From Acaryochloris thomasi RCC1774 (GTDB lineage Bacteria > Cyanobacteriota > Cyanobacteriia > Thermosynechococcales > Thermosynechococcaceae), in contig NZ_PQWO01000032.1 of assembly GCF_003231495.1 (NCBI RefSeq), positions 1 through 32,000 on the forward strand: a stretch of 32,000 nucleotides of DNA, given 5' to 3'. The position numbers and the translations under genes are program-made. This document shows, piece by piece, positions 1 to 32,000 of this stretch. The notes beneath the pieces were generated by a model, which was given only the letters and a program-made list of their open reading frames with translations, did no database searches and was not told the origin of the DNA. How positions within the stretch are numbered: position 1 is the first letter of the stretch; every line of letters starts with the position of its first letter.

Positions 1-39
1 CCCAAAGATGATTTAGACTACCTGAAAATTGCCACCGGC

Positions 40-1266
40 ATGGCTCAGGGATATTCCCATGCCGACCTGACGCGAGATGTGGAGATCAAGGTAGGGGGTC
101 GCAAAGTCTTCGAGGTGGCCGGTGGTAAGGTTCTGCTCAATCAGCTTGGGCCAGAGCAGAATCGCAAGATATCTGTTGATATTCCTGGGATTACCTCAGA
201 TTCAACCCCCGCGCAACCCCAGGCCCAGCGCCCCGAGCAAAGACAACCGGATTTCCCCAGCCAGCCGATAGACGCCGCCGAACGTGCGCGAGCCGAACGG
301 GTGAAAACAAACCCGAATCCCCCCGCTCGCCAGAATGTTGTCTCAGGTCCACCTGTCGCAGGACAACAGGTACCGCTCACTCAGCAGCAAGCGCCTTTGC
401 AGACATTTGATGTGCCCCCCGCGCCAGTTCAGCAGTCGCCCCAGCCGGAGCAGCTTCAGCATTCAGCGCAGAGTGAGCCAAGTCTTTCCATTACGAAATC
501 CGACATTGAGCAAGTTGCTGCTGGTGGCAACCCATCGCTTGCGGTGACGATGGCTCGATATCTGATTGTTCGACAGGAATTGAATGCTGACAAGACGAGA
601 GTGAATCAACCCGGCTTTGAATATCTGCAGCCAAAGATAGACAAAGCCGAGCGTGTCCTTCCTGAAGTCCAGTCAAGGCTTGTGGAGGCGATGAAGGATG
701 CAGGAATTGAGCCAAGGTTTGAGTCTCAGGGGCTTGATATTGGTGCATCTCAGCCGGAGCCAGCCCAAGACTTACCCCAGCCAGTGCAGGAAGTGTCTCA
801 GCCGGAGCCAGCTAGCGCTCTCGACTATCTTCAGGAGTCGGATTCACAGCCAGCCCCCGCTCCGGCTGAGCCAGCCAACGAGATAGTCCAAAGCGTTTCT
901 CTAGATGACCCTGAGCTAAGCGTGAATCTAGAGCCTGCCCCTGAGCCTGGGTCCAGAGCGGATGTTCTTGATGCGGCGCATTACCTTGCCAATCAGTTAG
1001 GGGATCGCGATGGCTCCGGCCAGAAGAGCTTCGAGGGTGCCCACTTCAAGATTGAATCCTATGGTGAAGAGCTGAAAGTCTGGGATGGCAATGGCGACAA
1101 GGTGATCGATATTGACCCTGTTACAAACACCGATACCTATCAACCTAGCCCTGAATTTGCAGATATCCTAACCACTTCAGCCAACGAGCTAGAGCAACAT
1201 CAGTTCGGGCAAGAAGCTGAGCAGGAGCAGGAGATAGACGACGGCTTCGAGTTCGGTGATGACTGA
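40..1266 (+). CDS. Pro/Gln-rich hypothetical protein (possibly 5'-truncated by window edge) carrying the shared C-terminal module and acidic tail
   Basis: 408-aa ORF. The same frame is open from nt 1, so the start may lie upstream of the window. Its stop overlaps the coupling-protein start (GGTGATGACTGA). The last 73 aa (1045-1263) align with the C-termini of 12409..12792 and 27810..28997. Confidence 0.7.
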   Translation: MAQGYSHADLTRDVEIKVGGRKVFEVAGGKVLLNQLGPEQNRKISVDIPGITSDSTPAQPQAQRPEQRQPDFPSQPIDAAERARAERVKTNPNPPARQNVVSGPPVAGQQVPLTQQQAPLQTFDVPPAPVQQSPQPEQLQHSAQSEPSLSITKSDIEQVAAGGNPSLAVTMARYLIVRQELNADKTRVNQPGFEYLQPKIDKAERVLPEVQSRLVEAMKDAGIEPRFESQGLDIGASQPEPAQDLPQPVQEVSQPEPASALDYLQESDSQPAPAPAEPANEIVQSVSLDDPELSVNLEPAPEPGSRADVLDAAHYLANQLGDRDGSGQKSFEGAHFKIESYGEELKVWDGNGDKVIDIDPVTNTDTYQPSPEFADILTTSANELEQHQFGQEAEQEQEIDDGFEFGDD

Positions 1267-2923
1267 TTTTCTTGAAGTTCAACCGTCAGATCCAAGCCTC
1301 GTTAGATATGCCAAGAACAACCCGGCTCGTCTTGGGATGCTTTCGGCCTGTGTCCTGGCTGTCTTATTGCTGCAGGTCTTTGCCGGTCAGACCAAAAAGA
1401 CCAAGCTAGCCAAGGGGCATCTTGCCAAGGGGCTGGAGAAGAAGAACGCCCTAAATCTGATGAAGCAACAGCAGGCGGCAAAGAAGCTGACCAAAACTGC
1501 ATTCAACATCAGACAGCCAGGGCAAAAGGGATTTCTGGCAGTCCCTAATGCCCAGCCAGGGGTACTTGTGCTGGGTTCTCCGGGTGCGGGTAAGACGGCC
1601 TCGGTGATCAACCCGCTAGTGAGATCAGCGATTGACCAGGGCCACCGGATCATCATGTTTGACTGGAAGTATCCAGACCAAGCCTCTCAGCTCGTTCCCT
1701 ATGCAGCGGCGAGAGGGTACAAGCGGATCAATGTGTTTGCCCCTGGCTTTGCTGAGAGCCAGCGTATCAACCCCCTGGACCTAATTGAGAGTCCAGAGGA
1801 TATGATCGGTGCCCAGGAGCTAGCCCTCTCCATCCTGCAAAACGATAGCAAGGTTAATACCGATTCGACGACTCAATTTTTCTTGGATAGCGCCGCGAGT
1901 CTATTGGCTCCCATCTTTTGCGTCGTCAAAGGTTGCCAGTACCCCGATCTGCTGACGGTGTTGATGATTCTGCAATCTGAGAACCTCATCGAACGGCTCA
2001 AGTCAGCGAAGATCGGTCGTTATCAGCGCCTGATGCTGCAGCAAGCCATCGCAACCGCAGGCAGTCCAAAGCAGTTGGCGGGTTTGTTGACCTCGACCAT
2101 CAAGCCTTTGACGAACTTCCTACTGGGCGACAACATGATCAACGCCGTTGTTGGAGCGTCAAGCTTTGATCCAATCCTGAGGCCCAAAGAGATGATCGTC
2201 TTTGGGATGGATCGCAATAATTCCGAAGCCTTGAAGCCGTTGATTGGTTCAACCCTTCGGATGACGATGAAAAATAATTTGTTGAATAAATGTGGTGTTC
2301 CTCTTATCGCTTCTCTAGACGAGCTATCAACCCTGGAACTGCCGATTACAGAATGGCTCAATACAAATCGTTCGGATGGTTTTGTGGGCCTGATCGGTTT
2401 GCAGAATCTAGAACAGTGTGACAAGGACCGCCGCCGCGAGTTGAAGACGGGTTGCCCGACCAAAATGCTCTTCAATCCCAATGATGACGAGACTGCAGAA
2501 ATGTTCTCGAAGTGGCTTGGTAAGGAGCAAGTCGGCACAAAATCCAAAACAGAGGGCTGGAGTTCGGGTAAACGTAGCCGTAGCACTTCCGGTCGAGAGC
2601 AAGCCGTGGATATGTTGCAAGCAGCCGATATTCTGAAGCAGCCCGAGGGTGTTGCCTTGGTCCTCAACAGTGGGCATCGCAATGCAAAAGAAGCGTCGGT
2701 CCCCTTCCGGCATCGCTTCACTTATACCAGTAAAGACGAAGCGCAGGAAGCGAAACTGCAAGGGCTTTGGGAAGAAGCCTGTCTGCCTCGGCTCGTCGGA
2801 CGTGCTCCAGCGATGACGGGCGAAGTCGATGCAATGATTAAGGCCAGACGCAACGAAGCCAAGAAACTTCTAGGAAACCCTGATAAAGGGACACACAGGG
2901 GTCCAAAGGGCGGCAATAAATAG
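1256..2923 (+). CDS. Type IV secretion coupling protein (VirD4/TraG/TrwB family)
   Basis: 555 aa with an N-terminal TM segment (LGMLSACVLAVLLLQVFAG). Walker A is VLVLGSPGAGKTAS and Walker B-like is PLIASLDELSTL. GTG 1256 or ATG 1259 start overlaps the upstream stop. Confidence 0.85.
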   Translation: MMTDFLEVQPSDPSLVRYAKNNPARLGMLSACVLAVLLLQVFAGQTKKTKLAKGHLAKGLEKKNALNLMKQQQAAKKLTKTAFNIRQPGQKGFLAVPNAQPGVLVLGSPGAGKTASVINPLVRSAIDQGHRIIMFDWKYPDQASQLVPYAAARGYKRINVFAPGFAESQRINPLDLIESPEDMIGAQELALSILQNDSKVNTDSTTQFFLDSAASLLAPIFCVVKGCQYPDLLTVLMILQSENLIERLKSAKIGRYQRLMLQQAIATAGSPKQLAGLLTSTIKPLTNFLLGDNMINAVVGASSFDPILRPKEMIVFGMDRNNSEALKPLIGSTLRMTMKNNLLNKCGVPLIASLDELSTLELPITEWLNTNRSDGFVGLIGLQNLEQCDKDRRRELKTGCPTKMLFNPNDDETAEMFSKWLGKEQVGTKSKTEGWSSGKRSRSTSGREQAVDMLQAADILKQPEGVALVLNSGHRNAKEASVPFRHRFTYTSKDEAQEAKLQGLWEEACLPRLVGRAPAMTGEVDAMIKARRNEAKKLLGNPDKGTHRGPKGGNK

Positions 2924-2942
2924 CACCGGAACGCAGCTAGAT

Positions 2943-2972
2943 ACAGCTTTTATCTCCACTTGCAATAGATCG
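2943..2972 (+). promoter_or_regulatory. Conserved promoter/operator-like box, copy 1 (ACAGCTTTTATCTCCACTTGCAATAGATCG)
   Basis: One of nine copies of the ..ACAGCTTTTT-N6-8-CTTGCAATAGATAGA motif, each upstream of and co-oriented with a gene. Confidence 0.6.
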
Positions 2973-3221
2973 GTATAACCAAACCGACTTAAGCCCAGTG
3001 ATTCATTTCGCTGGCAGTCATTGGCAGAACTCAAATCTGAATAAAGGGCAGACCTTTAACTAGCAATGCCCTCAGAGGAGAGGGAACCACTTTCTACGGA
3101 GTGGTTTGGAGGTTTGATTCCTTCAATTGCTCTAGGTGCTGTGCGGGTCTCCAATCCCCCACAGTTTCCAAAACGATGTCCTTCGGGATGTCAGATCTGA
3201 CAATGAATTGGAGGAAAAATC
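2973..3221 (+). promoter_or_regulatory. Structured 5' leader, copy A (divergent paralogue of copies B and C)
   Basis: Aligns with 5585-5830 and 6840-7090. Contains a tRNA-like element (3062-3132), an anti-SD-loop hairpin (3139-3164), a UUCG hairpin (3176-3191), the palindrome TGTCAGATCTGACA (3189-3202) and SD ATTGGAGG before ATG 3222. Confidence 0.6.
3062..3132 (+). ncRNA. tRNA-like cloverleaf element inside leader A (not a decoding tRNA)
   Basis: Acceptor AGCAAT(G)/AATTGCT pairs 6 of 7. D-arm is CCTC/GAGG. The arm CCACT..C/G..AGTGG is capped by UACG. T-arm is GGAGG-TTTGATT-CCTTC. There is no anticodon loop and no CCA. Confidence 0.4.
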
Positions 3222-4175
3222 ATGTTTCAGTTGAGTGAGAAAGCTCTTGGTGAGACCTTTTGTGAACAAGCGGAGAACAAGGATCTGAGTACACTTCTGG
3301 CGTATCTGCGTTGGACCTTTTCAGGCCCCAATGTCGATATATTCAAGGAGTGGATTAGCCTCCCCAGTTTCTATAGGGACTGGTTTGATTTCGGAGACCG
3401 CAAAAATCTTCGTACTGTTTACAGAAGTCTTCTTCGGGCGAATTCTTGTTTGGCAGAAAGTTGTGAGTGGAGACTAAAGAAATTGTGTGGAAGTGCTGCT
3501 TGTTCTGAGACTGAGCTGACGGTTTATTACTCAGGTATTGCCGAGAGCAATATTGAGTGTGCCGGAGAGCGCAGTGATAGTCAGCCGATGGTATGGCTAG
3601 CTCAGCAATGTATCACTCTATGCGATCATTTGGTTCGCCAAACGTATCTGTTAAAGGAGACCAAGGCGGCGATTGAGGAGGCGGAGCTTTCTGATTGGCT
3701 CAAGGAGCAGTCGGAGACAGAGTGGGAGCCTGTGGCAAGTTCGTTTAACAACGTCTTGTCTCAAGAAGCCCATCCTTCTTTTGAGTCGTTGACGACTGAA
3801 AGTCAGGCGAGTGAGGAGTGTACCGATGAGGAGTGTAGCGACTGTCCTTTTGAGCCGGAGCGTCGGGCAGGTCTTGTAGACTGTCCTGGCGTTCCGTCAC
3901 GTTGCTCATGTGACGAGACGGCGGTATCTGGTGCTGACCCATCAGAGACGCAGGCTCAGGAGAGTGTTCGCCCTGTTGAGAGTAGCGAAAAACCTGCGAA
4001 GGATCTAAATACTCTTTGCTCAGTTTTAGCTATTGCGTTCGGTCTAAGTGCTGGGTTCAACCTGGCTCTGATAGAGGATCGGGTTAATCCCCCGGAAGTA
4101 GAGGCGCACGAAAAGCAGGAGCTGGTGAGTTATGCGAATAGCTTGCTAGTCGATGGCAGAGCGGTTCGTCCGTGA
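3222..4175 (+). CDS. Hypothetical protein (Cys-rich, acidic middle region, C-terminal hydrophobic segment)
   Basis: 317-aa ORF directly preceded by SD GGAGG and leader A. No family recognised. Confidence 0.65.
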   Translation: MFQLSEKALGETFCEQAENKDLSTLLAYLRWTFSGPNVDIFKEWISLPSFYRDWFDFGDRKNLRTVYRSLLRANSCLAESCEWRLKKLCGSAACSETELTVYYSGIAESNIECAGERSDSQPMVWLAQQCITLCDHLVRQTYLLKETKAAIEEAELSDWLKEQSETEWEPVASSFNNVLSQEAHPSFESLTTESQASEECTDEECSDCPFEPERRAGLVDCPGVPSRCSCDETAVSGADPSETQAQESVRPVESSEKPAKDLNTLCSVLAIAFGLSAGFNLALIEDRVNPPEVEAHEKQELVSYANSLLVDGRAVRP

Positions 4176-4194
4176 TGCTTGCACTTCCTAACTA

Positions 4195-5482
4195 GTACTG
4201 TCCGGCATGAATAGAGCCATTATTTAAGCCACGAGCGGTTTCCCCCTGTAAGTCCATTTGAAAGGCTTCGCCATCGTGTGGTTGAAGTACTCCACAAATT
4301 CTAGAATTCTTCGTTTGAGCTGCGCTTGACTTTTGAAGCTCGCACGCCGCAGTAGCTTTCGCACCAGAATGCTGAACCACAGTTCAATTTGGTTGAGCCA
4401 CGAGCAATGCTTAGGGGTGAAATGGACTACCAGTCGATGAGACGGGTTGGTCAAGAACTCAGCTCGCGTGACCATCGATTTGAGAATTCCCCGCTTTCCT
4501 TTAGCCCCCAATTCAATCTGCTCTTCTTCTAATGCAGATGCTAGGCGTACCATCGCCTCTGATTGATGAGTATTGAGACAATCCATCACCAAATGGTACT
4601 TTTTCGCTGCATTGTTTTCCTCAAGGAGACCGCTGACATGAGCCTCCAAATCCTTCTCAGTTCGGGTGTTGTCCACCGTTGCCTTGGCGATTTGGCCACT
4701 GGCGACATTCAAGCTAGCAATTAACGCTTGAGTGCCATGACGAATATATTCAAATTCGCGCTTGACCGGTCGACCCGGCTTCATGGGTATGTCTGGCATG
4801 GTGCGCTCTAGCGCCTGAATCCCTGGCATTTCGTCGAGACTGAAGGTCATCTCTCCCTGCTCAGCCCGTCCTTGAGCGTGCTGGTAGACCTGACAGATAT
4901 CGTCGACCTTGGCTTGGAACTGTGGGTCGGGGGGGATGCAACCAGTAGCGACTCTGGTGCGGCTTGAGGTCTGCTTCTTCCAGCAATCGACCCACATGGC
5001 GTTCACTGATACTCTCGACAATGCCTTGCTTGGTCATCTCAGTGGCTAATTCCCGAGCGCTCCAGTGACTAATAGGGAGACCATATTTCTCCGGTGGGTC
5101 ACAGGCAAGAGCATACAACTGGGTTAGTTGCTCTAAGCTAAATTTGGCAGGACCACCGGGGCGGGGAGCATCTTTAAGACGCTCTTCTACTGATAAATCG
5201 CAATCTGATAACTCTAGCCAACGCCGACGCCATAAGCGACTTGTATCGAGACTAATGCTCAAGGCTCTGGAAATCTCGCCATAGCCTGCGCCGGAGGCGG
5301 ACCGAAGGATGATCTTGGCGCGAAGGGCAATTTGTTGAGGCGTGCTTGACCGTCTCAGCAGCTTTTCTAGGGCTAGCCGGTCTGATTCACTCAACAATAC
5401 TGCCGGGGCCGATAATCTAGGCATCGAAACACTACGCGCTCAACTCCTTCTTGAGGATAGGGCTATTCGTGCCGCTCAGTAC
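4195..5482 (-). mobile_element. IS630-family insertion sequence
   Basis: Imperfect terminal inverted repeats: GTACTGTCCGGCATGAATAG (left end) against the reverse complement GTACTGAGCGGCACGAATAG (right end), 17/20 matches. Both ends are flanked by TA (4193-4194 and 5483-5484). Encodes an HTH plus DDE_3-type transposase. Confidence 0.85.
4224..5424 (-). CDS. IS630-family transposase in two overlapping frames (4861..5424 HTH part; 4224..5021 DDE part)
   Basis: N-terminal HTH, with DDE-like residues in SLDEMPG, LVMDCLNTH and WLNQIELWF. The frames meet at a C7 tract (G7 on plus strand, 4929-4935). Removing one C gives ..YWLHPPDPQFQAKV.. Confidence 0.85.
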
Positions 5483-5512
5483 TAGTCTCAATCACACCGT
5501 AGAAATAGCAAT

Positions 5513-5543
5513 CGCTCTCAGGGTAAAACCTGGGGGCGTTTTT
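5513..5543 (+). terminator. Rho-independent terminator of the conserved 3' cassette module
   Basis: CGCTCTCAGGG-TAAAA-CCTGGGGGCG followed by TTTTT. Preceded by the conserved CACACCGTAGAAA. The same module occurs at 6767-6801 and 7474-7506. Confidence 0.7.
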
Positions 5544-5551
5544 GTTTGAAT

Positions 5552-5584
5552 ACAGCTTTTTTCACGACTTGCAATAGATAGATA
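5552..5584 (+). promoter_or_regulatory. Conserved promoter/operator-like box, copy 2
   Basis: ACAGCTTTTTTCACGACTTGCAATAGATAGATA. Confidence 0.6.
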
Positions 5585-5830
5585 TACACCAAACCGACGT
5601 AAGCCCAGCGATTCATTTTGCTGGCTGTCACAGGTTCCAACTAGCCGAATAAAGGGCGTTTCATTCATTTGCGATTGTCCTCGGTGGGAGGAGCCATTCT
5701 ACGGAGTGGTTAGGGGTTCGATCCCTCCAATTGCTCTAGGCACTGCACGGGCCTCCAATCCCCTGCATTTGCCAAAGCGATGTCCTCCGGGATGTCAGTA
5801 CTGACATTAACTAAATTGGAGAATCGAACG
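5585..5830 (+). promoter_or_regulatory. Structured 5' leader, copy B
   Basis: Nearly identical to copy C over its central ~140 nt. Contains a tRNA-like element (5670-5736), an anti-SD-loop hairpin (5744-5767), a UCCG hairpin (5780-5795), the 16-bp palindrome ATGTCAGTACTGACAT (5792-5807) and SD ATTGGAGA before ATG 5831. Confidence 0.65.
5670..5736 (+). ncRNA. tRNA-like cloverleaf element inside leader B
   Basis: Acceptor (T)GCGATT/AATTGC(T) pairs 6 of 7, including one G-U. D-arm is CCTC-GGTGG-GAGG. The 6-bp arm CCATTC/GAGTGG is capped by UACG. T-arm is (A)GGGG-TTCGATC-CCTC(C), matching the canonical T-loop. No anticodon loop, no CCA. Confidence 0.45.
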
Positions 5831-6517
5831 ATGACTAACGCAACTAATAACGACGCGATCGCCAAGTTGACTCGCAACTCTTTAATCGAGGGCATGTGCA
5901 AACATGCTTCCCAGCATTCTGAAAAGCCAATCGCCAACGCGAAGGGTCTCAGGAACTGGGTCATCGCGACTTACTACGATGAGACCAATGCCGAAGTCGG
6001 TGGTCTTAACGGGTTCGCGCATGACTTGAACTATAAGGCTGTGAGTTTTCGGAAGCGTGAGCATTGCGAAAAGTTGTTTCGTCTATTGTCTGCCGATGCC
6101 TCCGGGTTGACGCAGCGAAAGGCGAAAGTTCAGTCAAAAGGCGGCGGTCGGTTGACGTGGGCAAAAGCCGTACGCGGCGTTGTCTATTTCATTGCGGACC
6201 ATGCAGAAGCTGCAAAAGCGGCTGTAGATGATATCCCAGATTCCGAGCTTAAATTAACGAGCATGAAGTCTGTGAGGAGTCTACAGAGCGCCCTGCAATC
6301 CCGGATTGAAAGCCACAGTGATGATCCTGTCGTCACTTTGCGGGCTGAGATTTACCAGTTGGTAGGGGTCAATACCGAAGACGATCTGCGGCAGTGGTTG
6401 AAAGACCAGTTTGCTCCAGAGGAAGCTGAGGCTATTGATGCTTGGGACTTTAGCAAACATTCGGACCTGCTGACGGTTCAGCGGATTGCTTTAGGTATGC
6501 AACAACAGGAGGCGTAG
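5831..6517 (+). CDS. Hypothetical protein
   Basis: ATG 5831 follows SD TTGGAGAAT. The track start at 5780 lies inside the conserved leader and is unlikely. 228 aa. The C-terminal ~55 aa resemble the product of 6519..6746. Confidence 0.7.
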   Translation: MTNATNNDAIAKLTRNSLIEGMCKHASQHSEKPIANAKGLRNWVIATYYDETNAEVGGLNGFAHDLNYKAVSFRKREHCEKLFRLLSADASGLTQRKAKVQSKGGGRLTWAKAVRGVVYFIADHAEAAKAAVDDIPDSELKLTSMKSVRSLQSALQSRIESHSDDPVVTLRAEIYQLVGVNTEDDLRQWLKDQFAPEEAEAIDAWDFSKHSDLLTVQRIALGMQQQEA

Positions 6518-6518
6518 C

Positions 6519-6746
6519 ATGAGCAGCGAGACAGTCTACCTACCCGGAGACCCCGTTGCCGTGCTCCGTGGCCAAATAGAAAGGGTGGTCAAGCCCCAGG
6601 GTGAGACATTTGCAGAAGCGGTGAGGCGATGGCTAATAGCCGAGCATTACCCGCATTATGCAGAGAACTTTGATCCAGATAGCTATATGGATCTGGTGCA
6701 GGTGGAAACCTGTATCAAAGCGAAGTTCTACCCTCTCTATAACTAA
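6519..6746 (+). CDS. Small hypothetical protein (75 aa)
   Basis: ATG lies 1 nt after the upstream stop. The pattern DPV..LRGQI..V....E.....RRWL...DL..V resembles the C-terminus of 5831..6517. Confidence 0.6.
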   Translation: MSSETVYLPGDPVAVLRGQIERVVKPQGETFAEAVRRWLIAEHYPHYAENFDPDSYMDLVQVETCIKAKFYPLYN

Positions 6747-6766
6747 CCACACCGTAGAAACAATAA

Positions 6767-6801
6767 GCGCTCTCAGGGTTAAACCTGGGGGCGCTTTTTT
6801 T
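6767..6801 (+). terminator. Rho-independent terminator of the conserved 3' cassette module
   Basis: GCGCTCTCAGG-GTTAAA-CCTGGGGGCGC followed by T7. Preceded by CCACACCGTAGAAA (6747-6760). Confidence 0.75.
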
Positions 6802-6806
6802 GCGCT

Positions 6807-6839
6807 CGACAGCTTTTTTGCCCACTTGCAATAGATAGA
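6807..6839 (+). promoter_or_regulatory. Conserved promoter/operator-like box, copy 3
   Basis: CGACAGCTTTTTTGCCCACTTGCAATAGATAGA. Confidence 0.6.
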
Positions 6840-7090
6840 CATACACCAAACCGACTTAAGCCCAGTGATTCATTTCATTGGCGGTCATGGGTTCCAACTA
6901 GCCGAATATAGGGCGTTTCATTCATTTGCGATTGTCCTCGGTGGGAGGAGCCATTCTACGGAGTGGTTAGGGGTTCGATCCCTCCAATTGCTCTAGGCAT
7001 TGCACGGGCCTCCAATCCCCTGCATTTGCCACCGCGATGTCTCGCAAGAGATGTCAGTACTGACAAAAAACAAAATTGGAGAATCGAATC
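6840..7090 (+). promoter_or_regulatory. Structured 5' leader, copy C
   Basis: Contains a tRNA-like element (6927-6993), an anti-SD-loop hairpin (7001-7024), a hairpin ATGTCTC-GCAA-GAGATGT (7037-7054), the palindrome TGTCAGTACTGACA (7052-7065) and SD ATTGGAGA before ATG 7091. Confidence 0.65.
6927..6993 (+). ncRNA. tRNA-like cloverleaf element inside leader C
   Basis: Sequence identical to copy B across the cloverleaf. Confidence 0.45.
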
Positions 7091-7420
7091 ATGTTTGGAT
7101 TTATACATCTAGTAGACGTTTTCTACACTCCTTTTGTGATCGTGGCGCTATCGGTTCTGTACAGGTCAATGAACGCCTGGGCAGAGTCGAATCAGGCTCA
7201 AGTTAAGTCAAAGGCAAACGCTGGAGCTAAGTCTTCGCCAACGGCTGTCCGACAGCCTGCCGCGAAAGCTGAGGTAACCCCTCCACGTAAGGTCGTTACA
7301 CCACCTGCCGTGAAGCCCATTGCTAAGCCCGCAGCTCAACCCAAGGCAAGGACGCCGCGCCCCACATTGGAAGATGTTATGAGACAGGAGGCAGAGCGTC
7401 GTCTCGGGGAAGCGTCATAA
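7091..7420 (+). CDS. Small membrane-anchored Pro/Ala/Lys-rich protein
   Basis: ATG 7091 follows SD TTGGAGAAT. N-terminal TM segment (FGFIHLVDVFYTPFVIVALSVLY), then a basic PAxK-rich tail. 109 aa. Confidence 0.6.
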   Translation: MFGFIHLVDVFYTPFVIVALSVLYRSMNAWAESNQAQVKSKANAGAKSSPTAVRQPAAKAEVTPPRKVVTPPAVKPIAKPAAQPKARTPRPTLEDVMRQEAERRLGEAS

Positions 7421-7473
7421 CTTCCTTGGCGATGTCGTTTTGTCTTCACTAGCCACACCGTAGATATATCAGC

Positions 7474-7506
7474 GCTCTCAGGGTCATACCTGGGAGCATT
7501 TTTTTT
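7474..7506 (+). terminator. Rho-independent terminator of the conserved 3' cassette module
   Basis: GCTCTCAGG-GTCATA-CCTGGGAGC followed by a T8 run. Preceded by CCACACCGTAGATA (7453-7466). Confidence 0.7.
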
Positions 7507-7511
7507 CGCTT

Positions 7512-7544
7512 CGACAGCTTTTTGCCCCACTTGCAATAGATAGA
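7512..7544 (+). promoter_or_regulatory. Conserved promoter/operator-like box, copy 4
   Basis: CGACAGCTTTTTGCCCCACTTGCAATAGATAGA. Followed by a different ~200-nt leader that shares only TAAGCCCAG and CAATTGCTC with leaders A-C. Confidence 0.6.
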
Positions 7545-7745
7545 TATCACAACCAACTTGTTTGGCGCATAAGCCCAGCAGATTAGTTTTTGTTGGCAGA
7601 GAGTCGGTGCGTAACCCGACTCATATTTTCAAGCCACTTAGAGCAATTGCTCAGCGATCGCTCCGAGTGGGGAGAGAAGGCCGTTGGTCTGCTAAGGCAT
7701 AGCCTTCGATTGCTGGAAACACCCAAGTCAGTCGGAGGACGACCA

Positions 7746-7985
7746 ATGGCAATTCCAGCGCACATCTGGAACAAGCACTTTCCTGAGAGTAATGCTGTGG
7801 TGCCCGAGCCGCAGTATGCGATCGGCGAGGAGGTTTACCTGAAACTTTGCCCAGAGAGGAGGTTTATCGTGATTCGGAACTACATAGCCTACGAACAACC
7901 GACGTCAGCCGGTGAGCGATGGCTAGAGTTATCGAGCTGCGATCGTCCTGCTTTCTGGAAAGAGAATCAGCTCCAGCGTGTGTAG
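7746..7985 (+). CDS. Small hypothetical protein (79 aa)
   Basis: ATG 7746 is preceded by a strong SD (GGAGGACGACCAATG). The track start at 7590 lies in the leader and is unlikely. Confidence 0.6.
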   Translation: MAIPAHIWNKHFPESNAVVPEPQYAIGEEVYLKLCPERRFIVIRNYIAYEQPTSAGERWLELSSCDRPAFWKENQLQRV

Positions 7986-8050
7986 ACGATAGGAGCCTGT
8001 GGTTATTCCACGGGTTCCTATGACCACCGTAATAAATATTGGAGAATGAA

Positions 8051-8584
8051 ATGAGTACTCAACTGATTACAGCTTTATCAACTGTCATTAACCAGCTAGA
8101 GAATGGTATCCGCTATCAAGTCTCTCGTGGGCTGCTGGATATGAAGAAAATGGACAGCACAAAGTACTGCCTAACCTCCCATTTGGTCAGTGCTCTAACT
8201 GACTTTAGCAATGTCACTCTTGAGCAGAAGCTATCGGATGGCCCCATTGGTCTAATTGCTGGGAACCTGTCATGGAAGACGGCAATGCAGTTTTGGGACG
8301 AATATCATCATCTATTGCAGCCAGGGATGGGCCTCTATGAGGTGTGGTCGTCTATTCAGTCTGCGGGCTTGACTCCTCAGGATCTAGAGGAGCTGGAGTT
8401 GCTAGGAAATCAACAGGTGAAGGAGCACTTGGGCGTACCTTCTGGGTATTACCTGGATAGCGATCGCTACGAGGTGGTGCTGAGGTACCTGACAGCATGG
8501 CGCGATCTTCTTTCAGAGAGTATTTCTCAGTCTCATGCGATCGATGGTGGCACTCAAAAGCAGCTAGCTGCTACGGCGTCTTGA
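8051..8584 (+). CDS. Hypothetical protein (177 aa)
   Basis: ATG 8051 follows ATTGGAGAATGAA, the same SD context as the cassette genes. No family recognised. Confidence 0.65.
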   Translation: MSTQLITALSTVINQLENGIRYQVSRGLLDMKKMDSTKYCLTSHLVSALTDFSNVTLEQKLSDGPIGLIAGNLSWKTAMQFWDEYHHLLQPGMGLYEVWSSIQSAGLTPQDLEELELLGNQQVKEHLGVPSGYYLDSDRYEVVLRYLTAWRDLLSESISQSHAIDGGTQKQLAATAS

Positions 8585-8679
8585 CTTGGTTGGAGTGAAC
8601 CTGGATAAGGCGAATCGTATTATTGCTTATCGAAAAGGAGTATTCATTCGCCTTCAACAACGTCAGCGGAGTAATTCAC

Positions 8680-8955
8680 ATGCATATTTTATTCATCACA
8701 GAAGATAGGCAGCAGCTTGAACAATCGTTGTCTCTCGACGATAGATTCACCGATTTATTCGCCCGACACCCGCTGTCTGCTCAGGAAGTACGGTTGATTG
8801 TCAATGGACGCAAGTACAACACCTGTTGTACTTGCGTTGCGACTCCTGTGGAGGCAGCAGCTTTGCCTGAGTTGGCTGTTGCGAATCTGAGAATGAATGA
8901 GGCTGGGGAGACTGCGATCCCAACTTCCTTGGATCTAGGAGGGCTGATCTCATGA
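8680..8955 (+). CDS. Small hypothetical protein (start uncertain; TTG 8623 is the alternative)
   Basis: ATG 8680 is preceded by GGAGTAATTCAC. The stop overlaps the next start (ATGA). Confidence 0.5.
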   Translation: MHILFITEDRQQLEQSLSLDDRFTDLFARHPLSAQEVRLIVNGRKYNTCCTCVATPVEAAALPELAVANLRMNEAGETAIPTSLDLGGLIS

Positions 8956-9140
8956 GGCACTTGGATTTGCTTGGGAGAGTGGGTAGTGGGAAATCTGTAT
9001 GCATCAGTACCCAATTGCAAGACTCACGAAGCGACAACAGCGCACCACTGCCTTTCGGTGGTTCGGCTGCTGTTGAGGCTGCAGACCTGCCTCCGGTGGC
9101 TTTGGACGATCTGCGGGAAAAGGGGACGCTTGATGAGTGA
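8952..9140 (+). CDS. Small hypothetical protein (62 aa)
   Basis: Supported only by start/stop overlaps at both ends: ATGA with the upstream gene and ATGAGTGA with the downstream gene. Confidence 0.35.
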   Translation: MRHLDLLGRVGSGKSVCISTQLQDSRSDNSAPLPFGGSAAVEAADLPPVALDDLREKGTLDE

Positions 9141-9450
9141 TTTCTTCGGCATAGCATCAAGGCGATTGTTGGGTCTCGTTGAGCAAATGGCTGATGAGTC
9201 CAGTGAATCTGCTGTGGCTATTCTAAGGTCGCCAGACTTGCGAGATCGCCTTGTTTCTTCTGACGATGGCGTGGTTTTGGAGACCCAGATTAGGCCGGAT
9301 GGCATTCATCGGACTGTACTTGGTTCCGATAAGAATTTTTTCGCGAATATTGCCTCCGGTCCTGGTCGCAACACCTTCGATGGGATCGTGGCTGGTGCAT
9401 TGAGGTTGGTAAGTGAGAGCGATGGAGAAGGAGTGCGACCATGCAGATAG
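9133..9450 (+). CDS. Small hypothetical protein (105 aa)
   Basis: ATG 9133 (MSDFFGIASRR..). The upstream part of the track ORF (from 8971) looks non-coding. The 3' end overlaps the next start by 10 nt. Confidence 0.5.
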   Translation: MSDFFGIASRRLLGLVEQMADESSESAVAILRSPDLRDRLVSSDDGVVLETQIRPDGIHRTVLGSDKNFFANIASGPGRNTFDGIVAGALRLVSESDGEGVRPCR

Positions 9451-10973
9451 TGGTACAGAAAATAGGTGACAGCAGCGTTTTGGTGACACCTGACGGCCAG
9501 CCAATCCCATACGTTGATTGTGACGATTGGACGCTTCATTTGATGCCCCAGATTTTGATAAACAGTCGGGTTTCCTCCGTCTCTCTGATTAGGGCGAATC
9601 TGAAGTTGAGGAATGATGGCGCAGGTCCATTAGGGTTGCCGCATTTTACCTTTCATAACGTCCTGCCCATCGACGTTCAGATCACTCAGCCCTTCCCTAA
9701 CGAGAGCTTTTATGTCGCTGGGAGTGTTGATCGCAAGATGGGTTGGGAGTTTCCATTGCTAGAGAATCAGACCTGGGCCGAATTGTCTTTAACTTGGGAA
9801 GTTGATCAGAATCAGCCTTGGACGATCCATCACCGCATCAGATTCAATTTGGAGCATACACAGCAGGGTCATCTCTTCTCAATGGCGAGTGCCAACACTA
9901 TGTTTGGCATCAATTCTCAAAATGCGAAGGCGATCGCGCACTTCGATGAATCATCACTGGGTCATACATTCGCGAAAAGCGATGATTCGTTTCACTGCAG
10001 ATTTGATAAAAGTCACTTCCGTATTGATTTTGAGCAGACACTTGACCTCCAAAGCCATGCCTGGAGTGACGTGCCCCACCTTGAGTTGCTTGAGAATCAA
10101 ACCCAGCTCCACAATATCGAGCCAGCTACAACGTTTTCGACCTATCGCAAAGAGCATCTTTCTTGTGCTTGTTTAGAGATCCCCTCTGACGTTTTGCTTG
10201 AAGCCGTAGAAGATGCGCGACAAGAGACTCATTCATTGTCAGCGGGTCAGTACCACACTTCAAAAGCAGTGCGAAAGATTTGCGACTGGTGGAACCAGAA
10301 TGCCCCGGTCGAATCCTTTCGCCATGCGGGAGGCGTCGAGATTTGGTGTCGGGTCGAAGATGGTCCTGAATATTGGTCGGCTCAGGAGGAACGACCTGAA
10401 ACAGATATCAAGTGCCTCTTAAAGCTAGACCCGAACACCTGTGCCCGTTTTGGCGATCACTTTTTGATTTACTTCCTAGAGAAGCCATCGGAGAATCGCA
10501 TCGACGATAACGATACTCGCTATATCAACTATGTCGATGGAACAAGTTGCACGAATATCTGGGATGAAGTCGAATATAGCTACTTCTCTTGGCAGAGCTT
10601 GTCTGTACTTCCTACGATGTTTCCGGTTGCTTATGAGCAAGTGTTGGCTAAGGGATACAGCCTTACTTCGCCAGAGCGTTTAATTTCTCAGTACCAGAGT
10701 GGAGAGCGTCGTTTTCCGATCCTCGCGCTAAGAGGCGCTAACTTTTCTGGGATGGATTTACGAGGCATCGATTTATGGGAGAGCGATCTGCGGGGTGCCA
10801 ATTTTAGTGGTGCGAACCTTGAAGGTGCATGTCTGGTGGGTTGTGATTTGCGAGGGGTAGATTTCTCGTATGCCAATCTATCGCGCACTGATCTTCGTAA
10901 TGTGTGGATTAAAGCCACGAATCTCTATGGGGCCAATCTAGAGGGGGCAGATCCTTGGCCTCCAGGTGCTTAA
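9441..10973 (+). CDS. Large hypothetical protein with a C-terminal pentapeptide-repeat domain
   Basis: 510 aa with SD GGAGAAGGAG. The C-terminus reads YQSGERRFPILALRGANFSGMDLRGIDLWESDLRGANFSGANLEGACLVGCDLRGVDFSYANLSRTDL.. (A(D/N)LxX repeats). Confidence 0.8.
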   Translation: MQIVVQKIGDSSVLVTPDGQPIPYVDCDDWTLHLMPQILINSRVSSVSLIRANLKLRNDGAGPLGLPHFTFHNVLPIDVQITQPFPNESFYVAGSVDRKMGWEFPLLENQTWAELSLTWEVDQNQPWTIHHRIRFNLEHTQQGHLFSMASANTMFGINSQNAKAIAHFDESSLGHTFAKSDDSFHCRFDKSHFRIDFEQTLDLQSHAWSDVPHLELLENQTQLHNIEPATTFSTYRKEHLSCACLEIPSDVLLEAVEDARQETHSLSAGQYHTSKAVRKICDWWNQNAPVESFRHAGGVEIWCRVEDGPEYWSAQEERPETDIKCLLKLDPNTCARFGDHFLIYFLEKPSENRIDDNDTRYINYVDGTSCTNIWDEVEYSYFSWQSLSVLPTMFPVAYEQVLAKGYSLTSPERLISQYQSGERRFPILALRGANFSGMDLRGIDLWESDLRGANFSGANLEGACLVGCDLRGVDFSYANLSRTDLRNVWIKATNLYGANLEGADPWPPGA

Positions 10974-11026
10974 GAACCATGTATTGAGATATTTGTGTCA
11001 ACAACAAGTTTGGAGAATGTGAACGT

Positions 11027-11644
11027 ATGCAATCAACTAATGCCAAAGCCTCTACGCCAGTTGACGAGATCCTTCTGCCAGCTCAGGCTGCGGCGTTCCT
11101 GGGTGTGACGGAGGAGCAGTTGCACAATGCTGTGTGCCAGGGTTATCTACCTGGGGCTTGCATTGATGGTCAGTGGCGGTTTAGCAAGCGCGGGCTGAGT
11201 AAGTTCTGCTGGCAAAGAAACAATCACAACGGTTCCGCGCCCTGGCTTGAGAACTCCTGTGGTCCCTACTGGTTGGGCGATTGGGCTGAACAAAAGGCAA
11301 AAGGTGTGATCGAGGCTTATGAGGCAGGGGAAAGATACTTCCCTGGACTCTCCATAAAAGGTGGACGTTTTGATGGTCAGGATCTTAGTGGTATTGATTT
11401 TTGGGAGTCCGGCTTGAAGGGTGCAAGCTTTTCTGGATGTATTCTCAAGCAGGCCATTTTTGTTGGTGCGGATCTTACCTCAGCCGTATTCAGGAATGCA
11501 GATCTATCCGATGCAAACCTTGAGGGAGCTGTGGTTGAGGATGCTGACTTCAGTGGAGCTATCCTGAATCGGACTAACTTTGCGGTCAGCTTGATGAGTG
11601 GAGCAAAGCTAGATGGAGTCAGTATCAGCATGGTCTCCTTCTGA
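11027..11644 (+). CDS. Excisionase-type HTH fused to a pentapeptide-repeat domain
   Basis: The N-terminus LPAQAAAFLGVTEEQLHNAVCQGYLPGACIDGQWRFSKRGL has an excisionase/MerR-like HTH pattern. It is followed by YEAGERYF and pentapeptide repeats. Confidence 0.75.
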   Translation: MQSTNAKASTPVDEILLPAQAAAFLGVTEEQLHNAVCQGYLPGACIDGQWRFSKRGLSKFCWQRNNHNGSAPWLENSCGPYWLGDWAEQKAKGVIEAYEAGERYFPGLSIKGGRFDGQDLSGIDFWESGLKGASFSGCILKQAIFVGADLTSAVFRNADLSDANLEGAVVEDADFSGAILNRTNFAVSLMSGAKLDGVSISMVSF

Positions 11645-11716
11645 CGGTTCGACTCTTGTGAGCAACAGTATTCACCCCGGTTCATTTTCGTTCTTTGTGT
11701 CTGGAACTGAGTTTAT

Positions 11717-12388
11717 TTGTGTAATGTAGTTGGAGCATGGCAGCTAGTGGAGTTAATCGACAGAAGCATTGCTGTGTCAGGGTCGAGTGAGATAAACCTT
11801 GAAGATGCTATATCCCTAATTAGTCTGGACAAAGAGCATATCCTCTCTGATGTAGGTAGGGGGAGGATAAAGGCAACTCGTGTGAATGGTGAATGGATGT
11901 TCGATCGTCAGGATTTATGTGTCTATCAGTACTACTACTATCCAGATTGTGATCAGTTAGAGCCATCAACTCTCTCTTTCCCGACGCCTTTGACCCCGGA
12001 GTCTGTATGGCGTGAGTACCAGCGAGGAGCGAGAGATTTCTCTTGCAGAGCAGTGAGCAACAATGCTGATTTTTCGTGTAAGTCATTGCCAGAAATTGAC
12101 TTTAATTATTCAAAGCTTGCGGGTGTTAACTTTGAAGGCTCAGACCTGAGGCAAGCCAACTTTCGCGATGCCAATATGTTTAGGGTCAACATGAGAAATA
12201 CAAAGCTGGCTGGGGCTAGCTTTGAGGGCGCTGAACTGCGAATCGTAGACTTCTCTGGTGCAGACCTAACCAATGTTAATTTCGGTGGTTCAAAAATCGG
12301 AAAGATTCAGCTCCAAGACGCAATCATTCGGAACACCCAGTTTTTCGAGGGAATTCTGTTGACAACAGTAAAGCCAGATTATCGGTAG
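11717..12388 (+). CDS. Excisionase-type HTH fused to a pentapeptide-repeat domain (start uncertain: TTG 11717 or GTG 11747)
   Basis: ISLDKEHILSDVGRGRIKATRVNGEWMFDRQDL, then YQRGARDF and repeats (VNFEGSDLRQANFRDANMFRVNMRNTKLAGASFEGAEL..). Confidence 0.75.
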   Translation: MCNVVGAWQLVELIDRSIAVSGSSEINLEDAISLISLDKEHILSDVGRGRIKATRVNGEWMFDRQDLCVYQYYYYPDCDQLEPSTLSFPTPLTPESVWREYQRGARDFSCRAVSNNADFSCKSLPEIDFNYSKLAGVNFEGSDLRQANFRDANMFRVNMRNTKLAGASFEGAELRIVDFSGADLTNVNFGGSKIGKIQLQDAIIRNTQFFEGILLTTVKPDYR

Positions 12389-12408
12389 ATCGGTAGAGAG
12401 GAAATTCG

Positions 12409-12792
12409 ATGATTCAAGTTCCATCAGTAGAGCGGCAGATACCTCGGTACTGGTCTTCCAGTAAGCCAAAGTACCCTCTCCATGTGAGAACGGTGACTAT
12501 AACAGGGCACAGTGGTTTCATAACGGGCGTGGAGCAGTGTTTCTCAAGTGAGGGGATTGTATGGCGATACCAAATAACTTCCATTGAAGGCAGCGAAGTC
12601 ATTGTTTGGGATGACAATGGAGAGAAGGTGATAGATATTGCCCCAGATTCCAATCGTGATATCTACCAGCCCTCTTCAGAATTGGTAGCTCATCTCACGT
12701 CATTTGCCGATGAGCTTGAGCAACAAGAATTTAAGCGGGAACAGGAATCAGAACAAAAGGTTGATGAGGGTTTTGGTATTGATGATGACTGA
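12409..12792 (+). CDS. Small protein carrying the shared C-terminal module and acidic tail
   Basis: 127 aa. Residues encoded by 12577-12789 align with 1045-1263 (83% nt identity over a 42-nt core that I compared by eye). Ends ..KVDEGFGIDDD. Confidence 0.7.
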   Translation: MIQVPSVERQIPRYWSSSKPKYPLHVRTVTITGHSGFITGVEQCFSSEGIVWRYQITSIEGSEVIVWDDNGEKVIDIAPDSNRDIYQPSSELVAHLTSFADELEQQEFKREQESEQKVDEGFGIDDD

Positions 12793-12796
12793 GAGG

Positions 12797-13105
12797 TTAA
12801 CCCCCCAACCCCCAGCACACCCCCAGCATCAGCCGACACCAGAGGTGCGCCAGCCGCTGCAGCAGGTTTGGGTACTTCCCCAGTCGTTGGGTACGGACGC
12901 GATCGCCCCAGCCGAGCCAGCGATGGATGAAGCGGTGGGAGCCGGGAGCCAGCGGGAGTAGGTCGATTCCGATCAGCTCGTGGCCGTATCTACGGTAGTT
13001 CGTATGGTGGACATGCGCGTACTTATAGGTGCGTTTCCAGGGGCACAGAGCGCAGCGGTAGTTCCAGCGCTTGAGCGTTCGTTTTCTCAGTTCAACTGCC
13101 GTCAT
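12797..13105 (-). CDS. Small HNH-like nuclease-motif protein
   Basis: CALCPW..(9)..HVHHTNYRRYGHE..DLLPLAPGSHRFIH resembles an HNH motif, but the second Cys pair is missing. Convergent with 12409..12792. Confidence 0.5.
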   Translation of the reverse strand: MTAVELRKRTLKRWNYRCALCPWKRTYKYAHVHHTNYRRYGHELIGIDLLPLAPGSHRFIHRWLGWGDRVRTQRLGKYPNLLQRLAHLWCRLMLGVCWGLGG

Positions 13106-13141
13106 AGTCTCTGTGTATCTTCTTCTTGGTACCCTGTCAGC

Positions 13142-13510
13142 ATGAGGCGAAAGATACCGCTAATGGATAAGGCGATCGCAAGTCTGTCGCTGCTGGGCGT
13201 TGTTCTGATTTTGGTTGCGGCATATCGTAATTTCTTGATCAATGGGACGCTTGCCACAATCGGCTTCCCGAGTCTGATGATGGTGGGCGTATTTTTCACC
13301 CTGCCAACAGTTGAGCTATATCGATACCGGCAGATAAAACCACTGGGTATGTCCTTTCGGGCTGTCATGGTTCTGATCGCAGATCGTTTGTTTTCCGGTG
13401 ATCAGCAGTTCGCTTCGATCTACTGGGAGATAGCCGCCGTTGCGATCGCCCTGCTGTTTGTCTTTTATTTCCCTCGGTTGTGGGGAATGGTAGCTCGTAA
13501 AGTTTATTGA
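13142..13510 (+). CDS. Integral membrane protein (about 4 TM)
   Basis: Start at ATG 13142 (MRRKIPLMDKAIASLSLLGVVLILVAA..). The upstream part of the track ORF overlaps the HNH gene antisense and is unlikely to be coding. Confidence 0.55.
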   Translation: MRRKIPLMDKAIASLSLLGVVLILVAAYRNFLINGTLATIGFPSLMMVGVFFTLPTVELYRYRQIKPLGMSFRAVMVLIADRLFSGDQQFASIYWEIAAVAIALLFVFYFPRLWGMVARKVY

Positions 13511-13758
13511 AATTCACTGATTAACCAGGACTTGTAGCGCTCAACTAAGGCCCGGATAAAGGCCCATTCTTCATCACTGGGATCTGAGAGAACGCCCAGG
13601 TTTTGCCAGCCCCTTTCATAGCAGCGCAACATATCAAAGGGTTCCAAGGACTTCAGCTTTTCCTTATCCGCTTGCCAGCTAATAGCTTCAAGGAAAGGGA
13701 GCTGTTCTGGAATATCGATTGCGTCCATTCGTTTGATCATTTCGTGCTTTTGCTCCAT
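13504..13758 (-). CDS. Small hypothetical protein downstream of the relaxase (84 aa)
   Basis: ATG 13758 lies 20 nt after the relaxase stop. The track start at 13866 would overlap the relaxase 3' end. No family recognised. Confidence 0.5.
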   Translation of the reverse strand: MEQKHEMIKRMDAIDIPEQLPFLEAISWQADKEKLKSLEPFDMLRCYERGWQNLGVLSDPSDEEWAFIRALVERYKSWLISEFQ

Positions 13759-13777
13759 CTTGGCAAATTTCCTCGCA

Positions 13778-16700
13778 TCAATACTCAAACCCTTCCTCTT
13801 GCTCCATTTCATACTCATGAGCCGCAAGCTCCTTCTCCAGCCAGGGACTTTCCTGCGCCCATTCATCCAGTGTCGAATAGCTCAAGTCGCTCAACTGATT
13901 ACCCCGCGCCAGCCAGTCGTCGATCCCCAGCTTGCCCTGGTCATTCCCTGGCATCTCGGCCACCTCCACCTTGGCTCCCTGTTGCTCTAGCAGCCGACCG
14001 AACCGATGCATTGCGATGGCAACATTCCGTAGTGTCTTGGTCTTCTCCGGTGGATCTTTGTCGAAGCACAGCACCACCGTCCGGCTCTGCCAGTTGTATT
14101 GCTTGAGATGTCCATCGAGATACCGCTGCTCATTGTCATCTTTGCTGTAGCCCCCATTGACGCCATTGAGAGCAATCGCATCAATACCCCTGGTATAGAT
14201 TGCAGCGCCCTTCTTGGCCCCTTCAGTAATCCAGACTTCCTTGGTTTCGTTCTTGATGTCATCGAGATCCTTGGCAAAGGCAAAGTGACTGCGGTGTGAG
14301 GGCAGGTTTTGTGACGCCTTTGGAATAGACTCGTACTTGCGTTCTTTCAGCTCTGGCTTGTAGTTTGCAGGCTTTTCCAGGTTCTGCACCTGACCATTTT
14401 TCAGGTAGATGGTGAAGCGATCCTTGTCCTTCTCCTCAGTGACGGGTGTATTAGGCTTGAGTTGCCCCCACGGTTCGCCATTGAACGGCCTGCCTTCACA
14501 CCAGAGTCCGCCCGCTTCAAGATGCTCGTATCGAGCTAAGAACTTTTCTACCTGAGCTGTGGTGTATTGGGTGCCGTGGCCTGCGAATTGCCCCATCGCG
14601 TAGTTGAGTAAATGTTCCTTGGCCCCTGGCCCATCGAGAGACCAGAAATACTTCGCAGCCACTTGGGGATGGATTGATGAATCTTTGACCAGCTCCACCC
14701 ACCGCTCTTTCTCGATGTAAGTGGGTCTCAGGTATTCCAGCGCTTGCAATCTCTGTGTTGTCCACACTCGTCCTGTCTTTTCTGTTGACTGCTGTGGAGC
14801 TTCGTTAGCTACTTGAGCTTCAGCCTCCAGCCTGTCCTTCTTCAGTACCGGCTTTTCAACTTGTGGCTGAGTCGGTGGCTGGGTGGGTTGCCTATCCTTC
14901 TTCAGTACTGGCTTCTCCACCACAGGTTTTGCCTTCTTCTGAGGTTTGGGTGTGACATCAATGCCCATATTCCGCATCTGCTCCGTTAATCTCTGCAGCT
15001 CCTCTCTCGACACCTCAGGATTGGACCTGAGTGTCTGAACGAGCAGAGCCAATCGCTGTACATCGGCCTGCTGCTCAATCCAGTTTTCAACGTGATCGCC
15101 TAGGCCCACAAAGACCTGCATGTGTTCGGCTATGGCATCCTGTTGCTGGGTCTCGTGAATCGCCTTAGCTAGCTCCTGCACCCCTTCAAGAGAAGGCTGC
15201 TGCCTCGTCATCTGCTCTAGGCTATGGCCCACATGGTTGAGCTTATCGGTGAGGCCCGACTCTAGCAGTGTCCCCACGTCGGCCTGCTGTTGAATTAGCT
15301 CAGCCAACTCAGCCATCTGTGGGTACTGCATCCACTGTTCCAACCTGCCGCTGACTTCAGTGATGACCTCAGCCACCTGCTCCATTGCTTGCTGTTTGGT
15401 GATGACCTCTGCCAACTGTTCGATGCCATGTTGTCCTCTGAGACGATCCATCACGCCCGAGAACTCAGCGGCCACCTCAGCAATGAGCTGTTGCTCCTGC
15501 CAGCCGTGTAATGCCTCCGCTAACTCCTGCACCTGTGGCCTGACGGTTGACGGTCCCGTGAACTCCCGAAGTAGCTCCATCACCTGAGCTTGATCGCCTG
15601 CAGCCATCGCCTCCACCATGCGCTGTTCGTTGGTCCACTGCCCCACAGCGTTAGTGATGTGATCTGCCACCCCTTTTGTGAGGCTCTGGTCAATCTGTAG
15701 CTGCAGAGCATCAAGCGTCTCTGAGATGAGGGGCAACGACTCAGCAAAGGTTTGTTCGATGTCACCTGAATGAATCACTTCAGCTAGTTCTTCTATACCC
15801 TCGAAAGTGATTCCTGATGGTCTTTGGTTCTCAACGACGCTAGCTAGCTCCTGCAGCTTTTCACCTAAGCCAGATTCAGCGATTACCTGCAGGTCCGCAT
15901 TCGTCTGAATCGCATCGGCGAGTTCAACGAGATTGTGATTCTGGCTTAGGTGCTGCAAGCGTTCTCCAAGTGCGGCACCCACCTCCAGCATGACCGCTTC
16001 AGCTTGGTTGTGTGAGATCGCATCTGCGAGTGAATCAATGGAGCTTGAGAGATCAGGTTGATGAACCTTCTCTTGAGCCAGCTCCAGTGATTTGTCGATG
16101 GTCAGTCCTAACTTTTCTAGCGCCTGATTGATGCCCGGTAGCGTTTCCGCCAATACTTCCTGAGCATTAAAAGTATTGATGTCGTTGGCTAGTTCGTTGA
16201 TGGAGCGTTTGAGGGCTGCATCTGATTGGTCTCTAGAGACGTTGGCAGGCTCGCCGTATCCGGTAGATCGATCGTCAGTGATGAGCGACCCGTTAGCCCG
16301 TGCCGCTTCAACTCTCCCACTAAGTCTTGCAACTGCTCCATCCAGTCTTGATTGGTGCCCAGCATCGAGACGTTGTTGAGCTGCGCGTCGTTGATTTGGG
16401 TCATCAAAGCGTCGAGCCTTCCGTAAAGCTGCTTGATGCTCTGGGCTAGGTCGTCGTTCTTCTTGCCCTTCAGCGCTTCGCTCAGTGCTTCGGTGAACTC
16501 CATCAGATGCCCGTTGAGAACCACTGGCATTGTATTCATCGACTGATTGACCAATTGATGCACCTTCTTGTGTCTGGCTTCGTTGTTCTCGTTGAGCTGT
16601 TGATTGTGCTGGATCAAGAGCCGATTCTGTTGCTCGACTGACATCAACCGTCCGTTGGCTGTCTCCAACTGCCTGCTTATGGTTTGGTTCTGCTTCTCGA

Positions 16701-17761
16701 CTGCCGTCAGCCTCTCGCTCATGACTTGGTTCTGCTGCTTGATCTCGTTCACGAGTGTTAGTAGTTCTTCCATGATTGATGTCCTCTGGTTTTGTGGGTT
16801 GAACGGTTGAAGCCTTTTCTGCCGTAGTCCTTTCTATGCCCTGCTGTTCTTCACGCACAGGGATAGAGACCACGTTTTCTTGAACGATATGCAGCCTGGG
16901 ATTTTGCAGGTCCACCCCCTGCGCTCTGTCGTGCCACTGCTGCTTTAATTTCTGGGGTTCTTCGAGTTCCTTGACGGGGCGGTTTTGCAGGCTAATGTGC
17001 TTTAGCTCTCGCCAGCCTGTAACGCCCTTGGCTTGGGCAATCGCTTCTATTTCCACGGTGCGCTGGGAGAAGGCCCGTAGCTGTTCTTTTGTATACCCAG
17101 TGATATCGAAGGTATCGTTTGGCTTCCAGACAATCCCGTAGCCAATCTGTTGTAGGTTGGCGGCGAGTTCATGTTGATACCGAACGCCTAAGTCACGTCG
17201 GCTATCTCGAAAGAAGCTTTCGTTCCGCAGTGCTCTCCATTTGCCATCACTGCAGTAGCTGGTGTTCATGATGATGGCGTGGGTATGGAGCTGCGGATCC
17301 ATCTTGCGACTGGTGGCATGGGTGAAGGTGGCAATCGCTAACTTGCCGGTGATCTCCTTCTGGCGTTTACCTCCGGTGCGGATCTCAACGAGGGAGTGAT
17401 TCAGTTCAATTTCCTTGAGGACCGCATCAACGGCTTCTCGATGAGCCTTAATCACTCGCGTGTCATTCCAGACCAGTGCTTGCAGGCTAACTGACTTGGG
17501 CGCAGAGAACGTGAGGTCGTAACCTCCCCTGGTTTTATTCCCGGCATTGCTGACGCCGCGTAGTCTGACGCCGTTGGGCGCTCTGCCGTGGATGAACCTT
17601 CGGAAGTCTTCTGCCTCCACTGCACCCTCAAGGCAAACCTGCGCGGCAAGGTTTCCATACCAGCGTGACCCACAGGCATTTTCTTCCTGCGCGTAGTAGG
17701 AATCTTCTTGTTCGTAGTAGGAGGCTGCTGCCTCTGGTCTGACGTTGTGGGCGGTGAGCAT
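13778..17761 (-). CDS. Relaxase (TrwC/TraI-like, MOBF-type N-terminus) with a repeat-rich linker and a C-terminal Toprim/DUF3854-like domain
   Basis: The N-terminus AAASYYEQEDSYYAQ (paired Tyr motifs) and HATSRKMDPQLHTHAIIMN (3-His motif) match the TrwC pattern. The C-terminus carries VWITEGAKKGAAI, VLCFDKD and GIDDWL (Toprim-like E, DxD). The middle holds ~8 degenerate LAExI repeats. Confidence 0.9.
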   Translation of the reverse strand: MLTAHNVRPEAAASYYEQEDSYYAQEENACGSRWYGNLAAQVCLEGAVEAEDFRRFIHGRAPNGVRLRGVSNAGNKTRGGYDLTFSAPKSVSLQALVWNDTRVIKAHREAVDAVLKEIELNHSLVEIRTGGKRQKEITGKLAIATFTHATSRKMDPQLHTHAIIMNTSYCSDGKWRALRNESFFRDSRRDLGVRYQHELAANLQQIGYGIVWKPNDTFDITGYTKEQLRAFSQRTVEIEAIAQAKGVTGWRELKHISLQNRPVKELEEPQKLKQQWHDRAQGVDLQNPRLHIVQENVVSIPVREEQQGIERTTAEKASTVQPTKPEDINHGRTTNTRERDQAAEPSHEREADGSREAEPNHKQAVGDSQRTVDVSRATESALDPAQSTAQREQRSQTQEGASIGQSVDEYNASGSQRASDGVHRSTERSAEGQEERRPSPEHQAALRKARRFDDPNQRRAAQQRLDAGHQSRLDGAVARLSGRVEAARANGSLITDDRSTGYGEPANVSRDQSDAALKRSINELANDINTFNAQEVLAETLPGINQALEKLGLTIDKSLELAQEKVHQPDLSSSIDSLADAISHNQAEAVMLEVGAALGERLQHLSQNHNLVELADAIQTNADLQVIAESGLGEKLQELASVVENQRPSGITFEGIEELAEVIHSGDIEQTFAESLPLISETLDALQLQIDQSLTKGVADHITNAVGQWTNEQRMVEAMAAGDQAQVMELLREFTGPSTVRPQVQELAEALHGWQEQQLIAEVAAEFSGVMDRLRGQHGIEQLAEVITKQQAMEQVAEVITEVSGRLEQWMQYPQMAELAELIQQQADVGTLLESGLTDKLNHVGHSLEQMTRQQPSLEGVQELAKAIHETQQQDAIAEHMQVFVGLGDHVENWIEQQADVQRLALLVQTLRSNPEVSREELQRLTEQMRNMGIDVTPKPQKKAKPVVEKPVLKKDRQPTQPPTQPQVEKPVLKKDRLEAEAQVANEAPQQSTEKTGRVWTTQRLQALEYLRPTYIEKERWVELVKDSSIHPQVAAKYFWSLDGPGAKEHLLNYAMGQFAGHGTQYTTAQVEKFLARYEHLEAGGLWCEGRPFNGEPWGQLKPNTPVTEEKDKDRFTIYLKNGQVQNLEKPANYKPELKERKYESIPKASQNLPSHRSHFAFAKDLDDIKNETKEVWITEGAKKGAAIYTRGIDAIALNGVNGGYSKDDNEQRYLDGHLKQYNWQSRTVVLCFDKDPPEKTKTLRNVAIAMHRFGRLLEQQGAKVEVAEMPGNDQGKLGIDDWLARGNQLSDLSYSTLDEWAQESPWLEKELAAHEYEMEQEEGFEY
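16189..16773 (-). CDS. Nested out-of-frame ORF (194 aa, coiled-coil-like) inside the relaxase linker
   Basis: ATG 16773 is preceded by AGAGGACATCAATC (SD GAGGA, 8-nt spacing). The product MEELLTLVNEIKQQNQVMSERLTAVEKQNQTISRQLE.. is heptad-like, whereas the relaxase frame here is low-complexity R/S/A/Q/E. Confidence 0.45.
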   Translation of the reverse strand: MEELLTLVNEIKQQNQVMSERLTAVEKQNQTISRQLETANGRLMSVEQQNRLLIQHNQQLNENNEARHKKVHQLVNQSMNTMPVVLNGHLMEFTEALSEALKGKKNDDLAQSIKQLYGRLDALMTQINDAQLNNVSMLGTNQDWMEQLQDLVGELKRHGLTGRSSLTIDLPDTASLPTSLETNQMQPSNAPSTN

Positions 17762-17782
17762 TGAGATGAACTTTGCGTCTAT

Positions 17783-17815
17783 TCATCTATTGCAAGTGGC
17801 CGAAAAAGCTGTCGA
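17783..17815 (-). promoter_or_regulatory. Conserved promoter/operator-like box, copy 5 (drives the relaxase)
   Basis: Minus strand reads TCGACAGCTTTTTCGGCCACTTGCAATAGATGA. The box ends ~24 nt before relaxase ATG 17761. Confidence 0.6.
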
Positions 17816-17816
17816 A

Positions 17817-17846
17817 GCCCCAGTTTTTTCTAACGTGCTCTGGGGC
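17817..17846. other. Inverted repeat GCCCCAG-N16-CTGGGGC abutting box 5
   Basis: 7-bp perfect arms. The position relative to the box mirrors the terminator-plus-box arrangement of the plus-strand cassettes. Confidence 0.4.
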
Positions 17847-17900
17847 GTAATCCTTATGCAGTCTTTGTCTTACCGCCTTCCTTTCTTTTTCCGTGTTTTG

Positions 17901-17930
17901 GGCGCGGGAGCGCCGTACTGTCTGAATCCT
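17901..17930 (+). other. Candidate oriT core: hairpin GGCGC-GGGA-GCGCC followed by GTACTGTCT|GAAT (putative nic after 17923)
   Basis: Resembles my recollection of the R388 (TrwC) oriT, GCGCACC-GAAA-GGTGCGT-ATTGTCT|ATAG. Located 140 nt upstream of the MOBF-like relaxase, which is transcribed away from it. Confidence 0.45.
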
Positions 17931-18717
17931 CCGGGAAATTAAGTTACGCGTAAGTACTTCTTCCGCTCCAGGCTGCCTCCCGAATAAGCGAGAGCATTAC
18001 TCTTAGGGCTAGGGTTCCGGCCAGAGTTGACGAAAGGATACGGCTGACGAACTGTAGCCTGATCGCATAGGCCCCAGAACGTCCATGAGTTCAGCTTGGC
18101 GAAAGTCTTGGGTTGAGAGATGTGGCAAGGGAGCGGTAAGTCTGGGGCTGACGAATGGTGCTAACTCCCAGTAGCTCTCCTGTTGTCCTGTTCGCAAGTC
18201 TCAAGGTTAGGGCAAGGGGGCAAGACGGTTTGCGGATGTAGCCACCTCTAGAAAAGCTCTATCTCTCCGGTATGAAGTATCTGAGCGTAAGTCCTGGGGT
18301 GAGAGTTGTAGTGCTAGGGCGGGTTGGATTGGGGCGTCTGACTACTGCAGGCTCTCGTGAGTCTTGTGACACTGGCAAGAGAGTCTATCTGAAAGCGCTG
18401 AGGTTAAGGGTGTGCTTTGGAGCCGAATCAAGAGCTGTACAGCAGCTCCGTAGCCGCGATCTCCCTGTTTTGAACGGTCTGATTGTAGGTCTTGGGATTG
18501 GGGCTGTGGTAAGTGGTCTGTATCGAAAGACCTAAACAATTGCAATTTCACCCCGTAACGCCGACTTCTTCTCCTGAAACTTCTCTTTCGTGAGTCTTGG
18601 AGGTGCTGTTGCGATAAAGGACTCGTAACGATAGTGATGAAGTAATGTAAACAGCTTTGTAACCCATGAGGCGTAGTAGATAGGAAGCCTTTCAATGGCA
18701 CCAGATTTCACCTTAAT

Positions 18718-18750
18718 AACAGCTATTTTTGCGACTTGCAATAGATATAT
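18718..18750 (+). promoter_or_regulatory. Conserved promoter/operator-like box, copy 6
   Basis: AACAGCTATTTTTGCGACTTGCAATAGATATAT. About 25 nt upstream of SD AGGAG and ATG 18775. Confidence 0.6.
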
Positions 18751-18774
18751 AACCGCGTAAATAGGAGTAGCTCG

Positions 18775-19041
18775 ATGACAGAGTTAAGACCTCACACAAC
18801 CCTCTTATTGTTAGAGCTTATATGGGAAGGAACCTACATACGACCATCCGCTCAACGTGATTGGGTAGAGCAGAACTTTGAACGTCTTCAACTGCTGCTT
18901 GAGAAGCAGGCTTACACCAAGGTCTGTGAACAATTTGCTGATGAGATTCAAATCAGTCCCGCAACGCTGTCCAAGCATTACAAAGCAACGAAGAAAAATA
19001 AACGCTGGCAGCGAGGAAAACCTCGTCGCCAGGATAGATAG
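18775..19041 (+). CDS. Small basic-tailed protein, putative DNA-binding (paralogue of 19113..19532)
   Basis: 88 aa. RDWVEQNFERLQLLLEKQ..ISPATLSKHYKATKK aligns with HHQWVEKHFALLQDMIEKQ..LSPQTLQKHYQAVKK. Confidence 0.65.
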   Translation: MTELRPHTTLLLLELIWEGTYIRPSAQRDWVEQNFERLQLLLEKQAYTKVCEQFADEIQISPATLSKHYKATKKNKRWQRGKPRRQDR

Positions 19042-19112
19042 CTCGGCACGCTCAACAGTACTTGTTCGCCTATATCTAGGCAAAGGGTCATATCGTTATC
19101 TGGAGTAATACC

Positions 19113-19532
19113 GTGACTGATTTCAAGAAAATACAAGACCTCCTAGAAGAACTGCATGACGAAGGGGATCATATCCCTGAGCGTTCATCGATTCATCATC
19201 AGTGGGTAGAGAAGCACTTCGCTCTCCTTCAAGACATGATTGAGAAGCAGAGACACCCGCTCAAAAAAATAACGGAAAAATTAAAGGCAGAGATCACTCT
19301 AAGCCCTCAAACACTGCAGAAACATTACCAAGCCGTTAAGAAGCTCAAGCTTGCGGAAGCCAGACGTGCAAAGAAAAATCAGACTACTGAAGCTGCCACC
19401 TCTGCTGCCGTTTGCGATCGCAGAGGTGGCAGCACTAAACAATCTCGGGCAAGGGTAAAACCTCCAGAGGTGGACTTGTCGAAGATCAGTCCACCGCCTC
19501 AATTAGTACATGCAGAAATTGTAGAGGATTAA
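19113..19532 (+). CDS. Small protein, putative DNA-binding (paralogue of 18775..19041) with an extended basic tail
   Basis: GTG start after SD TGGAG. 139 aa. Paralogy as described for 18775..19041. Confidence 0.65.
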   Translation: MTDFKKIQDLLEELHDEGDHIPERSSIHHQWVEKHFALLQDMIEKQRHPLKKITEKLKAEITLSPQTLQKHYQAVKKLKLAEARRAKKNQTTEAATSAAVCDRRGGSTKQSRARVKPPEVDLSKISPPPQLVHAEIVED

Positions 19533-19536
19533 TCCA

Positions 19537-20124
19537 ATGGCAAAAAACAAAAAGGTCAATAGTTCAGAGTTAGAGGCTGCACTCAAAGAGCGTTTTGGCG
19601 ATCTTAGTGTTGAAGAACTAAGCAGCCAAACAACTGCTTTGTACACATGCTTGGGTCTTGAGCCTCAAGCTACAGAAATGACTACCGATCAGTATCACCT
19701 CGGCGTTCAAATACTGGACGCTTTCGTCAACGGTCACGCTCAAGATTATCAGCAAGCAAAGGAATGGGTTGAATCGCAGGGTAGCGGACAGCCTGAGTCA
19801 CAACCGTCGCAGTCGGAAGAAATATCTCCGGTTCACCCATCAGGGGACTTACCGGCAGCGATCTCGGAGCAAGGGGGCAAGCTGTATAAAAAAGTGCCAG
19901 ATACCTTTGCCCGACAGGATGAGCTTTTTGGAACTGCATTAGACCAAGCAGTCTTAGCAGATCTCAATGAACGGATACGTACGGGTGACCTGGAGGCTGA
20001 TATTCAGGAAGCTATGGGAAAGCGCCAAAGAGAAGGTCGAGAAAGAGCACCCACCTTCATCGAGATGCTGGGGCTTCCCGCAGTTCCCTCGGCTCCGAAA
20101 TTGCCCGAATCGTCAGCGGAATAA
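19537..20124 (+). CDS. Acidic hypothetical protein, apparently missing its TM tail through a frame change
   Basis: 195 aa. The motif ERIRTGDLEADIQEAM is paralogous to ESIRDGELDAAVEARI in 20383..20853. A TM-containing continuation lies in the -1 frame (see 20232..20393). Confidence 0.65.
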   Translation: MAKNKKVNSSELEAALKERFGDLSVEELSSQTTALYTCLGLEPQATEMTTDQYHLGVQILDAFVNGHAQDYQQAKEWVESQGSGQPESQPSQSEEISPVHPSGDLPAAISEQGGKLYKKVPDTFARQDELFGTALDQAVLADLNERIRTGDLEADIQEAMGKRQREGRERAPTFIEMLGLPAVPSAPKLPESSAE

Positions 20125-20231
20125 TTGACGATCAGATACAGGGGCAGCTTAGAGAAAATTCCCAGATCCAGGCCCAGCGGCAAAAACATATTTCTCAGCA
20201 AAAGAAGCAACTGCGGTTGTTTCGGGACTGG

Positions 20232-20393
20232 ATGTACAGATCGCTGCAATTTGTCGTCGTCGTGGGGATCTGCGTCACCTTCGGGATTGTGCTGGGCTTC
20301 AACCTGCCGAAGGATTTTTTGTGTCCTTCGGAAGAAGACGGCTACTGCCTGCAAGTCAATCTATTGGATAAATTTACGAAAGATGAGCAATAA
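20232..20393 (+). CDS. Short TM ORF; its frame is open from 20001 with no canonical start before ATG 20232
   Basis: The frame reads ..SEIARIVSGIIDDQIQGQLRENSQIQAQRQKHISQQKKQLRLFRDWMYRSLQFVVVVGICVTFGIVLGFNLPKDFLCPSEEDGYCL.. The stop overlaps ATG 20383 (ATGAGCAATAA). Confidence 0.4.
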   Translation: MYRSLQFVVVVGICVTFGIVLGFNLPKDFLCPSEEDGYCLQVNLLDKFTKDEQ

Positions 20394-20853
20394 ACCTGAC
20401 CCTTGGAATCCAAAAGACGATTCCCGAAAGGGAACGCAACTGGACGAAATCTTTTGCTTGTATGTCGAGGCGTATACGGCAGCTTTTAGCGAATCAATCA
20501 TTGCCAAGATTGATGAATCCATCCGCGACGGCGAATTGGATGCAGCAGTGGAGGCCAGGATCAAAGCGGAGCTGGAAAGGCGTTATGAAGCATCAGAGGC
20601 CGAGATCGAAGTACCAGCGTCAGCGCTTGAAGCTGACGACTGGGACGAGGAGCTAGACGAGATCCCTCGACATCCGCTCCAATCTGTCTGGGCCAAAACC
20701 TTTGTAGTCATGGTCGGTACTGCGCTCGTTTTTTCCTTTTTGATGCTCTGGTACAACTCAGCACGCTCAACCCGAGAGCATACTTGCGATCGCGAATGTC
20801 TTCGAGAGCAGGCGGCGATACGGGAGATATTGAGGGAGCAGAATGGTGACTGA
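20383..20853 (+). CDS. Acidic protein with a C-terminal TM segment (paralogue of 19537 plus its frame-shifted tail)
   Basis: Start at ATG 20383 (MSNKPDPWNPKDD..). The track's 20125 start gives an implausible Cys/Arg-rich N-terminus. TM segment is FVVMVGTALVFSFLMLW. Confidence 0.65.
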   Translation: MSNKPDPWNPKDDSRKGTQLDEIFCLYVEAYTAAFSESIIAKIDESIRDGELDAAVEARIKAELERRYEASEAEIEVPASALEADDWDEELDEIPRHPLQSVWAKTFVVMVGTALVFSFLMLWYNSARSTREHTCDRECLREQAAIREILREQNGD

Positions 20854-20870
20854 AAAGTAGAGCCAAGATA

Positions 20871-20914
20871 AACAGAGCCAGCCCTTCGGTTTATATCGAA
20901 GGGCTGGCTCTGTT
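20871..20914. terminator. Bidirectional terminator hairpin between convergent genes
   Basis: Perfect 18-bp stem AACAGAGCCAGCCCTTCG / CGAAGGGCTGGCTCTGTT with an 8-nt loop. Confidence 0.75.
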
Positions 20915-20932
20915 GGGTTAAGTTGATTTGTG

Positions 20933-21793
20933 CTAGGCCGCTACAGCAACCGGCTGCAGTGCTGCAGCTTCCACTGCTGCGATGATTTCCTTCGCCGCCT
21001 TCTGAATGCGAGAGCCGGATTCCTTGAGCTGTGCGATCGCATCGTCGGTTCCGCTCATCCAGTCGCTAACGTAGGCAAAACTATAGTCACCGGAATCGAG
21101 GTCCAGGGCATTGAGGACCACGAAGGCGACTGATTCAGCCTCTAGCTCTAGAACAGACCGCTCGTTATGCATCCGGTAGTCTTGGGCAGAATGCATCAAC
21201 GCATGACCTAGCTCGTGGGCCATTGTTTTCGCTTGGTGCAACGGCGATAGCAGGGGGTTAATGGTGATTTCAATGCCTCCTGGTGCAAAGTAGCACTGAC
21301 CGTTAGGACCAGTAGAGTTAAACTGAGTCTTGAAGACCTTGCTATGAGCAAAGTCTCGGAGGGCGTTAAACAGTCCCTGATCGTCTCCTTGTATTGGGTT
21401 GCAGATATCGGGTAACTCTTCCCCATCTGTTTGGGAGATATCGAAGACCGTTGCCGTCTTAAATCCTGAGATGATCCGCTTTGAGTCGCCGCTCTCTTGG
21501 TCTTCAATCTTTCGGGTTACTGGAGCAAATATGGTGATGCCCTTCTCTCCCTTGCGGACCTGTCGGCCCATCTTCTGCCAGACGCGATAGCCTGCCACTC
21601 TAGACGCTTCAGGCATTTGCTCACGGATCATGACGATATTTCGGAACGAGTACTGATTAAAGCGGCTCTGGAAGGATAGATACTCCTGCCAGTCGCCGGA
21701 CGTTGCTAGGGCTGCAATACCGGCTTCGAGCTTGGCGAGGGCTTCGGTCTGCTTTTGCTCGGCGGCCGCTTTGTTGGCTTTGAATTTTGTCAT
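20933..21793 (-). CDS. ardC: ArdC-type antirestriction protein (N-terminal ssDNA-binding domain plus HExxH metalloprotease domain)
   Basis: 286 aa. YSFRNIVMIREQ..GYRVWQKMGRQVRKGEKGITIFAP matches the ArdC-N/DUF1738 pattern. The C-terminus carries MAHELGHALMH. Confidence 0.8.
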   Translation of the reverse strand: MTKFKANKAAAEQKQTEALAKLEAGIAALATSGDWQEYLSFQSRFNQYSFRNIVMIREQMPEASRVAGYRVWQKMGRQVRKGEKGITIFAPVTRKIEDQESGDSKRIISGFKTATVFDISQTDGEELPDICNPIQGDDQGLFNALRDFAHSKVFKTQFNSTGPNGQCYFAPGGIEITINPLLSPLHQAKTMAHELGHALMHSAQDYRMHNERSVLELEAESVAFVVLNALDLDSGDYSFAYVSDWMSGTDDAIAQLKESGSRIQKAAKEIIAAVEAAALQPVAVAA

Positions 21794-21866
21794 GGTATTT
21801 CTCCTTTTTCCCTGTAGCGGTTGGGTTTACGGAAGTGCGGCGGTGGGGGCGCTTGGCCCCCTTGCG

Positions 21867-22061
21867 TTAGTCCTGAAGGAATCGAGCGAACTCTAGTGAC
21901 TCGTTCGCATAATCTGGGTCAATCTCTAGGCAGTTCTCGAAGTAAGTCGAGACTGCATCGCCTTGAGAGCTGCCAGTCCCTACTGGGAAGCGCTCGGCGT
22001 CGTCGGCTGTGTCGTAAGCAATCCAGGTTCTAGGAATTGGGACGGTTTCGGTCTGAATCAT
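21867..22061 (-). CDS. Small acidic hypothetical protein (64 aa)
   Basis: SD AGGAGAAATACATATG resembles that of ardC (AGGAGAAATACCATG). Asp/Glu-rich. A GC hairpin immediately follows the stop. Confidence 0.55.
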   Translation of the reverse strand: MIQTETVPIPRTWIAYDTADDAERFPVGTGSSQGDAVSTYFENCLEIDPDYANESLEFARFLQD

Positions 22062-22137
22062 ATGTATTTCTCCTGTAGTCCCTTCGTGGCGTTGGGGGGC
22101 AGTAGTGGGTTGAGGGGGCGCGGTGCCCCCCTAGTCT

Positions 22138-22398
22138 TTAAGCTTTCAAGTCAGTACCGTAGAGTCTTGTGATCGAGTAGAACTGGCGACTTAGCTCTTG
22201 AAAGCGGTTTGCAAGGTCGTCTTGCTCATCCCGTCCGCCATCAGCGATATCGAGATAGTTGTTCATGGCTGAGGCAAGGTCGCTAAGGTCGGCAACAAAA
22301 GCCTTGGTATCGGCCTCAATCTCCATCGCCTGAAGCATCGCAACAGGATAGGACTGCTCAGGATGAAAGTTGACGATTGGCGTTAGAGTAGTAGTCAT
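22138..22398 (-). CDS. Small acidic hypothetical protein (86 aa)
   Basis: First gene after the near-consensus promoter. Asp/Glu-rich (..DIADGGRDEQDDLANRFQE..). A GC hairpin immediately follows the stop. Confidence 0.55.
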   Translation of the reverse strand: MTTTLTPIVNFHPEQSYPVAMLQAMEIEADTKAFVADLSDLASAMNNYLDIADGGRDEQDDLANRFQELSRQFYSITRLYGTDLKA

Positions 22399-22485
22399 AA
22401 GTTATTCCTTGTTGGGTTTAACTGCATCGGCATCGCTTACTTCTTGGTCGGAGGGGCGATGCCTTTGCTTTGTTTGTATATGAAT

Positions 22486-22515
22486 ATTATAAACTATCAG
22501 TTTATAGTTTGTCAA
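22486..22515 (-). promoter_or_regulatory. Near-consensus sigma70-type promoter for the 22398<-20933 operon
   Basis: The minus strand reads TTGACA (22515-22510), an 18-nt spacer, then TATAAT (22491-22486). The inverted repeat TATAAAC-TATCA-GTTTATA (22488-22506) overlaps the -10 and spacer. Confidence 0.6.
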
Positions 22516-22537
22516 TCATAAGCTTATGGTTTATGAT
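22509..22537 (+). promoter_or_regulatory. Promoter of the XRE gene with a palindromic operator in the spacer
   Basis: TTGTCA (22509-14), 17-nt spacer, TATGAT (22532-37). The perfect 12-bp palindrome CATAAGCTTATG (22517-28) lies in the spacer. The -35 overlaps the -35 of the divergent promoter. Confidence 0.55.
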
Positions 22538-22574
22538 AAGTTCACAGCTTAGAGTTTATAACTAAGGAGTAGAG

Positions 22575-22829
22575 ATGAAGCTAATTGGGATGAAGGTAAG
22601 AAAAGTAATTGATGTTGAAGTTCCTGGGTTGGGACTCCAAATCAAAGAGGCTAGGGAAAGAGACCCGCGTTCTCTGGCTAGTATCTGTCGAGAGATTGAT
22701 ATGACACCTATGAATTGGTACAAGATTGAGGCAGAGGGCACTAAGGCTTTGCCTGAAGAAACGTTGCGAGATATTGAGAAGGTGCTTGGTGTCGATCTTG
22801 GGGTCAGCTTTGAAGTGGCTGCTGCTTAG
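22575..22829 (+). CDS. XRE-family helix-turn-helix regulator
   Basis: 84 aa. LQIKEARERDPRSLASICREIDMTPMNWYKIE fits the HTH_3 pattern. SD AAGGAG. Confidence 0.7.
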   Translation: MKLIGMKVRKVIDVEVPGLGLQIKEARERDPRSLASICREIDMTPMNWYKIEAEGTKALPEETLRDIEKVLGVDLGVSFEVAAA

Positions 22830-22902
22830 TCATCCTTTCGCTTCGGGAATTGAAAGAGTCTAGTTTTGAACATCATTTGTATAGATTGAGGAATCAAGGG
22901 AT

Positions 22903-23166
22903 ATGACGGCAGCAACACCAGACCGACTGGATCGCATAGAGGCGATGATTGAAAGCCTTGCGAATACGTCAGCGAACCTACTGCAGGCCACCAGTAACCA
23001 GGATGCCCGGATGACTCGGATTGAGCAGGCTCACGAATCTAGGCTTGAGAAGATTGAAACCTCTCTCCTGGGGCTGACTGAGATTGCTGGGATAATGGCG
23101 AAGGAGACTCGGCAGCTCAAGCGAACAATGGACTATTTGCTCAGTCATGATGGCGAAAGGAGCTAA
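22903..23166 (+). CDS. Small coiled-coil hypothetical protein
   Basis: 87-aa helical/heptad-like sequence. No family recognised. Confidence 0.5.
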   Translation: MTAATPDRLDRIEAMIESLANTSANLLQATSNQDARMTRIEQAHESRLEKIETSLLGLTEIAGIMAKETRQLKRTMDYLLSHDGERS

Positions 23167-23264
23167 TACAGCTCTGGCTGCAGATTCCCTGTTGGTGGCA
23201 GGTACCCCACTATCTATGCAGCACCTGTGTTGCTGCATCATGACTTTGCCCCGAAAATACCTTT

Positions 23265-23297
23265 CGACAGCTTTTCGCACGTTTTGCAATAGATAGA
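23265..23297 (+). promoter_or_regulatory. Conserved promoter/operator-like box, copy 7
   Basis: CGACAGCTTTTCGCACGTTTTGCAATAGATAGA. About 27 nt before GTG 23324. Confidence 0.55.
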
Positions 23298-23323
23298 TAG
23301 CGCTCTACTTAGGTCTGTCCATT

Positions 23324-23671
23324 GTGAAACTGCCAAAACTGTTGCCATTCGGTGCAACCGTATTCCTGATCACCACTCGCACATCCTGGGCAGACAACAG
23401 CCTGGGTAGTTGCATCGTATCGGTGCTGTGTAGCGGGATCGCTTTCCTATATCTCGTATCAGCCTTTCAGCCCAAAGCTCTCTACTTCAATACCCGGTTT
23501 TTCGCGTTCTATTTCATCTCGCTAGCGTATCTGCTGGTGGAAGTTGCGATCGCACAATTTGATTCAGACCCCTATCAGGTGTTGTTTGCTGCCGCTGTCA
23601 CAGGGGTAGCGATGGTATCAGCGCTATTGGTTGAGCTGTTTTTCTTCATGAGGCAAAAGAAATGGATTTGA
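23324..23671 (+). CDS. Integral membrane protein (about 4 TM)
   Basis: 115 aa with a GTG start, hydrophobic throughout. The stop overlaps the AAA ATPase start (ATGGATTTGA). Confidence 0.6.
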   Translation: MKLPKLLPFGATVFLITTRTSWADNSLGSCIVSVLCSGIAFLYLVSAFQPKALYFNTRFFAFYFISLAYLLVEVAIAQFDSDPYQVLFAAAVTGVAMVSALLVELFFFMRQKKWI

Positions 23672-25125
23672 TTAACAGACTGCAGCAGGGCTATAGCGTA
23701 TTGGCCCTAGAATCCCCCTTCAGTGAACGGATGCGAGTGCTGGCGGATTTAGAGCAATGGTCAGAGCAGCCGATCTACTTTTGGAGTCCTGGCTATTCCA
23801 AAGTGCTGCAGTACAAGAATAACCGTCTGGTCAGCATCGGACAGATAGATCGCTCAGGCAGCATCAATAGTCCTATGGATTTACTCAATGAGGCAGGGAT
23901 CTACTTACTCGAAGGGGGGCTAGATAAATTCAACCATTTTGTCTGGGTGGATCTGTACCACCGACTCAGGGAAGGCTATACCGTCATTGCCTTGGATCCT
24001 GCTCCAGAGCTGCACGATGATTTACGCGCCATCATTCCCCTAGTGATTGATGCAGTACCTGAATATCGGACTGTAGAGCTATGGCTGTGCGAATATCTCA
24101 ATAGATCGCCGTCGCCGCGACTGGTAAGAGCATGTCTGGGCTTGCATCTTGGCGCACTAGAGCAAATATTGGATCGGGTGGACCACGGTGATGAAGATGC
24201 GATGGCCGAAGGCCGGTCGGAGACCATCGCAAATTACGTCATTGGTCAGAAAACCGCTCAGCTCAGCGCGGTCGGTCTAGAGTCGATGGGTCAGCCCGAT
24301 GTCGAGATTGGTGGCCTCGACCAACTCAAAGAAATGCTGCACAAAACCACCAAGCTGTTCAGCCCAGAGGCAAGAGAAGCGGGCCTCAACTATCCCAAAG
24401 GGCTTATTCTCTGGGGTCTCCCCGGTACAGGTAAATCTTTAACAACCAAGACCGCCGCGCATTTGTTGGGTATGCCGCTGCTGGCAACTGACTGGAGCCA
24501 GATTATAGACGACAACAATCCAGCCAAAGCAGCAGCTAACTTGAGAGCCATCATTCAAATTGCGGAAGTTCTCTCGCCCTGCGTCCTGGCCTGGGATGAC
24601 TTTGAGAAGATGCCCCTTGGCGCACTGCACGGCATTTTGCTCACCTGGATGCAGGAGCGGACTAAGCCTGTGTATATCATCAGCAGCGTCAACCGTCTTG
24701 AGAAGCTGCCGCCCGAGATGATCCGGGCCGGTCGCTTTGACCAGATCGTATTTGTCGATCTGCCGAAAGAAGGAGAGCGGCAGGAGATCATCGCGCTTCA
24801 CCTGGCGCGATACACCGAGAGTGTTGAGTTCTCAAAGCTGGACTGGCACAACCTAATTAGTGCCTTCCGCAACTGCACGGCGGCTGAAATAGCTGGTGCT
24901 GTCAAGCAAGCTGCTGAAGAAGCTTTTTGTCAGGATAGGGCGGGGCAGATCACCGTGCAGGATTTGGTGCATCAGCGCAGCTTGTTTGTGCCCTCGATGA
25001 TTCGAGATGAGGATAGTATGTTAGCCATCCGCAAGCTGGCGCACTTGGCTCGCCCTGCCAGCGGTCCCGACAACTCTCAATGGCGAGTACCGCCGAGCGA
25101 GATGTTTGAGTTTATGGAGGATTAA
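23662..25125 (+). CDS. AAA+ ATPase (classic AAA clade) with an unknown ~230-aa N-terminal domain
   Basis: Walker A is LILWGLPGTGKSLT and Walker B is CVLAWDDFEK. The second region of homology is PPEMIRAGRFDQIVFVDLP. Confidence 0.85.
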   Translation: MDLINRLQQGYSVLALESPFSERMRVLADLEQWSEQPIYFWSPGYSKVLQYKNNRLVSIGQIDRSGSINSPMDLLNEAGIYLLEGGLDKFNHFVWVDLYHRLREGYTVIALDPAPELHDDLRAIIPLVIDAVPEYRTVELWLCEYLNRSPSPRLVRACLGLHLGALEQILDRVDHGDEDAMAEGRSETIANYVIGQKTAQLSAVGLESMGQPDVEIGGLDQLKEMLHKTTKLFSPEAREAGLNYPKGLILWGLPGTGKSLTTKTAAHLLGMPLLATDWSQIIDDNNPAKAAANLRAIIQIAEVLSPCVLAWDDFEKMPLGALHGILLTWMQERTKPVYIISSVNRLEKLPPEMIRAGRFDQIVFVDLPKEGERQEIIALHLARYTESVEFSKLDWHNLISAFRNCTAAEIAGAVKQAAEEAFCQDRAGQITVQDLVHQRSLFVPSMIRDEDSMLAIRKLAHLARPASGPDNSQWRVPPSEMFEFMED

Positions 25126-25152
25126 CAGGATTTTTGGCTTTTGCAATAGCTA
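25124..25152 (+). promoter_or_regulatory. Conserved promoter/operator-like box, copy 8 (degenerate)
   Basis: AACAGGATTTTTGGCTTTTGCAATAGCTA. The repeat starts in the stop codon of the AAA gene (GGATTAACAG..), exactly as copy 9 starts in the stop of 25204..25587. Confidence 0.5.
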
Positions 25153-25203
25153 GGTAAGCGTTTGACAGGATTTTGGAATTTTTACTAATTGAGGAATTTC
25201 CCT

Positions 25204-25587
25204 ATGAGACCTGAAATGATTTTTTTGAGTGTCGCCATCATGTTTTCGGGTTACTTGGGTTTCCCGCCAGGCGTTTGGTGGGCCTGGACTGTATCTGTCT
25301 TTTCAACGTTCGCTGCGGCTGCGATCGTGTTGTTGTTGTTGCTTGCCGATAAGTCAAAGCTGATGGAGCACCCGCAGCCTGAAATCAGAGCAGCGGTAAT
25401 AGGTGTGATGACTTCAATTGCCCAAACAAACTACTGGTTTATTGGCATTGTGAATCTTGCCTTTGTTTTCGGTTTCACAGCTAAAGGCCGCATATGGCTT
25501 GCGATCGCCATCGCAATATCCACGTTTTCTATGTTTGTTTTGCGCGAGATTGTTTCACGGCAGCTCCAGAGTGCTGCCGTGGATTAA
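25204..25587 (+). CDS. Integral membrane protein (about 4 TM)
   Basis: ATG 25204 follows SD GAGGAA. The track's TTG 25189 would place the SD inside the ORF. 127 aa, hydrophobic. Confidence 0.6.
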   Translation: MRPEMIFLSVAIMFSGYLGFPPGVWWAWTVSVFSTFAAAAIVLLLLLADKSKLMEHPQPEIRAAVIGVMTSIAQTNYWFIGIVNLAFVFGFTAKGRIWLAIAIAISTFSMFVLREIVSRQLQSAAVD

Positions 25588-25616
25588 CAGCTTTTTTGGC
25601 TTTTGCAATAGATAGC
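25586..25616 (+). promoter_or_regulatory. Conserved promoter/operator-like box, copy 9
   Basis: AACAGCTTTTTTGGCTTTTGCAATAGATAGC. Confidence 0.55.
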
Positions 25617-25654
25617 TAGGGGAACTCCCTAAAGCCGAACTCAATCCATAAGCT

Positions 25655-27808
25655 ATGAACCGATTTTTCTTCACCACCTTACTCCTCACCTCTGTTGGTC
25701 TAACGACCCCGCTATCTGCCTTGCGGGTGAATGCTCAGCAGTCTTCAGGTCTGCCCTTAACCATTGAGGGCGGTCACGGTACGAAAAAGACGATGACCGT
25801 CTCATTAGAGCAGAAGCCAACGAAGAACCTAGGCTTGAACTTGAAGGTCAAGGGTGCTGAAGGTGCCCAGGAAGGCTGGCTCTATGTCAACGGTCAGGTC
25901 GTTGCTCCGCTTTTCTCTTGGTACGCCAATCCATCCAACCGCAACCAGATTGCATCCGTTCGGCTGGTGACGCCTGGGGCAGTTTGGCGGGCCGGTCTCA
26001 ACGATGTCACCTTTGTCGCCCGCAACAACAATACGTTTAAGGTACTCACCGCTAATACTTACGAAACCGAGCGTAAGACCCATTTCACAAACATAGCGAA
26101 TCGCAATCGAACATCAACGATCTCAGCCCGAAGGCCAGTCAGACGCAGCTCGTCCTACACCTTGACCCAAGCGCCGCAAGCGATCGCCACCGCATCGGTG
26201 GGCAGAAAGACACTGACGTTAACGGACTTGATCGCCACTGTTACCCAGCCTCACGACGTTCCTGCTCCGGGAGTTCCACAAAGTTTTGATTTCCAGCAAT
26301 ACCCCAGACCTAGTGTTGCGTCACGGCCTGAGCGATTGGATCAGCCACTTCCAGCCGGTTCTGGCTACGTCAATACCTGGAATCATATCGATTCCCTGCA
26401 GAGGGATGCAGCCCCGAACGTCAAAGTAGAGATGGGCAGCATGTTCTTATCTTTCTTCAAGGATGGCAAGTGGCATACAACAGAGATGGGACCGCCGTGC
26501 CGTGCCTATACCTATGAATATCCAACGATAGGCACGGGTAAAGATACCGATGTTGCTGCTTGCGAGAACGGGGCTGCTTTTGCGGGGCTAGGTCTAAAGG
26601 GCTGGAATAAGCCAAATCGCCATACCCACGGCTGGGTTCAAAACGGCAGAGTTGGCGTGAATTCTGAAGATGTTGAGCACTTTATGGTTTGGGCCTCTGC
26701 TCGGACTCAACCGATTGACCCGGGTAAGCCTGCAAATCTTGATGGGCAGAACTACCAGTATGGGATTGGCGGGGATTACTTCAATTCTGATGAAGGTCGG
26801 GGTCGCAAGGCAGCGGTTCACTCCAGACGCCAGATCGTAGGCAGTCAATGGAAAACGCTGGTGGGTCACAACATGACGCCGCAAACCATCAAAACGATGT
26901 GCGCTCAGGGTAATTTGCCGTCAGAGCTGCCGCTGGTCGGTGGATGCAGCAGTTCTTCGGGGGCGTTTCGTGCCGGTACGAGCAGTACCCCGAATCCATC
27001 GCCGAAATCCCTTGCTAAAGCCACGGGTCAAAGCTCTCGAACTCAGACGGCTTCAGTACCTTTCAAGCGCACAGGAACCGGAGTGCTGACGCTCACTCAA
27101 TTAAGAGATGCGGTGACTAAGCCCCACGAGCAAGCTCCGGCACCGACTGTCCCTAGCAGCTACTGCCAAGCCTATAACGGCAAACCAAGCACCCTCAATC
27201 ATCCCAGCAACTCAAGCTGTAAGAATGAATTTGGTGATGATCAGTTCAAAAAGTACCGAACGATAAACCCTTGGTTTGTGGCCTACAGCCGCACAAAAAC
27301 ACCGGACACCATTGAAATGGGGGATATGTACATTTCAGTTCTCAAGCGGGGCGTGTGGACAACTCACAACTTTGGCCCACCGGGTCAGGCTTATTTATTT
27401 AAGACAGAATCCCTCAACAAGCGGGAGGCGAAAGATGTTGCCACCCTCGGTAACGGTGTCTCGAAGCTGGGATACGGGTTAGATAAATGGCAGAATCCTG
27501 CGCTCAGCGCCCACGGCTGGCCGGGTCCACATTGGGATATCGCGCTCAATGATGCTGAGCACATGATGGTGTGGGTCGATGCTAGAACCCAGAAGGAAGG
27601 CACTCATGCTGTCGGTGCCGGTCTGGACCTGCGGGACAATGTGCTCAAAACAGGTCTGCCAGCGGCCATCAGAACCCGCCAACGTTTCCTTGGTCCCCAG
27701 TGGACAACGATTGTGGGTCACAATATCCACCCTGACCAGCTCGCAACTATCTGTCAGAAGTATGGGTATCCCAGTGCCTTGAAGGTTGAGGGTTGTCCCC
27801 AGCAGTAG
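25655..27808 (+). CDS. Secreted protein with an N-terminal signal peptide and two tandem ~260-aa paralogous domains
   Basis: Signal peptide-like MNRFFFTTLLLTSVGLTTPLSALRVNAQQ. Repeat 1 runs ..TLTLTDLIATVTQPHD..GHNMTPQTIKTMCAQGNLPSELPLVGGC. Repeat 2 runs ..VLTLTQLRDAVTKPHE..GHNIHPDQLATICQKYGYPSALKVEGC. Confidence 0.75.
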   Translation: MNRFFFTTLLLTSVGLTTPLSALRVNAQQSSGLPLTIEGGHGTKKTMTVSLEQKPTKNLGLNLKVKGAEGAQEGWLYVNGQVVAPLFSWYANPSNRNQIASVRLVTPGAVWRAGLNDVTFVARNNNTFKVLTANTYETERKTHFTNIANRNRTSTISARRPVRRSSSYTLTQAPQAIATASVGRKTLTLTDLIATVTQPHDVPAPGVPQSFDFQQYPRPSVASRPERLDQPLPAGSGYVNTWNHIDSLQRDAAPNVKVEMGSMFLSFFKDGKWHTTEMGPPCRAYTYEYPTIGTGKDTDVAACENGAAFAGLGLKGWNKPNRHTHGWVQNGRVGVNSEDVEHFMVWASARTQPIDPGKPANLDGQNYQYGIGGDYFNSDEGRGRKAAVHSRRQIVGSQWKTLVGHNMTPQTIKTMCAQGNLPSELPLVGGCSSSSGAFRAGTSSTPNPSPKSLAKATGQSSRTQTASVPFKRTGTGVLTLTQLRDAVTKPHEQAPAPTVPSSYCQAYNGKPSTLNHPSNSSCKNEFGDDQFKKYRTINPWFVAYSRTKTPDTIEMGDMYISVLKRGVWTTHNFGPPGQAYLFKTESLNKREAKDVATLGNGVSKLGYGLDKWQNPALSAHGWPGPHWDIALNDAEHMMVWVDARTQKEGTHAVGAGLDLRDNVLKTGLPAAIRTRQRFLGPQWTTIVGHNIHPDQLATICQKYGYPSALKVEGCPQQ

Positions 27809-27809
27809 T

Positions 27810-28997
27810 TCAGTCAATTTCCCAGCCGTCGTCTTCGACCTCGATCTCCGGGTCGATCTCTGAGTAGCGTTCTGGGAAAAGCTCCTGTTCATAGGACTCG
27901 AACATTCTGATATCTTCAGAGGTCACCGCATATTGAACTCTGTCGTTTGTCTCAGTGAAAATAACGCCCCGTTCATCTGTGGCTGAGATAGTGAGCTTAT
28001 CGTCTGAGAACTCAAGCACATAGTCGTCGTTAACCAGTCGATTGACTCCCTTGTCTTTGGCCTCTTCCCGATAGAAGTTTGCGACATCTGAGAAGGTTTC
28101 AATCGTGCTTTGATCTAGCTCATTGTCCTTATCGAGTGCTGGCTCTGGTGCTGGGTAAACCCACGGCTCGATTTCCCTGCCGCTTACCTGTGAGACCAGT
28201 CGTTCGAGTAATGTTGCCATCTGGAAGGGGCCAACGCCACCCGGTACCGGCGTCAAATGCTGGGGAATGTCGTAGGCAGAGCGACTGACATCACCGCGAG
28301 GTTTTCCTTCGCCGGGAATGAAGCCTGCATCGACGACTAGGCGGTGTTCGGGGATGATGTGTTGCTCATCCAAAAGCTCGGGTGTACCTGTGGCTGAAAC
28401 GACGATATTCGCTTTACGGGTTTGGGTTTCGTCATCTCCGATTTCGATTTCTATGGTGTCGATACCAGCTTCTTTGAGGAGTTTGACGACTCCTTCGCCC
28501 ACGTAGCCGCCAGCGCCAACGACAGCTACGGTATCTCCTTCCTGAGCGAAGGATTCGACTAAGCGGTAAATTGTCTCAGAAGTAGCCGAGGTAGGGAAGT
28601 AGGGATTATCGCTGCGCATCCCATCGATGTCTTTCTCGAAAGAGATTTGCGGTAGTAGCTTCTTTAAGTCGTCAGGAATTGGATTCTGGACAATCAAACC
28701 AACAGAGTTTGCATTGGCCTCTATCAATAGATTCCTAAAGACATCCGGCGTAGTGAGAGAATCAAGTATAGGTTGTTTAACTTGACAGCCAAGTGCTGAA
28801 AATGTTTTCGCTTTATGCTCTGTCGAAAATCGAGCGGCTTCGTATTTTGCAAGTTCAATGGGGTCTTGTTCTGTTTCAGGCGGTAGGAAGCGAATAATTG
28901 TTACCTGTTCCTGGTTGCAGATGTTTTGAAACTCAGCCAGCCTGGATTTAACTTGTTTGAGGATAGAACTACCGTTGACTTTAGATGTCACGGGCAA
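27810..28997 (-). CDS. FolD-like methylenetetrahydrofolate dehydrogenase/cyclohydrolase homologue fused to the shared C-terminal module and acidic tail
   Basis: VGLIVQNPIP, KDIDG, VAVVGAGGYVGEGVVKLL, IVVSATG and TPVPGGVGPFQMATLLERL parallel FolD motifs. The last 68 aa (27813-28016) resemble 1045-1263 and end EVEDDGWEID. Confidence 0.75.
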   Translation of the reverse strand: MPVTSKVNGSSILKQVKSRLAEFQNICNQEQVTIIRFLPPETEQDPIELAKYEAARFSTEHKAKTFSALGCQVKQPILDSLTTPDVFRNLLIEANANSVGLIVQNPIPDDLKKLLPQISFEKDIDGMRSDNPYFPTSATSETIYRLVESFAQEGDTVAVVGAGGYVGEGVVKLLKEAGIDTIEIEIGDDETQTRKANIVVSATGTPELLDEQHIIPEHRLVVDAGFIPGEGKPRGDVSRSAYDIPQHLTPVPGGVGPFQMATLLERLVSQVSGREIEPWVYPAPEPALDKDNELDQSTIETFSDVANFYREEAKDKGVNRLVNDDYVLEFSDDKLTISATDERGVIFTETNDRVQYAVTSEDIRMFESYEQELFPERYSEIDPEIEVEDDGWEID

Positions 28998-29469
28998 GAA
29001 CTTCCAAAATATCTGCTACAGGAGAGAGTCTAATTTTGGTGTTCAGCTCTTCCACTTCATTGGGCCTGAGAACCCACCATTCAGCGCTCCAGGGTTCTAT
29101 ATGCTCAGGTAGAGGCCACGGTAACGTAACCCGCAGCCATCGCTCTGGCGTGGTCTGGTTCTCGTAGGTATTGGCCTGTGAAAATCTTCCGTAGTGACAG
29201 ATCCATGTCACCTTCTGAGTGTTCGCCTCATTTAAGTAGATAGGGTATTGTTCTCGGACGGCGAGGGCTAAAGCTTCAAAGTCGATTGAGACATCATGCT
29301 CCATCGATTTGTTGCTGTGCAGGCCAGAAGCAACAACAATGACTTCTTCTTTCTGTTCGTCCCTATAAATTCTCAAGAGACAGTGACACGAAGCATCTTC
29401 TTCCCGCCAGTGAAAGAGGGTCTCCACCACTGGCGCTAGCTTGTCTGTCTTGACGACTTGATTAACCAT
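28981..29469 (-). CDS. Hypothetical protein (162 aa)
   Basis: Start at ATG 29469 after a strong SD (GGAGGTCAGCCAATG), overlapping the GT2 stop (ATGGTTAA). The track start at 29643 is unlikely. The 3' end overlaps the FolD-like start by 17 nt. Confidence 0.6.
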   Translation of the reverse strand: MVNQVVKTDKLAPVVETLFHWREEDASCHCLLRIYRDEQKEEVIVVASGLHSNKSMEHDVSIDFEALALAVREQYPIYLNEANTQKVTWICHYGRFSQANTYENQTTPERWLRVTLPWPLPEHIEPWSAEWWVLRPNEVEELNTKIRLSPVADILEVLARDI

Positions 29470-30298
29470 TGGCTGACCTCCGAAATCCGGGTATCGATAC
29501 TTGAGCCTTGTCCTGATACTTGCAGATGGCCTCGGGCATCCAGTCTGCCCAGCCTTGCGCCATTCCATCATACCCGTGACGCCCCTTGTAGAGCTGCTGT
29601 AGCTCCTGCGCCCACTGCCCATAGTTTGAGCGACCGATTTCACCTTCAGAGGTCTGCACGTAATCTACCAGCACTTGAGCGTTAAGTCCTATCTCCCGGC
29701 CACCGGCCACGCACTGAACAAAGTACTCATAATCGCAGAATACCCGGTAGTCAGGGTTCCAGTGGGGTGCCCCCTGGCGTCGGTGGGTGAACCCGTTGCT
29801 ATCGAACAGCGATCGCTGAGCAATCAGGTCCGCGATTGTGTCATCTGCCTGGGGTGAGATAAAAGGCTTTCCTGTTTTGACCACTTGCCCTTCGCTGATC
29901 ACGTCTCGCCGTCGCCACTGCTGCGGCAAACAGCCGAAGTGCTTAGGGTGTTGCTCAAACCATTGGAGCGTATTGGCGACAAACTCAGGTCTTAGCTCGT
30001 TGTCATCATCGAGGTAGCAGACGAGATCGCCCTGAGCGTTATCAATACCGAGGTTACGAGCAATGCATAGGCCGAAGCCATCTTGAGGGTGATCGATTTC
30101 GATGTAGTGGGTGTGGAAGGGAAATCTTGAGTTTTGCAGTAGGTCTCGGGTGGTGAGGTCTTTGCCGTCATTGATGACGACCCACTCAAAATCGAGACAG
30201 GTCTGATGGAGCAGGCTGGGGAGTGCGATCGCTCGAAGCAGATCGGGGCGGTGGTGGGTAGCAGTGATGATGGATAGAGTGAATGGCTGTTCTCCTGT
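29462..30298 (-). CDS. GT2-family glycosyltransferase reading frame with no canonical start codon (possible pseudogene or non-canonical initiation)
   Basis: The frame is open for 279 codons from the TAA at 30299-30301. It reads ..FTLSIITATHHRPDLL..FEWVVINDGKD..LVCYLDDDNE.. (GT-A fold, DxD). The first ATG/GTG/TTG is TTG 29929, downstream of the DxD. Confidence 0.55.
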   Translation of the reverse strand, partial: TGEQPFTLSIITATHHRPDLLRAIALPSLLHQTCLDFEWVVINDGKDLTTRDLLQNSRFPFHTHYIEIDHPQDGFGLCIARNLGIDNAQGDLVCYLDDDNELRPEFVANTLQWFEQHPKHFGCLPQQWRRRDVISEGQVVKTGKPFISPQADDTIADLIAQRSLFDSNGFTHRRQGAPHWNPDYRVFCDYEYFVQCVAGGREIGLNAQVLVDYVQTSEGEIGRSNYGQWAQELQQLYKGRHGYDGMAQGWADWMPEAICKYQDKAQVSIPGFRRSANG

Positions 30299-30631
30299 TT
30301 AGATGTAGAAACTTTCCAGTCTCTTCAGCATAAGCATTCATGCATTGTCAGGCTCTATAAATTGACCCGTCCGTTTTGTTCGTGAATCTGTATGACAAAT
30401 GTAGATGTCAATATTGGTGAACCAAATGAAACAAGATCAAGACCATAGCCAGAGCAAGTCTAAAGTTCAGCAGATAACCGACTTTATCGTAATCGCGATG
30501 CTTGTCTTTCCAATTGCAGGCTGGTTGGGTAACTTGCTTCAGCCAGCGCCACCCGATAATCAAGTTCCGGCTGCATGGAGTGACGAGCGCTAGCAATAAT
30601 CAAGTCTGAAGCCTGTCCTACTGTGGTTGTG

Positions 30632-30805
30632 TCAAGCTTCAGGTTTTCCCCTCTCCTGTGCCCTCTCCTGCGCTGCCACAGCCCTCGCCTCAGCATTCCT
30701 CTGGTTCCACTGCTGTCGGGTTTCGTCGGGGTTGGTGGACTTGGGTGGTGCAAATGTTCGGTGGCTGTAGTTGCCTCTGCCTTCTTTAGCTTTCATGGTG
30801 TTCAT
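30632..30805 (-). CDS. Small basic Gln/Arg-rich ORF overlapping the kinase stop
   Basis: MNTMKAKEGRGNYSHRTF.. The start overlaps the kinase 3' end by ~20 nt. Supported only by position. Confidence 0.3.
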   Translation of the reverse strand: MNTMKAKEGRGNYSHRTFAPPKSTNPDETRQQWNQRNAEARAVAAQERAQERGKPEA

Positions 30806-31898
30806 TCGTAGGTTGTCTTGATGTGAAGGCTCTAACGGCACTGATTAAAAACAGTCCAATGAAGAGCCATTGAGAGGTATTCATTGCGGTTGAAGTGATC
30901 TTTGAGAACCCAGGAATATCAAAGACATCTGATGTATTCAAAACTATTGGGCGCATGATGATTACTGTCCCTACACCGCAAGCCGCTGCTGCAGGGGTAG
31001 CAAATCTTGCGAGAGTGGTTTGCTCATCTTGTCTTGCGAGGGCGCTGATTTCCTCGTCCCGCGCTAATTGACTCTCCTCTTTCTTTGTGATGTCTGCAGG
31101 ATCAGCCTCCTTAAGCGCTTGGAGTGCAGCATCTGCCGACTGAAAACGTCGTCCTAGAACATCATCGATCATCTTATCGAGGACATCTGCGAACTCTTCG
31201 CGGACTGGTTTCCCGGCCAGCTCAAGCCGCCACTGCAGAGCGCCGGTCATTGGGTCTGCTGCAATGCTCATTGGGCTGGTGCCAGTAAGCAGATGAATGC
31301 AAGTCATTCCCAGGCTATAGATATCACTAGCAAAGGTTGTTTTACCTCGCATCTGCTCAGTTGAGGCATAGCCCACTGAACCGATCATGGTGCCGGTTTT
31401 AGCTAGCACCGTCTCTGAAACTCGCTTTGCAGCTCCGAAGTCCACCAATACCAGCGCACCGTCGCTCTGTCGTCGAATGATGTTGGCGGGCTTGATATCG
31501 CGGTGAATGACCCCGCTGCCGTGCAAGTAGCGCAGTAGCGGCAAGATGCCCTTTAGTAGGCTGTCGATCTCCTCTTCAGTAAAAGTTTGACCTTTCTGGA
31601 GGCTTTGCTGCAGGCTTTCTCCAGCGATGTACTCTTGAACGATAAATAACCTGCTACCTTCCTCGAAGAAGTCGTAAAACTCGGGAATCTGGGGATGTGT
31701 GCCCACTTCTTTGAGTCGTTCGGCTTCTTGACGGAATAGCTGGGTGGCCTGCTCTGAAGCATTTTCCTGAGACGGCGCGAATTCTTTGATAACACAGCGC
31801 TTTCGGTTGCTGGACTCGGCCAGATACGTTTTTCCGAACCCGCCTTTGCCTAGCTCTCTGATGATTCGATAGTTGTTGAGCAAAATTGTTGAGTTCAT
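30786..31898 (-). CDS. Hanks-type Ser/Thr protein kinase with a C-terminal membrane anchor (alternative start 31979)
   Basis: G-loop LGKGGFGKTY, VIKEF, catalytic loop HRDIKPANI, DFGAAK. The C-terminal hydrophobic segment is WLFIGLFLISAV. Confidence 0.85.
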   Translation of the reverse strand: MNSTILLNNYRIIRELGKGGFGKTYLAESSNRKRCVIKEFAPSQENASEQATQLFRQEAERLKEVGTHPQIPEFYDFFEEGSRLFIVQEYIAGESLQQSLQKGQTFTEEEIDSLLKGILPLLRYLHGSGVIHRDIKPANIIRRQSDGALVLVDFGAAKRVSETVLAKTGTMIGSVGYASTEQMRGKTTFASDIYSLGMTCIHLLTGTSPMSIAADPMTGALQWRLELAGKPVREEFADVLDKMIDDVLGRRFQSADAALQALKEADPADITKKEESQLARDEEISALARQDEQTTLARFATPAAAACGVGTVIIMRPIVLNTSDVFDIPGFSKITSTAMNTSQWLFIGLFLISAVRAFTSRQPTNEHHES

Positions 31899-32000
31899 GC
31901 TTTTTTTACTCGCTCTTTTGGGCTTGATGCTTCTTGACTTTTCCGGCCAGTGTCTTGAGTTGAGAGCGCAGCTCCTCAATACTTTGACACAGCCTTCGCT

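Follow-up and report, generated by a model that had tools for sequence, protein, structure and literature searches.

How does a cyanobacterial conjugative element single out the proteins that it recruits to its secretion machinery? To our knowledge, the conjugation machines of cyanobacteria are almost unstudied and the mechanism by which they choose their substrates is not known. A 2014 survey of the classes of type IV secretion systems (T4SS) came across neither experimental nor computational studies of them (PMC4027160). The window analysed here, a stretch of 32,000 nucleotides from Acaryochloris thomasi RCC1774, raises the question in a concrete form: its relaxase and three other proteins end in similar acidic tails. 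The four genes and their tails are listed below; loci and proteins used for comparison carry L and P numbers, and C-terminal strings run up to the stop codon unless residues follow in brackets.

1..1266, plus strand: ORF40-type gene, 5' end outside the window; N-terminal region, P/Q-rich linker, C-terminal module and tail
1237..1263, plus strand: ORF40 tail DDGFEFGDD, then stop; last codons overlap the start codon of the coupling-protein gene
12409..12792, plus strand: ORF12409, an in-frame deletion chimera; 5' ~58 codons from a pentapeptide-repeat gene, 3' ~70 codons from a P0122-like module gene
12763..12789, plus strand: ORF12409 tail DEGFGIDDD, then stop
13778..17761, minus strand: MOBF-type relaxase with a TrwC domain, ~7 internal repeats and a DUF3854/Toprim-like domain
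13781..13819, minus strand: relaxase acidic tail HEYEMEQEEGFEY, then stop; core EEGFEY at 13781-13798, no module upstream
27810..28997, minus strand: divergent FolD-like protein, aa 1-284 plus a C-terminal extension; Pfam THF_DHG_CYH_C at 2.4e-21
27813..27833, minus strand: FolD-like tail DDGWEID, then stop (the L007 orthologue ends EDEGWEL)

We translated the whole window in all six frames and found the motif [DE][DE]G[FW][DEG][FIYLVW] exactly four times. All four occurrences lie 0-3 residues before the stop codon of a long ORF, and the carriers are ORF40, ORF12409, the FolD-like enzyme and the relaxase. About 0.0004 C-terminal occurrences would be expected by chance among 35 proteins of the same composition; this figure refers to a motif that was defined post hoc and that recurs independently in other contigs. 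The last 15 residues of the four proteins carry a net charge of −6 to −8, compared with −3 or above in the other 31 genes of the window. The codons differ among the four tail-coding stretches of DNA while the residues are kept, and the similarity ends at the stop codon. This points to conservation at the protein level and rules out a DNA repeat as the origin of the tails. The C-terminal strings reported in the first-pass annotation were confirmed by the translations, and the relaxase does end in the same type of tail, as had been claimed. The tail was rejected as a type I secretion signal, since no ABC exporter is nearby and the end of the tail is not hydrophobic. An AAA ATPase encoded in the window ends in SEMFEFMED, which is similar but weakly acidic and lies within the conserved AAA C-terminus, so it is not listed among the carriers.

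ORF40 leads directly into the gene for the type IV coupling protein (T4CP).

943..1185, plus strand: ORF40 module core, aa 302-382, EPGSRADVLDAAHYL...SANEL; predicted order alpha, beta4-5, alpha; in the eight-carrier alignment A5
1186..1236, plus strand: ORF40 acidic Glu/Gln-rich linker, ELEQHQFGQEAEQEQEI
1259..2923, plus strand: T4CP; Pfam TraG-D_C, T4SS-DNA_transf and TrwB_AAD_bind; NCBI protein of 554 aa
2801..2920, plus strand: basic last 40 residues of the T4CP, net +6; candidate receptor of the acidic tails, by inference

The frame previously given as 40..1266 is cut by the window edge: no stop codon lies upstream of the ATG at 40, residues 85-207 of the orthologues P0137 and P0138 align to nt 4-402 of the gene, and both orthologues have ~85 additional N-terminal residues. 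The T4CP, which is 100% identical to P0139, starts at an ATG at 1259 and not at 1256. This ATG lies inside the last codons of ORF40 and overlaps its stop codon (GGTGATGACTGA), in agreement with the translational coupling proposed for the two genes. The T4CP ends in KGTHRGPKGGNK, and its final 40 residues have a net charge of +6. In 5/5 tail-bearing elements this value falls between +6 and +8, whereas it spans −11 to +3 in 32 further T4CPs of cyanobacteria. Since the tail-bearing elements form one clade, the correlation between the tail and T4CP charge may have arisen only once in evolution (effective n about 1). Tails and T4CP ends are thus complementary in charge within this clade. Some more distant cyanobacterial T4CPs have TraD-like ends (for example, DNQDLSEGF).

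The module that precedes the ORF40 tail has a core of ~85 residues and no earlier description; acidic-hydrophobic tails often, but not always, come after such a module. It starts at nt 943 (aa 302), upstream of the start at nt 1045 assigned at first, and module plus tail occupy nt 943-1263. The module HMM matched ORF40 at E=1e-44, and an exhaustive HMMER search of 1.84 billion proteins yielded ~7 module carriers in total. The module is C-terminal in every carrier and every carrier also has the tail. The N-terminal regions in front of it are of at least five kinds and include AbiEii and, probably, the FolD-like enzyme. A mainly chromosomal, non-mobile distribution had been named as evidence against a docking or translocation tag; the contexts found were T4SS, plasmid-like or too short to be informative, and none was demonstrably chromosomal. 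AF2 models suggest the order alpha, beta4-5, alpha with low confidence (pLDDT 40 and 61). Foldseek returned nothing from the PDB with E below 0.07, and the module profile matched no PDB sequence below E=0.39. Pfam-A and NCBIfam contained no family at E≤0.01 for ORF40, ORF12409, P0122, P0124, P0127, P0137, L007 8699 or L009 8973. A word-index search with a 102-aa module query gave no match, and neither did PLSDB for the module (tblastn) or for nt 1-12000 (megablast). The multi-stretch HMMER hits P0125-P0136 were discarded as repetitive proteins, for which a WD40 identity was not borne out. P0124, which appeared to be a module protein without a tail, reflects a frameshift in a contig of 2x coverage.

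Two further stretches of the window bear on the extent of the family.

12583..12762, plus strand: ORF12409 partial module and acidic linker; beta strands and helix, without the N-terminal helix
27834..28109, minus strand: FolD-like C-terminal extension, aa 297-388; probably a divergent module

The first-pass annotation described homologous C-termini in three proteins. The homology is strong between ORF40 and ORF12409 (BLASTP E=1e-21, 37/67 residues identical) and weak for the FolD-like protein (P about 0.004). The description of three unrelated carriers was overstated, since ORF12409 is a deletion remnant: nt 12448-12590 match L013 72-214 at 81%, and nt 12583-12942 match L013 3249-3608 at 95%. 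The HMM alignment of ORF12409 covers profile positions 38-85 only, which is the C-terminal two-thirds of the module. The FolD-like protein scores ~70 bits in NCBIfam against cut-offs of 333-559. Its extension was not matched to the module by BLAST or by a two-sequence HMM. Without the tail, it gave a weak match to the eight-sequence module profile (hhalign P=0.003-0.005; 1/300 column shuffles reaches the score). Its AF2 model has the order H-E-E-E-E-E-H (pLDDT 61), and the L007 FolD-like orthologue scored E=0.22 against the module HMM. The extension is thus probably a divergent module. Look-up of three window proteins returned no exact record.

Relaxases of the TraI/TrwC type hold internal translocation signals in their helicase region. 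In the relaxase of the window no helicase domain was detected with Pfam, and the tail follows directly after the DUF3854/Toprim-like domain. The tail is conserved in relaxases (P0002, EDDGMEH; L007, EQDEEMEY). We count the lack of the helicase region, the usual site of internal signals, in favor of a docking function for the tail.

The pattern recurs in related elements. A gene encoding module and tail overlaps the T4CP start in 6/6 elements, all of those with flanking DNA, and the tail is kept in 3/3 relaxase orthologues with a visible C-terminus and in 2/2 FolD-like genes. In L007, whose T4CP is 72% identical, two module proteins end in VDEGIEIDGD and TDEGIEIDDD. L003 and L008 are more distant (relaxase 51% and T4CP 44% identical); here the relaxase ends in EDDGMEH, an AbiEii protein in EDDGFELD, a 142-aa ORF in DADDMELD and the T4CP-coupled protein in ESELELGD. 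The AbiEii protein and the 142-aa ORF of L003 have the tail without the module. L009 (T4CP 49% identical) has the end EDKGFDIEDDD and a module recognized at E=8e-12, although its sequence was outside the set used to build the profile. L014 yields IDEGLEIDDD after frameshift correction, and P0123 combines AbiEii, module and ELDDGLEI. The T4CP-coupled proteins of L008 and L010 end in ELELEQESELEL(GD/S) and lack the Gly-aromatic pair, which makes the motif a loose one. The tail was restricted to this clade: cyanobacterial plasmids whose T4CPs reach at most 35% identity (L001, L002 and L004-L006) lack it, and the FolD-like orthologues of tail-less plasmids (57-66% identical) have a different extension with a basic end. 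Searches of genome contigs with the T4CP and of metagenome contigs with the relaxase C-terminal alignment confirmed no relatives. In relatives, mating-pair-formation genes are located upstream; none was found in the window, and A. thomasi might therefore have an incomplete copy. We rejected as a tail reader the product of a TPR-like gene that follows the T4CP gene in L010-L012: it begins with a hydrophobic stretch resembling a signal peptide, and the window encodes no homologue of it.

What could the tail do? The first-pass annotation had proposed a docking or translocation tag. The comparative evidence fits a tag tied to the coupling protein or the relaxosome, although the receptor could be another protein. 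We see a roughly even chance that the tail is a clade-specific signal for T4CP recruitment or translocation. The tail would serve for docking as a short linear motif confined to a small clade of conjugative elements of the Acaryochloris type, with the general form acidic run, [DE][DEK][GE], hydrophobic, [EGD], hydrophobic, 0-3 acidic residues, stop. It would mark the relaxase together with element-encoded passengers or partners, namely the T4CP-coupled protein, the FolD-like enzyme, AbiEii-type nucleotidyltransferase toxins and a few proteins without an assigned function. In most carriers other than the relaxase, the ~85-residue alpha/beta module, the acidic linker and the tail may together form a bipartite C-terminal signal. 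The likeliest receptor would be the element's own T4CP, whose last ~40 residues are strongly basic in this clade only. Docking would then recruit the marked proteins to the secretion gate, as substrates co-transferred with DNA, as connectors between relaxosome and T4CP, or both. Binding of the tails to the T4CP, and translocation, we infer from sequence. A more specific version, in which a previously undescribed bipartite signal (module, linker and Gly-hydrophobic tail) is read by the uniquely basic T4CP tail and exports the relaxase and FolD-like or AbiEii cargo to recipients, appears possible but doubtful. Several points speak against docking on the T4CP: its basic tail could simply bind DNA, there is no obvious reason to export a FolD-like enzyme or an addiction-type toxin, and acidic tails could be read just as plausibly by the AAA ATPase that these elements also encode. 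The receptor could be this Cdc48-like AAA ATPase or the module itself.

Precedents exist for C-terminal T4SS signals that are partly acidic or bipartite, and for acidic-aromatic tails linking T4CP and relaxosome (PMC8740702, PMC3159463). The element here encodes both a T4CP and a relaxase, and the relaxase itself is tailed, as expected of a conjugative T4SS signal in general. The closest architecture is that of the XVIPCD, the C-terminal VirD4-interacting domain of ~120 residues in Xanthomonas X-Tfe effectors, which binds the T4CP and has a flexible tail needed for export (PMC8740702). In both cases, a C-terminal alpha/beta domain, which for the module is a prediction, is joined with a flexible tail to many unrelated N-terminal domains, enzymatic or toxic. 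Architecture and apparent portability match; this is a comparison by description, and no curated family or solved structure matched the module. The tail of the XVIPCD is rich in Gln and its end is not acidic, whereas the tail here is rich in Glu and Asp and acidic to the last residue. The XVIPCD fold is alpha-alpha-beta-beta-beta; for the module, low-confidence models suggest alpha, beta4-5, alpha (pLDDT 40 and 61). XVIPCDs bind the all-alpha domain of VirD4 and are not reported on relaxases, and the X-T4SS is a proteobacterial killing system, whereas here the relaxase carries the tail, the element is conjugative and cyanobacterial, and T4CP binding of the tail is putative.

A C-terminal domain followed by a short charged tail was reportedly recognized as a two-part T4SS signal by Schulein in 2005. 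The BID is a helical bundle, and the signal made up of BID and tail is common to relaxases and non-relaxase substrates. The two-part signal of Bartonella Beps and related conjugative relaxases consists, according to PMC8714903, of a BID and a positively charged tail. The module has no Pfam match and its models show, at low confidence, four to five beta strands. The tails here are negative (net −6 to −8 over 15 residues) where the BID tail is positive, and the relaxase has the tail only, in contrast to relaxases that bear a BID. The Dot/Icm E-block, as described in PMC8740702, lies within the last ~20 residues; it is rich in Glu, is accompanied by hydrophobic residues close to the end, and is bound by DotM at a basic surface of the coupling complex. 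The present carriers are likewise Glu-rich at about −20 to −8 (ORF40, ELEQHQFGQEAEQEQEI; ORF12409, EQQEFKREQESEQKV; FolD-like, EIDPEIEVE). However, the last ~7 residues of Dot/Icm substrates are basic and Ser-rich, compared with DDGFEFGDD, DEGFGIDDD, DDGWEID and EEGFEY here. No Pfam match to the type IVB DotL/DotM/IcmSW families was found among 30 window ORFs, and the T4CP is of the TraG/VirD4/TrwB type. In F TraD, an acidic tail with a terminal aromatic residue links the coupling protein to the relaxosome protein TraM, and its last eight residues decide plasmid specificity (PMC3159463). The polarity is reversed here: F has its tail on the T4CP, whereas this element has a basic T4CP end and acidic tails on the proteins presumed to be its partners. 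Among the window ORFs, Pfam matched no RHH protein of the TraM kind.

Among the alternatives to a T4CP docking tag, the module itself may be the functional part, as an adaptor or homotypic domain. The T4CP-coupled protein would then be a fixed accessory of the TraM/IcmSW kind and not a substrate, and cargo would join it through module-module or tail-module contacts. The overlap with the T4CP 5' end in 6/6 elements suits a stoichiometric partner, and the number of N-terminal regions that carry the module and the presence of the tail on every one of these carriers agree with such a role. Nevertheless, the tail occurs without a module in the relaxase and in both the AbiEii protein and the 142-aa ORF of L003, which makes the tail the universal element; no sign of oligomerization emerged, and the structure models are of low confidence. 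We consider this alternative fairly unlikely.

Short acidic tails with an aromatic residue also occur at the SSB tip and in T7 gp2.5 and gp4, and allow different proteins to bind the same partner. They are found on several proteins of the T7 replisome. The tail here might likewise be a generic acidic-hydrophobic hub or DNA mimic that binds a primase, polymerase or SSB, or auto-inhibits DNA-binding surfaces, with no link to secretion. The chemistry is the same, and the relaxase tail directly follows a DUF3854/Toprim-like domain. The comparisons with the SSB tip and TraD-TraM, which had been drawn before, hold as chemical analogies but not as family membership: the carriers are not OB-fold SSBs, the D-D-D-I-P-F pattern is absent, further acidic residues usually follow, Pfam gave no TraM-like RHH match among the window ORFs and the T4CP end is basic. 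The SSB and T7 tails belong to the replisome, whereas the genes here are those of secretion and the relaxosome. Moreover, the FolD-like enzyme and the AbiEii toxins have no obvious role in DNA replication, the scan of window ORFs detected neither an SSB nor a polymerase gene, and a hub would leave the strict linkage to the T4CP gene and the charge reversal of the T4CP unexplained. A generic hub is thus quite unlikely.

The AAA ATPase of the element might read the tail in place of the T4CP.

23662..25125, plus strand: Cdc48/VCP-D2-like AAA ATPase, PF00004; context only, alternative candidate receptor or unfoldase

It would unfold and hand over the tailed proteins before secretion, or remodel or degrade them. 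Unfoldases of the classic AAA clade commonly thread acidic, unstructured termini, and an AAA homologue adjoins the relaxase in L003. Unfolding of substrates is required for T4SS transfer (PMC5826034), which would also suit such a reader. However, cyanobacterial plasmids that lack the tail (L001, L002 and many others) also encode AAA homologues, so the presence of these genes does not track the tail; no AAA gene was seen in the 20 kb of L007 that the analysis covered, and the conserved overlap with the T4CP gene is left unexplained. We regard this alternative as clearly improbable.

That the tails have no specific function, as low-complexity ends, by-products of a ribosome-binding site or start codon in overlapping genes, or recombination relics, is highly improbable: the last ORF40 codons (GGT GAT GAC TGA) do contain the T4CP ATG, purine-rich acidic codons could act as a ribosome-binding site and ORF12409 is a recombination product, yet no downstream gene overlaps the tail of the relaxase, the FolD-like protein or AbiEii, which rules out such a by-product for these carriers, and these tails are nonetheless conserved across contigs (proteins 51-67% identical), with residues kept in different codons and at a frequency far above the chance expectation given above.

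Should the T4CP not be involved, these elements would still have a docking hub in common and a portable domain family that is new. With the T4CP as receptor of the docking tag, a motif that can be recognized in silico on a relaxase, enzymes and toxins, combined with a charge-reversed T4CP tail, provides a directly testable hypothesis of substrate selection. If it is true, the tail would be an additional type of signal beside the BID, the XVIPCD and the Dot/Icm E-block, and could serve as a small, transplantable protein-delivery tag for cyanobacteria. The conjugative elements of phototrophs would then co-deliver metabolic or toxic proteins.

Re-translation confirmed the four C-termini from which the first-pass annotation had proposed a docking or translocation tag. 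We scanned the whole window in six frames with the motif [DE][DE]G[FW][DEG][FIYLVW] and found exactly four matches, each 0-3 residues before the stop of a long ORF. All four are C-terminal, and the tail is common to the proteins for which it had been claimed:

40..1266, (+), ORF40, ending DDGFEFGDD
12409..12792, (+), ORF12409, ending DEGFGIDDD
13778..17761, (-), relaxase (TrwC domain, ∼ 7 internal repeats and DUF3854/Toprim-like domain; helicase region absent), ending EEGFEY
27810..28997, (-), FolD-like protein, ending DDGWEID

By chance, ∼ 0.0004 C-terminal matches would be expected in 35 proteins of the same composition, versus the 4 observed; the motif was derived from these same four proteins, and its recurrence in other contigs is the real test. 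Over their last 15 residues, the four tail proteins have a net charge of -6 to -8, against at least -3 for the other 31 window genes. The tail codons differ among the four genes, and no similarity extends past the stop codon. It is therefore the protein that is conserved, and a DNA repeat as the source of the shared tails was ruled out.

The C-terminal homology of ORF40 and ORF12409 also held (37 of 67 residues identical; BLASTP E=1e-21). The module preceding the tail gave no match by word-index search or plasmid search. When 1.84 billion representative proteins were searched exhaustively with HMMER, 18 hits reached E<=1e-3, seven of which are genuine, with a single-stretch C-terminal match (P0121, identical to ORF12409, and P0122, P0123, P0124, P0127, P0137 and P0138); the remaining hits were rejected as repetitive proteins. 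In an alignment of the genuine hits, the module proved longer than the first-pass annotation had marked. It starts with EPGSRxDVLDAARYIAxxxG, spans ∼ 85 residues and leads through an acidic linker into the tail; module, linker and tail together occupy aa 302-408 (nt 943-1263) of ORF40. The N-terminal regions of the carriers are of ORF40 type (P0137, P0138) or an AbiEii nucleotidyltransferase toxin (P0123; Pfam 5.6e-34), and three more match no known family. Each carrier is a singleton that comes from a metagenome assembly. The module represents a genuine domain family, though a very rare one, seen on only ∼ 7 contigs, mostly short metagenomic pieces and all of one clade.

ORF40 itself is cut by the window edge: residues 85-207 of P0137 and P0138 align to nt 4-402, and both proteins are ∼ 85 residues longer at the N-terminus, so that the ATG at 40 probably lies within the gene. 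ORF12409 is an in-frame deletion chimera, in which the opening ∼ 58 codons of a pentapeptide-repeat gene are joined to the final ∼ 70 codons of a module gene for 416 aa. Contig L013 carries counterparts of both parents: a pentapeptide-repeat gene, whose 5' end is matched by window nt 12448-12590 (81% nucleotide identity), and the 416-aa gene in intact form (P0122), whose 3' end and downstream region correspond to window nt 12583-12942 (95%). Between the two parent parts, ∼ 3 kb were lost (window 12409-12942 versus L013 1-3610), and ORF12409 keeps only module profile positions 38-85.

The FolD-like protein had been regarded as a distant carrier of the module. Its C-terminal extension does end in the shared tail, but homology to the module was invisible to BLAST and to a two-sequence HMM, and the window protein gave no match at E<=10 to an eight-sequence HMM. 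The orthologue on contig L007 scored E=0.22 with the latter. With tails removed, hhalign aligned extension and module collinearly (P=0.003-0.005, probability 8-10%), and 1 of 300 column shuffles reached the observed score. Low-confidence AF2 models of ORF12409 (pLDDT 40) and of the extension (pLDDT 61) have the same order of helix, 4-5 strands and helix; Foldseek found nothing with them. This weak homology is probable, not established.

The window relaxase is 100% identical to 'TraI' of Acaryochloris thomasi RCC1774 (39.3-kb contig). Its tandem repeats (∼ 7, of ∼ 36-45 residues, signature ELAxxI...AE...L) lie at aa ∼ 575-900, between the TrwC and DUF3854/Toprim-like domains. Besides ArdC, the window encodes:

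1259..2923, (+), type IV coupling protein (T4CP), VirD4/TraG-type, ATG at 1259; basic end at 2801-2920
4224-5424, (-), IS630-type transposase, overlapping HTH and DDE_3 ORFs, ∼ 1.3 kb downstream of the T4CP gene
9441-12388, (+), three consecutive pentapeptide-repeat genes inside the conjugative region, one with N-terminal HTH_17
23662-25125, (+), Cdc48/VCP-D2-like AAA ATPase
27810-30300, (-), cassette of GT2, small ORF and FolD-like protein

The split could be a programmed frameshift, or the transposase copy may be disrupted; another ORF (3222-4175) lies between it and the T4CP gene. Pentapeptide genes also occur near module genes in L013 and L010. The AAA ATPase is kept on many cyanobacterial conjugative plasmids, and its C-terminus (PPSEMFEFMED) loosely resembles the tail. 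Mating-pair-formation genes were not seen within the window; they lie upstream of the module gene in the relatives L007, L008 and L009.

Contigs fetched for several module carriers and T4CP homologues define a clade of elements whose T4CPs are 44-72% identical to that of the window. The ORF40 stop overlaps the T4CP start codon (GGTGATGACTGA), and this overlap is invariant: a module-and-tail gene lies directly upstream of the T4CP gene and overlaps its start in 6/6 elements (window, L007, L008, L009, L010-12 and L014). The L009 protein, left out of profile building, scored E=8e-12 and ends EDKGFDIEDDD. P0124 appeared to lack a tail; this was rejected as a frameshift in contig L014 (3200-3440; long-read, 2x coverage), and the corrected protein ends LEIDEGLEIDDD, overlapping the T4CP start MMTSFLEV. 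An acidic tail ending hydrophobic-x-hydrophobic/aromatic is kept by all three relaxase orthologues (EQEEGFEY, EQDEEMEY, EDDGMEH), and both FolD-like orthologues keep the tail (EDDGWEID, EDEGWEL). Two carriers on L003 have the tail but not the module: a 142-aa ORF (DADDMELD) and an AbiEii protein (EDDGFELD). The tail is therefore separable from the module, which usually precedes it, and is what all carriers share.

Among 120 MOBF relaxase homologues (P0001-P0120), 16 have G-hydrophobic-[DEGS]-hydrophobic ends, mostly RG[LFM]D[FLM]ER, ∼ 10-fold above internal background; ending in Gly-hydrophobic-x-hydrophobic may be more widespread among MOBF relaxases.

Tails were absent from the cyanobacterial plasmids whose T4CPs are 24-35% identical (∼ 185 kb read: Gloeothece pCy782203, Nostoc pNOS3756_1, Acaryochloris pMB04, pMB08 and pREB3), and the motif is confined to one clade. 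On the tail-less Acaryochloris plasmids, FolD-like orthologues (57-66% identical) adjoin MOBF relaxases, and their extension is a different one, helical, ∼ 200 residues long and basic at its end. The enzyme is thus conserved and its C-terminal appendage swapped between element lineages, as would be expected if the appendage were an address tag whose receptor is specific to the lineage. The protein scores far under NCBIfam FolD cut-offs, and its extension is lineage-specific. The cassette (GT2 glycosyltransferase, 160-220 aa ORF, divergent FolD-like protein) recurs beside MOBF relaxases on Acaryochloris plasmids (L004 16476-21497; L005 18643-21449; L006 95-2129; L007 15121-17541). Small ORFs of pMB04 (L004 32569-32886) and pMB08 (L006 18127-18495), both (-), have a different acidic-aromatic tail (ENDYEDEF/ENDYEEEF), perhaps an analogue of the tag in a sister lineage; the pMB08 ORF adjoins ArdC and the pMB04 one is ∼ 5 kb from it.

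The tail charge is complementary to the T4CP C-terminus. Over its last 40 residues, the T4CP carries a net charge of +6 to +8 in 5/5 clade members with a complete T4CP, versus -11 to +3 in 32 other cyanobacterial T4CPs (compared set: P0139-P0170, L001, L002, L004). Several outgroup T4CPs end acidic-hydrophobic and TraD-like (DNQDLSEGF, QQIESLL). The acidic tail of F TraD, with its terminal aromatic residue, binds TraM (PMC3159463). The clade tail resembles it in chemistry but sits on the partners of the T4CP rather than on the T4CP; polarity looks reversed, with a basic T4CP end and acidic Gly-hydrophobic tails on the relaxase and other carriers. The basic C-terminus is a candidate receptor for these tails, by correlation across one clade; because the clade is monophyletic, the correlation may be a single evolutionary event. 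In a sub-lineage (L008 9322-12143; L010 1-3296) the T4CP-coupled protein ends ELELEQE(Q)ESELEL(GD/S) and the T4CP KKLAAKVAALEKRLAT(V/I)ERQK, a possible E/K coil-like pairing, which would mean that tail and receptor vary together.

In function, module and tail come closest to the bipartite C-terminal signals of T4SSs. A BID domain plus a positively charged tail is one such signal. The BID-plus-tail signal is also present on some relaxases. XVIPCD with its flexible tail binds VirD4, and a Glu-rich Dot/Icm signal is read by DotM (PMC8740702). The clade tail is acidic where that of BID is positive and, unlike Dot/Icm signals, is acidic to the last residue. With these differences, that from TraD, and no curated family or solved structure matching the module or containing relatives of it (Pfam, NCBIfam, PDB), we assign module and tail to no named family.

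Other readings are that the element's Cdc48-like AAA ATPase, encoded in the window, reads the tails; that the module is itself an adaptor or receptor; that the tail acts generically, as an SSB-tip-like hub or DNA mimic; or that it is without function. What the comparison shows is a conserved motif, strictly C-terminal, on the relaxase and several unrelated proteins. Recruitment of tail carriers by the T4CP has, in our judgement, an even chance of being correct. It also fits the make-up of the relaxase: in TraI/TrwC-type relaxases, the helicase-associated region holds internal translocation signals; the window relaxase is without this region and would therefore need another recruiting device. 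The tail would dock its carriers on the T4CP, and the docked proteins could be substrates that travel with the DNA or could connect relaxosome and T4CP.

Follow-up and report, generated by a model that had tools for sequence, protein, structure and literature searches.

In the 32,000-nt stretch of DNA analyzed here (the window), which is part of a cyanobacterial-type conjugative plasmid, four consecutive units, each with its own promoter box, lie directly 3′ of the gene for the coupling protein (T4CP). The repeated box and folded leader, joined in three of the four genes by a 3′ tail, look like a reusable translation lock. On balance, we favor a joint reading in which four old, separately promoted units carry bistable leaders that hide the Shine-Dalgarno (SD) sequence, a lock formed between the 5′ and 3′ ends, and modules homogenized by gene conversion.

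Four units, each with a promoter box, follow the coupling-protein gene

The box consensus is ACAGCT-N11-TTGCAATAGAT(A/C)G, and a pattern search for it gave 7 matches in the window against 0.02 expected. The copies of the array, all on the + strand, start at 2943, 5552, 6809 and 7514. In unit 1, the box ACAGCT-N11-TTGCAATAGATCG (2943..2972) starts 20 nt past the stop codon of the T4CP gene and is followed by leader A (2975..3221) and an ORF of 317 aa (3222..4175), which has no family match and is a distant relative of a 175-aa protein of the related replicon L006. In unit 2, the box (5552..5581) and leader B (5585..5830) precede two ORFs (5831..6746), B1 (5831-6517, 228 aa) and B2 (6519-6746, 75 aa), both of which have counterparts in L006 and in another replicon, L093. 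Unit 3 comprises a box (6809..6838), leader C (6842..7090) and an ORF of 109 aa (7091..7420); its counterpart is an 87-aa ORF of L006, and its protein is hydrophobic at the N-terminus and ends in a Pro/Ala/Lys-rich tail. The first-pass annotation counted only these three units. However, a fourth is present, with a box (7514..7543), the shorter, diverged leader D (7546..7745) and an ORF of 79 aa (7746..7985; 62% identity in L006 and 84% in L090), downstream of which no CCGTAGA module or terminator was found. The boxes, leaders of about 245 nt, SD sequences, CACACCGTAGA module, terminators and TA-flanked IS630 copy that had been described were all found in their places; the reading of unit 1 was corrected to TCACACCGTAGAAA, not CCACACC. 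The IS630-family insertion (4195..5482, − strand) indeed sits at a TA between the stop codon and the 3′ module of unit 1. It is flanked by TA at 4193-4194 and 5483-5484, its imperfect terminal inverted repeats begin with GTACTG, and it carries a transposase, read as two overlapping ORFs, whose DNA matches IS630-family annotations.

The common layout proposed for units 1-3 held, but the box is not restricted to the array. The same pattern search placed it before the TrwC-type relaxase gene (13778-17761; box at 17783..17812, − strand), before an 88-aa ORF at 18775 (18719..18748, +), both with short leaders, and before an operon starting at 23324 that encodes a 115-aa protein and then an AAA ATPase (23267..23296, +). 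Two weaker copies on the + strand, ACAGGATTTTTGGCTTTTGCAATAGCTAGG before the ORF at 25189 (25125..25154) and one before a 717-aa ORF at 25655 (25587..25616), bring the directional copies in the window to nine. Because copies also precede the relaxase gene and transfer operons, the box is plasmid-wide. In a consensus scan, the box was not called a sigma-70 promoter. The relatives L005 and L006 each have a box of their own, reused in like manner, and the box of L093 is that of the window. Every unit begins with the general promoter-associated box of the replicon, and through this shared box its transcription would be controlled together with that of the transfer genes. The repressor networks of IncP plasmids (KorA/KorB) and of the IncW plasmid R388 use plasmid-wide, iterated promoter/operator motifs. 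As in those networks, one short motif stands before most operons of a conjugative plasmid, which implies global co-regulation; the motif sequence itself is unrelated to theirs. A small HTH_31 protein encoded at 22575-22829 is a candidate box regulator only. The other genes with the box of the window have leaders of 20-60 nt. Therefore, the long leader is dispensable for promoter function.

The leaders are predicted to form two alternative folds

Leaders A, B and C are homologous. Leader A is a diverged paralogue, as had been proposed (66-76% identity to B and C), and the near-identity of B and C, given earlier as about 3 differences over about 140 nt, was found to be 2 differences over 5633-5774 and 4 over 5640-5779. 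In leader A, P1 pairs 3062-3069 with 3124-3131; the other elements are P2 (3070-3084), P3 (3089-3104), P4 (3108-3122), P5 (3135-3169), P6a (3175-3192), the P6b palindrome (3189-3202) and the SD (TTGGAGG, 3208-3214). Leader B has P1 (5670-5677 with 5728-5735), P2 (5678-5692), P3 (5694-5709, with the motif TCTACGGAGTGGTT at 5698-5711), P4 (5712-5726, GGGG-UUCGAUC-CCUC), an anti-SD strand at about 5716-5733, P5 (5739-5773), P6a (5779-5796), P6b (5793-5806) and the SD TTGGAGA (5816-5822). The same SD is found in leader C (7076-7082), together with P1 (6927-6934 with 6985-6992), P2 (6935-6949), P3 (6951-6966), P4 (6969-6983), P5 (6996-7030), P6a with a GCAA loop variant (7036-7055) and P6b (7052-7065). 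Leader D, of the short type, consists of P1 (7653-7660 with 7707-7714), P2 (7661-7675), P3 (7680-7692) and P4 (7695-7705) without P5 and P6, and its SD is TCGGAGG (7732-7738).

The structure model holds on 10 leaders of four replicons, all metagenomic contigs; a fifth replicon, L005, shows the leader start only. In 5 sequences, RNAalifold recovered P1-P6, and 9 pairs are compensated. In the alignment, which was fitted to the model, 94.3% of cells in the 10 leaders pair, as compared with 85.7% after shuffling and 43-55% in slid controls. Double-sided changes occur at 16 pairs, whereas shuffling gives 9.6 and none of 500 shuffles reaches 16; because several leaders are linked by gene conversion, these leader counts represent few independent observations. 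L093, an independent leader, scored 119.7 bits against the model. Tetraloops exchange among UUCG, UCCG, GCAA and GCGA with compensation in the stem. Of the paired cells, 16% are G-U, so that the structure can be read only from the sense strand.

In all nine leaders checked (three replicons), a helix between the anti-SD strand and the SD is in register, with energies of −15 to −22 kcal/mol. Moreover, the R of C-R-AUUG covaries with each of the two bases that it can pair with, U/C in P1 and U/C beside the SD. In the minimum-energy fold, the SD is paired (z-scores −3.2 and −3.4), its opening costs 3-15 kcal/mol, and the nearest-neighbor energy model prefers this OFF state in every leader, with or without the 3′ module. 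From these results, we infer that the leader is a sense-strand RNA that can adopt either of two folds, each excluding the other. With the transcription start sites that we predict, each box would lead into a 5′ UTR RNA of 200-250 nt. In the OFF fold, the 3′ strand of P4/P1 (CCUCCAAUUG and adjacent bases) would pair with the SD, the spacer and sometimes the start codon; the 5′ strand of P1/P2 would, in most leaders, also be paired with an upstream box (AAUAGAGCGA or AAAGGGC). In the ON fold, the same 3′ strand would close P1 of a cloverleaf-shaped four-way junction (P1-P4) and leave the SD free.

The 3′ modules are complementary to the leaders of their own units

The motif CACACCGTAGA occurs at 5493, 6748 and 7454, next to hairpins like those of intrinsic terminators at 5513-5538, 6765-6796 and 7474-7497, and terminators of this type were found at only these three sites in the window. 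On the + strand, the 3′ module of unit 1 (5486..5545) consists of the leader-complementary CTCAATCACACCGTAGAAA, its hairpin and a T-run. In that of unit 2 (6741..6803), CTAACCACACCGTAGAA overlaps the TAA stop codon (6744-6746) and CCACACCGTAGAA begins immediately after it, at 6747; the module of unit 3 (7447..7506) contains CTAGCCACACCGTAGAT. Each module is complementary to the P3 hairpin of the leader of its own unit, over a helix of 15-16 bp with one A-A mismatch. The duplexes have energies of −22 to −27 kcal/mol, and 1 to 23 of 500 shuffles were equally good. The pairing is predicted at about 87% in units 1-3, about 98% in units B and E of L093 and about 40% in unit B of L006. The 7-bp core of the helix is invariant, so that covariation is limited to two flanking positions, which read A-A, U-A, G-U and A-U at the first and G-C, G-C, G-U and A-U at the next. 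The P3 motif and the 3′ module are both present in 6 of 10 units and both absent in the other 4, without mixed cases; in the orthologous C and E units, the replicon decides whether the two halves are there or missing together.

The mRNAs of units 1-3 would end with a single-stranded CCACACCGUAGAA stretch upstream of the terminator hairpin. This stretch may pair with P3 and its linker in the leader of the same mRNA, and the finished mRNA would then be closed head to tail. In the energy model, this pairing takes P3 out of the junction and adds 0.9-2.5 kcal/mol to the cost of opening the SD. Translation would then occur mainly on nascent or 3′-trimmed transcripts, or once some factor stabilizes the junction; the direction of regulation and this putative trigger, like the folds in vivo, are those that the modeling suggests. 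Because units D, L6C and L6E, which lack the 3′ module, work without it, the module is an accessory to the leader. It most likely serves as a translational lock like those formed by hok tac/fbi or by the 5′ and 3′ UTRs of icaR; the mechanism as a whole is a computational prediction.

The 3′ module might instead act in trans, as a 3′-UTR-derived sRNA of about 55 nt (CCACACCGUAGAA seed, terminator hairpin and U tail) that arises by processing or termination, pairs with P3 of UCUACGG-bearing leaders and cross-regulates all units. Seed, hairpin and U tail are the architecture of known 3′-derived sRNAs, and the terminator is unusually conserved between replicons with ORFs only 28-47% identical. All three modules of the window fit all three leaders equally well, and in L093 the leader of unit B pairs, as judged by hand, slightly better with the module of unit E than with its own. 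However, such an sRNA would need no copy of the module on each target mRNA, whereas the presence or absence of P3 motif and module matches within the same unit in 10 of 10 cases and changes together between orthologous C and E units. We consider action in trans unlikely.

Modules and ORFs have different histories

The units are, by sequence comparison, old: orthologous units exist in other replicons, and A and B are distant paralogues. The first-pass annotation regarded the ORFs as unrelated. This does not stand, since the ORF of unit A resembles the 175-aa protein of L006 (E 9e-6), and this protein is a paralogue of the 221-aa L006 counterpart of B1 (E 7e-12). Because the A-like and B1-like proteins of L006 are paralogous, units A and B represent an old whole-unit duplication.

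The modules tell a different story. Leaders B and C agree at all 73 positions of the P1-P4 core, while their orthologous counterparts in L006 are only 60-66% identical to them, and in all four units of L006 the promoter box and the 5′ part of the leader are of a different type that is specific to that replicon. The ORFs of L093 group with those of L006 (73%, 65% and 47% identity), as compared with 28% and 47% to B1 and B2 of the window, and yet its box and 5′ leader are of the window type. Thus, in the replicons compared, module similarities disagree with ORF similarities. Together with the identity of the B/C core, this indicates gene conversion, as had been suggested for the framing modules; conversion would keep the non-coding modules alike within a replicon and leave them mosaic between replicons. 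The proposed modularity is borne out in part: the order is A-B-C-D in the window and C′-B′-E′ (A-like)-D′ in L006, and L093 is mosaic. The other suggestion, shuffling of coding inserts, is not supported in the form of site-specific, cassette-type shuffling.

Plain tandem duplication, in which the flanks are merely promoter, spacer and terminator and the leader has no regulatory role, would agree with the distant paralogy of the A and B ORFs, and the near-identical B and C leaders are as expected after recent conversion. Nevertheless, we regard it as very unlikely: compensatory changes preserve the leader structure between replicons with 28-47% identical ORFs, the anti-SD register is kept in every leader checked, and the other box-bearing genes manage with short leaders.

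It is, if anything, even less likely that the inverted repeats CTAACCACACCGTAGAA / TTCTACGGAGTGGTTAG act at the DNA level, as recombination sites or as the ends of a MITE-like element in which module, terminator, box and 5′ leader mobilize or shuffle ORFs in the style of integron cassettes or Correia elements. Each ORF does lie between inverted repeats of 13-17 bp, which also delimit each intergenic block; in addition, the replicons differ in unit order, and the modules are mosaic. However, the window encodes no integrase or recombinase besides the IS630 transposase and has no attC-like site, and each framed unit has its own box and terminator. Some pairs of the helix are G-U, and at the DNA level these would be mismatches. 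The adjacent pairing expected of MITE ends is found at 3 of 8 junctions, as compared with pairing within the same unit in 10 of 10 units, and leader conservation and covariation reach far past the repeat (P4-P6 and SD). The array resembles integron arrays in its small, mostly orphan ORFs between recurring non-coding modules and in an order that varies among relatives; it differs in lacking intI and attC and in that its recurring modules are predicted to be transcribed regulatory RNA. The array is thus no cassette system of the recombinational kind; homologous recombination or gene conversion best accounts for the rearrangement of the units.

Repeated non-coding elements of about 300 nt occur in the leading regions of F-like and IncI plasmids. 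Structured repeats of about 250 nt before orphan genes, beside the transfer genes of a conjugative plasmid, could be such ssDNA elements (Frpo-like promoters or ssi priming signals) that act on the transferred strand early after entry, but this is extremely unlikely, because the structure relies on G-U pairs, its organization centers on hiding the SD of the ORF that follows (a translational logic), a double-stranded promoter-type box precedes each leader, and ArdC and a divergent promoter region next to the relaxase gene (17.8-21.8 kb) suggest that the leading region lies on the far side of that gene, a side that we assume partly from the R388 layout.

Comparison with known RNA regulators

The preferred reading, a leader that hides the SD and is locked by the 3′ module, is closest to the plasmid-borne hok/sok mRNAs, in which tac and fbi fold back and ucb sequesters the SD (PMC9841398). 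In both, pairing joins a 5′ element to one at the very 3′ end, an upstream complementary box hides the SD, and alternative pairings correspond to closed and open states. Unlike hok/sok, the units here have ORFs of several kinds (75-317 aa) and no small toxin/mok arrangement, no antisense Sok-like RNA was identified, and neither the sequence nor Rfam shows similarity; the 3′ element is followed by an intact terminator hairpin, and the module is reused on several genes. Interactions between the 5′ UTR and 3′ UTR of one bacterial mRNA that control translation or stability, as predicted here, are known for icaR of S. aureus and hbs of B. subtilis (PMC3868564, PMC5737220). In icaR, the 3′ UTR pairs with the SD directly, whereas here the 3′ module would pair with a junction hairpin, P3, and the SD would be covered by the leader's own, separate anti-SD. 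Unlike either, the design is a repeated, portable plasmid module. Translational riboswitches and riboregulators whose aptamer is four-way or tRNA-like, such as yjdF (PMC9142559), share the long 5′ UTR, the competition between the closing helix of the junction and the anti-SD:SD helix, and the cloverleaf junction, and the UUCGAUC-type P4 loop of the long-type leaders resembles a tRNA T loop. However, the T-like loop is missing from the short-type leaders, invariant unpaired nucleotides are few, and the gene content suggests no ligand. An Rfam search gave no family match for the leader. If our reading is true, the module is a reusable translation lock that is absent from Rfam.

Anatomy of the array and its plasmid setting

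The boxes, leaders, CACACCGTAGA modules, terminators and TA-flanked IS630 copy listed in the first-pass annotation were all present. However, only three units had been counted, and the array contains four: the fourth consists of a box at 7514, a shorter leader and an ORF at 7746-7985. The 3′ module CACACCGTAGA lies at 5493, 6748 and 7454, although the module of unit 1 reads TCACACC, which corrects the earlier reading. Units 1-3 end in GC-rich hairpins (stems of 9-13 pairs; 5513-5538, 6765-6796 and 7474-7497) that are followed by T-runs. All 3 sites therefore resemble intrinsic (Rho-independent) terminators, and this terminator type is confined to these three places within the window. Unit 3 is the shortest unit. 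Directly after the unit 4 ORF there is a hairpin without a T-run (GGAGCCTGTGG-TTAT-TCCACGGGTTCC, 7993-8019), and the SD sequence of the next ORF follows. This hairpin is kept in three replicons (window, 7993-8019; L090, ~492-518; L006, ~7362-7388; these relatives are described below) and may be an intercistronic processing or stability element. The neighboring GACCACCGTAATAAATATTGGAGAATG (8022-8050) is CCGTAGA-like, but it is placed directly 5′ of the SD sequence of ORF 8051 and has no terminator.

The IS630-family insertion sequence (4195-5482) has TA on both sides, imperfect terminal inverted repeats and a transposase that is of the IS630 type by DNA similarity. The transposase is encoded by two overlapping ORFs on the minus strand (4861-5424 and 4224-5021, together spanning 4224-5424), which points to either a disrupted copy or programmed frameshifting.

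The window is part of a cyanobacterial-type conjugative plasmid or ICE, and its source contig is 39.3 kb. It encodes a VirD4/TraG-type coupling protein (T4CP, 1256-2923), a TrwC relaxase fused to DUF3854 (13778-17761, minus strand) and an ArdC-like protein (20933-21793). The HIP1 octamer GCGATCGC occurs 15 times in the window versus 0.5 expected. In PLSDB (blastn, distant mode), nothing similar to the window was found except the IS630 copy, and no further copies were found in the genome and JGI metagenome collections. Three pentapeptide-repeat proteins are encoded in a row at 9441-12388, the second of which (11027-11644) has an N-terminal HTH_17 domain (Pfam); these proteins may have DNA-mimic or establishment functions, and L006 encodes a pentapeptide-like 232-aa protein at the matching position. 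On the presumed oriT side of the relaxase gene, two small neighboring ORFs (18775-19041 and 19113-19532), which are paralogous genes, each contain one copy of a 65-nt direct repeat (18845-18909 and 19186-19250, 71% identity). Past the transfer genes, the minus strand has genes for a FolD-like dehydrogenase/cyclohydrolase and a Ser/Thr protein kinase (27810-31979).

Related replicons

The closest proteins to the T4CP of the window are only 49% and 44% identical. One related locus, L006, is 11.6 kb in length and comes from a stromatolite metagenome. It carries a T4CP gene, a gene for a 212-aa protein and then four units, each composed of a box, a leader, an ORF and a terminator. The L006 ORFs match those of unit 3 (87 aa), unit 2 (221 and 71 aa) and unit 4 (80 aa), and a 175-aa protein is encoded in addition. 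From Logan contigs we obtained L090 (1.3 kb), which has a D-type unit (D being unit 4), L093 (2.5 kb), which has a B-type unit (B being unit 2) and an E-type unit (E being the unit of the 175-aa protein), and L005, which ends at the start of a leader 62 nt after its T4CP gene. In Logan, the contigs of related replicons end (L007 and L005) or start (L091 and L092) precisely at the box/leader repeats. Therefore, short-read assemblies will under-represent the leader family.

The family is narrow, because neither nhmmer nor the covariance model found the leader around 80 distant T4CP loci (30-39% identity, 1.16 Mb). DNA pattern scans gave no match for the leader or the box in viral_contigs and no match in metagenome_contigs; the four pattern matches in genome_contigs (Alphaproteobacteria, Planctomycetota and Acidobacteriota) were attributed to chance, since nhmmer detected no leader homology. 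Among 1.84 billion representatives (~15 billion predicted proteins), the family of B1, the first ORF of unit 2, comprises only two 50%-identity clusters. A word-indexed protein search with B1 returned only itself, and an exhaustive search added one further cluster, which led to L093. The cargo proteins had no family matches in Pfam, PADLOC, NCBIfam or PHROGs.

A plasmid-wide box

The box ACAGCT-N11-TTGCAATAGATAG gave 7 pattern matches in the window versus 0.02 expected, or 9 copies when two weaker ones are included. All 9 point at the downstream gene. Five of them head genes with leaders of only ~20-60 nt, namely the relaxase gene (17812, minus strand) and the operons at 18719, 23267, 25125 and 25587. 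Therefore, the box is a plasmid-wide promoter-associated motif and not a cassette boundary, and it is not specific to the array. In L006, a different box (TTTTGGCTAATT...CCCCTATACTTCATTAG, which reads TTGGCT-17-TATACT by eye) heads all four units. In L005, the box AAAAGGAATAGTAATARTAAGA is found ahead of a transfer gene and again after the T4CP gene, and the box of L093 is of the window type. The position and orientation of the box argue for promoter function, although a consensus scan for sigma-70 promoters (-35 and -10 hexamers 16-18 nt apart) did not call the window boxes. A possible regulator of this motif is the small HTH_31 (Xre-type) protein encoded at 22575-22829, ahead of the box at 23267.

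Structure of the leader RNA

RNAalifold analysis of five long leaders predicted a four-way junction followed by two hairpins. In leader B, the junction is formed by P1 (GCGAUUG/CAAUUGC), P2 (CCUC...GAGG), P3 (CCAUUC-UACG-GAGUGG) and P4 (GGGG-UUCGAUC-CCUC), and the hairpins are P5, with the invariant loop CUCCAAU, and P6 (GAUGUCC-UCCG-GGAUGUC). The covariance model built from these five leaders recovered the four leaders of the short type and scored the independent L093 leader at 119.7 bits. In the alignment of 10 leaders, which was fitted to the model and includes several conversion-related leaders, so that its statistics are supportive rather than conclusive, standard pairs occupied 94.3% of cells (85.7% in column shuffles, and 43-55% when the structures were slid by 1-3 columns), and 16 pairs had changed on both sides versus 9.6 in shuffles, a value reached by 0 of 500 shuffles. 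G-U pairs made up 50 of the 310 paired cells, and the opposite strand would pair at only 78%; thus, the structure belongs to the sense transcript. Moreover, the loops swap among UUCG, UCCG, GCAA and GCGA with compensating stems, as is typical of RNA. No meaningful match was found in Rfam, at the gathering score over the whole window or at E values up to 10 over 2900-7800 and 5655-5760.

A perfect palindrome overlaps the 3′ strand of P6a in the window (3189-3202, 5793-5806 and 7052-7065), L006 (~5068-5081) and L093 (~376-387). Its symmetry survives sequence change (TGTCAG-NN-CTGACA, TGTCTGATCAGACA and TGTTTGCAAACA), and it may serve as an alternative hairpin (P6b), as an operator bound by a protein or as a site of RNA dimerization. 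In the short-type and L006 leaders, the HIP1 octamer is contained in the 5′ strand of P1/P2 (AGCGAUCGCUC; 7654-7661 in the window), so a genome-wide cyanobacterial repeat coincides with a structural strand of the leader. An upstream ORF starting from the ATGs in P6 was rejected, because it is in the frame of the main ORF only in unit 2 and is out of frame or soon stopped in units 1 and 3.

Two predicted alternative folds at the SD sequence

The 3′ strand of P4/P1 (CCUCCAAUUG and its neighbors) shows complementarity to AAUUGGAG(A/G) and to the spacer that precedes the start codon. The anti-SD strand is CCUCCAAUU, and the 5′ strand of P1, its competing partner, is GCGAUUG. Pairing between the anti-SD strand and the SD sequence keeps its register in 9 of 9 leaders (8-11 contiguous pairs, -15 to -22 kcal/mol), and each lineage extends this helix in its own way (GUUCGAU with AUCGAAC is one instance). 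For the purine in C-R-AUUG there are two possible partners, each of which covaries with it: within P1 it faces U in the window and C in most other leaders (unit 4 of the window, L006 and L090), and beside the SD sequence the pair is A-U, G-U or G-C. In the minimum-energy folds the SD sequence is sequestered (z-scores of -3.2 and -3.4), and in the energy model 3-15 kcal/mol was required to open it by force. In the closed state, the 5′ strand of P1/P2 is a predicted partner of an upstream box (AAUAGAGCGA, or AAAGGGC in the window). As modeled, a leader with these two folds is laid out like a translational riboregulator.

Predicted pairing of the 3′ module with the leader

Apart from one mismatch, CTAACCACACCGTAGAA is the reverse complement of TTCTACGGAGTGGTTAG, which comprises P3 and the linker to P4. 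The core of the pairing is formed by UCUACGG in P3 and CCGUAGA in the 3′ module. In folds of whole-unit mRNAs, a helix of 15-16 bp was predicted for window units 1 (with the IS removed), 2 and 3 (probability ~87%), for the two L093 units (~98%) and for unit B of L006 (~40%). The duplex energies (-22 to -27 kcal/mol) were matched by 1-23 of 500 shuffles. When the helix was enforced, the cost of opening the SD sequence rose by 0.9-2.5 kcal/mol. Both halves of the pairing are present in 6 of 10 family units, and neither is present in the other 4 (unit D of the window and units C, E and D of L006). In the orthologous C and E units, one replicon has both halves and the other has neither. The two positions next to the invariant 7-bp core vary (A-A, U-A, G-U, A-U at one and G-C, G-C, G-U, A-U at the other). 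Thus, co-occurrence and flank covariation support the 5′-3′ pairing. That the 3′ module instead acts in trans, as a 3′-derived sRNA, is a live alternative. Pairing of the module with the leader of the next unit, by read-through or as the ends of a MITE, was rejected, because it fits only 3 of 8 junctions and same-unit pairing is preferred.

Evolution of the units

The first-pass annotation had called the ORFs unrelated. This holds for the ORFs of units 3 and 4, which are unrelated to those of units A and B, but not for A and B themselves. The unit A ORF resembles the L006 175-aa protein (E = 9e-6), which in turn resembles the L006 counterpart of B1 (E = 7e-12); through this chain, units A and B are ancient paralogues. 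The order of the units is A-B-C-D in the window and C′-B′-E′-D′ in L006. As had been noted, leaders B and C are nearly alike, with only 2 differing positions over 5633-5774. Leaders group by replicon and not by ORF: those of window units B and C agree at 73 of 73 core positions, and their identity to the L006 orthologues is only 60-66%, as expected if the framing modules are under gene conversion, one of the two explanations first proposed. The P6 variants, unlike the rest of the leader, track the ORFs. The L093 ORFs side with L006 (73%, 65% and 47% identity), and its 5′ leader, like its box, is of the window type, with a P5 that resembles that of L006 unit C. These sequence comparisons indicate concerted evolution by gene conversion combined with mosaic exchange.

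The other explanation, shuffling of coding inserts between constant boundaries, is not borne out: each unit has its own promoter-type box, and no recombinase is needed or encoded. Integron cassettes are promoterless, end in attC and adjoin a tyrosine-recombinase integrase gene (intI) with attI and Pc, whereas window units 1-3 end in a perfect GC-rich hairpin and a T-run. On reading the sequence, we saw no imperfect palindrome bounded by GTTRRRY, and in Pfam scans of 30 of the larger ORFs of the window, neither an integrase nor a recombinase was detected (the IS630 transposase was recognized from its DNA).

Comparison with known RNA elements

The closest precedent for the 3′ module is the tac/fbi/ucb fold-back of hok (PMC9841398), together with the 5′/3′-UTR interactions of icaR and hbs. 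As in hok/sok, 5′-3′ pairing is predicted to lock the full-length mRNA (87-98% in 5 of 6 units), and a complementary box upstream is predicted to sequester the SD sequence, with an open fold as the alternative. In contrast, hok/sok encodes a ~50-aa hydrophobic toxin with an overlapping frame and a cis-antisense RNA; the array ORFs encode 75-317 aa, only that of unit 3 has a hydrophobic N-terminus, and Rfam did not detect hok/sok.

As for tRNA-like features, cloverleaf topology and a P1 of 7-8 bp are present in 10 of 10 leaders. A T-like P4 loop (UUCGAUC, UUCGAUU or UUUGAUU) is present only in the 6 long-type leaders; in the short type this loop has 3 nt. Where a tRNA has its anticodon loop, P3 has the 4-nt loop UACG. 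ARAGORN called 0 tRNA or tmRNA genes, and the best Rfam match was tRNA-Sec (12.9 bits versus a gathering score of 47, E = 3.1). No described riboswitch class matched in Rfam at the gathering score or at E values up to 10; among the few independent sequences, the unpaired nucleotides that recur are only the GG of the P2 loop and, upstream of P1, an AAUAGAG-like box.

The leaders might also be Frpo/ssi leading-region elements that act as single-stranded DNA, the folded strand of which would form -35 and -10, but indirect evidence argues against this: their structure depends on G-U pairs, and ArdC sits on the far side of the relaxase gene. A MITE or Correia-like element was rejected, because in three replicons only 3 of 8 junctions have an intergenic block bounded by the module and the P3 repeat, and conservation runs past the repeat.

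Interpretation

The finding is real, and it is of more interest than a duplication would be; the array is no cassette system. It belongs to a small family of plasmid units with a replicon-specific box and an uncatalogued bistable SD-sequestering leader, and most of the units also have a 3′ element with complementarity to that leader. All functional claims are drawn from sequence, comparative and thermodynamic inference over four replicons. One such proposal, which we regard as improbable, is that each unit is a portable closed-loop cassette. As a true tRNA mimic, the cloverleaf-shaped junction would form during transcription; tRNA-processing enzymes would cut it, RNase P on the 5′ side of P1 and RNase Z or E after P1. 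Cleavage would remove the anti-SD strand and switch translation irreversibly on. In finished transcripts, the 3′ module would pair with P3, destroy the mimic and lock the mRNA off. Activation resembling tRNA punctuation would thereby be combined with a hok-like fold-back. If so, a conjugative plasmid would express several accessory genes in one short burst that limits itself.

Bacterial 5′/3′-UTR interactions are known from only a handful of single genes (hok, icaR and hbs); in the array, the same predicted lock would be reused as a module on several different genes of one plasmid. Because related replicons contain natural variants with and without the module, the mechanism is directly testable by module swaps. 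The leader defines an RNA motif that is absent from Rfam. The array also illustrates how, as genes diverge, gene conversion can hold the regulatory RNA modules of one replicon alike and, if the modeled folds hold true, points to orphan plasmid genes that may be under unusually tight expression control.

Follow-up and report, generated by a model that had tools for sequence, protein, structure and literature searches.

The question raised by this locus is what a non-coding block, repeated ahead of several small and unrelated genes of a conjugative element, does for those genes. The stretch of DNA analysed (the window, 32,000 nucleotides) comes from an element of Acaryochloris thomasi RCC1774 and carries genes for a T4CP, a TrwC relaxase and ArdC; to our knowledge, cyanobacterial conjugative plasmids have hardly been studied. 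The reading that we favour, with a probability of roughly 0.6, is that the copies form a family of 200-300-nt structured 5' mRNA leaders which, as modelled, would control the initiation of translation by adopting one or the other of two folds that exclude each other.

The leader-bearing cassettes sit downstream of the T4CP gene, whose stop codon is at 2923. Each of the four leaders directly precedes a small orphan-gene cassette, and the focal copy, leader B, is followed by ATG 5831 of the 228-aa orphan protein C1752_10441. The units have in common a promoter-like motif (ACAGCTTTT..ACTTGCAATAGAT..TATAA) and, before units B, C and D, intrinsic terminators; the sequence of the terminator before unit B is conserved with that of the other two and with L002, a metagenome contig described below.

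2943-2978, plus strand: promoter-like motif of unit A, 20 nt past the T4CP stop codon
About 2975-3221, plus strand: leader A, long type, followed by ATG 3222
5513-5538, plus strand: intrinsic terminator closing the upstream unit, directly before unit B
5552-5587, plus strand: promoter-like motif of unit B, found by motif scan
About 5587-5590, plus strand: probable transcription start of unit B, judged from the -10-like TAGATA
About 5588-5830, plus strand: leader B, long type, the focal copy, followed by ATG 5831
6765-6796, plus strand: intrinsic terminator before unit C
6809-6844, plus strand: promoter-like motif of unit C, found by motif scan
About 6845-7090, plus strand: leader C, long type, followed by ATG 7091
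7474-7497, plus strand: intrinsic terminator before unit D
7514-7549, plus strand: promoter-like motif of unit D, found by motif scan
7548-7745, plus strand: leader D, short type, followed by ATG 7746
17817-17846: putative oriT inverted repeat, adjoining the relaxase promoter

Against 0.83 expected occurrences, the window contains 8 copies of the promoter-like motif, one of them 24 nt upstream of the relaxase ATG; only 4 of the 8 are followed by one of the leaders. The motif was not flagged by a sigma-70 consensus scan of the window. The proteins encoded downstream had no match in Pfam, PHROGs, PADLOC or PDB sequence searches, and the AlphaFold model of one of them, of 79 aa, is a weak SH3/Tudor/KOW-like barrel with Foldseek E values above 0.05.

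The three long copies lie where the initial annotation had placed them and are 81-93% identical (B and C 93% over 233 nt, A and B 81% over a 97-nt 3' block, with a mean column identity of 86% in a MAFFT alignment of all three). That count missed a fourth, divergent copy, leader D, which is shorter, is recovered by nhmmer at E = 1.6e-33 and has the same terminator and promoter as the other units. Altogether the family comprises nine leaders from three elements: the four in the window (wA-wD, here leaders A-D) and five in two metagenome contigs. Four of these (m1-m4) precede orthologous genes on L002, whose T4CP is 44% identical, and one (L6) is on L006. Five leaders are of the long type and four (wD, m3, m4 and L6) of the short type. 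The core of the long-type leaders is 73-75% identical between plasmids, and the coding sequences behind them show 54-57% nucleotide and 32-36% protein identity.

Beyond these elements the family appears to be rare, with three sources in collections of billions of sequences. By blastn (word size 11) the leader matched none of 72,556 PLSDB plasmids and nothing in the phage collection. The exact patterns TCTACGGAGTGG..CAATTGCTCTAGG and GGTTYGATYCCTYCRATTGCTCTAGG, and a slightly shorter variant of the latter, had no occurrence in genome, metagenome or viral contigs, and the looser pattern AGCGATCGCTC-N25-55-CCTYCGRTYGCT occurred at 10 metagenome loci, all of them chance matches in unrelated sequences where nhmmer finds nothing. 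No leader copy was present on contigs with more distant T4CP relatives (34-49% identity; L001, L009-L012) or on L003-L005, which bear the L002 T4CP itself. A Gloeothece plasmid from PLSDB (L023) has short palindromic operators instead of a leader. The earlier remark that the element belongs to no described family agrees with the lack of any plasmid or phage record and with Rfam 15, which gave no riboswitch or T-box match at gathering thresholds and was negative for the window even at E<=10. The sole Rfam signal in the family was that of the tRNA-Sec model on the relative m2 (17.2 bits versus a gathering score of 47), and it coincides exactly with the m2 form of the cloverleaf discussed below. 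The family thus looks like a previously undescribed, rare cis-regulatory leader, with a mechanism of a known kind.

The fold is that of an RNA. For leaders A-C the plus-strand RNA had z-scores of -3.1 to -3.5; leader B reached a minimum free energy (MFE) of -87.7 kcal/mol (z = -3.5; minus strand -1.5). Over all nine leaders the plus-strand values ranged from -2.6 to -6.0 and were better than those of the minus strand every time. G·U pairs make up 61 of the 454 helix pairs. These pairs, together with the plus-over-minus z-scores, support the initial view that the structure belongs to the plus-strand transcript and not to duplex DNA. The helices and other parts of the leaders are as follows.

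5603-5625, plus strand: leader B, hairpin H1, GCC-C-AGCGA/UUGCU-GGC, with conserved loop GAUUC/GAUUA
5641-5687, plus strand: leader B, long hairpin HL, 5' strand 5641-5658 (CUAGCCGAAUAAAGGGCG) and 3' strand 5676-5687 (UGUCCUCGGUGG)
5671-5736, plus strand: leader B, tRNA-like cloverleaf alternative (ARAGORN -ps: tRNA-???)
5671-5677 with 5728-5734, plus strand: leader B, cloverleaf helix P1
5678-5692, plus strand: leader B, cloverleaf arm Pa ('D arm')
5694-5709, plus strand: leader B, cloverleaf arm Pb (UACG hairpin)
5713-5727, plus strand: leader B, cloverleaf arm Pc ('T arm')
5716-5732, plus strand: leader B, anti-SD strand GUUCGAU-CC-CUCCAAUU, paired with 5814-5829 in the MFE fold
5744-5767, plus strand: leader B, hairpin Hb with covarying stem and conserved loop CCUCCAAU, a second anti-SD-like sequence
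5779-5796, plus strand: leader B, hairpin Hc, GAUGUCC-UCCG-GGAUGUC, with two G·U pairs, -9.4 kcal/mol
5793-5806, strandless: leader B, perfect 14-nt palindrome TGTCAGTACTGACA, overlapping Hc
5814-5833, plus strand: leader B, SD strand AAUUGGAG-A-AUCGAAC, then ATG 5831
2993-3015, plus strand: leader A, H1
3037-3049 with 3068-3075, plus strand: leader A, HL
3062-3132, plus strand: leader A, cloverleaf alternative (ARAGORN -ps90)
3118-3128, plus strand: leader A, anti-SD
3139-3164, plus strand: leader A, Hb
3175-3192, plus strand: leader A, Hc
3189-3202: leader A, palindrome
3206-3216, plus strand: leader A, SD strand
6928-6993, plus strand: leader C, cloverleaf alternative
6972-6989, plus strand: leader C, anti-SD
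7001-7024, plus strand: leader C, Hb
7036-7055, plus strand: leader C, Hc
7052-7065: leader C, palindrome
7074-7090, plus strand: leader C, SD strand
7573-7597, plus strand: leader D, H1
7601-7622, plus strand: leader D, H2
7634-7644 with 7660-7670, plus strand: leader D, HL
7652-7660 with 7707-7715, plus strand: leader D, P1
7694-7706, plus strand: leader D, Pc, AAGGC-AUA-GCCUU
7703-7712, plus strand: leader D, anti-SD CCUUCGAUUG
7729-7738, plus strand: leader D, SD strand CAGUCGGAGG

Across the family H1 is made of six distinct strand pairs, all complementary. Kissing of the H1 and H2 loops was considered and rejected, its energies being inconsistent and no such interaction being found for wD. 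Hairpin Hc agrees with its first description: GAUGUCC-UYCG-GGAUGUC changes to GAUGUCUC-GCAA-GAGAUGUC by a compensatory C-G to U-A replacement and an extra pair, with two G·U pairs in each copy. The strongest covariation of all helices was found in HL, a helix that the initial annotation did not report and that competes with the cloverleaf. HL shows compensatory A-U/G-C changes, and its cognate strands outpair non-cognate ones (1 of 40320 permutations does as well). In the four core helices 87.6% of the cells are paired over the nine leaders, and five pairs change on both sides. The covariation score, formally counted on an ungapped alignment of the extracted strands, was 0.229 (shuffles, 0.174 ± 0.014; none of 500 reached it), for a set of nine sequences, paralogues and orthologues from three elements, in which the statistics are confounded by relatedness and on which the tested helices had themselves been defined. 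Strands were compared by local-pair alignment and hand-checked strand tables, MAFFT having misaligned the short type near the T arm.

The best-supported fold over the nine leaders combines HL with a long-range helix of 8-11 bp, in which CCUYCRAUUG pairs with the Shine-Dalgarno (SD) sequence; long-type leaders add a pairing of the 'T-loop' UUCGAU with AUCGAA beside the AUG. The anti-SD strand of leader B runs from the T-loop through the 3' strand of Pc into the first part of the P1 3' strand. The anti-SD:SD helix can form in all nine leaders, with A-U/G-U/G-C variation, and in leader A a change of the T-loop from UUCGAU to UUUGAU is matched by a change of the spacer from AUCGAA to AAUCA. According to the predicted ensembles, pairing of the SD reaches 93% or more in seven of the nine leaders, and in six of them it is paired to the anti-SD at about 100% from 15 to 45 °C. 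The SD of leader C is 100% paired to the anti-SD, and in leader B at 37 °C the GGAG is 93% paired, 72% to the anti-SD; the ensembles predicted for wA and m1 lack the anti-SD helix. That the leader sequesters its SD, as first proposed, is supported by the helix in the nine relatives and by the predicted ensembles. The anti-SD itself had been assigned to the wrong place. It was sought in the loop of hairpin Hb, whose duplex with the SD is worth about -9 kcal/mol (-9.1 in leader B), whereas the main anti-SD is the CUCCAAUU on the cloverleaf's 3' edge, listed at first as a second copy; together with the T-loop it pairs the SD and the SD-AUG spacer with -14 to -20 kcal/mol (-19.3 for the leader B duplex).

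Three familiar mechanisms were examined for this fold and set aside. An RNA thermometer of the ROSE or fourU type does not fit a predicted SD pairing of about 1.0 over 15-45 °C in six of the nine leaders, with wB falling from 1.00 to 0.89. Transcription attenuation was rejected because there is no conserved terminator within the leader, a terminator-like hairpin being present in wD only. A leader peptide was also rejected: leader B has its first ATG at 5780 (none in the first ~190 nt), past segments 1-3 as defined below, and short open reading frames are not conserved between the copies. Without a leader peptide, ribosome stalling cannot be the trigger.

The cloverleaf that had first drawn attention to the locus is real as a potential fold. 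Its closing helix GCGAUUG/CAAUUGC in B and C pairs 7 of 7 with one G·U, its arms in these two copies are (U)CCUC/GAGG(A), CCAUUC-UACG-GAGUGG and GGGG-UUCGAUC-CCUC, and no CCA follows. It has modest covariation support (336 of 40320 strand permutations of P1 pair as well). Since it shares strands with HL and with the SD helix, the folds are mutually exclusive. The initial annotation had described SD sequestration combined with a tRNA mimic; the two are alternatives instead, as the cloverleaf consumes the anti-SD, and for the same reason the cloverleaf is the candidate ON state. In copies A-C the two folds are nearly isoenergetic (cloverleaf minus SD helix, -2.6, +4.0 and +5.1 kcal/mol), and for nascent RNA reaching to P1 the lowest-energy fold is the cloverleaf. 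In the six other leaders the cloverleaf lies 3.4-23 kcal/mol above the SD-sequestering fold.

Taken together, the strands of HL, P1 and the anti-SD helix overlap, each of these helices can form in nine of nine leaders, and the SD lies in the last of four segments. The switch that we propose would work as follows. Each leader would be transcribed from the promoter-like motif used plasmid-wide, ahead of its own orphan-gene cassette. In state I, the predicted ground state and OFF, segments 1 and 2 would form HL, and segment 3 (CCUYCRAUUG, plus UUCGAU in the long type) would pair with segment 4, that is, with the Shine-Dalgarno AUUGGAG and the spacer up to the AUG. In state II, the candidate ON state, segment 2 would quit HL, pair with segment 3 and close a four-way junction, so that the 'acceptor' and 'T arm' of the cloverleaf would lock the anti-SD, leaving the ribosome-binding site free. 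Such 1:2/3:4 versus 2:3 logic is that of attenuators and riboswitch expression platforms, but here a leader peptide is absent and no aptamer can be recognised. That state II truly forms and means ON is something we infer from the modelled folds. As HL is transcribed first, state II may seldom arise unless a factor assists, and if the Hb loop were to bind the SD as a pseudoknot, a fold beyond the models of the tools used, state II need not be ON. Candidate triggers would be trapping of the cloverleaf during transcription, the binding of a protein or RNA to the 5' domain or HL, or a tRNA-recognising enzyme such as RNase P/Z cutting the anti-SD off the SD. We count against the switch that the regulated proteins have no functional assignment, which leaves no biological rationale for a signal.

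The last of these triggers leads to an alternative that we consider possible on the whole but unlikely, in which the tRNA-shaped domain is the functional core and RNase P/Z cleavage or the binding of a tRNA factor separates or locks the anti-SD and thereby activates translation. With ARAGORN relaxed to 95% and 90%, 5671-5736 and 6928-6993 were called, and 3062-3132 at 90%, in agreement with the coordinates first given; these three cloverleaves were the only matches on both strands of the window. The T arm of B and C is canonical, there is a GG within the 'D loop', the 3' strand of the T stem continues directly into that of the acceptor in tRNA fashion, the cloverleaf is the MFE fold of nascent A-C transcripts up to P1, and the tRNA-Sec match falls on the cloverleaf of m2. 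However, ARAGORN at default thresholds found no tRNA gene in the window or in any of the nine leaders, the tRNA-Sec score is below gathering, and m1 and m2 are called as tRNA-like only at 80%, where the window alone gives 25 matches. An anticodon arm with a 7-nt loop is lacking; the stem of 6-9 bp ends in UACG/CUAC in A-C and, in wD, m4 and L6, in a 3-nt loop. All five long-type leaders have a T-loop of the form UUCRANY (UUCGAUC, UUCGAUU, UUUGAUU); it is missing from the four short-type ones, which retain the four-way junction with loops of 3 or 5 nt in its place (AUA, AUU, CUAGU), and pairing with the SD-AUG spacer also accounts for the T-loop nucleotides. Because the short type does without the T-loop and the leader A T-loop covaries with the spacer, a functional tRNA mimic is speculation, and it is doubtful that the ON state is a genuine mimic read by a host factor (RNase P/Z, another tRNA-binding protein or the ribosome). 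If it were, the orphan genes of the plasmid would be switched on together by the tRNA-processing or translation state of the host, for example on entering a new cell.

Hairpin Hb was found as first described, with the stem UGCA-C-GGG in B and CUGUG-C-GGG in A, and it also occurs in L002 with the stem CUGUA-C-GGG. Its loop CCUCCAAU is conserved while the stem covaries, as might be expected if the leader, or a 5' fragment processed from it, were a trans-acting small RNA binding other AUUGGAG sites in plasmid or host mRNAs. The strength of the loop-to-SD duplex would suit such a role, and AUUGGAG does serve other genes here as a ribosome-binding site, for example at 8040-8046. We nevertheless regard this as improbable: no terminator or processing signal lies between leader and gene, and Hb is wholly absent from the short-type leaders, which keep the anti-SD helix.

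It is very improbable that the copies are decaying tRNA-derived repeats or recent promoter-UTR duplications that have no structure-dependent function, such as tRNA attachment-site remnants or homology blocks for cassette shuffling. The tRNA-like cloverleaf would fit such an origin, as would a cassette order that differs between the window and L002, with assemblies breaking at the repeats, and the 93% identity of B and C, which could be gene conversion. Yet paralogous leaders within one plasmid are 72-76% identical, as diverged as orthologues between plasmids (73-75%), so that the copies are old and maintained; moreover, compensatory changes preserve the helices, and complementarity to the SD is kept in nine of nine leaders despite their sequence differences.

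Hardly credible is a single-stranded-DNA promoter of the Frpo/ssi kind driving early genes from the transferred strand, an arrangement of multi-copy, ~300-nt folded non-coding elements before small conjugative-plasmid genes that is described for F-like and IncI plasmids (PMC11541004) and is matched here by three or four copies of a 250-300-nt folded non-coding element before small genes, but that we rejected because folding as DNA does not beat shuffles on either strand (z = -0.68 and -0.86), the helices depend on G·U pairs that are A·C mismatches on the template strand, the leader stems hold no sigma-70-like -35/-10 hexamer pairs, a duplex promoter motif common to the relaxase and other operons lies upstream, the leader genes, on the plus strand that the putative oriT would make the transferred one, are on the wrong strand and in the region transferred last (ArdC being on the expected strand and the leading side), and no PLSDB plasmid, F-like ones included, shows sequence similarity by blastn.

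The two-fold leader that we favour has parts in common with several known systems. In the translational attenuation leaders of ermC and cat, 1:2 plus 3:4 pairing sequesters the SD and 2:3 pairing frees it. The present leaders likewise have four segments with alternative pairings that control translation initiation and no terminator; unlike ermC and cat they have no leader peptide, and their 2:3 state is a four-way junction. Translational riboswitch expression platforms, e.g. that of the add adenine riboswitch, are bistable 5' UTRs with a shared anti-SD strand. Here, too, the 5' UTR is bistable, with an anti-SD common to two folds and a structured 5' domain upstream, but no known aptamer was found (Rfam 15) and the leader stands in multiple copies on one plasmid before unrelated orphan genes and not before a metabolic gene. 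Inhibitory long-range leader helices are known from the rpoS leader, opened by DsrA/RprA, and from the hok mRNA fold-back. As in these, the SD and the start region are paired by a strand ~90 nt upstream, and activation needs the removal of that strand; in contrast to them, the leader has an internal competitor for the anti-SD (segment 2 and the cloverleaf), and no cognate small RNA was found. tRNA-like structures include the thrS operator, the MALAT1 mascRNA, domains of YrlA and tmRNA and the viral TLS, several of which are read by RNase P/Z or synthetases. The leaders resemble them in that a non-tRNA transcript can adopt a cloverleaf-like shape whose canonical T arm stacks on an acceptor-like helix, and differ in that the cloverleaf competes with an SD-sequestering helix, carries a UACG-capped anticodon arm without CCA and has a T-loop that is not conserved across the family.

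If the switch is confirmed, a repeated leader module before several unrelated cassettes would constitute a post-transcriptional regulon on top of a plasmid-wide promoter, with the unusual property that the alternative fold is tRNA-shaped. In a clean four-segment switch that has neither leader peptide nor known aptamer, the trigger, be it a ligand, protein, RNase or kinetic timer, would be new biology, and the leaders would give a first handle on the control of orphan genes in cyanobacterial conjugative plasmids.

The palindrome noticed at the outset before the SD is present, TGTCWGNNCWGACA occurring 3 times where 0.38 occurrences are expected. As an RNA hairpin it is weak, with -3.2 kcal/mol against -8 to -10 kcal/mol for the overlapping Hc. 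The copy at 5793-5806 could be a DNA-level site, and the palindrome has a counterpart, TGTCTGATCAGACA, in m2 of L002.

The window belongs to a conjugative plasmid or ICE, and directly behind its coupling protein (T4CP) gene lie four similarly built transcription units (A to D). Each unit runs from an intrinsic terminator (in B, C and D) through a conserved promoter-like motif and a long non-coding stretch, the leader, to an AUUGGAG-type Shine–Dalgarno sequence (SD) and a small gene, which in unit B is the 228-aa ORF 5831-6517 (C1752_10441, on a 39.3-kb contig of Acaryochloris thomasi RCC1774). The features of the element are as follows.

1256-2923 (+): TraG/TrwB-type coupling protein (T4CP)
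2943, 5552, 6809, 7514 (+), 17785-17797 (-), 18734, 23282, 25601 (+): promoter/operator-like motif ACAGCTTTTT-N5-6-(A/T)YTTGCAATAGAT
5513-5538, 6765-6796, 7474-7497: intrinsic terminators ahead of B, C and D
9441-12388: run of three pentapeptide-repeat proteins separating the leader cassettes from the relaxase, with an N-terminal HTH_17 domain in one of them
13778-17761 (-): TrwC relaxase, 1327 aa
17817-17870: candidate oriT, with the inverted repeat GCCCCAG/CTGGGGC (17817-17846) directly upstream of the TrwC relaxase promoter
20933-21793 (-): ArdC

The leaders form a genuine and apparently undescribed family of structured RNAs, and we put at about 0.75 the probability that they act at the RNA level by sequestering the SD. 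Alternative-structure translational control is a known class of mechanism; what is new is the leader family, together with its tRNA-like alternative fold as a module that recurs ahead of several cassettes on one plasmid.

The initial annotation had reported three leader copies (A, B and C), and their alignment bore this out with a mean column identity of 86%; B and C were 93% identical, and A and B 81% over the 3' block. A fourth leader (D or wD, 7548-7745) was shorter and diverged, with terminator, promoter and a recognisable core in common with A-C. The T4CP had only two close relatives (49% and 44% identity). The gene of the latter is on L002, a contig of 11.6 kb from a stromatolite metagenome, and four cassettes with homologous leaders (m1-m4) come behind it; three of these leaders stand ahead of orthologues of window genes (36%, 32% and 62% protein identity). 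A third source, L006, contributed a D-type leader (L6) ahead of an 84%-identical orthologue. The search of all DNA fetched with nhmmer and the nine-sequence alignment returned known copies only, pattern scans of genome, metagenome and viral contig collections revealed no more leaders, and blastn of the leader against PLSDB plasmid and phage records gave no match. As had been supposed, the leader lay outside described families: searches of Rfam 15, both with gathering thresholds and with E ≤ 10, gave no riboswitch or leader match. Since relatives were few and all other searches negative, the family is real but rare. In the long type (A-C, m1 and m2) the leader core was 73-75% identical between plasmids, compared with 54-57% for the coding DNA behind it; in the D type the coding sequence was conserved as much as the leader. 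Paralogous leaders inside one plasmid were 72-76% identical, as diverged as between-plasmid orthologues, and the copies are therefore old and maintained. The plasmids differ in cassette order (window A-D, L002 3990-7120), the C-type gene being first in L002. Short-read assemblies (L006-L008) break off ∼235 nt before the D-type gene, and the leader repeats are probably recombination and assembly breakpoints. The terminator hairpin CGCTCTCAGGGTWAAACCTGGGGGCG is conserved among cassettes and between both plasmids (L002 6005-6035 and 6834-6864).

The predicted ground state of leader B (state I, OFF) combines a long hairpin (HL) with a long-range helix between an anti-SD and the SD. H1, Pb, Hb and Hc are also part of this state. 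The elements of leader B are listed here.

5603-5625: H1 hairpin
5641-5658 with 5676-5687: HL
5671-5736: cloverleaf, comprising the closing helix P1 (GCGAUUG/CAAUUGC), Pa ('D arm'), Pb and Pc ('T arm')
5694-5709: Pb, CCAUUC-UACG-GAGUGG
5716-5732 (GUUCGAU-CC-CUCCAAUU) with 5814-5829 (AAUUGGAG-A-AUCGAAC): long-range helix
5744-5767: hairpin Hb, loop CCUCCAAU, inside the long-range helix
5779-5796: hairpin Hc, inside the long-range helix

The 3' strand of the long-range helix (5814-5829) takes in the SD and the spacer as far as the AUG; sequestration of the ribosome-binding site by this conserved helix, in predicted folds, is the property shown for the family. The anti-SD:SD helix could be formed in 9/9 leaders (8-11 bp); one position was A-U, G-U or G-C, several others were altered on one side only, and in leader A the change of the T-loop from UUCGAU to UUUGAU was compensated in the spacer (AUCGAA to AAUCA). 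The strongest covariation of all helices was that of HL, whose outer stem occurred as seven distinct sequence pairs, all complementary (CCGA/UCGG, CUG/CAG, UUCAAU/AUUGGA, ACCA/UGGU, CCACUU/GAGUGG, CUCAAUAG/CUGUUGGG and UCC/GGA). The equivalent in L6, CCCAAG/CUUGGG, was continuous with the core. Cognate HL strands outpaired all other 40319 partner permutations. In predicted equilibrium ensembles the GGAG of the SD was at least 93% paired in seven of the nine leaders, the exceptions being wA and m1. The predicted pairing of the SD to the anti-SD stayed at ∼100% from 15 to 45 °C in six leaders, and for this reason an RNA thermometer is not predicted; in leader B the anti-SD share of SD pairing went from 99% to 59% over the same range (72% at 37 °C).

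The cloverleaf (state II) uses the 3' strand of HL for the 5' sides of P1 and Pa, and the anti-SD for the 3' sides of Pc and P1, and is therefore exclusive of both HL and the SD helix. Attenuators follow the same four-segment logic: with segments 1:2 and 3:4 paired the leader would be OFF, and with 2:3 paired, as the cloverleaf, the SD would be released in a candidate ON state. By adopting this tRNA-shaped four-way junction the leader would free the ribosome-binding site. Support for the 2:3 state was real but modest, and we give slightly less than an even chance to the cloverleaf state being functional. P1 could be formed in all nine leaders with 7-9 pairs, and pairing was kept at 5/5 variable positions (U-A to C-G at one; C-G, A-U and U-G at another); its cognate-partner permutation test gave 336/40320. 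One position of Pc was G-C, A-U or G-U while the SD-side partner remained G, so this change is explained by the hairpin only. Taken together, the four core helices had 87.6% of cells paired, a covariation score of 0.229 against 0.174 ± 0.014 when shuffled (reached by 0/500 shuffles) and five pairs altered on both sides (matched by 14/500), the helices having been derived from the same, related nine sequences. Shifting the registers by 1-3 columns reduced the paired share to 30-50%. Energies with the cloverleaf and with the SD helix enforced were -89.9 and -87.3 kcal/mol for A, -83.7 and -87.7 for B, and -83.1 and -88.2 for C; by this calculation A-C would be close to bistable, and for nascent RNA to the end of P1 the MFE structure was the cloverleaf in all three. 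State I was favoured by 3.4-23 kcal/mol in the other six leaders, even before transcription of the SD, and there the cloverleaf would need the help of a factor. In most members the P1 5' strand (5671-5678 and equivalents, L002 4278-4285 among others) consists of the HIP1 palindrome of cyanobacteria, GCGATCGC, which is degenerate in window copies A-C (GCGATTGT or GCAATGCC).

The likeness to tRNA that had been proposed for the cloverleaf held in part: the shape is present in 5/9 members, yet it is no tRNA. ARAGORN at default thresholds found no tRNA in the window or leaders. At 95% and 90% its only matches in the whole window, on both strands, were the three cloverleaves, labeled 'tRNA-???' with an abnormal anticodon loop; at 80% the window alone yielded 25 matches, and calls of m1 and m2 at that level were consequently rejected as background. 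Rfam tRNA models gave nothing at E ≤ 10 in the window, and the m2 cloverleaf gave one tRNA-Sec match of 17 bits against a gathering score of 47. The long-type T arm is canonical, with the T stem directly continuous with the acceptor strand, as in tRNA, and its T-loop bases are under the added constraint of pairing with the spacer. Short-type leaders (wD, m4, L6 and m3) kept the four-way junction and have 3- or 5-nt loops. The resemblance may be used, by RNase P/Z or a tRNA-binding protein, or may be ancestral; we consider it unlikely that any factor recognises the tRNA mimicry as such.

Hb, which short-type leaders lack, has a covarying stem and a conserved loop, YCUCCAAU. The complementarity of this loop to the SD, noted in the initial annotation, was confirmed at ∼-9 kcal/mol, with the main anti-SD being the stronger partner (-14 to -20 kcal/mol). 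Hb may serve as another anti-SD by forming a pseudoknot, or its loop may be a trans-acting seed. The 14-nt palindrome, likewise described before, was enriched (three occurrences, 0.38 expected) and stayed perfect through changes (centre GTAC or GATC; TGTCTGATCAGACA in m2). It proved weak as an RNA hairpin (-3.2 kcal/mol), outcompeted by Hc (-8 to -10 kcal/mol), and is a possible candidate for a DNA-level role. Leader D has a second hairpin (7601-7622, GAGTCGG-TGCGTAAC-CCGACTC) followed by ATATTTTCAA, with a terminator-like score; this feature was not conserved in the L002 orthologue.

The assignment of the structures to the transcript rather than to duplex DNA was upheld by folding. Plus-strand RNA gave z = -3.5 for B, -3.2 for A and -3.1 for C, and the minus strand of B gave -1.5; over the nine leaders plus-strand z ranged from -2.6 to -6.0, better than minus in 9/9, with the MFE 7-23 kcal/mol below that of the minus strand. 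G·U pairs made up 61/454 helix pairs, a count biased by the definition of the helices on the plus strand, and many between-copy substitutions were G-C to G-U to A-U steps, in which pairing survives in the plus sense only. Frpo-like single-stranded-DNA promoters are repeated folded elements ahead of small genes of conjugative plasmids (PMC11541004), a setting that the window shares, but this explanation of the leaders fails, since neither strand folded as DNA better than shuffles, the helices rely on G·U pairs, the stems contain no promoter hexamers, blastn gave no similar PLSDB plasmid and the geometry is wrong, with the leader genes on the plus strand at the end that would be transferred last. 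The plus strand 3' of the oriT inverted repeat reads GTAATCCT...TTTGTCT / GTAATCCTTATGCAGTCTTTGTCT; for this putative oriT, such an arrangement in a TrwC-type system would imply transfer of the plus strand and a leading region to the right. Inside that inferred region lies ArdC, on the expected strand.

The motif ACAGCTTTTT-N5-6-ACTTGCAATAGAT occurred in 8 copies in the window (0.83 expected). One copy precedes the start of the relaxase gene by 24 nt, and copies ahead of ORFs 18775, 23324 and 25655 have leaders of just ∼20-40 nt; the long leader is therefore separate from the promoter repeat and confined to the four cassettes that follow T4CP. Homologous leaders in L002 are preceded by a different, canonical promoter (TTGGCT-17-TATACT), so promoter and leader are again separable modules. 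Read off the -10-like TAGATA, transcription of leader B would start near 5588; a sigma-70 scan did not flag this promoter. Its presence ahead of eight operons, that of the relaxase among them, suggests control by a single global regulator, as in regulatory networks of the kor and R388 type. Directly behind one motif copy lies a candidate gene for an 88-aa protein (18775-19041).

The first genes of units A (3222-4175), B (5831-6517), m2 (L002 5106-5771) and m3 (L002 6290-6817) are distant paralogues whose proteins have a common N-terminal region with the motif ...YVFD.QHGN..L.....L.EL... and gave no match in Pfam, PHROGs, PADLOC or PDB. For the protein of 79 aa encoded behind leader D (7746-7985), a set of 5.8 billion proteins contained just two homologues. 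Its predicted fold, a small beta-barrel of SH3/Tudor/KOW type, is a weak hint (one of five models had pLDDT 72; Foldseek E > 0.05). Between the unit A gene and unit B lies an IS630-family insertion sequence (4192-5424, -), with two overlapping ORFs (HTH, 4861-5424; DDE_3, 4224-5021) that are probably joined by a frameshift.

Follow-up and report, generated by a model that had tools for sequence, protein, structure and literature searches.

The gene for a conjugative relaxase of Acaryochloris thomasi RCC1774 very probably contains a second, genuine protein-coding gene, which occupies positions 16189-16773 (minus strand) of the window, the whole stretch of 32,000 nucleotides that was analyzed. 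This nested gene is overprinted on the relaxase gene in frame +1 and is linked to a repeat array; it would possess its own start and a product maintained by selection, and the host frame over the same bases would be a stop-free tether. In the open reading frame listing, the nested gene begins with ATG and consists of 194 codons plus a TAG stop. As the original prediction had stated, it is encoded by the same strand as the relaxase and is located wholly within the relaxase gene (13778-17761, minus strand); its offset of 988 nt within this gene corresponds to frame +1. At this location, the +1 frame is open for 214-215 codons, which is the longest alternative-frame opening of the host gene.

According to the open reading frame listing and Pfam, the host gene encodes a MOBF relaxase of 1327 amino acids, which is 100% identical to the "Multifunctional conjugation protein TraI" of Acaryochloris thomasi RCC1774. 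The TrwC relaxase domain (aa 11-281; 16919-17731; PF08751, E = 4e-72) is followed by a hydrophilic linker, an acidic array of degenerate repeats with a pI of 4.4 (aa 525-932; 14966-16188), a P/K-rich linker (aa 933-998; 14768-14965) and a DUF3854 domain (aa 1173-1286; 13904-14245; PF12965, E = 1e-23), all on the minus strand. The PF08751 score exceeds the curated cut-off, which defines the gene as MOBF (TrwC-type). DUF3854 is described as Toprim-related (PMC10079941). The protein does not possess an AAA_30 helicase domain, and among the relatives this is the case only in L013. The host gene is surrounded by a conjugative region, which includes a coupling protein as well as an ArdC-like gene. 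The part of the hydrophilic linker that shares its bases with the nested gene (aa 330-524; 16190-16774, minus strand) is located outside the catalytic TrwC domain. In this part, the residues LIVMFWY account for 11% of the sequence versus 28% elsewhere in the protein, in agreement with the earlier description of the relaxase frame as being of low complexity over the overlap. It had also been proposed that structured repeats resume where the nested frame ends. Indeed, the acidic repeats, in which an ELAxxI...AE motif recurs every 36-45 residues (once after 88), start exactly at the nested stop codon.

The openness of the second frame is weak evidence by itself. A stop in the +1 frame requires an xTA or xTG codon, and such codons specify hydrophobic residues; along a hydrophilic linker, stops in this frame are therefore automatically few. 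We resampled synonymous codons while the relaxase protein was held fixed. The probability of finding no +1 stop was 0.008 for the A. thomasi locus; the chance of order 1e-4 given in the original prediction was thus about 100-fold too optimistic. For the Acaryochloris marina-type loci, the probability was 0.16-0.51 in five of six and 0.07 in L027. Openness alone is not significant in these loci, and it is the comparative evidence that is convincing. These values favor the explanation that there is no nested protein at all. In other words, the open frame would be a by-product of a hydrophilic linker without xTA or xTG codons, and the low synonymous variation described below would stem from an element that acts as RNA or DNA, for example a structure in the mRNA or a regulatory site inside the gene. 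We consider this explanation extremely improbable: in the Nostoc loci, 3-7 nested-frame stops were expected and none was seen, and the substitutions described below also argue against it.

By tblastn, homologues of the nested gene were found in about 25 plasmids, 17 from Nostoc and 8 from Acaryochloris. All of them underlie a mobF, DUF3854 or AAA-ATPase CDS, except for two in which the relaxase is interrupted or decayed, and none is annotated as a gene in these plasmids. Gene callers overlook the nested gene because it is inside a gene of 4-6 kb. In 19 of the 19 intact loci inspected, the nested ORF is in frame +1 of a host ORF of 1300-2140 amino acids, on the same strand. The original prediction would have been contradicted by stops in the nested frame of homologues; the frame is open at every locus with this linker (the 19 intact loci and L030, an additional, sixth lineage in which AGGAG precedes a TTG start). 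In the closest relative, L013, whose relaxase is 51% identical, the start, stop and length of the nested ORF are unchanged and there are no indels. Over the overlap, the amino acid identity between L013 and A. thomasi is 76% in the nested frame and 55% in the relaxase frame, and the differences at nested codon positions 1, 2 and 3 number 33, 22 and 72, respectively. Between clades, the nested proteins are still similar (17-29% identity, with the common motif F...KK...L), and indels among the homologues leave the nested frame intact.

The nested gene appears to have its own translation start signals. In A. thomasi, a GAGGA Shine-Dalgarno-like motif (16782-16786, minus strand) can be read directly from the sequence, as had been claimed, with an 8-nt spacer to the nested ATG (16771-16773, minus strand), which lies across the host codons CAT-G.. 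(His-Gly). In all 15 aligned homologous loci from three clades, the ATG is conserved at this point and an AGGA/AGG/GGAG-type motif is present 5-9 nt upstream; both are kept despite differing host residues around them. This conservation bears on the possibility that the nested frame is entered by programmed ribosomal frameshifting (+1 or -2), which would produce a truncated relaxase with a coiled-coil C-terminus. Both frames are read from one strand and one mRNA, the ATG is preceded by 3-32 open codons in the +1 frame, and frameshift products are common in mobile elements (PMC5009743). However, the ATG and the properly spaced Shine-Dalgarno-like motif are unnecessary for a frameshift product. 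Furthermore, in the A. marina loci and in Nostoc L016 and L023 the +1 frame is closed by a stop codon just 3-6 codons before the ATG, and this 9-18-nt space contains no visible conserved slippery motif. Frameshifting is therefore highly unlikely. We propose instead that the nested gene would be translated from its own ATG behind the conserved AGGA-type ribosome-binding site. The template would most likely be the relaxase mRNA, because a search for an internal promoter consensus for the nested gene found none.

As the original prediction had led us to expect, variation at synonymous sites of the relaxase breaks down precisely where the nested ORF lies, and this was observed both in a sliding window and in pairwise contrasts. 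In the sliding window, the relaxase shows about 35 third-position differences per 60 codons, a number that drops to 4-8 only at aa 350-500. The codon-position profile inside the overlap differed from that outside in 14 of 14 pairwise contrasts (chi-square p = 7e-3 to 6e-17), which span three clades, share lineages and are not all independent, so that they represent roughly three to five independent clades. Host position 3 was the least variable and position 1 the most variable in 13 of these contrasts (there was one tie, in which position 3 equaled position 2), and outside the overlap the pattern was reversed. The most divergent pair, L001-L027, was saturated, the three positions being about equal (54-62%). 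OLGenie-style estimates of dN/dS were 0.19-0.44 for the nested frame, every bootstrap interval being below 1, and 0.91-1.91 for the host frame over the overlap, with intervals that span 1. As judged from these substitution patterns, the nested frame is under purifying selection, and the amino acid sequence of the relaxase in the overlap drifts neutrally, yet is held stop-free. Given the nested protein, 7-15 host-frame stops were expected (11 in A. thomasi), and none was found in any of 15 loci (P < 2e-4 each). If the open frame were only a by-product of the linker, several of these observations would be difficult to accommodate: the substitutions show a period of three with the nested third position most variable, the dN/dS values of the two frames differ (0.2-0.4 versus about 1), amino acid similarity persists between clades and the nested frame survives indels. 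A codon-usage test of which frame is older pointed one way in Acaryochloris and the other way in Nostoc.

The nested gene and the repeat array appear to be one inherited unit, which has been repositioned relative to DUF3854 between lineages. Both are present in 19 loci and both are absent from 8 complete loci, and the nested gene is always directly 5′ of the acidic repeat array. The position of this module relative to DUF3854 varies by clade: it precedes DUF3854 in Acaryochloris and follows it in Nostoc, and among the relatives the overlap is placed after the helicase or after DUF3854. Thus, the earlier statement that the nested gene lies in the linker between relaxase and Toprim domains is correct for A. 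thomasi, where the overlap precedes DUF3854, but does not apply in general, the nested gene being tied to the repeat array and its Nostoc copy being downstream of DUF3854. The overlap part of the relaxase is probably only a flexible hydrophilic tether, by which the acidic repeat array would be attached to the TrwC domain (in relatives, to the helicase or to DUF3854). A further idea, which we regard as unlikely, is that the unit is a portable dual-coding cassette of ancient origin, which has entered cyanobacterial relaxases at different points. In that case, the small protein would assemble on the array of the relaxase that encodes it as a cis-acting scaffold, for example one that docks the complex of relaxase and DNA to the coupling protein, and the relaxase frame would be a secondary read-through of a once free-standing gene.

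The heptad coiled coil originally proposed for the nested product was borne out by computation. The hydrophobic periodicity has its peak at 3.5 residues (power 1.88 versus about 0.1 at other periods), a and d positions are discernible in the heptad layout, and AlphaFold2 predicts a long helix at residues 2-78 (pLDDT 82-94 for residues 1-60 and 75 for residues 61-70). In the predicted product, the heptad coiled coil occupies the N-terminal part (about aa 1-78) and is followed by three shorter helices, which carry the family motif F-x(3)-L/F-x(6)-K/Q-K/R (F93, K104, K105, L116), and by a disordered tail. Across the family (110-194 amino acids), the proteins are predicted to be all-helical; the length of their coiled coil varies, and their C-terminal helical domain is conserved. 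Their hydrophobic content is normal (0.27-0.32), versus 0.09-0.22 in the host linker. Searches of Pfam, NCBIfam and PDB found no homologue of known function and gave only generic coiled-coil noise; in the Pfam and NCBIfam scans of 13 nested proteins, no mobilization family was found and only coiled-coil families below threshold appeared.

In R1162/RSF1010, MobB binds MobA, stabilizes the relaxosome and is needed for the type IV transport of MobA. By analogy, the small protein may assist the relaxase as an accessory factor of conjugation, probably via the repeat array next to it. We put this forward tentatively, as a possibility a little short of an even chance, and a MobB-like function in particular is an analogy. 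Embedding of the gene would fix both its co-expression and its co-inheritance with the relaxase. The nested proteins are mildly acidic (pI 4.5-5.9), as is the repeat array; simple charge complementarity therefore gives no support for their mutual binding. It is also conceivable, although somewhat unlikely, that the nested gene is real and has a function unrelated to relaxase processing, namely entry exclusion, regulation of transfer genes, partition or maintenance, or that it is a selfish passenger hidden in an essential plasmid gene. The database searches and the profile comparisons with MbeB and MbeD revealed no homology of the nested protein to any relaxosome protein; ColE1 MbeD, likewise encoded within a relaxase gene, bears the annotation of a mobilization/exclusion protein; and overlaps can shield costly genes against loss (PMC8528312). 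In contrast, the nested gene is strictly co-inherited with the relaxase repeat array, is never free-standing among the 25 plasmids, and has no match among 1.84 billion representative proteins. From these three observations we argue that its role would be tied to the relaxase module.

Comparison with known systems places the nested gene as follows. The precedent cited in the original prediction is correct: mobB of RSF1010/R1162 (MOBQ, IncQ) is within mobA/repB on the same strand, in another frame and downstream of the catalytic relaxase domain (PMC2200642, PMC5572225). In both systems, a relaxase gene thus wholly contains a small gene that shares its strand, uses another frame and is situated past the catalytic domain, and in both the host is a multidomain protein (a primase fusion in RSF1010, a fusion to the Toprim-related DUF3854 here). 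However, the host here is a MOBF TrwC-type protein of 1300-2140 amino acids from large cyanobacterial plasmids, and the nested gene goes with the acidic repeat array rather than with a relaxase-primase junction, being located after DUF3854 in Nostoc; the mobilization-family scans in Pfam and NCBIfam likewise gave no match. In ColE1-type plasmids (MOB-HEN/MOBP), the accessory genes mbeB and mbeD (also called mobB and mobD) are internal to the mbeA/mobA relaxase gene, and the coordinates mobA 1659, mobB 2347 and mobD 2872 (PMC9282650) place both in frame +1, like the nested gene. Unlike here, the hosts are small mobilizable enterobacterial plasmids and no repeat array is associated with mbeB or mbeD; moreover, alignment of the 13 nested sequences to MbeB and MbeD with hhalign found no profile relationship (probabilities 0.1% and 2.4%, respectively). 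The ribbon-helix-helix accessory proteins TrwA, TraY and MobC/MbeC are also small and assist the relaxase, but they are encoded beside it, whereas the nested product is encoded inside the relaxase gene and is predicted to be an all alpha-helical coiled coil (no beta strand predicted by AlphaFold2 and no match to a ribbon-helix-helix family). Long genes that are overprinted on the same strand and have a disordered partner frame are well known in viruses and rarely established in bacteria. Few long overlapping prokaryotic genes are established (PMC9927249). As in those cases, one frame here is under clear purifying selection, the other is hydrophilic and of low complexity, and synonymous variation is suppressed; in contrast to them, the unconstrained frame is the long annotated gene and the constrained frame is the hidden one.

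The nested gene is thus a well-supported bacterial case of a kind of which few have been established: it overlaps its host gene on the same strand over 110-194 codons and is clearly under purifying selection. The division of labor is unusual, since the hidden frame would carry the selected protein sequence and the annotated frame would be only a stop-free tether. With this finding, about 25 sequenced plasmids of cyanobacteria, including plasmids of the model strains Nostoc punctiforme PCC 73102 and Acaryochloris marina MBIC11017, gain a protein family that is missing from their annotation. Experiments on cyanobacterial conjugation in which these relaxases are engineered or deleted, or in which the "disordered linker" is judged, would be confounded if the nested gene were not taken into account. 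Furthermore, the theme of an accessory gene inside a relaxase gene, known from small plasmids of the MOBQ and MOB-HEN types, is widened to include large relaxases of the MOBF class, and its recurrence across relaxase classes points to a general advantage in locking an accessory factor to its relaxase.

Both frames of the overlap are maintained among homologues, as the original prediction implied. A tblastn search against plasmids found homologues of the nested gene always beneath relaxase genes, on 8 Acaryochloris and 17 Nostoc plasmids; carriers include pNPUN01 (Nostoc punctiforme PCC 73102) and pREB1, pREB3 and pREB6 (A. marina MBIC11017). The 19 intact loci all have the nested ORF in the +1 frame of a very long host ORF (1300-2140 aa). 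The closest relative, L013 (protein P0002, from a JGI metagenome), has a relaxase with 51% identity over the full length, and its nested ORF shares the start (MEELL), stop (STN*) and length of that in the window with zero indels. In L030 (NCBI GCA_041748255.1), which represents a further lineage, the ORF is present with a TTG start and AGGAG before it.

The nested ORF itself (16189-16773, minus strand) has 194 codons and begins at an offset of 988 nt into the relaxase gene, overlapping relaxase aa 330-524. The ORF, its ATG and a GAGGA motif placed 8 nt 5' of this ATG are all present as predicted. Over the same nucleotides, the relaxase frame is indeed hydrophilic and of low complexity (LIVMFWY residues, 11% vs 28% elsewhere), and an acidic repeat array of the ELAxxI...AE type starts exactly at the nested stop codon. 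The expectation of a coiled coil was also borne out: the nested product has a clear hydrophobic periodicity of 3.5 residues, and in the AlphaFold2 model (mean pLDDT 65) a helix at residues 2-78 is accompanied by three shorter ones, and the tail is disordered. Across loci, the nested proteins range from 110 to 194 aa. Each has, at its N-terminus, a Q/N/E/L-rich coiled coil whose length varies, and also a conserved helical domain; F93, K104, K105 and L116 (window numbering) are near-invariant. The pNPUN01 sequence includes MTTNNNPTQIQLLTEKIEELL.

The openness of the second frame had been given a chance probability of about 1e-4. When the relaxase protein was fixed, synonymous codons were resampled from the gene's own usage and +1 stops were scored, the probability of no +1 stop was 0.008 for the window. 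The earlier value thus erred on the optimistic side by a factor of about 100. The probability was 0.001 for the closest relative, 0.16-0.51 for five of the six A. marina-type relatives and 0.07 for the sixth (L027). A +1 stop requires an xTA or xTG codon in the host frame, and such codons specify hydrophobic residues. Because the hydrophilic linker is short of these residues, +1 stops are scarce anyway, and the openness of the nested frame exceeds chance only weakly. Much stronger evidence came from the reverse test, in which the nested protein was fixed: the relaxase frame should then contain 7-15 stops, but it has none in any of the 15 loci (P < 2e-4 each). Thus, the relaxase frame is held open across the overlap.

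Selection on the two frames was then compared. Over the overlap, identity between the window and L013 is 78% for DNA, 76% for the nested protein and 55% for the relaxase frame, and the 127 differences fall at nested codon positions 1, 2 and 3 as 33, 22 and 72. In a sliding window along the relaxase, third-position differences drop from about 35 to 4-8 per 60 codons only at aa 350-500, where first positions are the most variable; elsewhere the ratio of third- to first-position differences is never under 1.08. In all 14 pairwise contrasts in three clades (A. thomasi, A. marina and Nostoc types), the codon-position profile in the overlap differed from that in the remainder (chi-square p 7e-3 to 6e-17). 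The suppression of synonymous variation expected from the original prediction was seen in 13 of these contrasts: over the overlap, host position 3 was the least variable (with one tie with position 2) and position 1 the most. L001-L027 is the most divergent pair and is saturated. We also estimated dN/dS from uncorrected p-distances with an OLGenie-like partition of sites, and bootstrapped codons to obtain intervals. For the nested frame it was 0.19-0.44 with every bootstrap interval below 1, and for the relaxase frame in the overlap 0.91-1.91 with every interval spanning 1. Therefore, on the dN/dS values and the codon-position pattern together, selection preserves the nested protein within the overlap. 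The amino-acid sequence of the relaxase drifts freely there, constrained only to stay stop-free. Unusually, it is the annotated frame that lacks constraint. We consider it very probable that the nested ORF is a real, second, selected protein-coding gene in the +1 frame.

The start region is conserved in its signals. An ATG is present at the homologous position in 15 of 15 aligned loci, with a purine-rich AGGA, AGG or GGAG motif 5-9 nt upstream in every one, and the host residues at this site vary by clade (PEDINHG, LIEETYG and PIGQTHD). A frameshift from the relaxase frame would be another way to enter the +1 frame. In the A. marina loci and two Nostoc loci (L016 and L023), however, a +1 stop lies just 3-6 codons 5' of the ATG, and therefore there is no space for a conserved frameshift site. 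A scan within the relaxase gene for sigma-70-like promoters found none. Judged from these sequence features, the simplest reading is that the nested ORF would be translated by internal initiation on the relaxase mRNA.

In every case, the acidic repeat array of the host frame begins at the end of the nested gene. This array was found in all loci with the nested gene and was absent from all complete loci without it (L003, L005, L006, L007-L010 and L015). The domain order is TrwC, nested gene with repeats, DUF3854 in the window; TrwC, helicase, nested gene with repeats, DUF3854 in A. marina; and TrwC, helicase, DUF3854, nested gene with repeats in Nostoc. Because the position depends on the clade, we regard the nested gene and the repeat array as one unit, which has been rearranged relative to DUF3854. 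The mobF products of L003 (Nostoc sp. PCC 7120 pCC7120gamma) and L005 (Tolypothrix sp. PCC 7910) belong to the same TrwC-helicase-DUF3854 family and lack this unit. They carry an in-frame, coiled-coil-like C-terminal extension of about 250 aa, in which the nested-protein HMM detected no homology.

Two Nostoc loci are disrupted. In L018 (Nostoc sp. UHCC 0302 plasmid unnamed3), the relaxase is split by an IS1380 transposase, and the unannotated 3' remnant retains an intact nested ORF and repeat array. L017 (Nostoc sp. C057 p057_J) was left out as evidence because homopolymer frameshifts break both frames. At 5880-6420 its relaxase is annotated as many small fragments with several frame changes, a run of at least 20 G is read as eight consecutive Gly codons, and a "hypothetical protein" CDS covers the first part of the nested ORF before running on in another frame. 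This locus is probably a long-read homopolymer error or a decayed copy.

Neither a word-indexed search (5.8 billion clustered proteins) nor an exhaustive phmmer search (1.84 billion representative proteins) matched the nested product. For the relaxase linker plus repeats (671 aa), a word-indexed search gave no match either, even to the identical database protein, probably an artefact of low-complexity words. Its absence from predicted proteins is as expected if gene callers never call it. No separate CDS for the nested gene was present in the plasmid gene tables inspected, which are incomplete. An exact look-up in a 15-billion-protein collection missed 9 of 10 nested sequences; the sole match was the A. 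marina pREB3 version, on short Logan contigs, which is also in UniParc. Profile scans of genome contigs gave no match with the nested alignment and, with the DUF3854 alignment, only Nostocales relaxases without the module; scans of metagenome contigs gave no match. Pfam, NCBIfam and PDB profile searches with the nested proteins returned only sub-threshold, generic coiled-coil matches.

A CAI-like codon-usage test for the older of the two frames gave contradictory answers. In 7 Acaryochloris-type loci the nested frame scored as the normal, "true" coding frame and the host frame as an off-frame; in 8 Nostoc loci the result was the reverse. Either frame could therefore be the older one: the nested gene may have arisen by de novo birth within the linker or by read-through capture of a once free-standing gene.

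L030 has a further overlap. Its host ORF (501-6203 of contig JBGTDP010000191.1) encodes a TrwC-helicase of 1900 aa, and the nested-gene homologue lies at host aa 1111-1248. Over host aa 1335-1636, there is another ORF in the +1 frame, about 274 codons long and with an ATG start, whose product resembles a coiled coil with a transmembrane segment after it (GILTMFGISAVITSTILWMLIQVW). Over this ORF, the relaxase reading is P/Q/R/S-rich and of low complexity. The ORF could represent another hidden gene; alternatively, the C-terminal third annotated for the host ORF could be in the wrong reading frame.

The host relaxase in the window (13778-17761, minus strand; 1327 codons) matches "Multifunctional conjugation protein TraI" from Acaryochloris thomasi RCC1774 at 100% identity. 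It contains a TrwC relaxase domain at aa 11-281 (Pfam, E = 4e-72) and DUF3854 at aa 1173-1286 (Pfam, E = 1e-23); a PDB sequence search with DUF3854 gave no meaningful match. The AAA_30/TraI helicase domain, which lies between TrwC and the remainder in all other family members examined, is missing from this relaxase and from that of L013. The gene context is that of a conjugative region and includes a type IV coupling protein (1256-2923, plus strand) and an ArdC-N/M78 anti-restriction-like protein (20933-21793, minus strand). A pentapeptide-repeat protein (9441-10973, plus strand) and a FolD-like dehydrogenase/cyclohydrolase (27810-28997, minus strand) are also encoded. A 120-codon ORF without a Pfam match (13504-13866, minus strand) overlaps the 3' end of the relaxase gene by 89 nt. 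Divergent from the relaxase gene are two small paralogous genes in tandem (18775-19041 and 19113-19532, plus strand; 47% identity over 70 aa, E = 3e-15), which could encode accessory proteins that act in the relaxosome or bind oriT; oriT perhaps lies in the intergenic region at 17762-18774.

In R1162, MobB has a stabilising effect on the relaxosome, and type IV transport of MobA depends on it. By analogy, the nested gene may encode a relaxase accessory factor, although we hold this assignment only tentatively, at slightly less than even chances. The small coiled-coil protein would then cooperate in conjugation with the relaxase that encodes it. The adjacent repeat array would be its probable route of action, the hydrophilic host segment over the overlap would serve as a tether only, and the embedding would secure co-transcription and co-inheritance with the relaxase. 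Because the repeats are acidic and the nested proteins mildly so, simple electrostatic pairing between them is unsupported. The precedent named in the original prediction is documented: mobB lies within mobA/repB of RSF1010 (PMC2200642, PMC5572225), and the likeness is that of an accessory gene inside a relaxase gene. In ColE1-type plasmids, mbeB and mbeD lie within mbeA as internal genes, both in the +1 frame by the coordinates of PMC9282650, as in the window. Profile comparison with ColE1 MbeB and MbeD detected no homology. Our literature searches turned up no account of a gene nested in a relaxase of the MOBF class or of cyanobacteria. The architecture of the locus, with an accessory gene nested in that for the relaxase, is known; both the relaxase class in which it occurs here and the protein family are new.

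Follow-up and report, generated by a model that had tools for sequence, protein, structure and literature searches.

A conserved gene module built around a FolD-like paralogue on cyanobacterial and actinobacterial mobile elements

Introduction

FolD and its MTHFD relatives, including the NAD-dependent MTHFD2, have a two-domain fold with a catalytic Lys, Gln and Asp and a PGGVGP loop. The catalytic residues of E. coli FolD, K54, Q98 and D121, correspond to K56, Q100 and D125 of the human enzyme. Folate one-carbon chemistry is paired with a glycosyltransferase in the T-even phages, in which a dCMP hydroxymethylase and alpha- and beta-glucosyltransferases bring about the glucosylation of hydroxymethyl-cytosine. 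Acidic-aromatic C-terminal docking tips are found on bacterial SSB (...DDDIPF) and on the TraD tail that binds TraM, and the Xanthomonas XVIPCD proteins are reportedly type IV secretion system (T4SS) effectors with C-terminal receptor-binding signals. Proteins encoded on plasmids, among them PsiB, SSB and ParB of the F plasmid, are exported by conjugative T4SSs with the help of the coupling protein, on which the export depends (PMC8406263).

Little is understood of conjugative plasmids in cyanobacteria and actinobacteria, and a recent survey of how the FolD family evolved explicitly left plasmids out (PMC11064299). Here we define a conserved gene module that is found specifically on mobile elements and brings together a FolD clade, a new protein domain family with apparent active-site residues and a dedicated glycosyltransferase. 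As far as the literature could be searched, no description of such a module was found.

Results and discussion

Three overlapping genes form the operon

The window, by which we mean the whole 32,000-nucleotide stretch of DNA analyzed, carries on its minus strand a co-directional three-gene operon at 27810-30298. It is made up of the ORFs for a GT2 (GT-A) glycosyltransferase (29462..30298), a 162-aa protein (28981..29469) and a FolD-like protein (27810..28997). The ATG of the 162-aa gene (29469-29467) overlaps the GT2 stop codon TAA (29464-29462) within ATGGTTAA at 29462-29469. The 162-aa gene in turn stops at 28983-28981, giving a 17-nt overlap with the FolD-like ORF when the latter is read from TTG 28997. 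These overlaps, which the first-pass annotation had described as linking the three genes, are exact, and its GT2 and FolD assignments hold, with both PF00535 and PF02882 above their cut-offs. The span it gave does contain the three minus-strand ORFs, and its upper end, 30298, is merely the first codon following an in-frame TAA (30299-30301).

The FolD-like ORF encodes 395 aa from TTG 28997 or 393 aa from GTG 28991, the latter leaving an 11-nt overlap with the end of the 162-aa gene. GTG 28991 is probably the true start, because it agrees with the N-termini of orthologues (MTSEVRGG...) and with the database protein P0001 of 393 aa. A megablast search of PLSDB with the operon DNA returned no near-identical match.

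The FolD-like protein belongs to a distinct subfamily

The FolD-like protein matched PF02882 with 76.1 bits (cut-off 27), whereas the N-terminal Pfam domain, PF00763, stayed at 24.2 bits, under its cut-off of 32.8. All NCBIfam FolD equivalog cut-offs were missed, the best score being 72.7 bits against 401. The protein was nonetheless similar to FolD sequences in the PDB (E 2e-15), and its AF2 model (pLDDT 89.5) matched FolD, MTHFD1 and MTHFD2 in Foldseek with values up to E 2e-18 and TM scores of 0.72-0.82. In database searches, 54 clusters were found at E <= 3.5e-35 and canonical FolDs started only at E 3.9e-19. By these scores the protein is a member of a distinct FolD subfamily.

The catalytic core occupies residues 1-280 (28152..28991, minus strand) and contains S56xxxK60, Q102, D121/D123, GxGGxVGxG, G185-D186 and PVPGGVGP. 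Among 20 diverse subfamily members, S56, K60, Q102, D121, D123, G185-D186 and P248-P255 are invariant, and K60, Q102 and D121/D123 align with the catalytic Lys, Gln and Asp of the E. coli enzyme. The divergence noted in the first pass is thus accompanied by retention of the catalytic Lys, Gln and Asp. The two-domain fold and the PGGVGP loop are likewise those of FolD/MTHFD, but the paralogue differs from these enzymes at several places. The Tyr of YxxxK is replaced by the invariant S56, and seven residues are deleted after the DxDG motif; together these changes could point to another substrate or to a lost cyclohydrolase activity. The HS(R/K)T sequence that serves the NADP 2'-phosphate is replaced by an acidic stretch, (I/L)(E/D)..GDD with the invariant G185-D186, from which we infer that the protein prefers NAD over NADP. 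Further differences are C-terminal extensions of 0-270 aa, an obligatory small partner gene upstream, and confinement of the clade to mobile elements. One chromosomal copy has no conjugation genes nearby. Public annotation labels the paralogue bifunctional FolD, a mislabel that turns the clade into a housekeeping enzyme. Between the window and the locus L002, the FolD gene has a dN of 0.30 and a dS of 2.3, and the glycosyltransferase gene a dN of 0.10 and a dS of 0.83.

The 162-aa protein represents an unannotated domain family

The 162-aa protein defines an unannotated domain family, for which we collected 121 representative clusters. W21, H29, L31, R33, S48, G94, F96 and S97 are invariant in this family, and C30, N53, W89 and H92 are kept in at least 90% of its sequences. 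Scans against Pfam, NCBIfam, PHROGs and PADLOC gave no match, even at E <= 10 across 33 members, and a PDB sequence search with the family profile found nothing. The structure model (pLDDT 76.7) had no significant fold match in the PDB or BFVD by Foldseek. The first-pass annotation had left this protein unassigned, and by family scans and fold comparison it stays so. A likeness of the model to half of an EEP fold was considered and rejected, the Foldseek matches being partial and insignificant (E >= 0.003, TM about 0.3).

Two natural fusions include the domain. P0131 is a fusion of glycosyltransferase and 162 domain, with a C-terminal extension that had no similarity to any fetched sequence. 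In P0247 the 162 domain is joined to a nucleoside-hydrolase-like domain that scored just below its cut-off (33.7 versus 34.2 bits). The family is also found alone, without the module, as in an actinobacterial island that carries TIR, HepT/MNT and HNH genes. A scan of the collections with a narrow 162 alignment recovered only three genome loci and one metagenome locus.

The module is conserved on plasmids and integrative elements

The operon is real, and the trio or two of its genes are widely kept on plasmids of cyanobacteria and on ICEs and plasmids of actinobacteria. The trio occurs in nine loci (the window, L001, L002, L003, L004, L009 on pREB3 of Acaryochloris marina, L014, L021 and L025). 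Pairs of the 162 and FolD genes occur in Oscillatoria, Streptomyces and Pseudonocardia; the Streptomyces and Pseudonocardia pairs are on elements, and the actinobacterial versions are without the glycosyltransferase. Pairs of FolD and glycosyltransferase occur on Nostocales plasmids (Nostoc PCC 7120 beta, Trichormus variabilis plasmid C and pTCL26-01_A) and in L026. Neither a loss of catalytic residues nor an absence of co-occurrence was therefore found, since the Lys, Gln and Asp are kept and the trio recurs.

All versions of the module contain FolD, which makes it the hub and not a supplier that could be dispensed with. When the first 24 fetched loci were clustered all against all, the only recurring families were the FolD-like protein, the 162 protein, the glycosyltransferase and the type IV coupling protein (T4CP). 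The module often lies beside the T4CP gene or directly downstream of a relaxase gene, and two unrelated relaxase families are found directly upstream of it, TrwC in L001 and Mob_Pre in L021. Fifteen of the 16 plasmids with a match are conjugative or mobilizable, although the loci were sampled by homology to the module genes and such counts are not unbiased. The 162 family and the FolD subfamily were both missing from a set of 50,697 phage records.

In 17 of the 17 loci examined, the FolD paralogue is preceded by a small gene in tight linkage with it, and in the Nostocales the 162 gene is replaced in this position by a gene of an unrelated 75-87-aa family. The idea that the Nostocales partner is itself a member of the 162 family was rejected (hhalign probability 0.2%). 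The swapping of this partner would suit a conflict module, in which an enzyme effector, delivered by or associated with the T4SS, is paired with a swappable immunity protein, antitoxin or chaperone, or in which the element carries a defence or anti-defence system. The hypervariable C-terminal extensions of the enzyme, reminiscent of effectors with receptor-binding C-terminal domains such as XVIPCD, and the company that the lone 162 gene keeps in the actinobacterial island point the same way. Yet none of the three proteins matched PADLOC, the polar residues that never vary in the 162 family suggest catalysis or ligand binding rather than an immunity protein, and a fusion to a glycosyltransferase would be odd for such a protein. 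A FolD-type toxin is also hard to rationalize because host FolD is abundant. We consider a conflict module unlikely.

A dedicated glycosyltransferase argues against chance cargo

The glycosyltransferase is encoded in a stop-to-stop ORF of 278 codons and matched PF00535 with 64.4 bits (cut-off 23.3). Its DxD motif is DDD at residues 97-99. Resemblance to solved GT2 enzymes is limited to the N-terminal half and is to polysaccharide-type enzymes; the protein is soluble, without a membrane segment. The window enzyme is 47% identical to that of T. variabilis (E 2e-87), which makes the glycosyltransferases orthologous across loci, and by sequence comparison they are a dedicated soluble GT-A clade of the module.

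These results bear on whether the locus is ordinary cargo, that is, a duplicated housekeeping folD beside a chance polysaccharide glycosyltransferase, with GT2 a decaying pseudogene. The public label of bifunctional FolD, the GT2 frame without a canonical start, a frameshifted copy in PCC 7120 and a fragmented one in L004 could be read in this way. Against it are the large score gap between the paralogue and canonical FolD, including the wide shortfall from the NCBIfam equivalog cut-off, conservation of the operon down to about 27% identity in the 162 protein, and the orthology of the glycosyltransferases. The start-less 5' region of the glycosyltransferase gene is moreover under purifying selection (dN 0.023, dS 0.37), and a natural fusion of the glycosyltransferase with the 162 protein exists. 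Ordinary cargo is thereby largely refuted, and we regard it as most improbable.

Transfer genes and a shared acidic C-terminal motif

The window encodes a TrwC (MOBF) relaxase fused to DUF3854 (13778..17761, minus strand) and a T4CP (1256..2923, plus strand). By this gene content the element is conjugative or mobilizable.

Beyond its core, the FolD-like protein has an extra folded C-terminal domain at residues 294-376 (27864..28112, minus strand), modeled as a helix, five strands and a helix with pLDDT 80-89. It is followed by the acidic tail SEIDPEIEVEDDGWEID (27813..27863, minus strand), which bears the motif DDGWE; residues 379-393 are predicted to be disordered (pLDDT below 50). Pfam scans of the C-terminal domain, of the variable extensions and of neighboring uncharacterized proteins gave no match. 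The motif [DE][DE]G[FW][EG] occurs four times in 14,163 residues of long ORFs in the window, each time within the last 10 residues of a protein, against an expected number of about 1e-3. The four proteins are the relaxase (...EQEEGFEY), the FolD-like protein, a 408-aa protein encoded directly upstream of the T4CP (40..1266, plus strand; ...IDDGFEFGDD) and a 127-aa protein (12409..12792, plus strand; ...VDEGFGIDDD), the last without a homologue outside the element in our homologue search.

The 408-aa and 127-aa proteins share a 67-aa module that is 55% identical (E 1e-22). The FolD-like protein had been thought to carry this same C-terminal module, a claim that we withdraw: comparison with the two proteins gave BLAST E values above 0.2 and an hhalign probability of 5%, and the likeness of its C-terminus to the other motif proteins is limited to the last 5-7 residues. 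By eye, the order of secondary structure elements in the FolD C-terminal domain and in the 67-aa module is co-linear. The earlier suggestion that the enzyme is recruited to the transfer apparatus is strengthened by the shared terminal motif, which is statistically solid, and by the model, in which a disordered tail follows the extra folded domain.

The T4CP, whose own C-terminus is basic, is a candidate receptor for the acidic tails. As with the exported proteins of conjugative T4SSs and the effectors with receptor-binding C-termini, the FolD-like protein is plasmid-encoded, has a C-terminal appendage in common with the relaxase, and has a T4CP in the same element; its tail is predicted to be disordered behind a small folded domain. 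It differs from them in that no described signal has the form [DE][DE]G[FW][EG] and Pfam found no match to known signal domains; translocation is putative. The putative likeness to the SSB and TraD tips lies in a short, disordered acidic-aromatic tail common to several proteins of one DNA-processing system, and by analogy the shared tail suggests a common docking site. The sequence is a different one, however, and in this element it is the putative substrates that bear the acidic tail, the T4CP having a basic end. The motif is specific to the element and missing from many orthologues, and in Nostoc pTCL26-01_A no co-variation between the relaxase and FolD tails was found. Since about half of the subfamily has no extension and the extensions that exist are hypervariable, the core function cannot depend on docking.

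Possible function of the module

We tentatively propose, with somewhat less than even confidence, that the three genes provide conjugative elements with a self-contained accessory enzyme module, at the center of which is a neofunctionalized FolD paralogue that is possibly docked on the transfer machinery. The paralogue would carry out NAD-linked hydride transfer and/or cyclohydrolysis on a one-carbon carrier of the methylene/methenyl-tetrahydrofolate type, acting in complex with the 162-aa protein, and the glycosyltransferase would glycosylate its product or a common acceptor. Our best guess for the acceptor is a nucleoside- or nucleic-acid-type substrate linked to DNA transfer or establishment. 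In the window element, the enzyme might be docked on the coupling protein or the relaxosome by its extra C-terminal domain and its disordered tail with DDGWE, a motif type that also ends the relaxase and two further proteins. The transfer machinery would then be either the site of the chemistry or the route by which the enzyme is exported. Either would extend the repertoire associated with conjugation to one-carbon chemistry and yield a candidate recruitment motif. The carriers include the model strains Acaryochloris marina MBIC11017 (pREB3) and Trichormus variabilis ATCC 29413 (plasmid C), which makes the proposal directly testable.

The first-pass annotation had likened the operon to the T-even pathway, with which it has in common the formal logic of folate one-carbon chemistry plus a glycosyltransferase; phage and plasmid are, in addition, both mobile elements facing restriction. 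The analogy does not stand up well. The annotation itself had recognized no thymidylate synthase or hydroxymethylase homologue, and Pfam indeed found none in the scanned ORFs of the window, nor did a fourth module family appear across the 24 loci. The glycosyltransferase is of the GT-A/GT2 and not the T4 GT-B type, the 162 family and the FolD subfamily have no homologues in the phage records searched, and the conserved hub is FolD rather than a one-carbon transferase. The module does not look like phage-style DNA hypermodification.

Spelled out as the anti-restriction role that the annotation had raised, the idea would have plasmid DNA or nucleotides hypermodified, with a folate-derived one-carbon unit placed on the base by the 162 protein as transferase and then glycosylated by GT2. 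Genes of DNA metabolism or anti-restriction are indeed frequent neighbors: ArdC in the window, UDG and pol III subunits in L003, a PD-(D/E)XK nuclease on pREB3, a C5 DNA methyltransferase and a DnaB-like helicase in L020, and, in L022, a C5-methyltransferase fusion immediately preceding a 162-family gene that stands alone. The fusions of the 162 domain to a glycosyltransferase and, at its slightly sub-threshold score, to a nucleoside-hydrolase-like domain would fit as well, as would the invariant His, Arg and Ser and the near-invariant Asn53 and His92 of the family. But across the loci there is no recurrent thymidylate synthase-like protein, hydroxymethylase, dNTP-pool enzyme or DNA-binding domain, the glycosyltransferase resembles only the N-terminal halves of polysaccharide-type GT2s, and both protein families are absent from the phage records. 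CH2-THF is already available from the host, yet no version of the module lacks FolD as its hub; modification at the nucleotide level would label the chromosome too; and the model of the 162-aa protein resembles none of the known transferase folds. We judge this version quite unlikely. A more specific form, in which the FolD paralogue and the 162 protein together would be a new folate-dependent one-carbon transferase acting on transferred DNA or nucleotides, GT2 would add a sugar, and the tail would serve cyanobacterial conjugative T4SSs as a new signal for recruitment or translocation, strikes us as quite improbable; if true, it would amount to plasmid-borne, transfer-coupled DNA hypermodification that evades restriction.

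The self-contained module and its dedicated soluble GT-A enzyme without a membrane segment might instead serve the biosynthesis of a small molecule, such as a glycosylated derivative of pterin or folate, or a modified nucleotide-sugar, used as cofactor, protectant or signal, the tail being incidental. Pterin glycosides are known cyanobacterial products, and the pterin-binding K, Q, D and PGGVGP are kept, though the pABA-stacking Tyr of FolD is lost. The actinobacterial versions lack the glycosyltransferase, however, and a small molecule would leave unexplained both the tight link with T4CP and relaxase genes and mobile elements and the terminal motif in common with the relaxase; we think it improbable. 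An accessory enzyme of conjugative elements remains the reading that we prefer.

Translation start of the glycosyltransferase gene

The GT2 frame contains no ATG, GTG or TTG ahead of 29929, so that a mechanical ORF call yields only 155 aa. A canonical start codon is also absent from the glycosyltransferase of four orthologues. In the window, the intergenic region upstream of the operon (30299..30785, minus strand) includes an in-frame mini-ORF of 10 codons whose stop is the TAA before the GT2 frame, and scans of this region for sigma-70-like promoters, terminators and Rfam families gave no match. Frameshifting or readthrough as a common start mechanism was rejected because the upstream frames and stop codons of the orthologues differ. 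The position of the orthologues' ATG or TTG is occupied by TTC (30281-30283), with AGGAG 8 nt upstream of it, and the conserved lack of a canonical start is a small, separate puzzle in translation initiation.

Organization and distribution of the operon

ORF analysis of the window revealed three ORFs in succession on the minus strand between 27810 and 30298. They encode a GT2 glycosyltransferase (GT; PF00535, 64 bits), a 162-aa protein without a match in Pfam, and a FolD-like protein in which the FolD NAD(P)-binding domain was recognized (PF02882, 76 bits) and the FolD N-terminal domain scored below the Pfam threshold (24 bits versus 32.8). The 162-aa ORF starts with the ATG at 29469-29467, overlaps the TAA stop (29464-29462) of the upstream GT ORF in exactly ATGGTTAA at 29462-29469, and ends at 28983-28981. 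For the FolD-like ORF, a TTG at 28997 is a possible start giving a 17-nt overlap with the 162-aa ORF, but the GTG at 28991, giving an 11-nt overlap, is favored because it agrees with the N-termini of orthologs and with a 393-aa database entry. The stop codon of FolD (27810) abuts that of a plus-strand gene (25655-27808) whose 717-aa product has a signal peptide, an obvious internal duplication, and no Pfam match; L002, a homologous locus, has a 739-aa gene in the equivalent convergent position.

The window is a conjugative or mobilizable cyanobacterial element. It contains 15 HIP1 octamers versus 0.5 expected, and it encodes a TrwC relaxase fused to DUF3854 (13778-17761, minus strand), a type IV coupling protein (T4CP) with a basic C-terminus (1256-2923, plus strand), and an ArdC-like anti-restriction protein combining an ArdcN domain with an M78 peptidase (20933-21793, minus strand). 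The region downstream of the T4CP gene is interrupted by a transposase-like gene split into two overlapping ORFs of 265 and 187 aa (4224-5424, minus strand). An AAA ATPase encoded at 23662-25125 (plus strand) resembles the PADLOC defense component IetA (E 2.6e-16).

The gene contexts of the operon were surveyed in assemblies, in annotated plasmids, and by HMM in the fetched loci, and the FolD-like subfamily was found in 17 distinct loci. All three genes occur together in nine of these: the window, L001, L002, L003, L004 (fragmented), L009 (Acaryochloris marina plasmid pREB3), L014, L021 (Aerosakkonema), and L025, with the 162-aa protein of L014 at just about 27% identity. Only the 162 and FolD genes are present in the Oscillatoria PCC 10802 chromosome, in a Streptomyces ICE beside its T4CP, and in Pseudonocardia plasmid pLS2-2. 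FolD and GT genes without the 162 gene are found in the Nostoc PCC 7120 beta plasmid, Trichormus variabilis plasmid C, pTCL26-01_A, and L026, and FolD alone is found in pCENA543a, immediately after the T4CP operon. The gene order varies, both GT-162-FolD and 162-FolD-GT being seen. In pCC7120beta, the beta plasmid of the model strain PCC 7120 (L010, 8992-10294), the FolD-like gene is split into two annotated ORFs of 246 and 159 aa, a frameshift or pseudogene; T. variabilis ATCC 29413 plasmid C carries an intact 396-aa version.

In five of five loci lacking the 162 gene (L010, L012, L013, L020, and L026, on Nostocales-type plasmids), an unrelated gene of 75-87 codons lies directly upstream of FolD. 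Its products follow the pattern M.(K/H)Y(V/I)C...W...EV...F.TE(E/Q)(E/S)A..WF... and show no relationship to the 162 family (hhalign probability 0.2%). Since either the 162 gene or this replacement precedes FolD, no FolD of the subfamily is without a small partner gene upstream. Such pairing fits an effector/partner conflict system, a less likely alternative function for the module.

All-against-all clustering of ORFs from the first 24 fetched loci yielded only four recurrent families, FolD-like, 162, GT, and T4CP, and no recurrent thymidylate-synthase-like component. When 72,556 plasmids were searched by tblastn, the FolD subfamily was detected on 16, from Acaryochloris, Nostoc, Trichormus, Tolypothrix, Microchaete, and Pseudonocardia, and 15 of the 16 were typed as conjugative or mobilizable. 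Directly upstream of the module lies a TrwC relaxase gene in L001 and, in L021, the gene for an unrelated relaxase, Mob_Pre. A search of 50,697 phage records turned up no member of the 162 family or of the FolD subfamily. The proposal that the linked genes form an unusual operon on a conjugative element was borne out and strengthened; the module is a conserved, self-contained unit specific to mobile elements. Plain cargo of these elements is a further, unlikely alternative. Between the window and L002, dN/dS lies well under 1 for both GT and FolD.

The first-pass annotation had likened the operon to T-even-type DNA hypermodification. This analogy is without support, because the module contains no hydroxymethylase, its GT is of the wrong class, the phage records lack the module, and FolD is the invariant hub rather than an accessory supplier. 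Modification of DNA or nucleotides is a less likely rival account of the module's function.

A glycosyltransferase gene without a canonical start codon

The operon GT is a soluble GT-A enzyme with a DDD motif, and its similarity to solved or named GT2 enzymes is confined to the N-terminal half. Its orthologs form a dedicated clade; over 268 residues, it shares 47% identity with the ortholog encoded on T. variabilis plasmid C (E 2e-87). The operon had been taken to begin at 30298; the three ORFs stand, but 30298 is just the first codon after an in-frame TAA and not a start, and no ATG, GTG, or TTG occurs before 29929. The same anomaly was found in all five orthologs in which GT is the first gene (window, 29462-30298, minus strand; L001, 2522-3376; L002, 6363-7184; L009, 7643-8515; L014, 1827-2660), none of which has a canonical start before the conserved N-terminal strand LSIITAT. 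The set includes a finished RefSeq plasmid, pREB3, and these genes are truncated or missed by gene callers. Where GT instead follows FolD, it has an ATG or TTG start, and the corresponding codon in each of the five start-less genes is TTC. A Shine-Dalgarno-like GGAG lies 6-8 nt upstream of this TTC in the window, L001, L002, and L009; no GGAG is found at the corresponding site in L014. Over the first 40 codons dN is 0.023 and dS 0.37, so the start-less region is under purifying selection and probably translated.

A divergent FolD subfamily

A search of 5.8 billion proteins delimited the FolD-like subfamily to 54 clusters at E ≤ 3.5e-35, with canonical FolDs appearing only from E 3.9e-19 on. 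The window protein widely misses the NCBIfam FolD equivalog cutoff (72.7 bits versus 401), and public annotation names it a housekeeping bifunctional FolD. Alignment with canonical FolDs and of 20 subfamily members revealed that the catalytic residues are not lost: Lys (K60), Gln (Q102), and both Asp residues of KDIDG never vary, and neither does the PVPGGVGP loop. The YxxxK tyrosine position is an invariant Ser, and DxDG is followed by a seven-residue deletion. The HS(R/K)T motif that binds the NADP 2'-phosphate is replaced by (I/L)(E/D)..GDD, with Gly-Asp invariant, and from this acidic substitution we infer a preference for NAD. Small-molecule synthesis of a pterin glycoside-like kind is another, less likely alternative for the module.

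In the AF2 model (mean pLDDT 89.5), residues 1-280 form the FolD core and 285-291 a disordered linker; next come an additional folded domain of a helix, five strands, and a helix (294-376) and an acidic disordered tail (379-393). Foldseek with this model retrieved FolD, MTHFD1, and MTHFD2 (E 2e-18, TM 0.72-0.82). The C-terminal extension is hypervariable among subfamily members, from 0 to about 270 residues, and none of the extensions matched Pfam.

No description of a FolD/162/GT module was found in the literature searched, and a recent survey of the FolD family left out plasmids (PMC11064299). New here are a FolD-family enzyme in a conserved mobile-element context and a new partner domain family.

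The 162-aa protein family

A word-indexed search with the 162-aa protein returned nine close homologs only; when 1.84 billion representatives were searched with a profile, 121 clusters were recovered, of which 38 had E ≤ 1e-10. Besides the start Met, residues W21, H29, L31, R33, S48, G94, F96, and S97 are invariant, and C30, N53, W89, and H92 are conserved in at least 90%, a pattern resembling that of a catalytic or ligand-binding site. The family matched nothing in Pfam, NCBIfam, PHROGs, or PADLOC, even at E ≤ 10, and no PDB sequence. Fold searches of PDB and BFVD with the AF2 model (pLDDT 76.7, pTM 0.77) yielded nothing significant.

Among database proteins bearing the 162 domain, P0131 fuses it to a GT2 and to a 190-aa extension with an acidic-aromatic tail at its end, P0247 to a borderline nucleoside-hydrolase domain, and P0217 to DUF6166, while P0163 carries it as a tandem duplication. 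Lone 162-family genes are known from an actinobacterial island and from Floridaenema, following a C5-methyltransferase fusion. The latter arrangement is seen in L022 (4907-8453), where the 162-family gene, with neither FolD nor GT present, stands directly after the gene for a 977-aa C5 DNA methyltransferase fusion and before that for an nSTAND1-WD40 NTPase.

A shared terminal motif and a possible docking function

The C-terminal module attributed to both the FolD-like protein and the relaxase-associated proteins is a 67-aa region common to ORF40 (40-1266) and ORF12409 (12409-12792), with 55% identity (E 1e-22). It was not detectable in the FolD-like protein by comparison with either ORF (BLAST E > 0.2, hhalign probability 5%); what they have in common is a terminal motif. 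In the window's 73 long ORFs (14,163 residues), [DE][DE]G[FW][EG] occurs four times, always within ten residues of a C-terminus: EEGFE in the relaxase (13778-17761, minus strand), DDGWE in the FolD-like protein (27810-28997, minus strand), DDGFE in ORF40 (plus strand), and DEGFG in ORF12409 (plus strand). About 1e-3 occurrences would be expected among 22 proteins. The motif is a candidate docking or recruitment signal.

Our preferred reading of the module, held tentatively and at somewhat under even odds, is that a neofunctionalized, probably NAD-linked FolD paralog works with its small partner and the dedicated GT on an acceptor. In the window element, the acidic tail in common with the relaxase would dock the FolD paralog to the coupling protein or relaxosome; T4CP-dependent export of plasmid proteins is known for conjugative T4SSs (PMC8406263). 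Two observations argue against docking as a general feature: about half of the FolD subfamily has no extension, and in one Nostoc plasmid the relaxase and FolD tails do not co-vary.

ORF12409 encodes 127 aa and had no homologs among 5.8 billion database proteins. Directly upstream of it are three pentapeptide-repeat genes in a row (9441-10973, 11027-11644, and 11717-12388, plus strand), whose products are possible DNA mimics and one of which carries an N-terminal HTH_17 domain.
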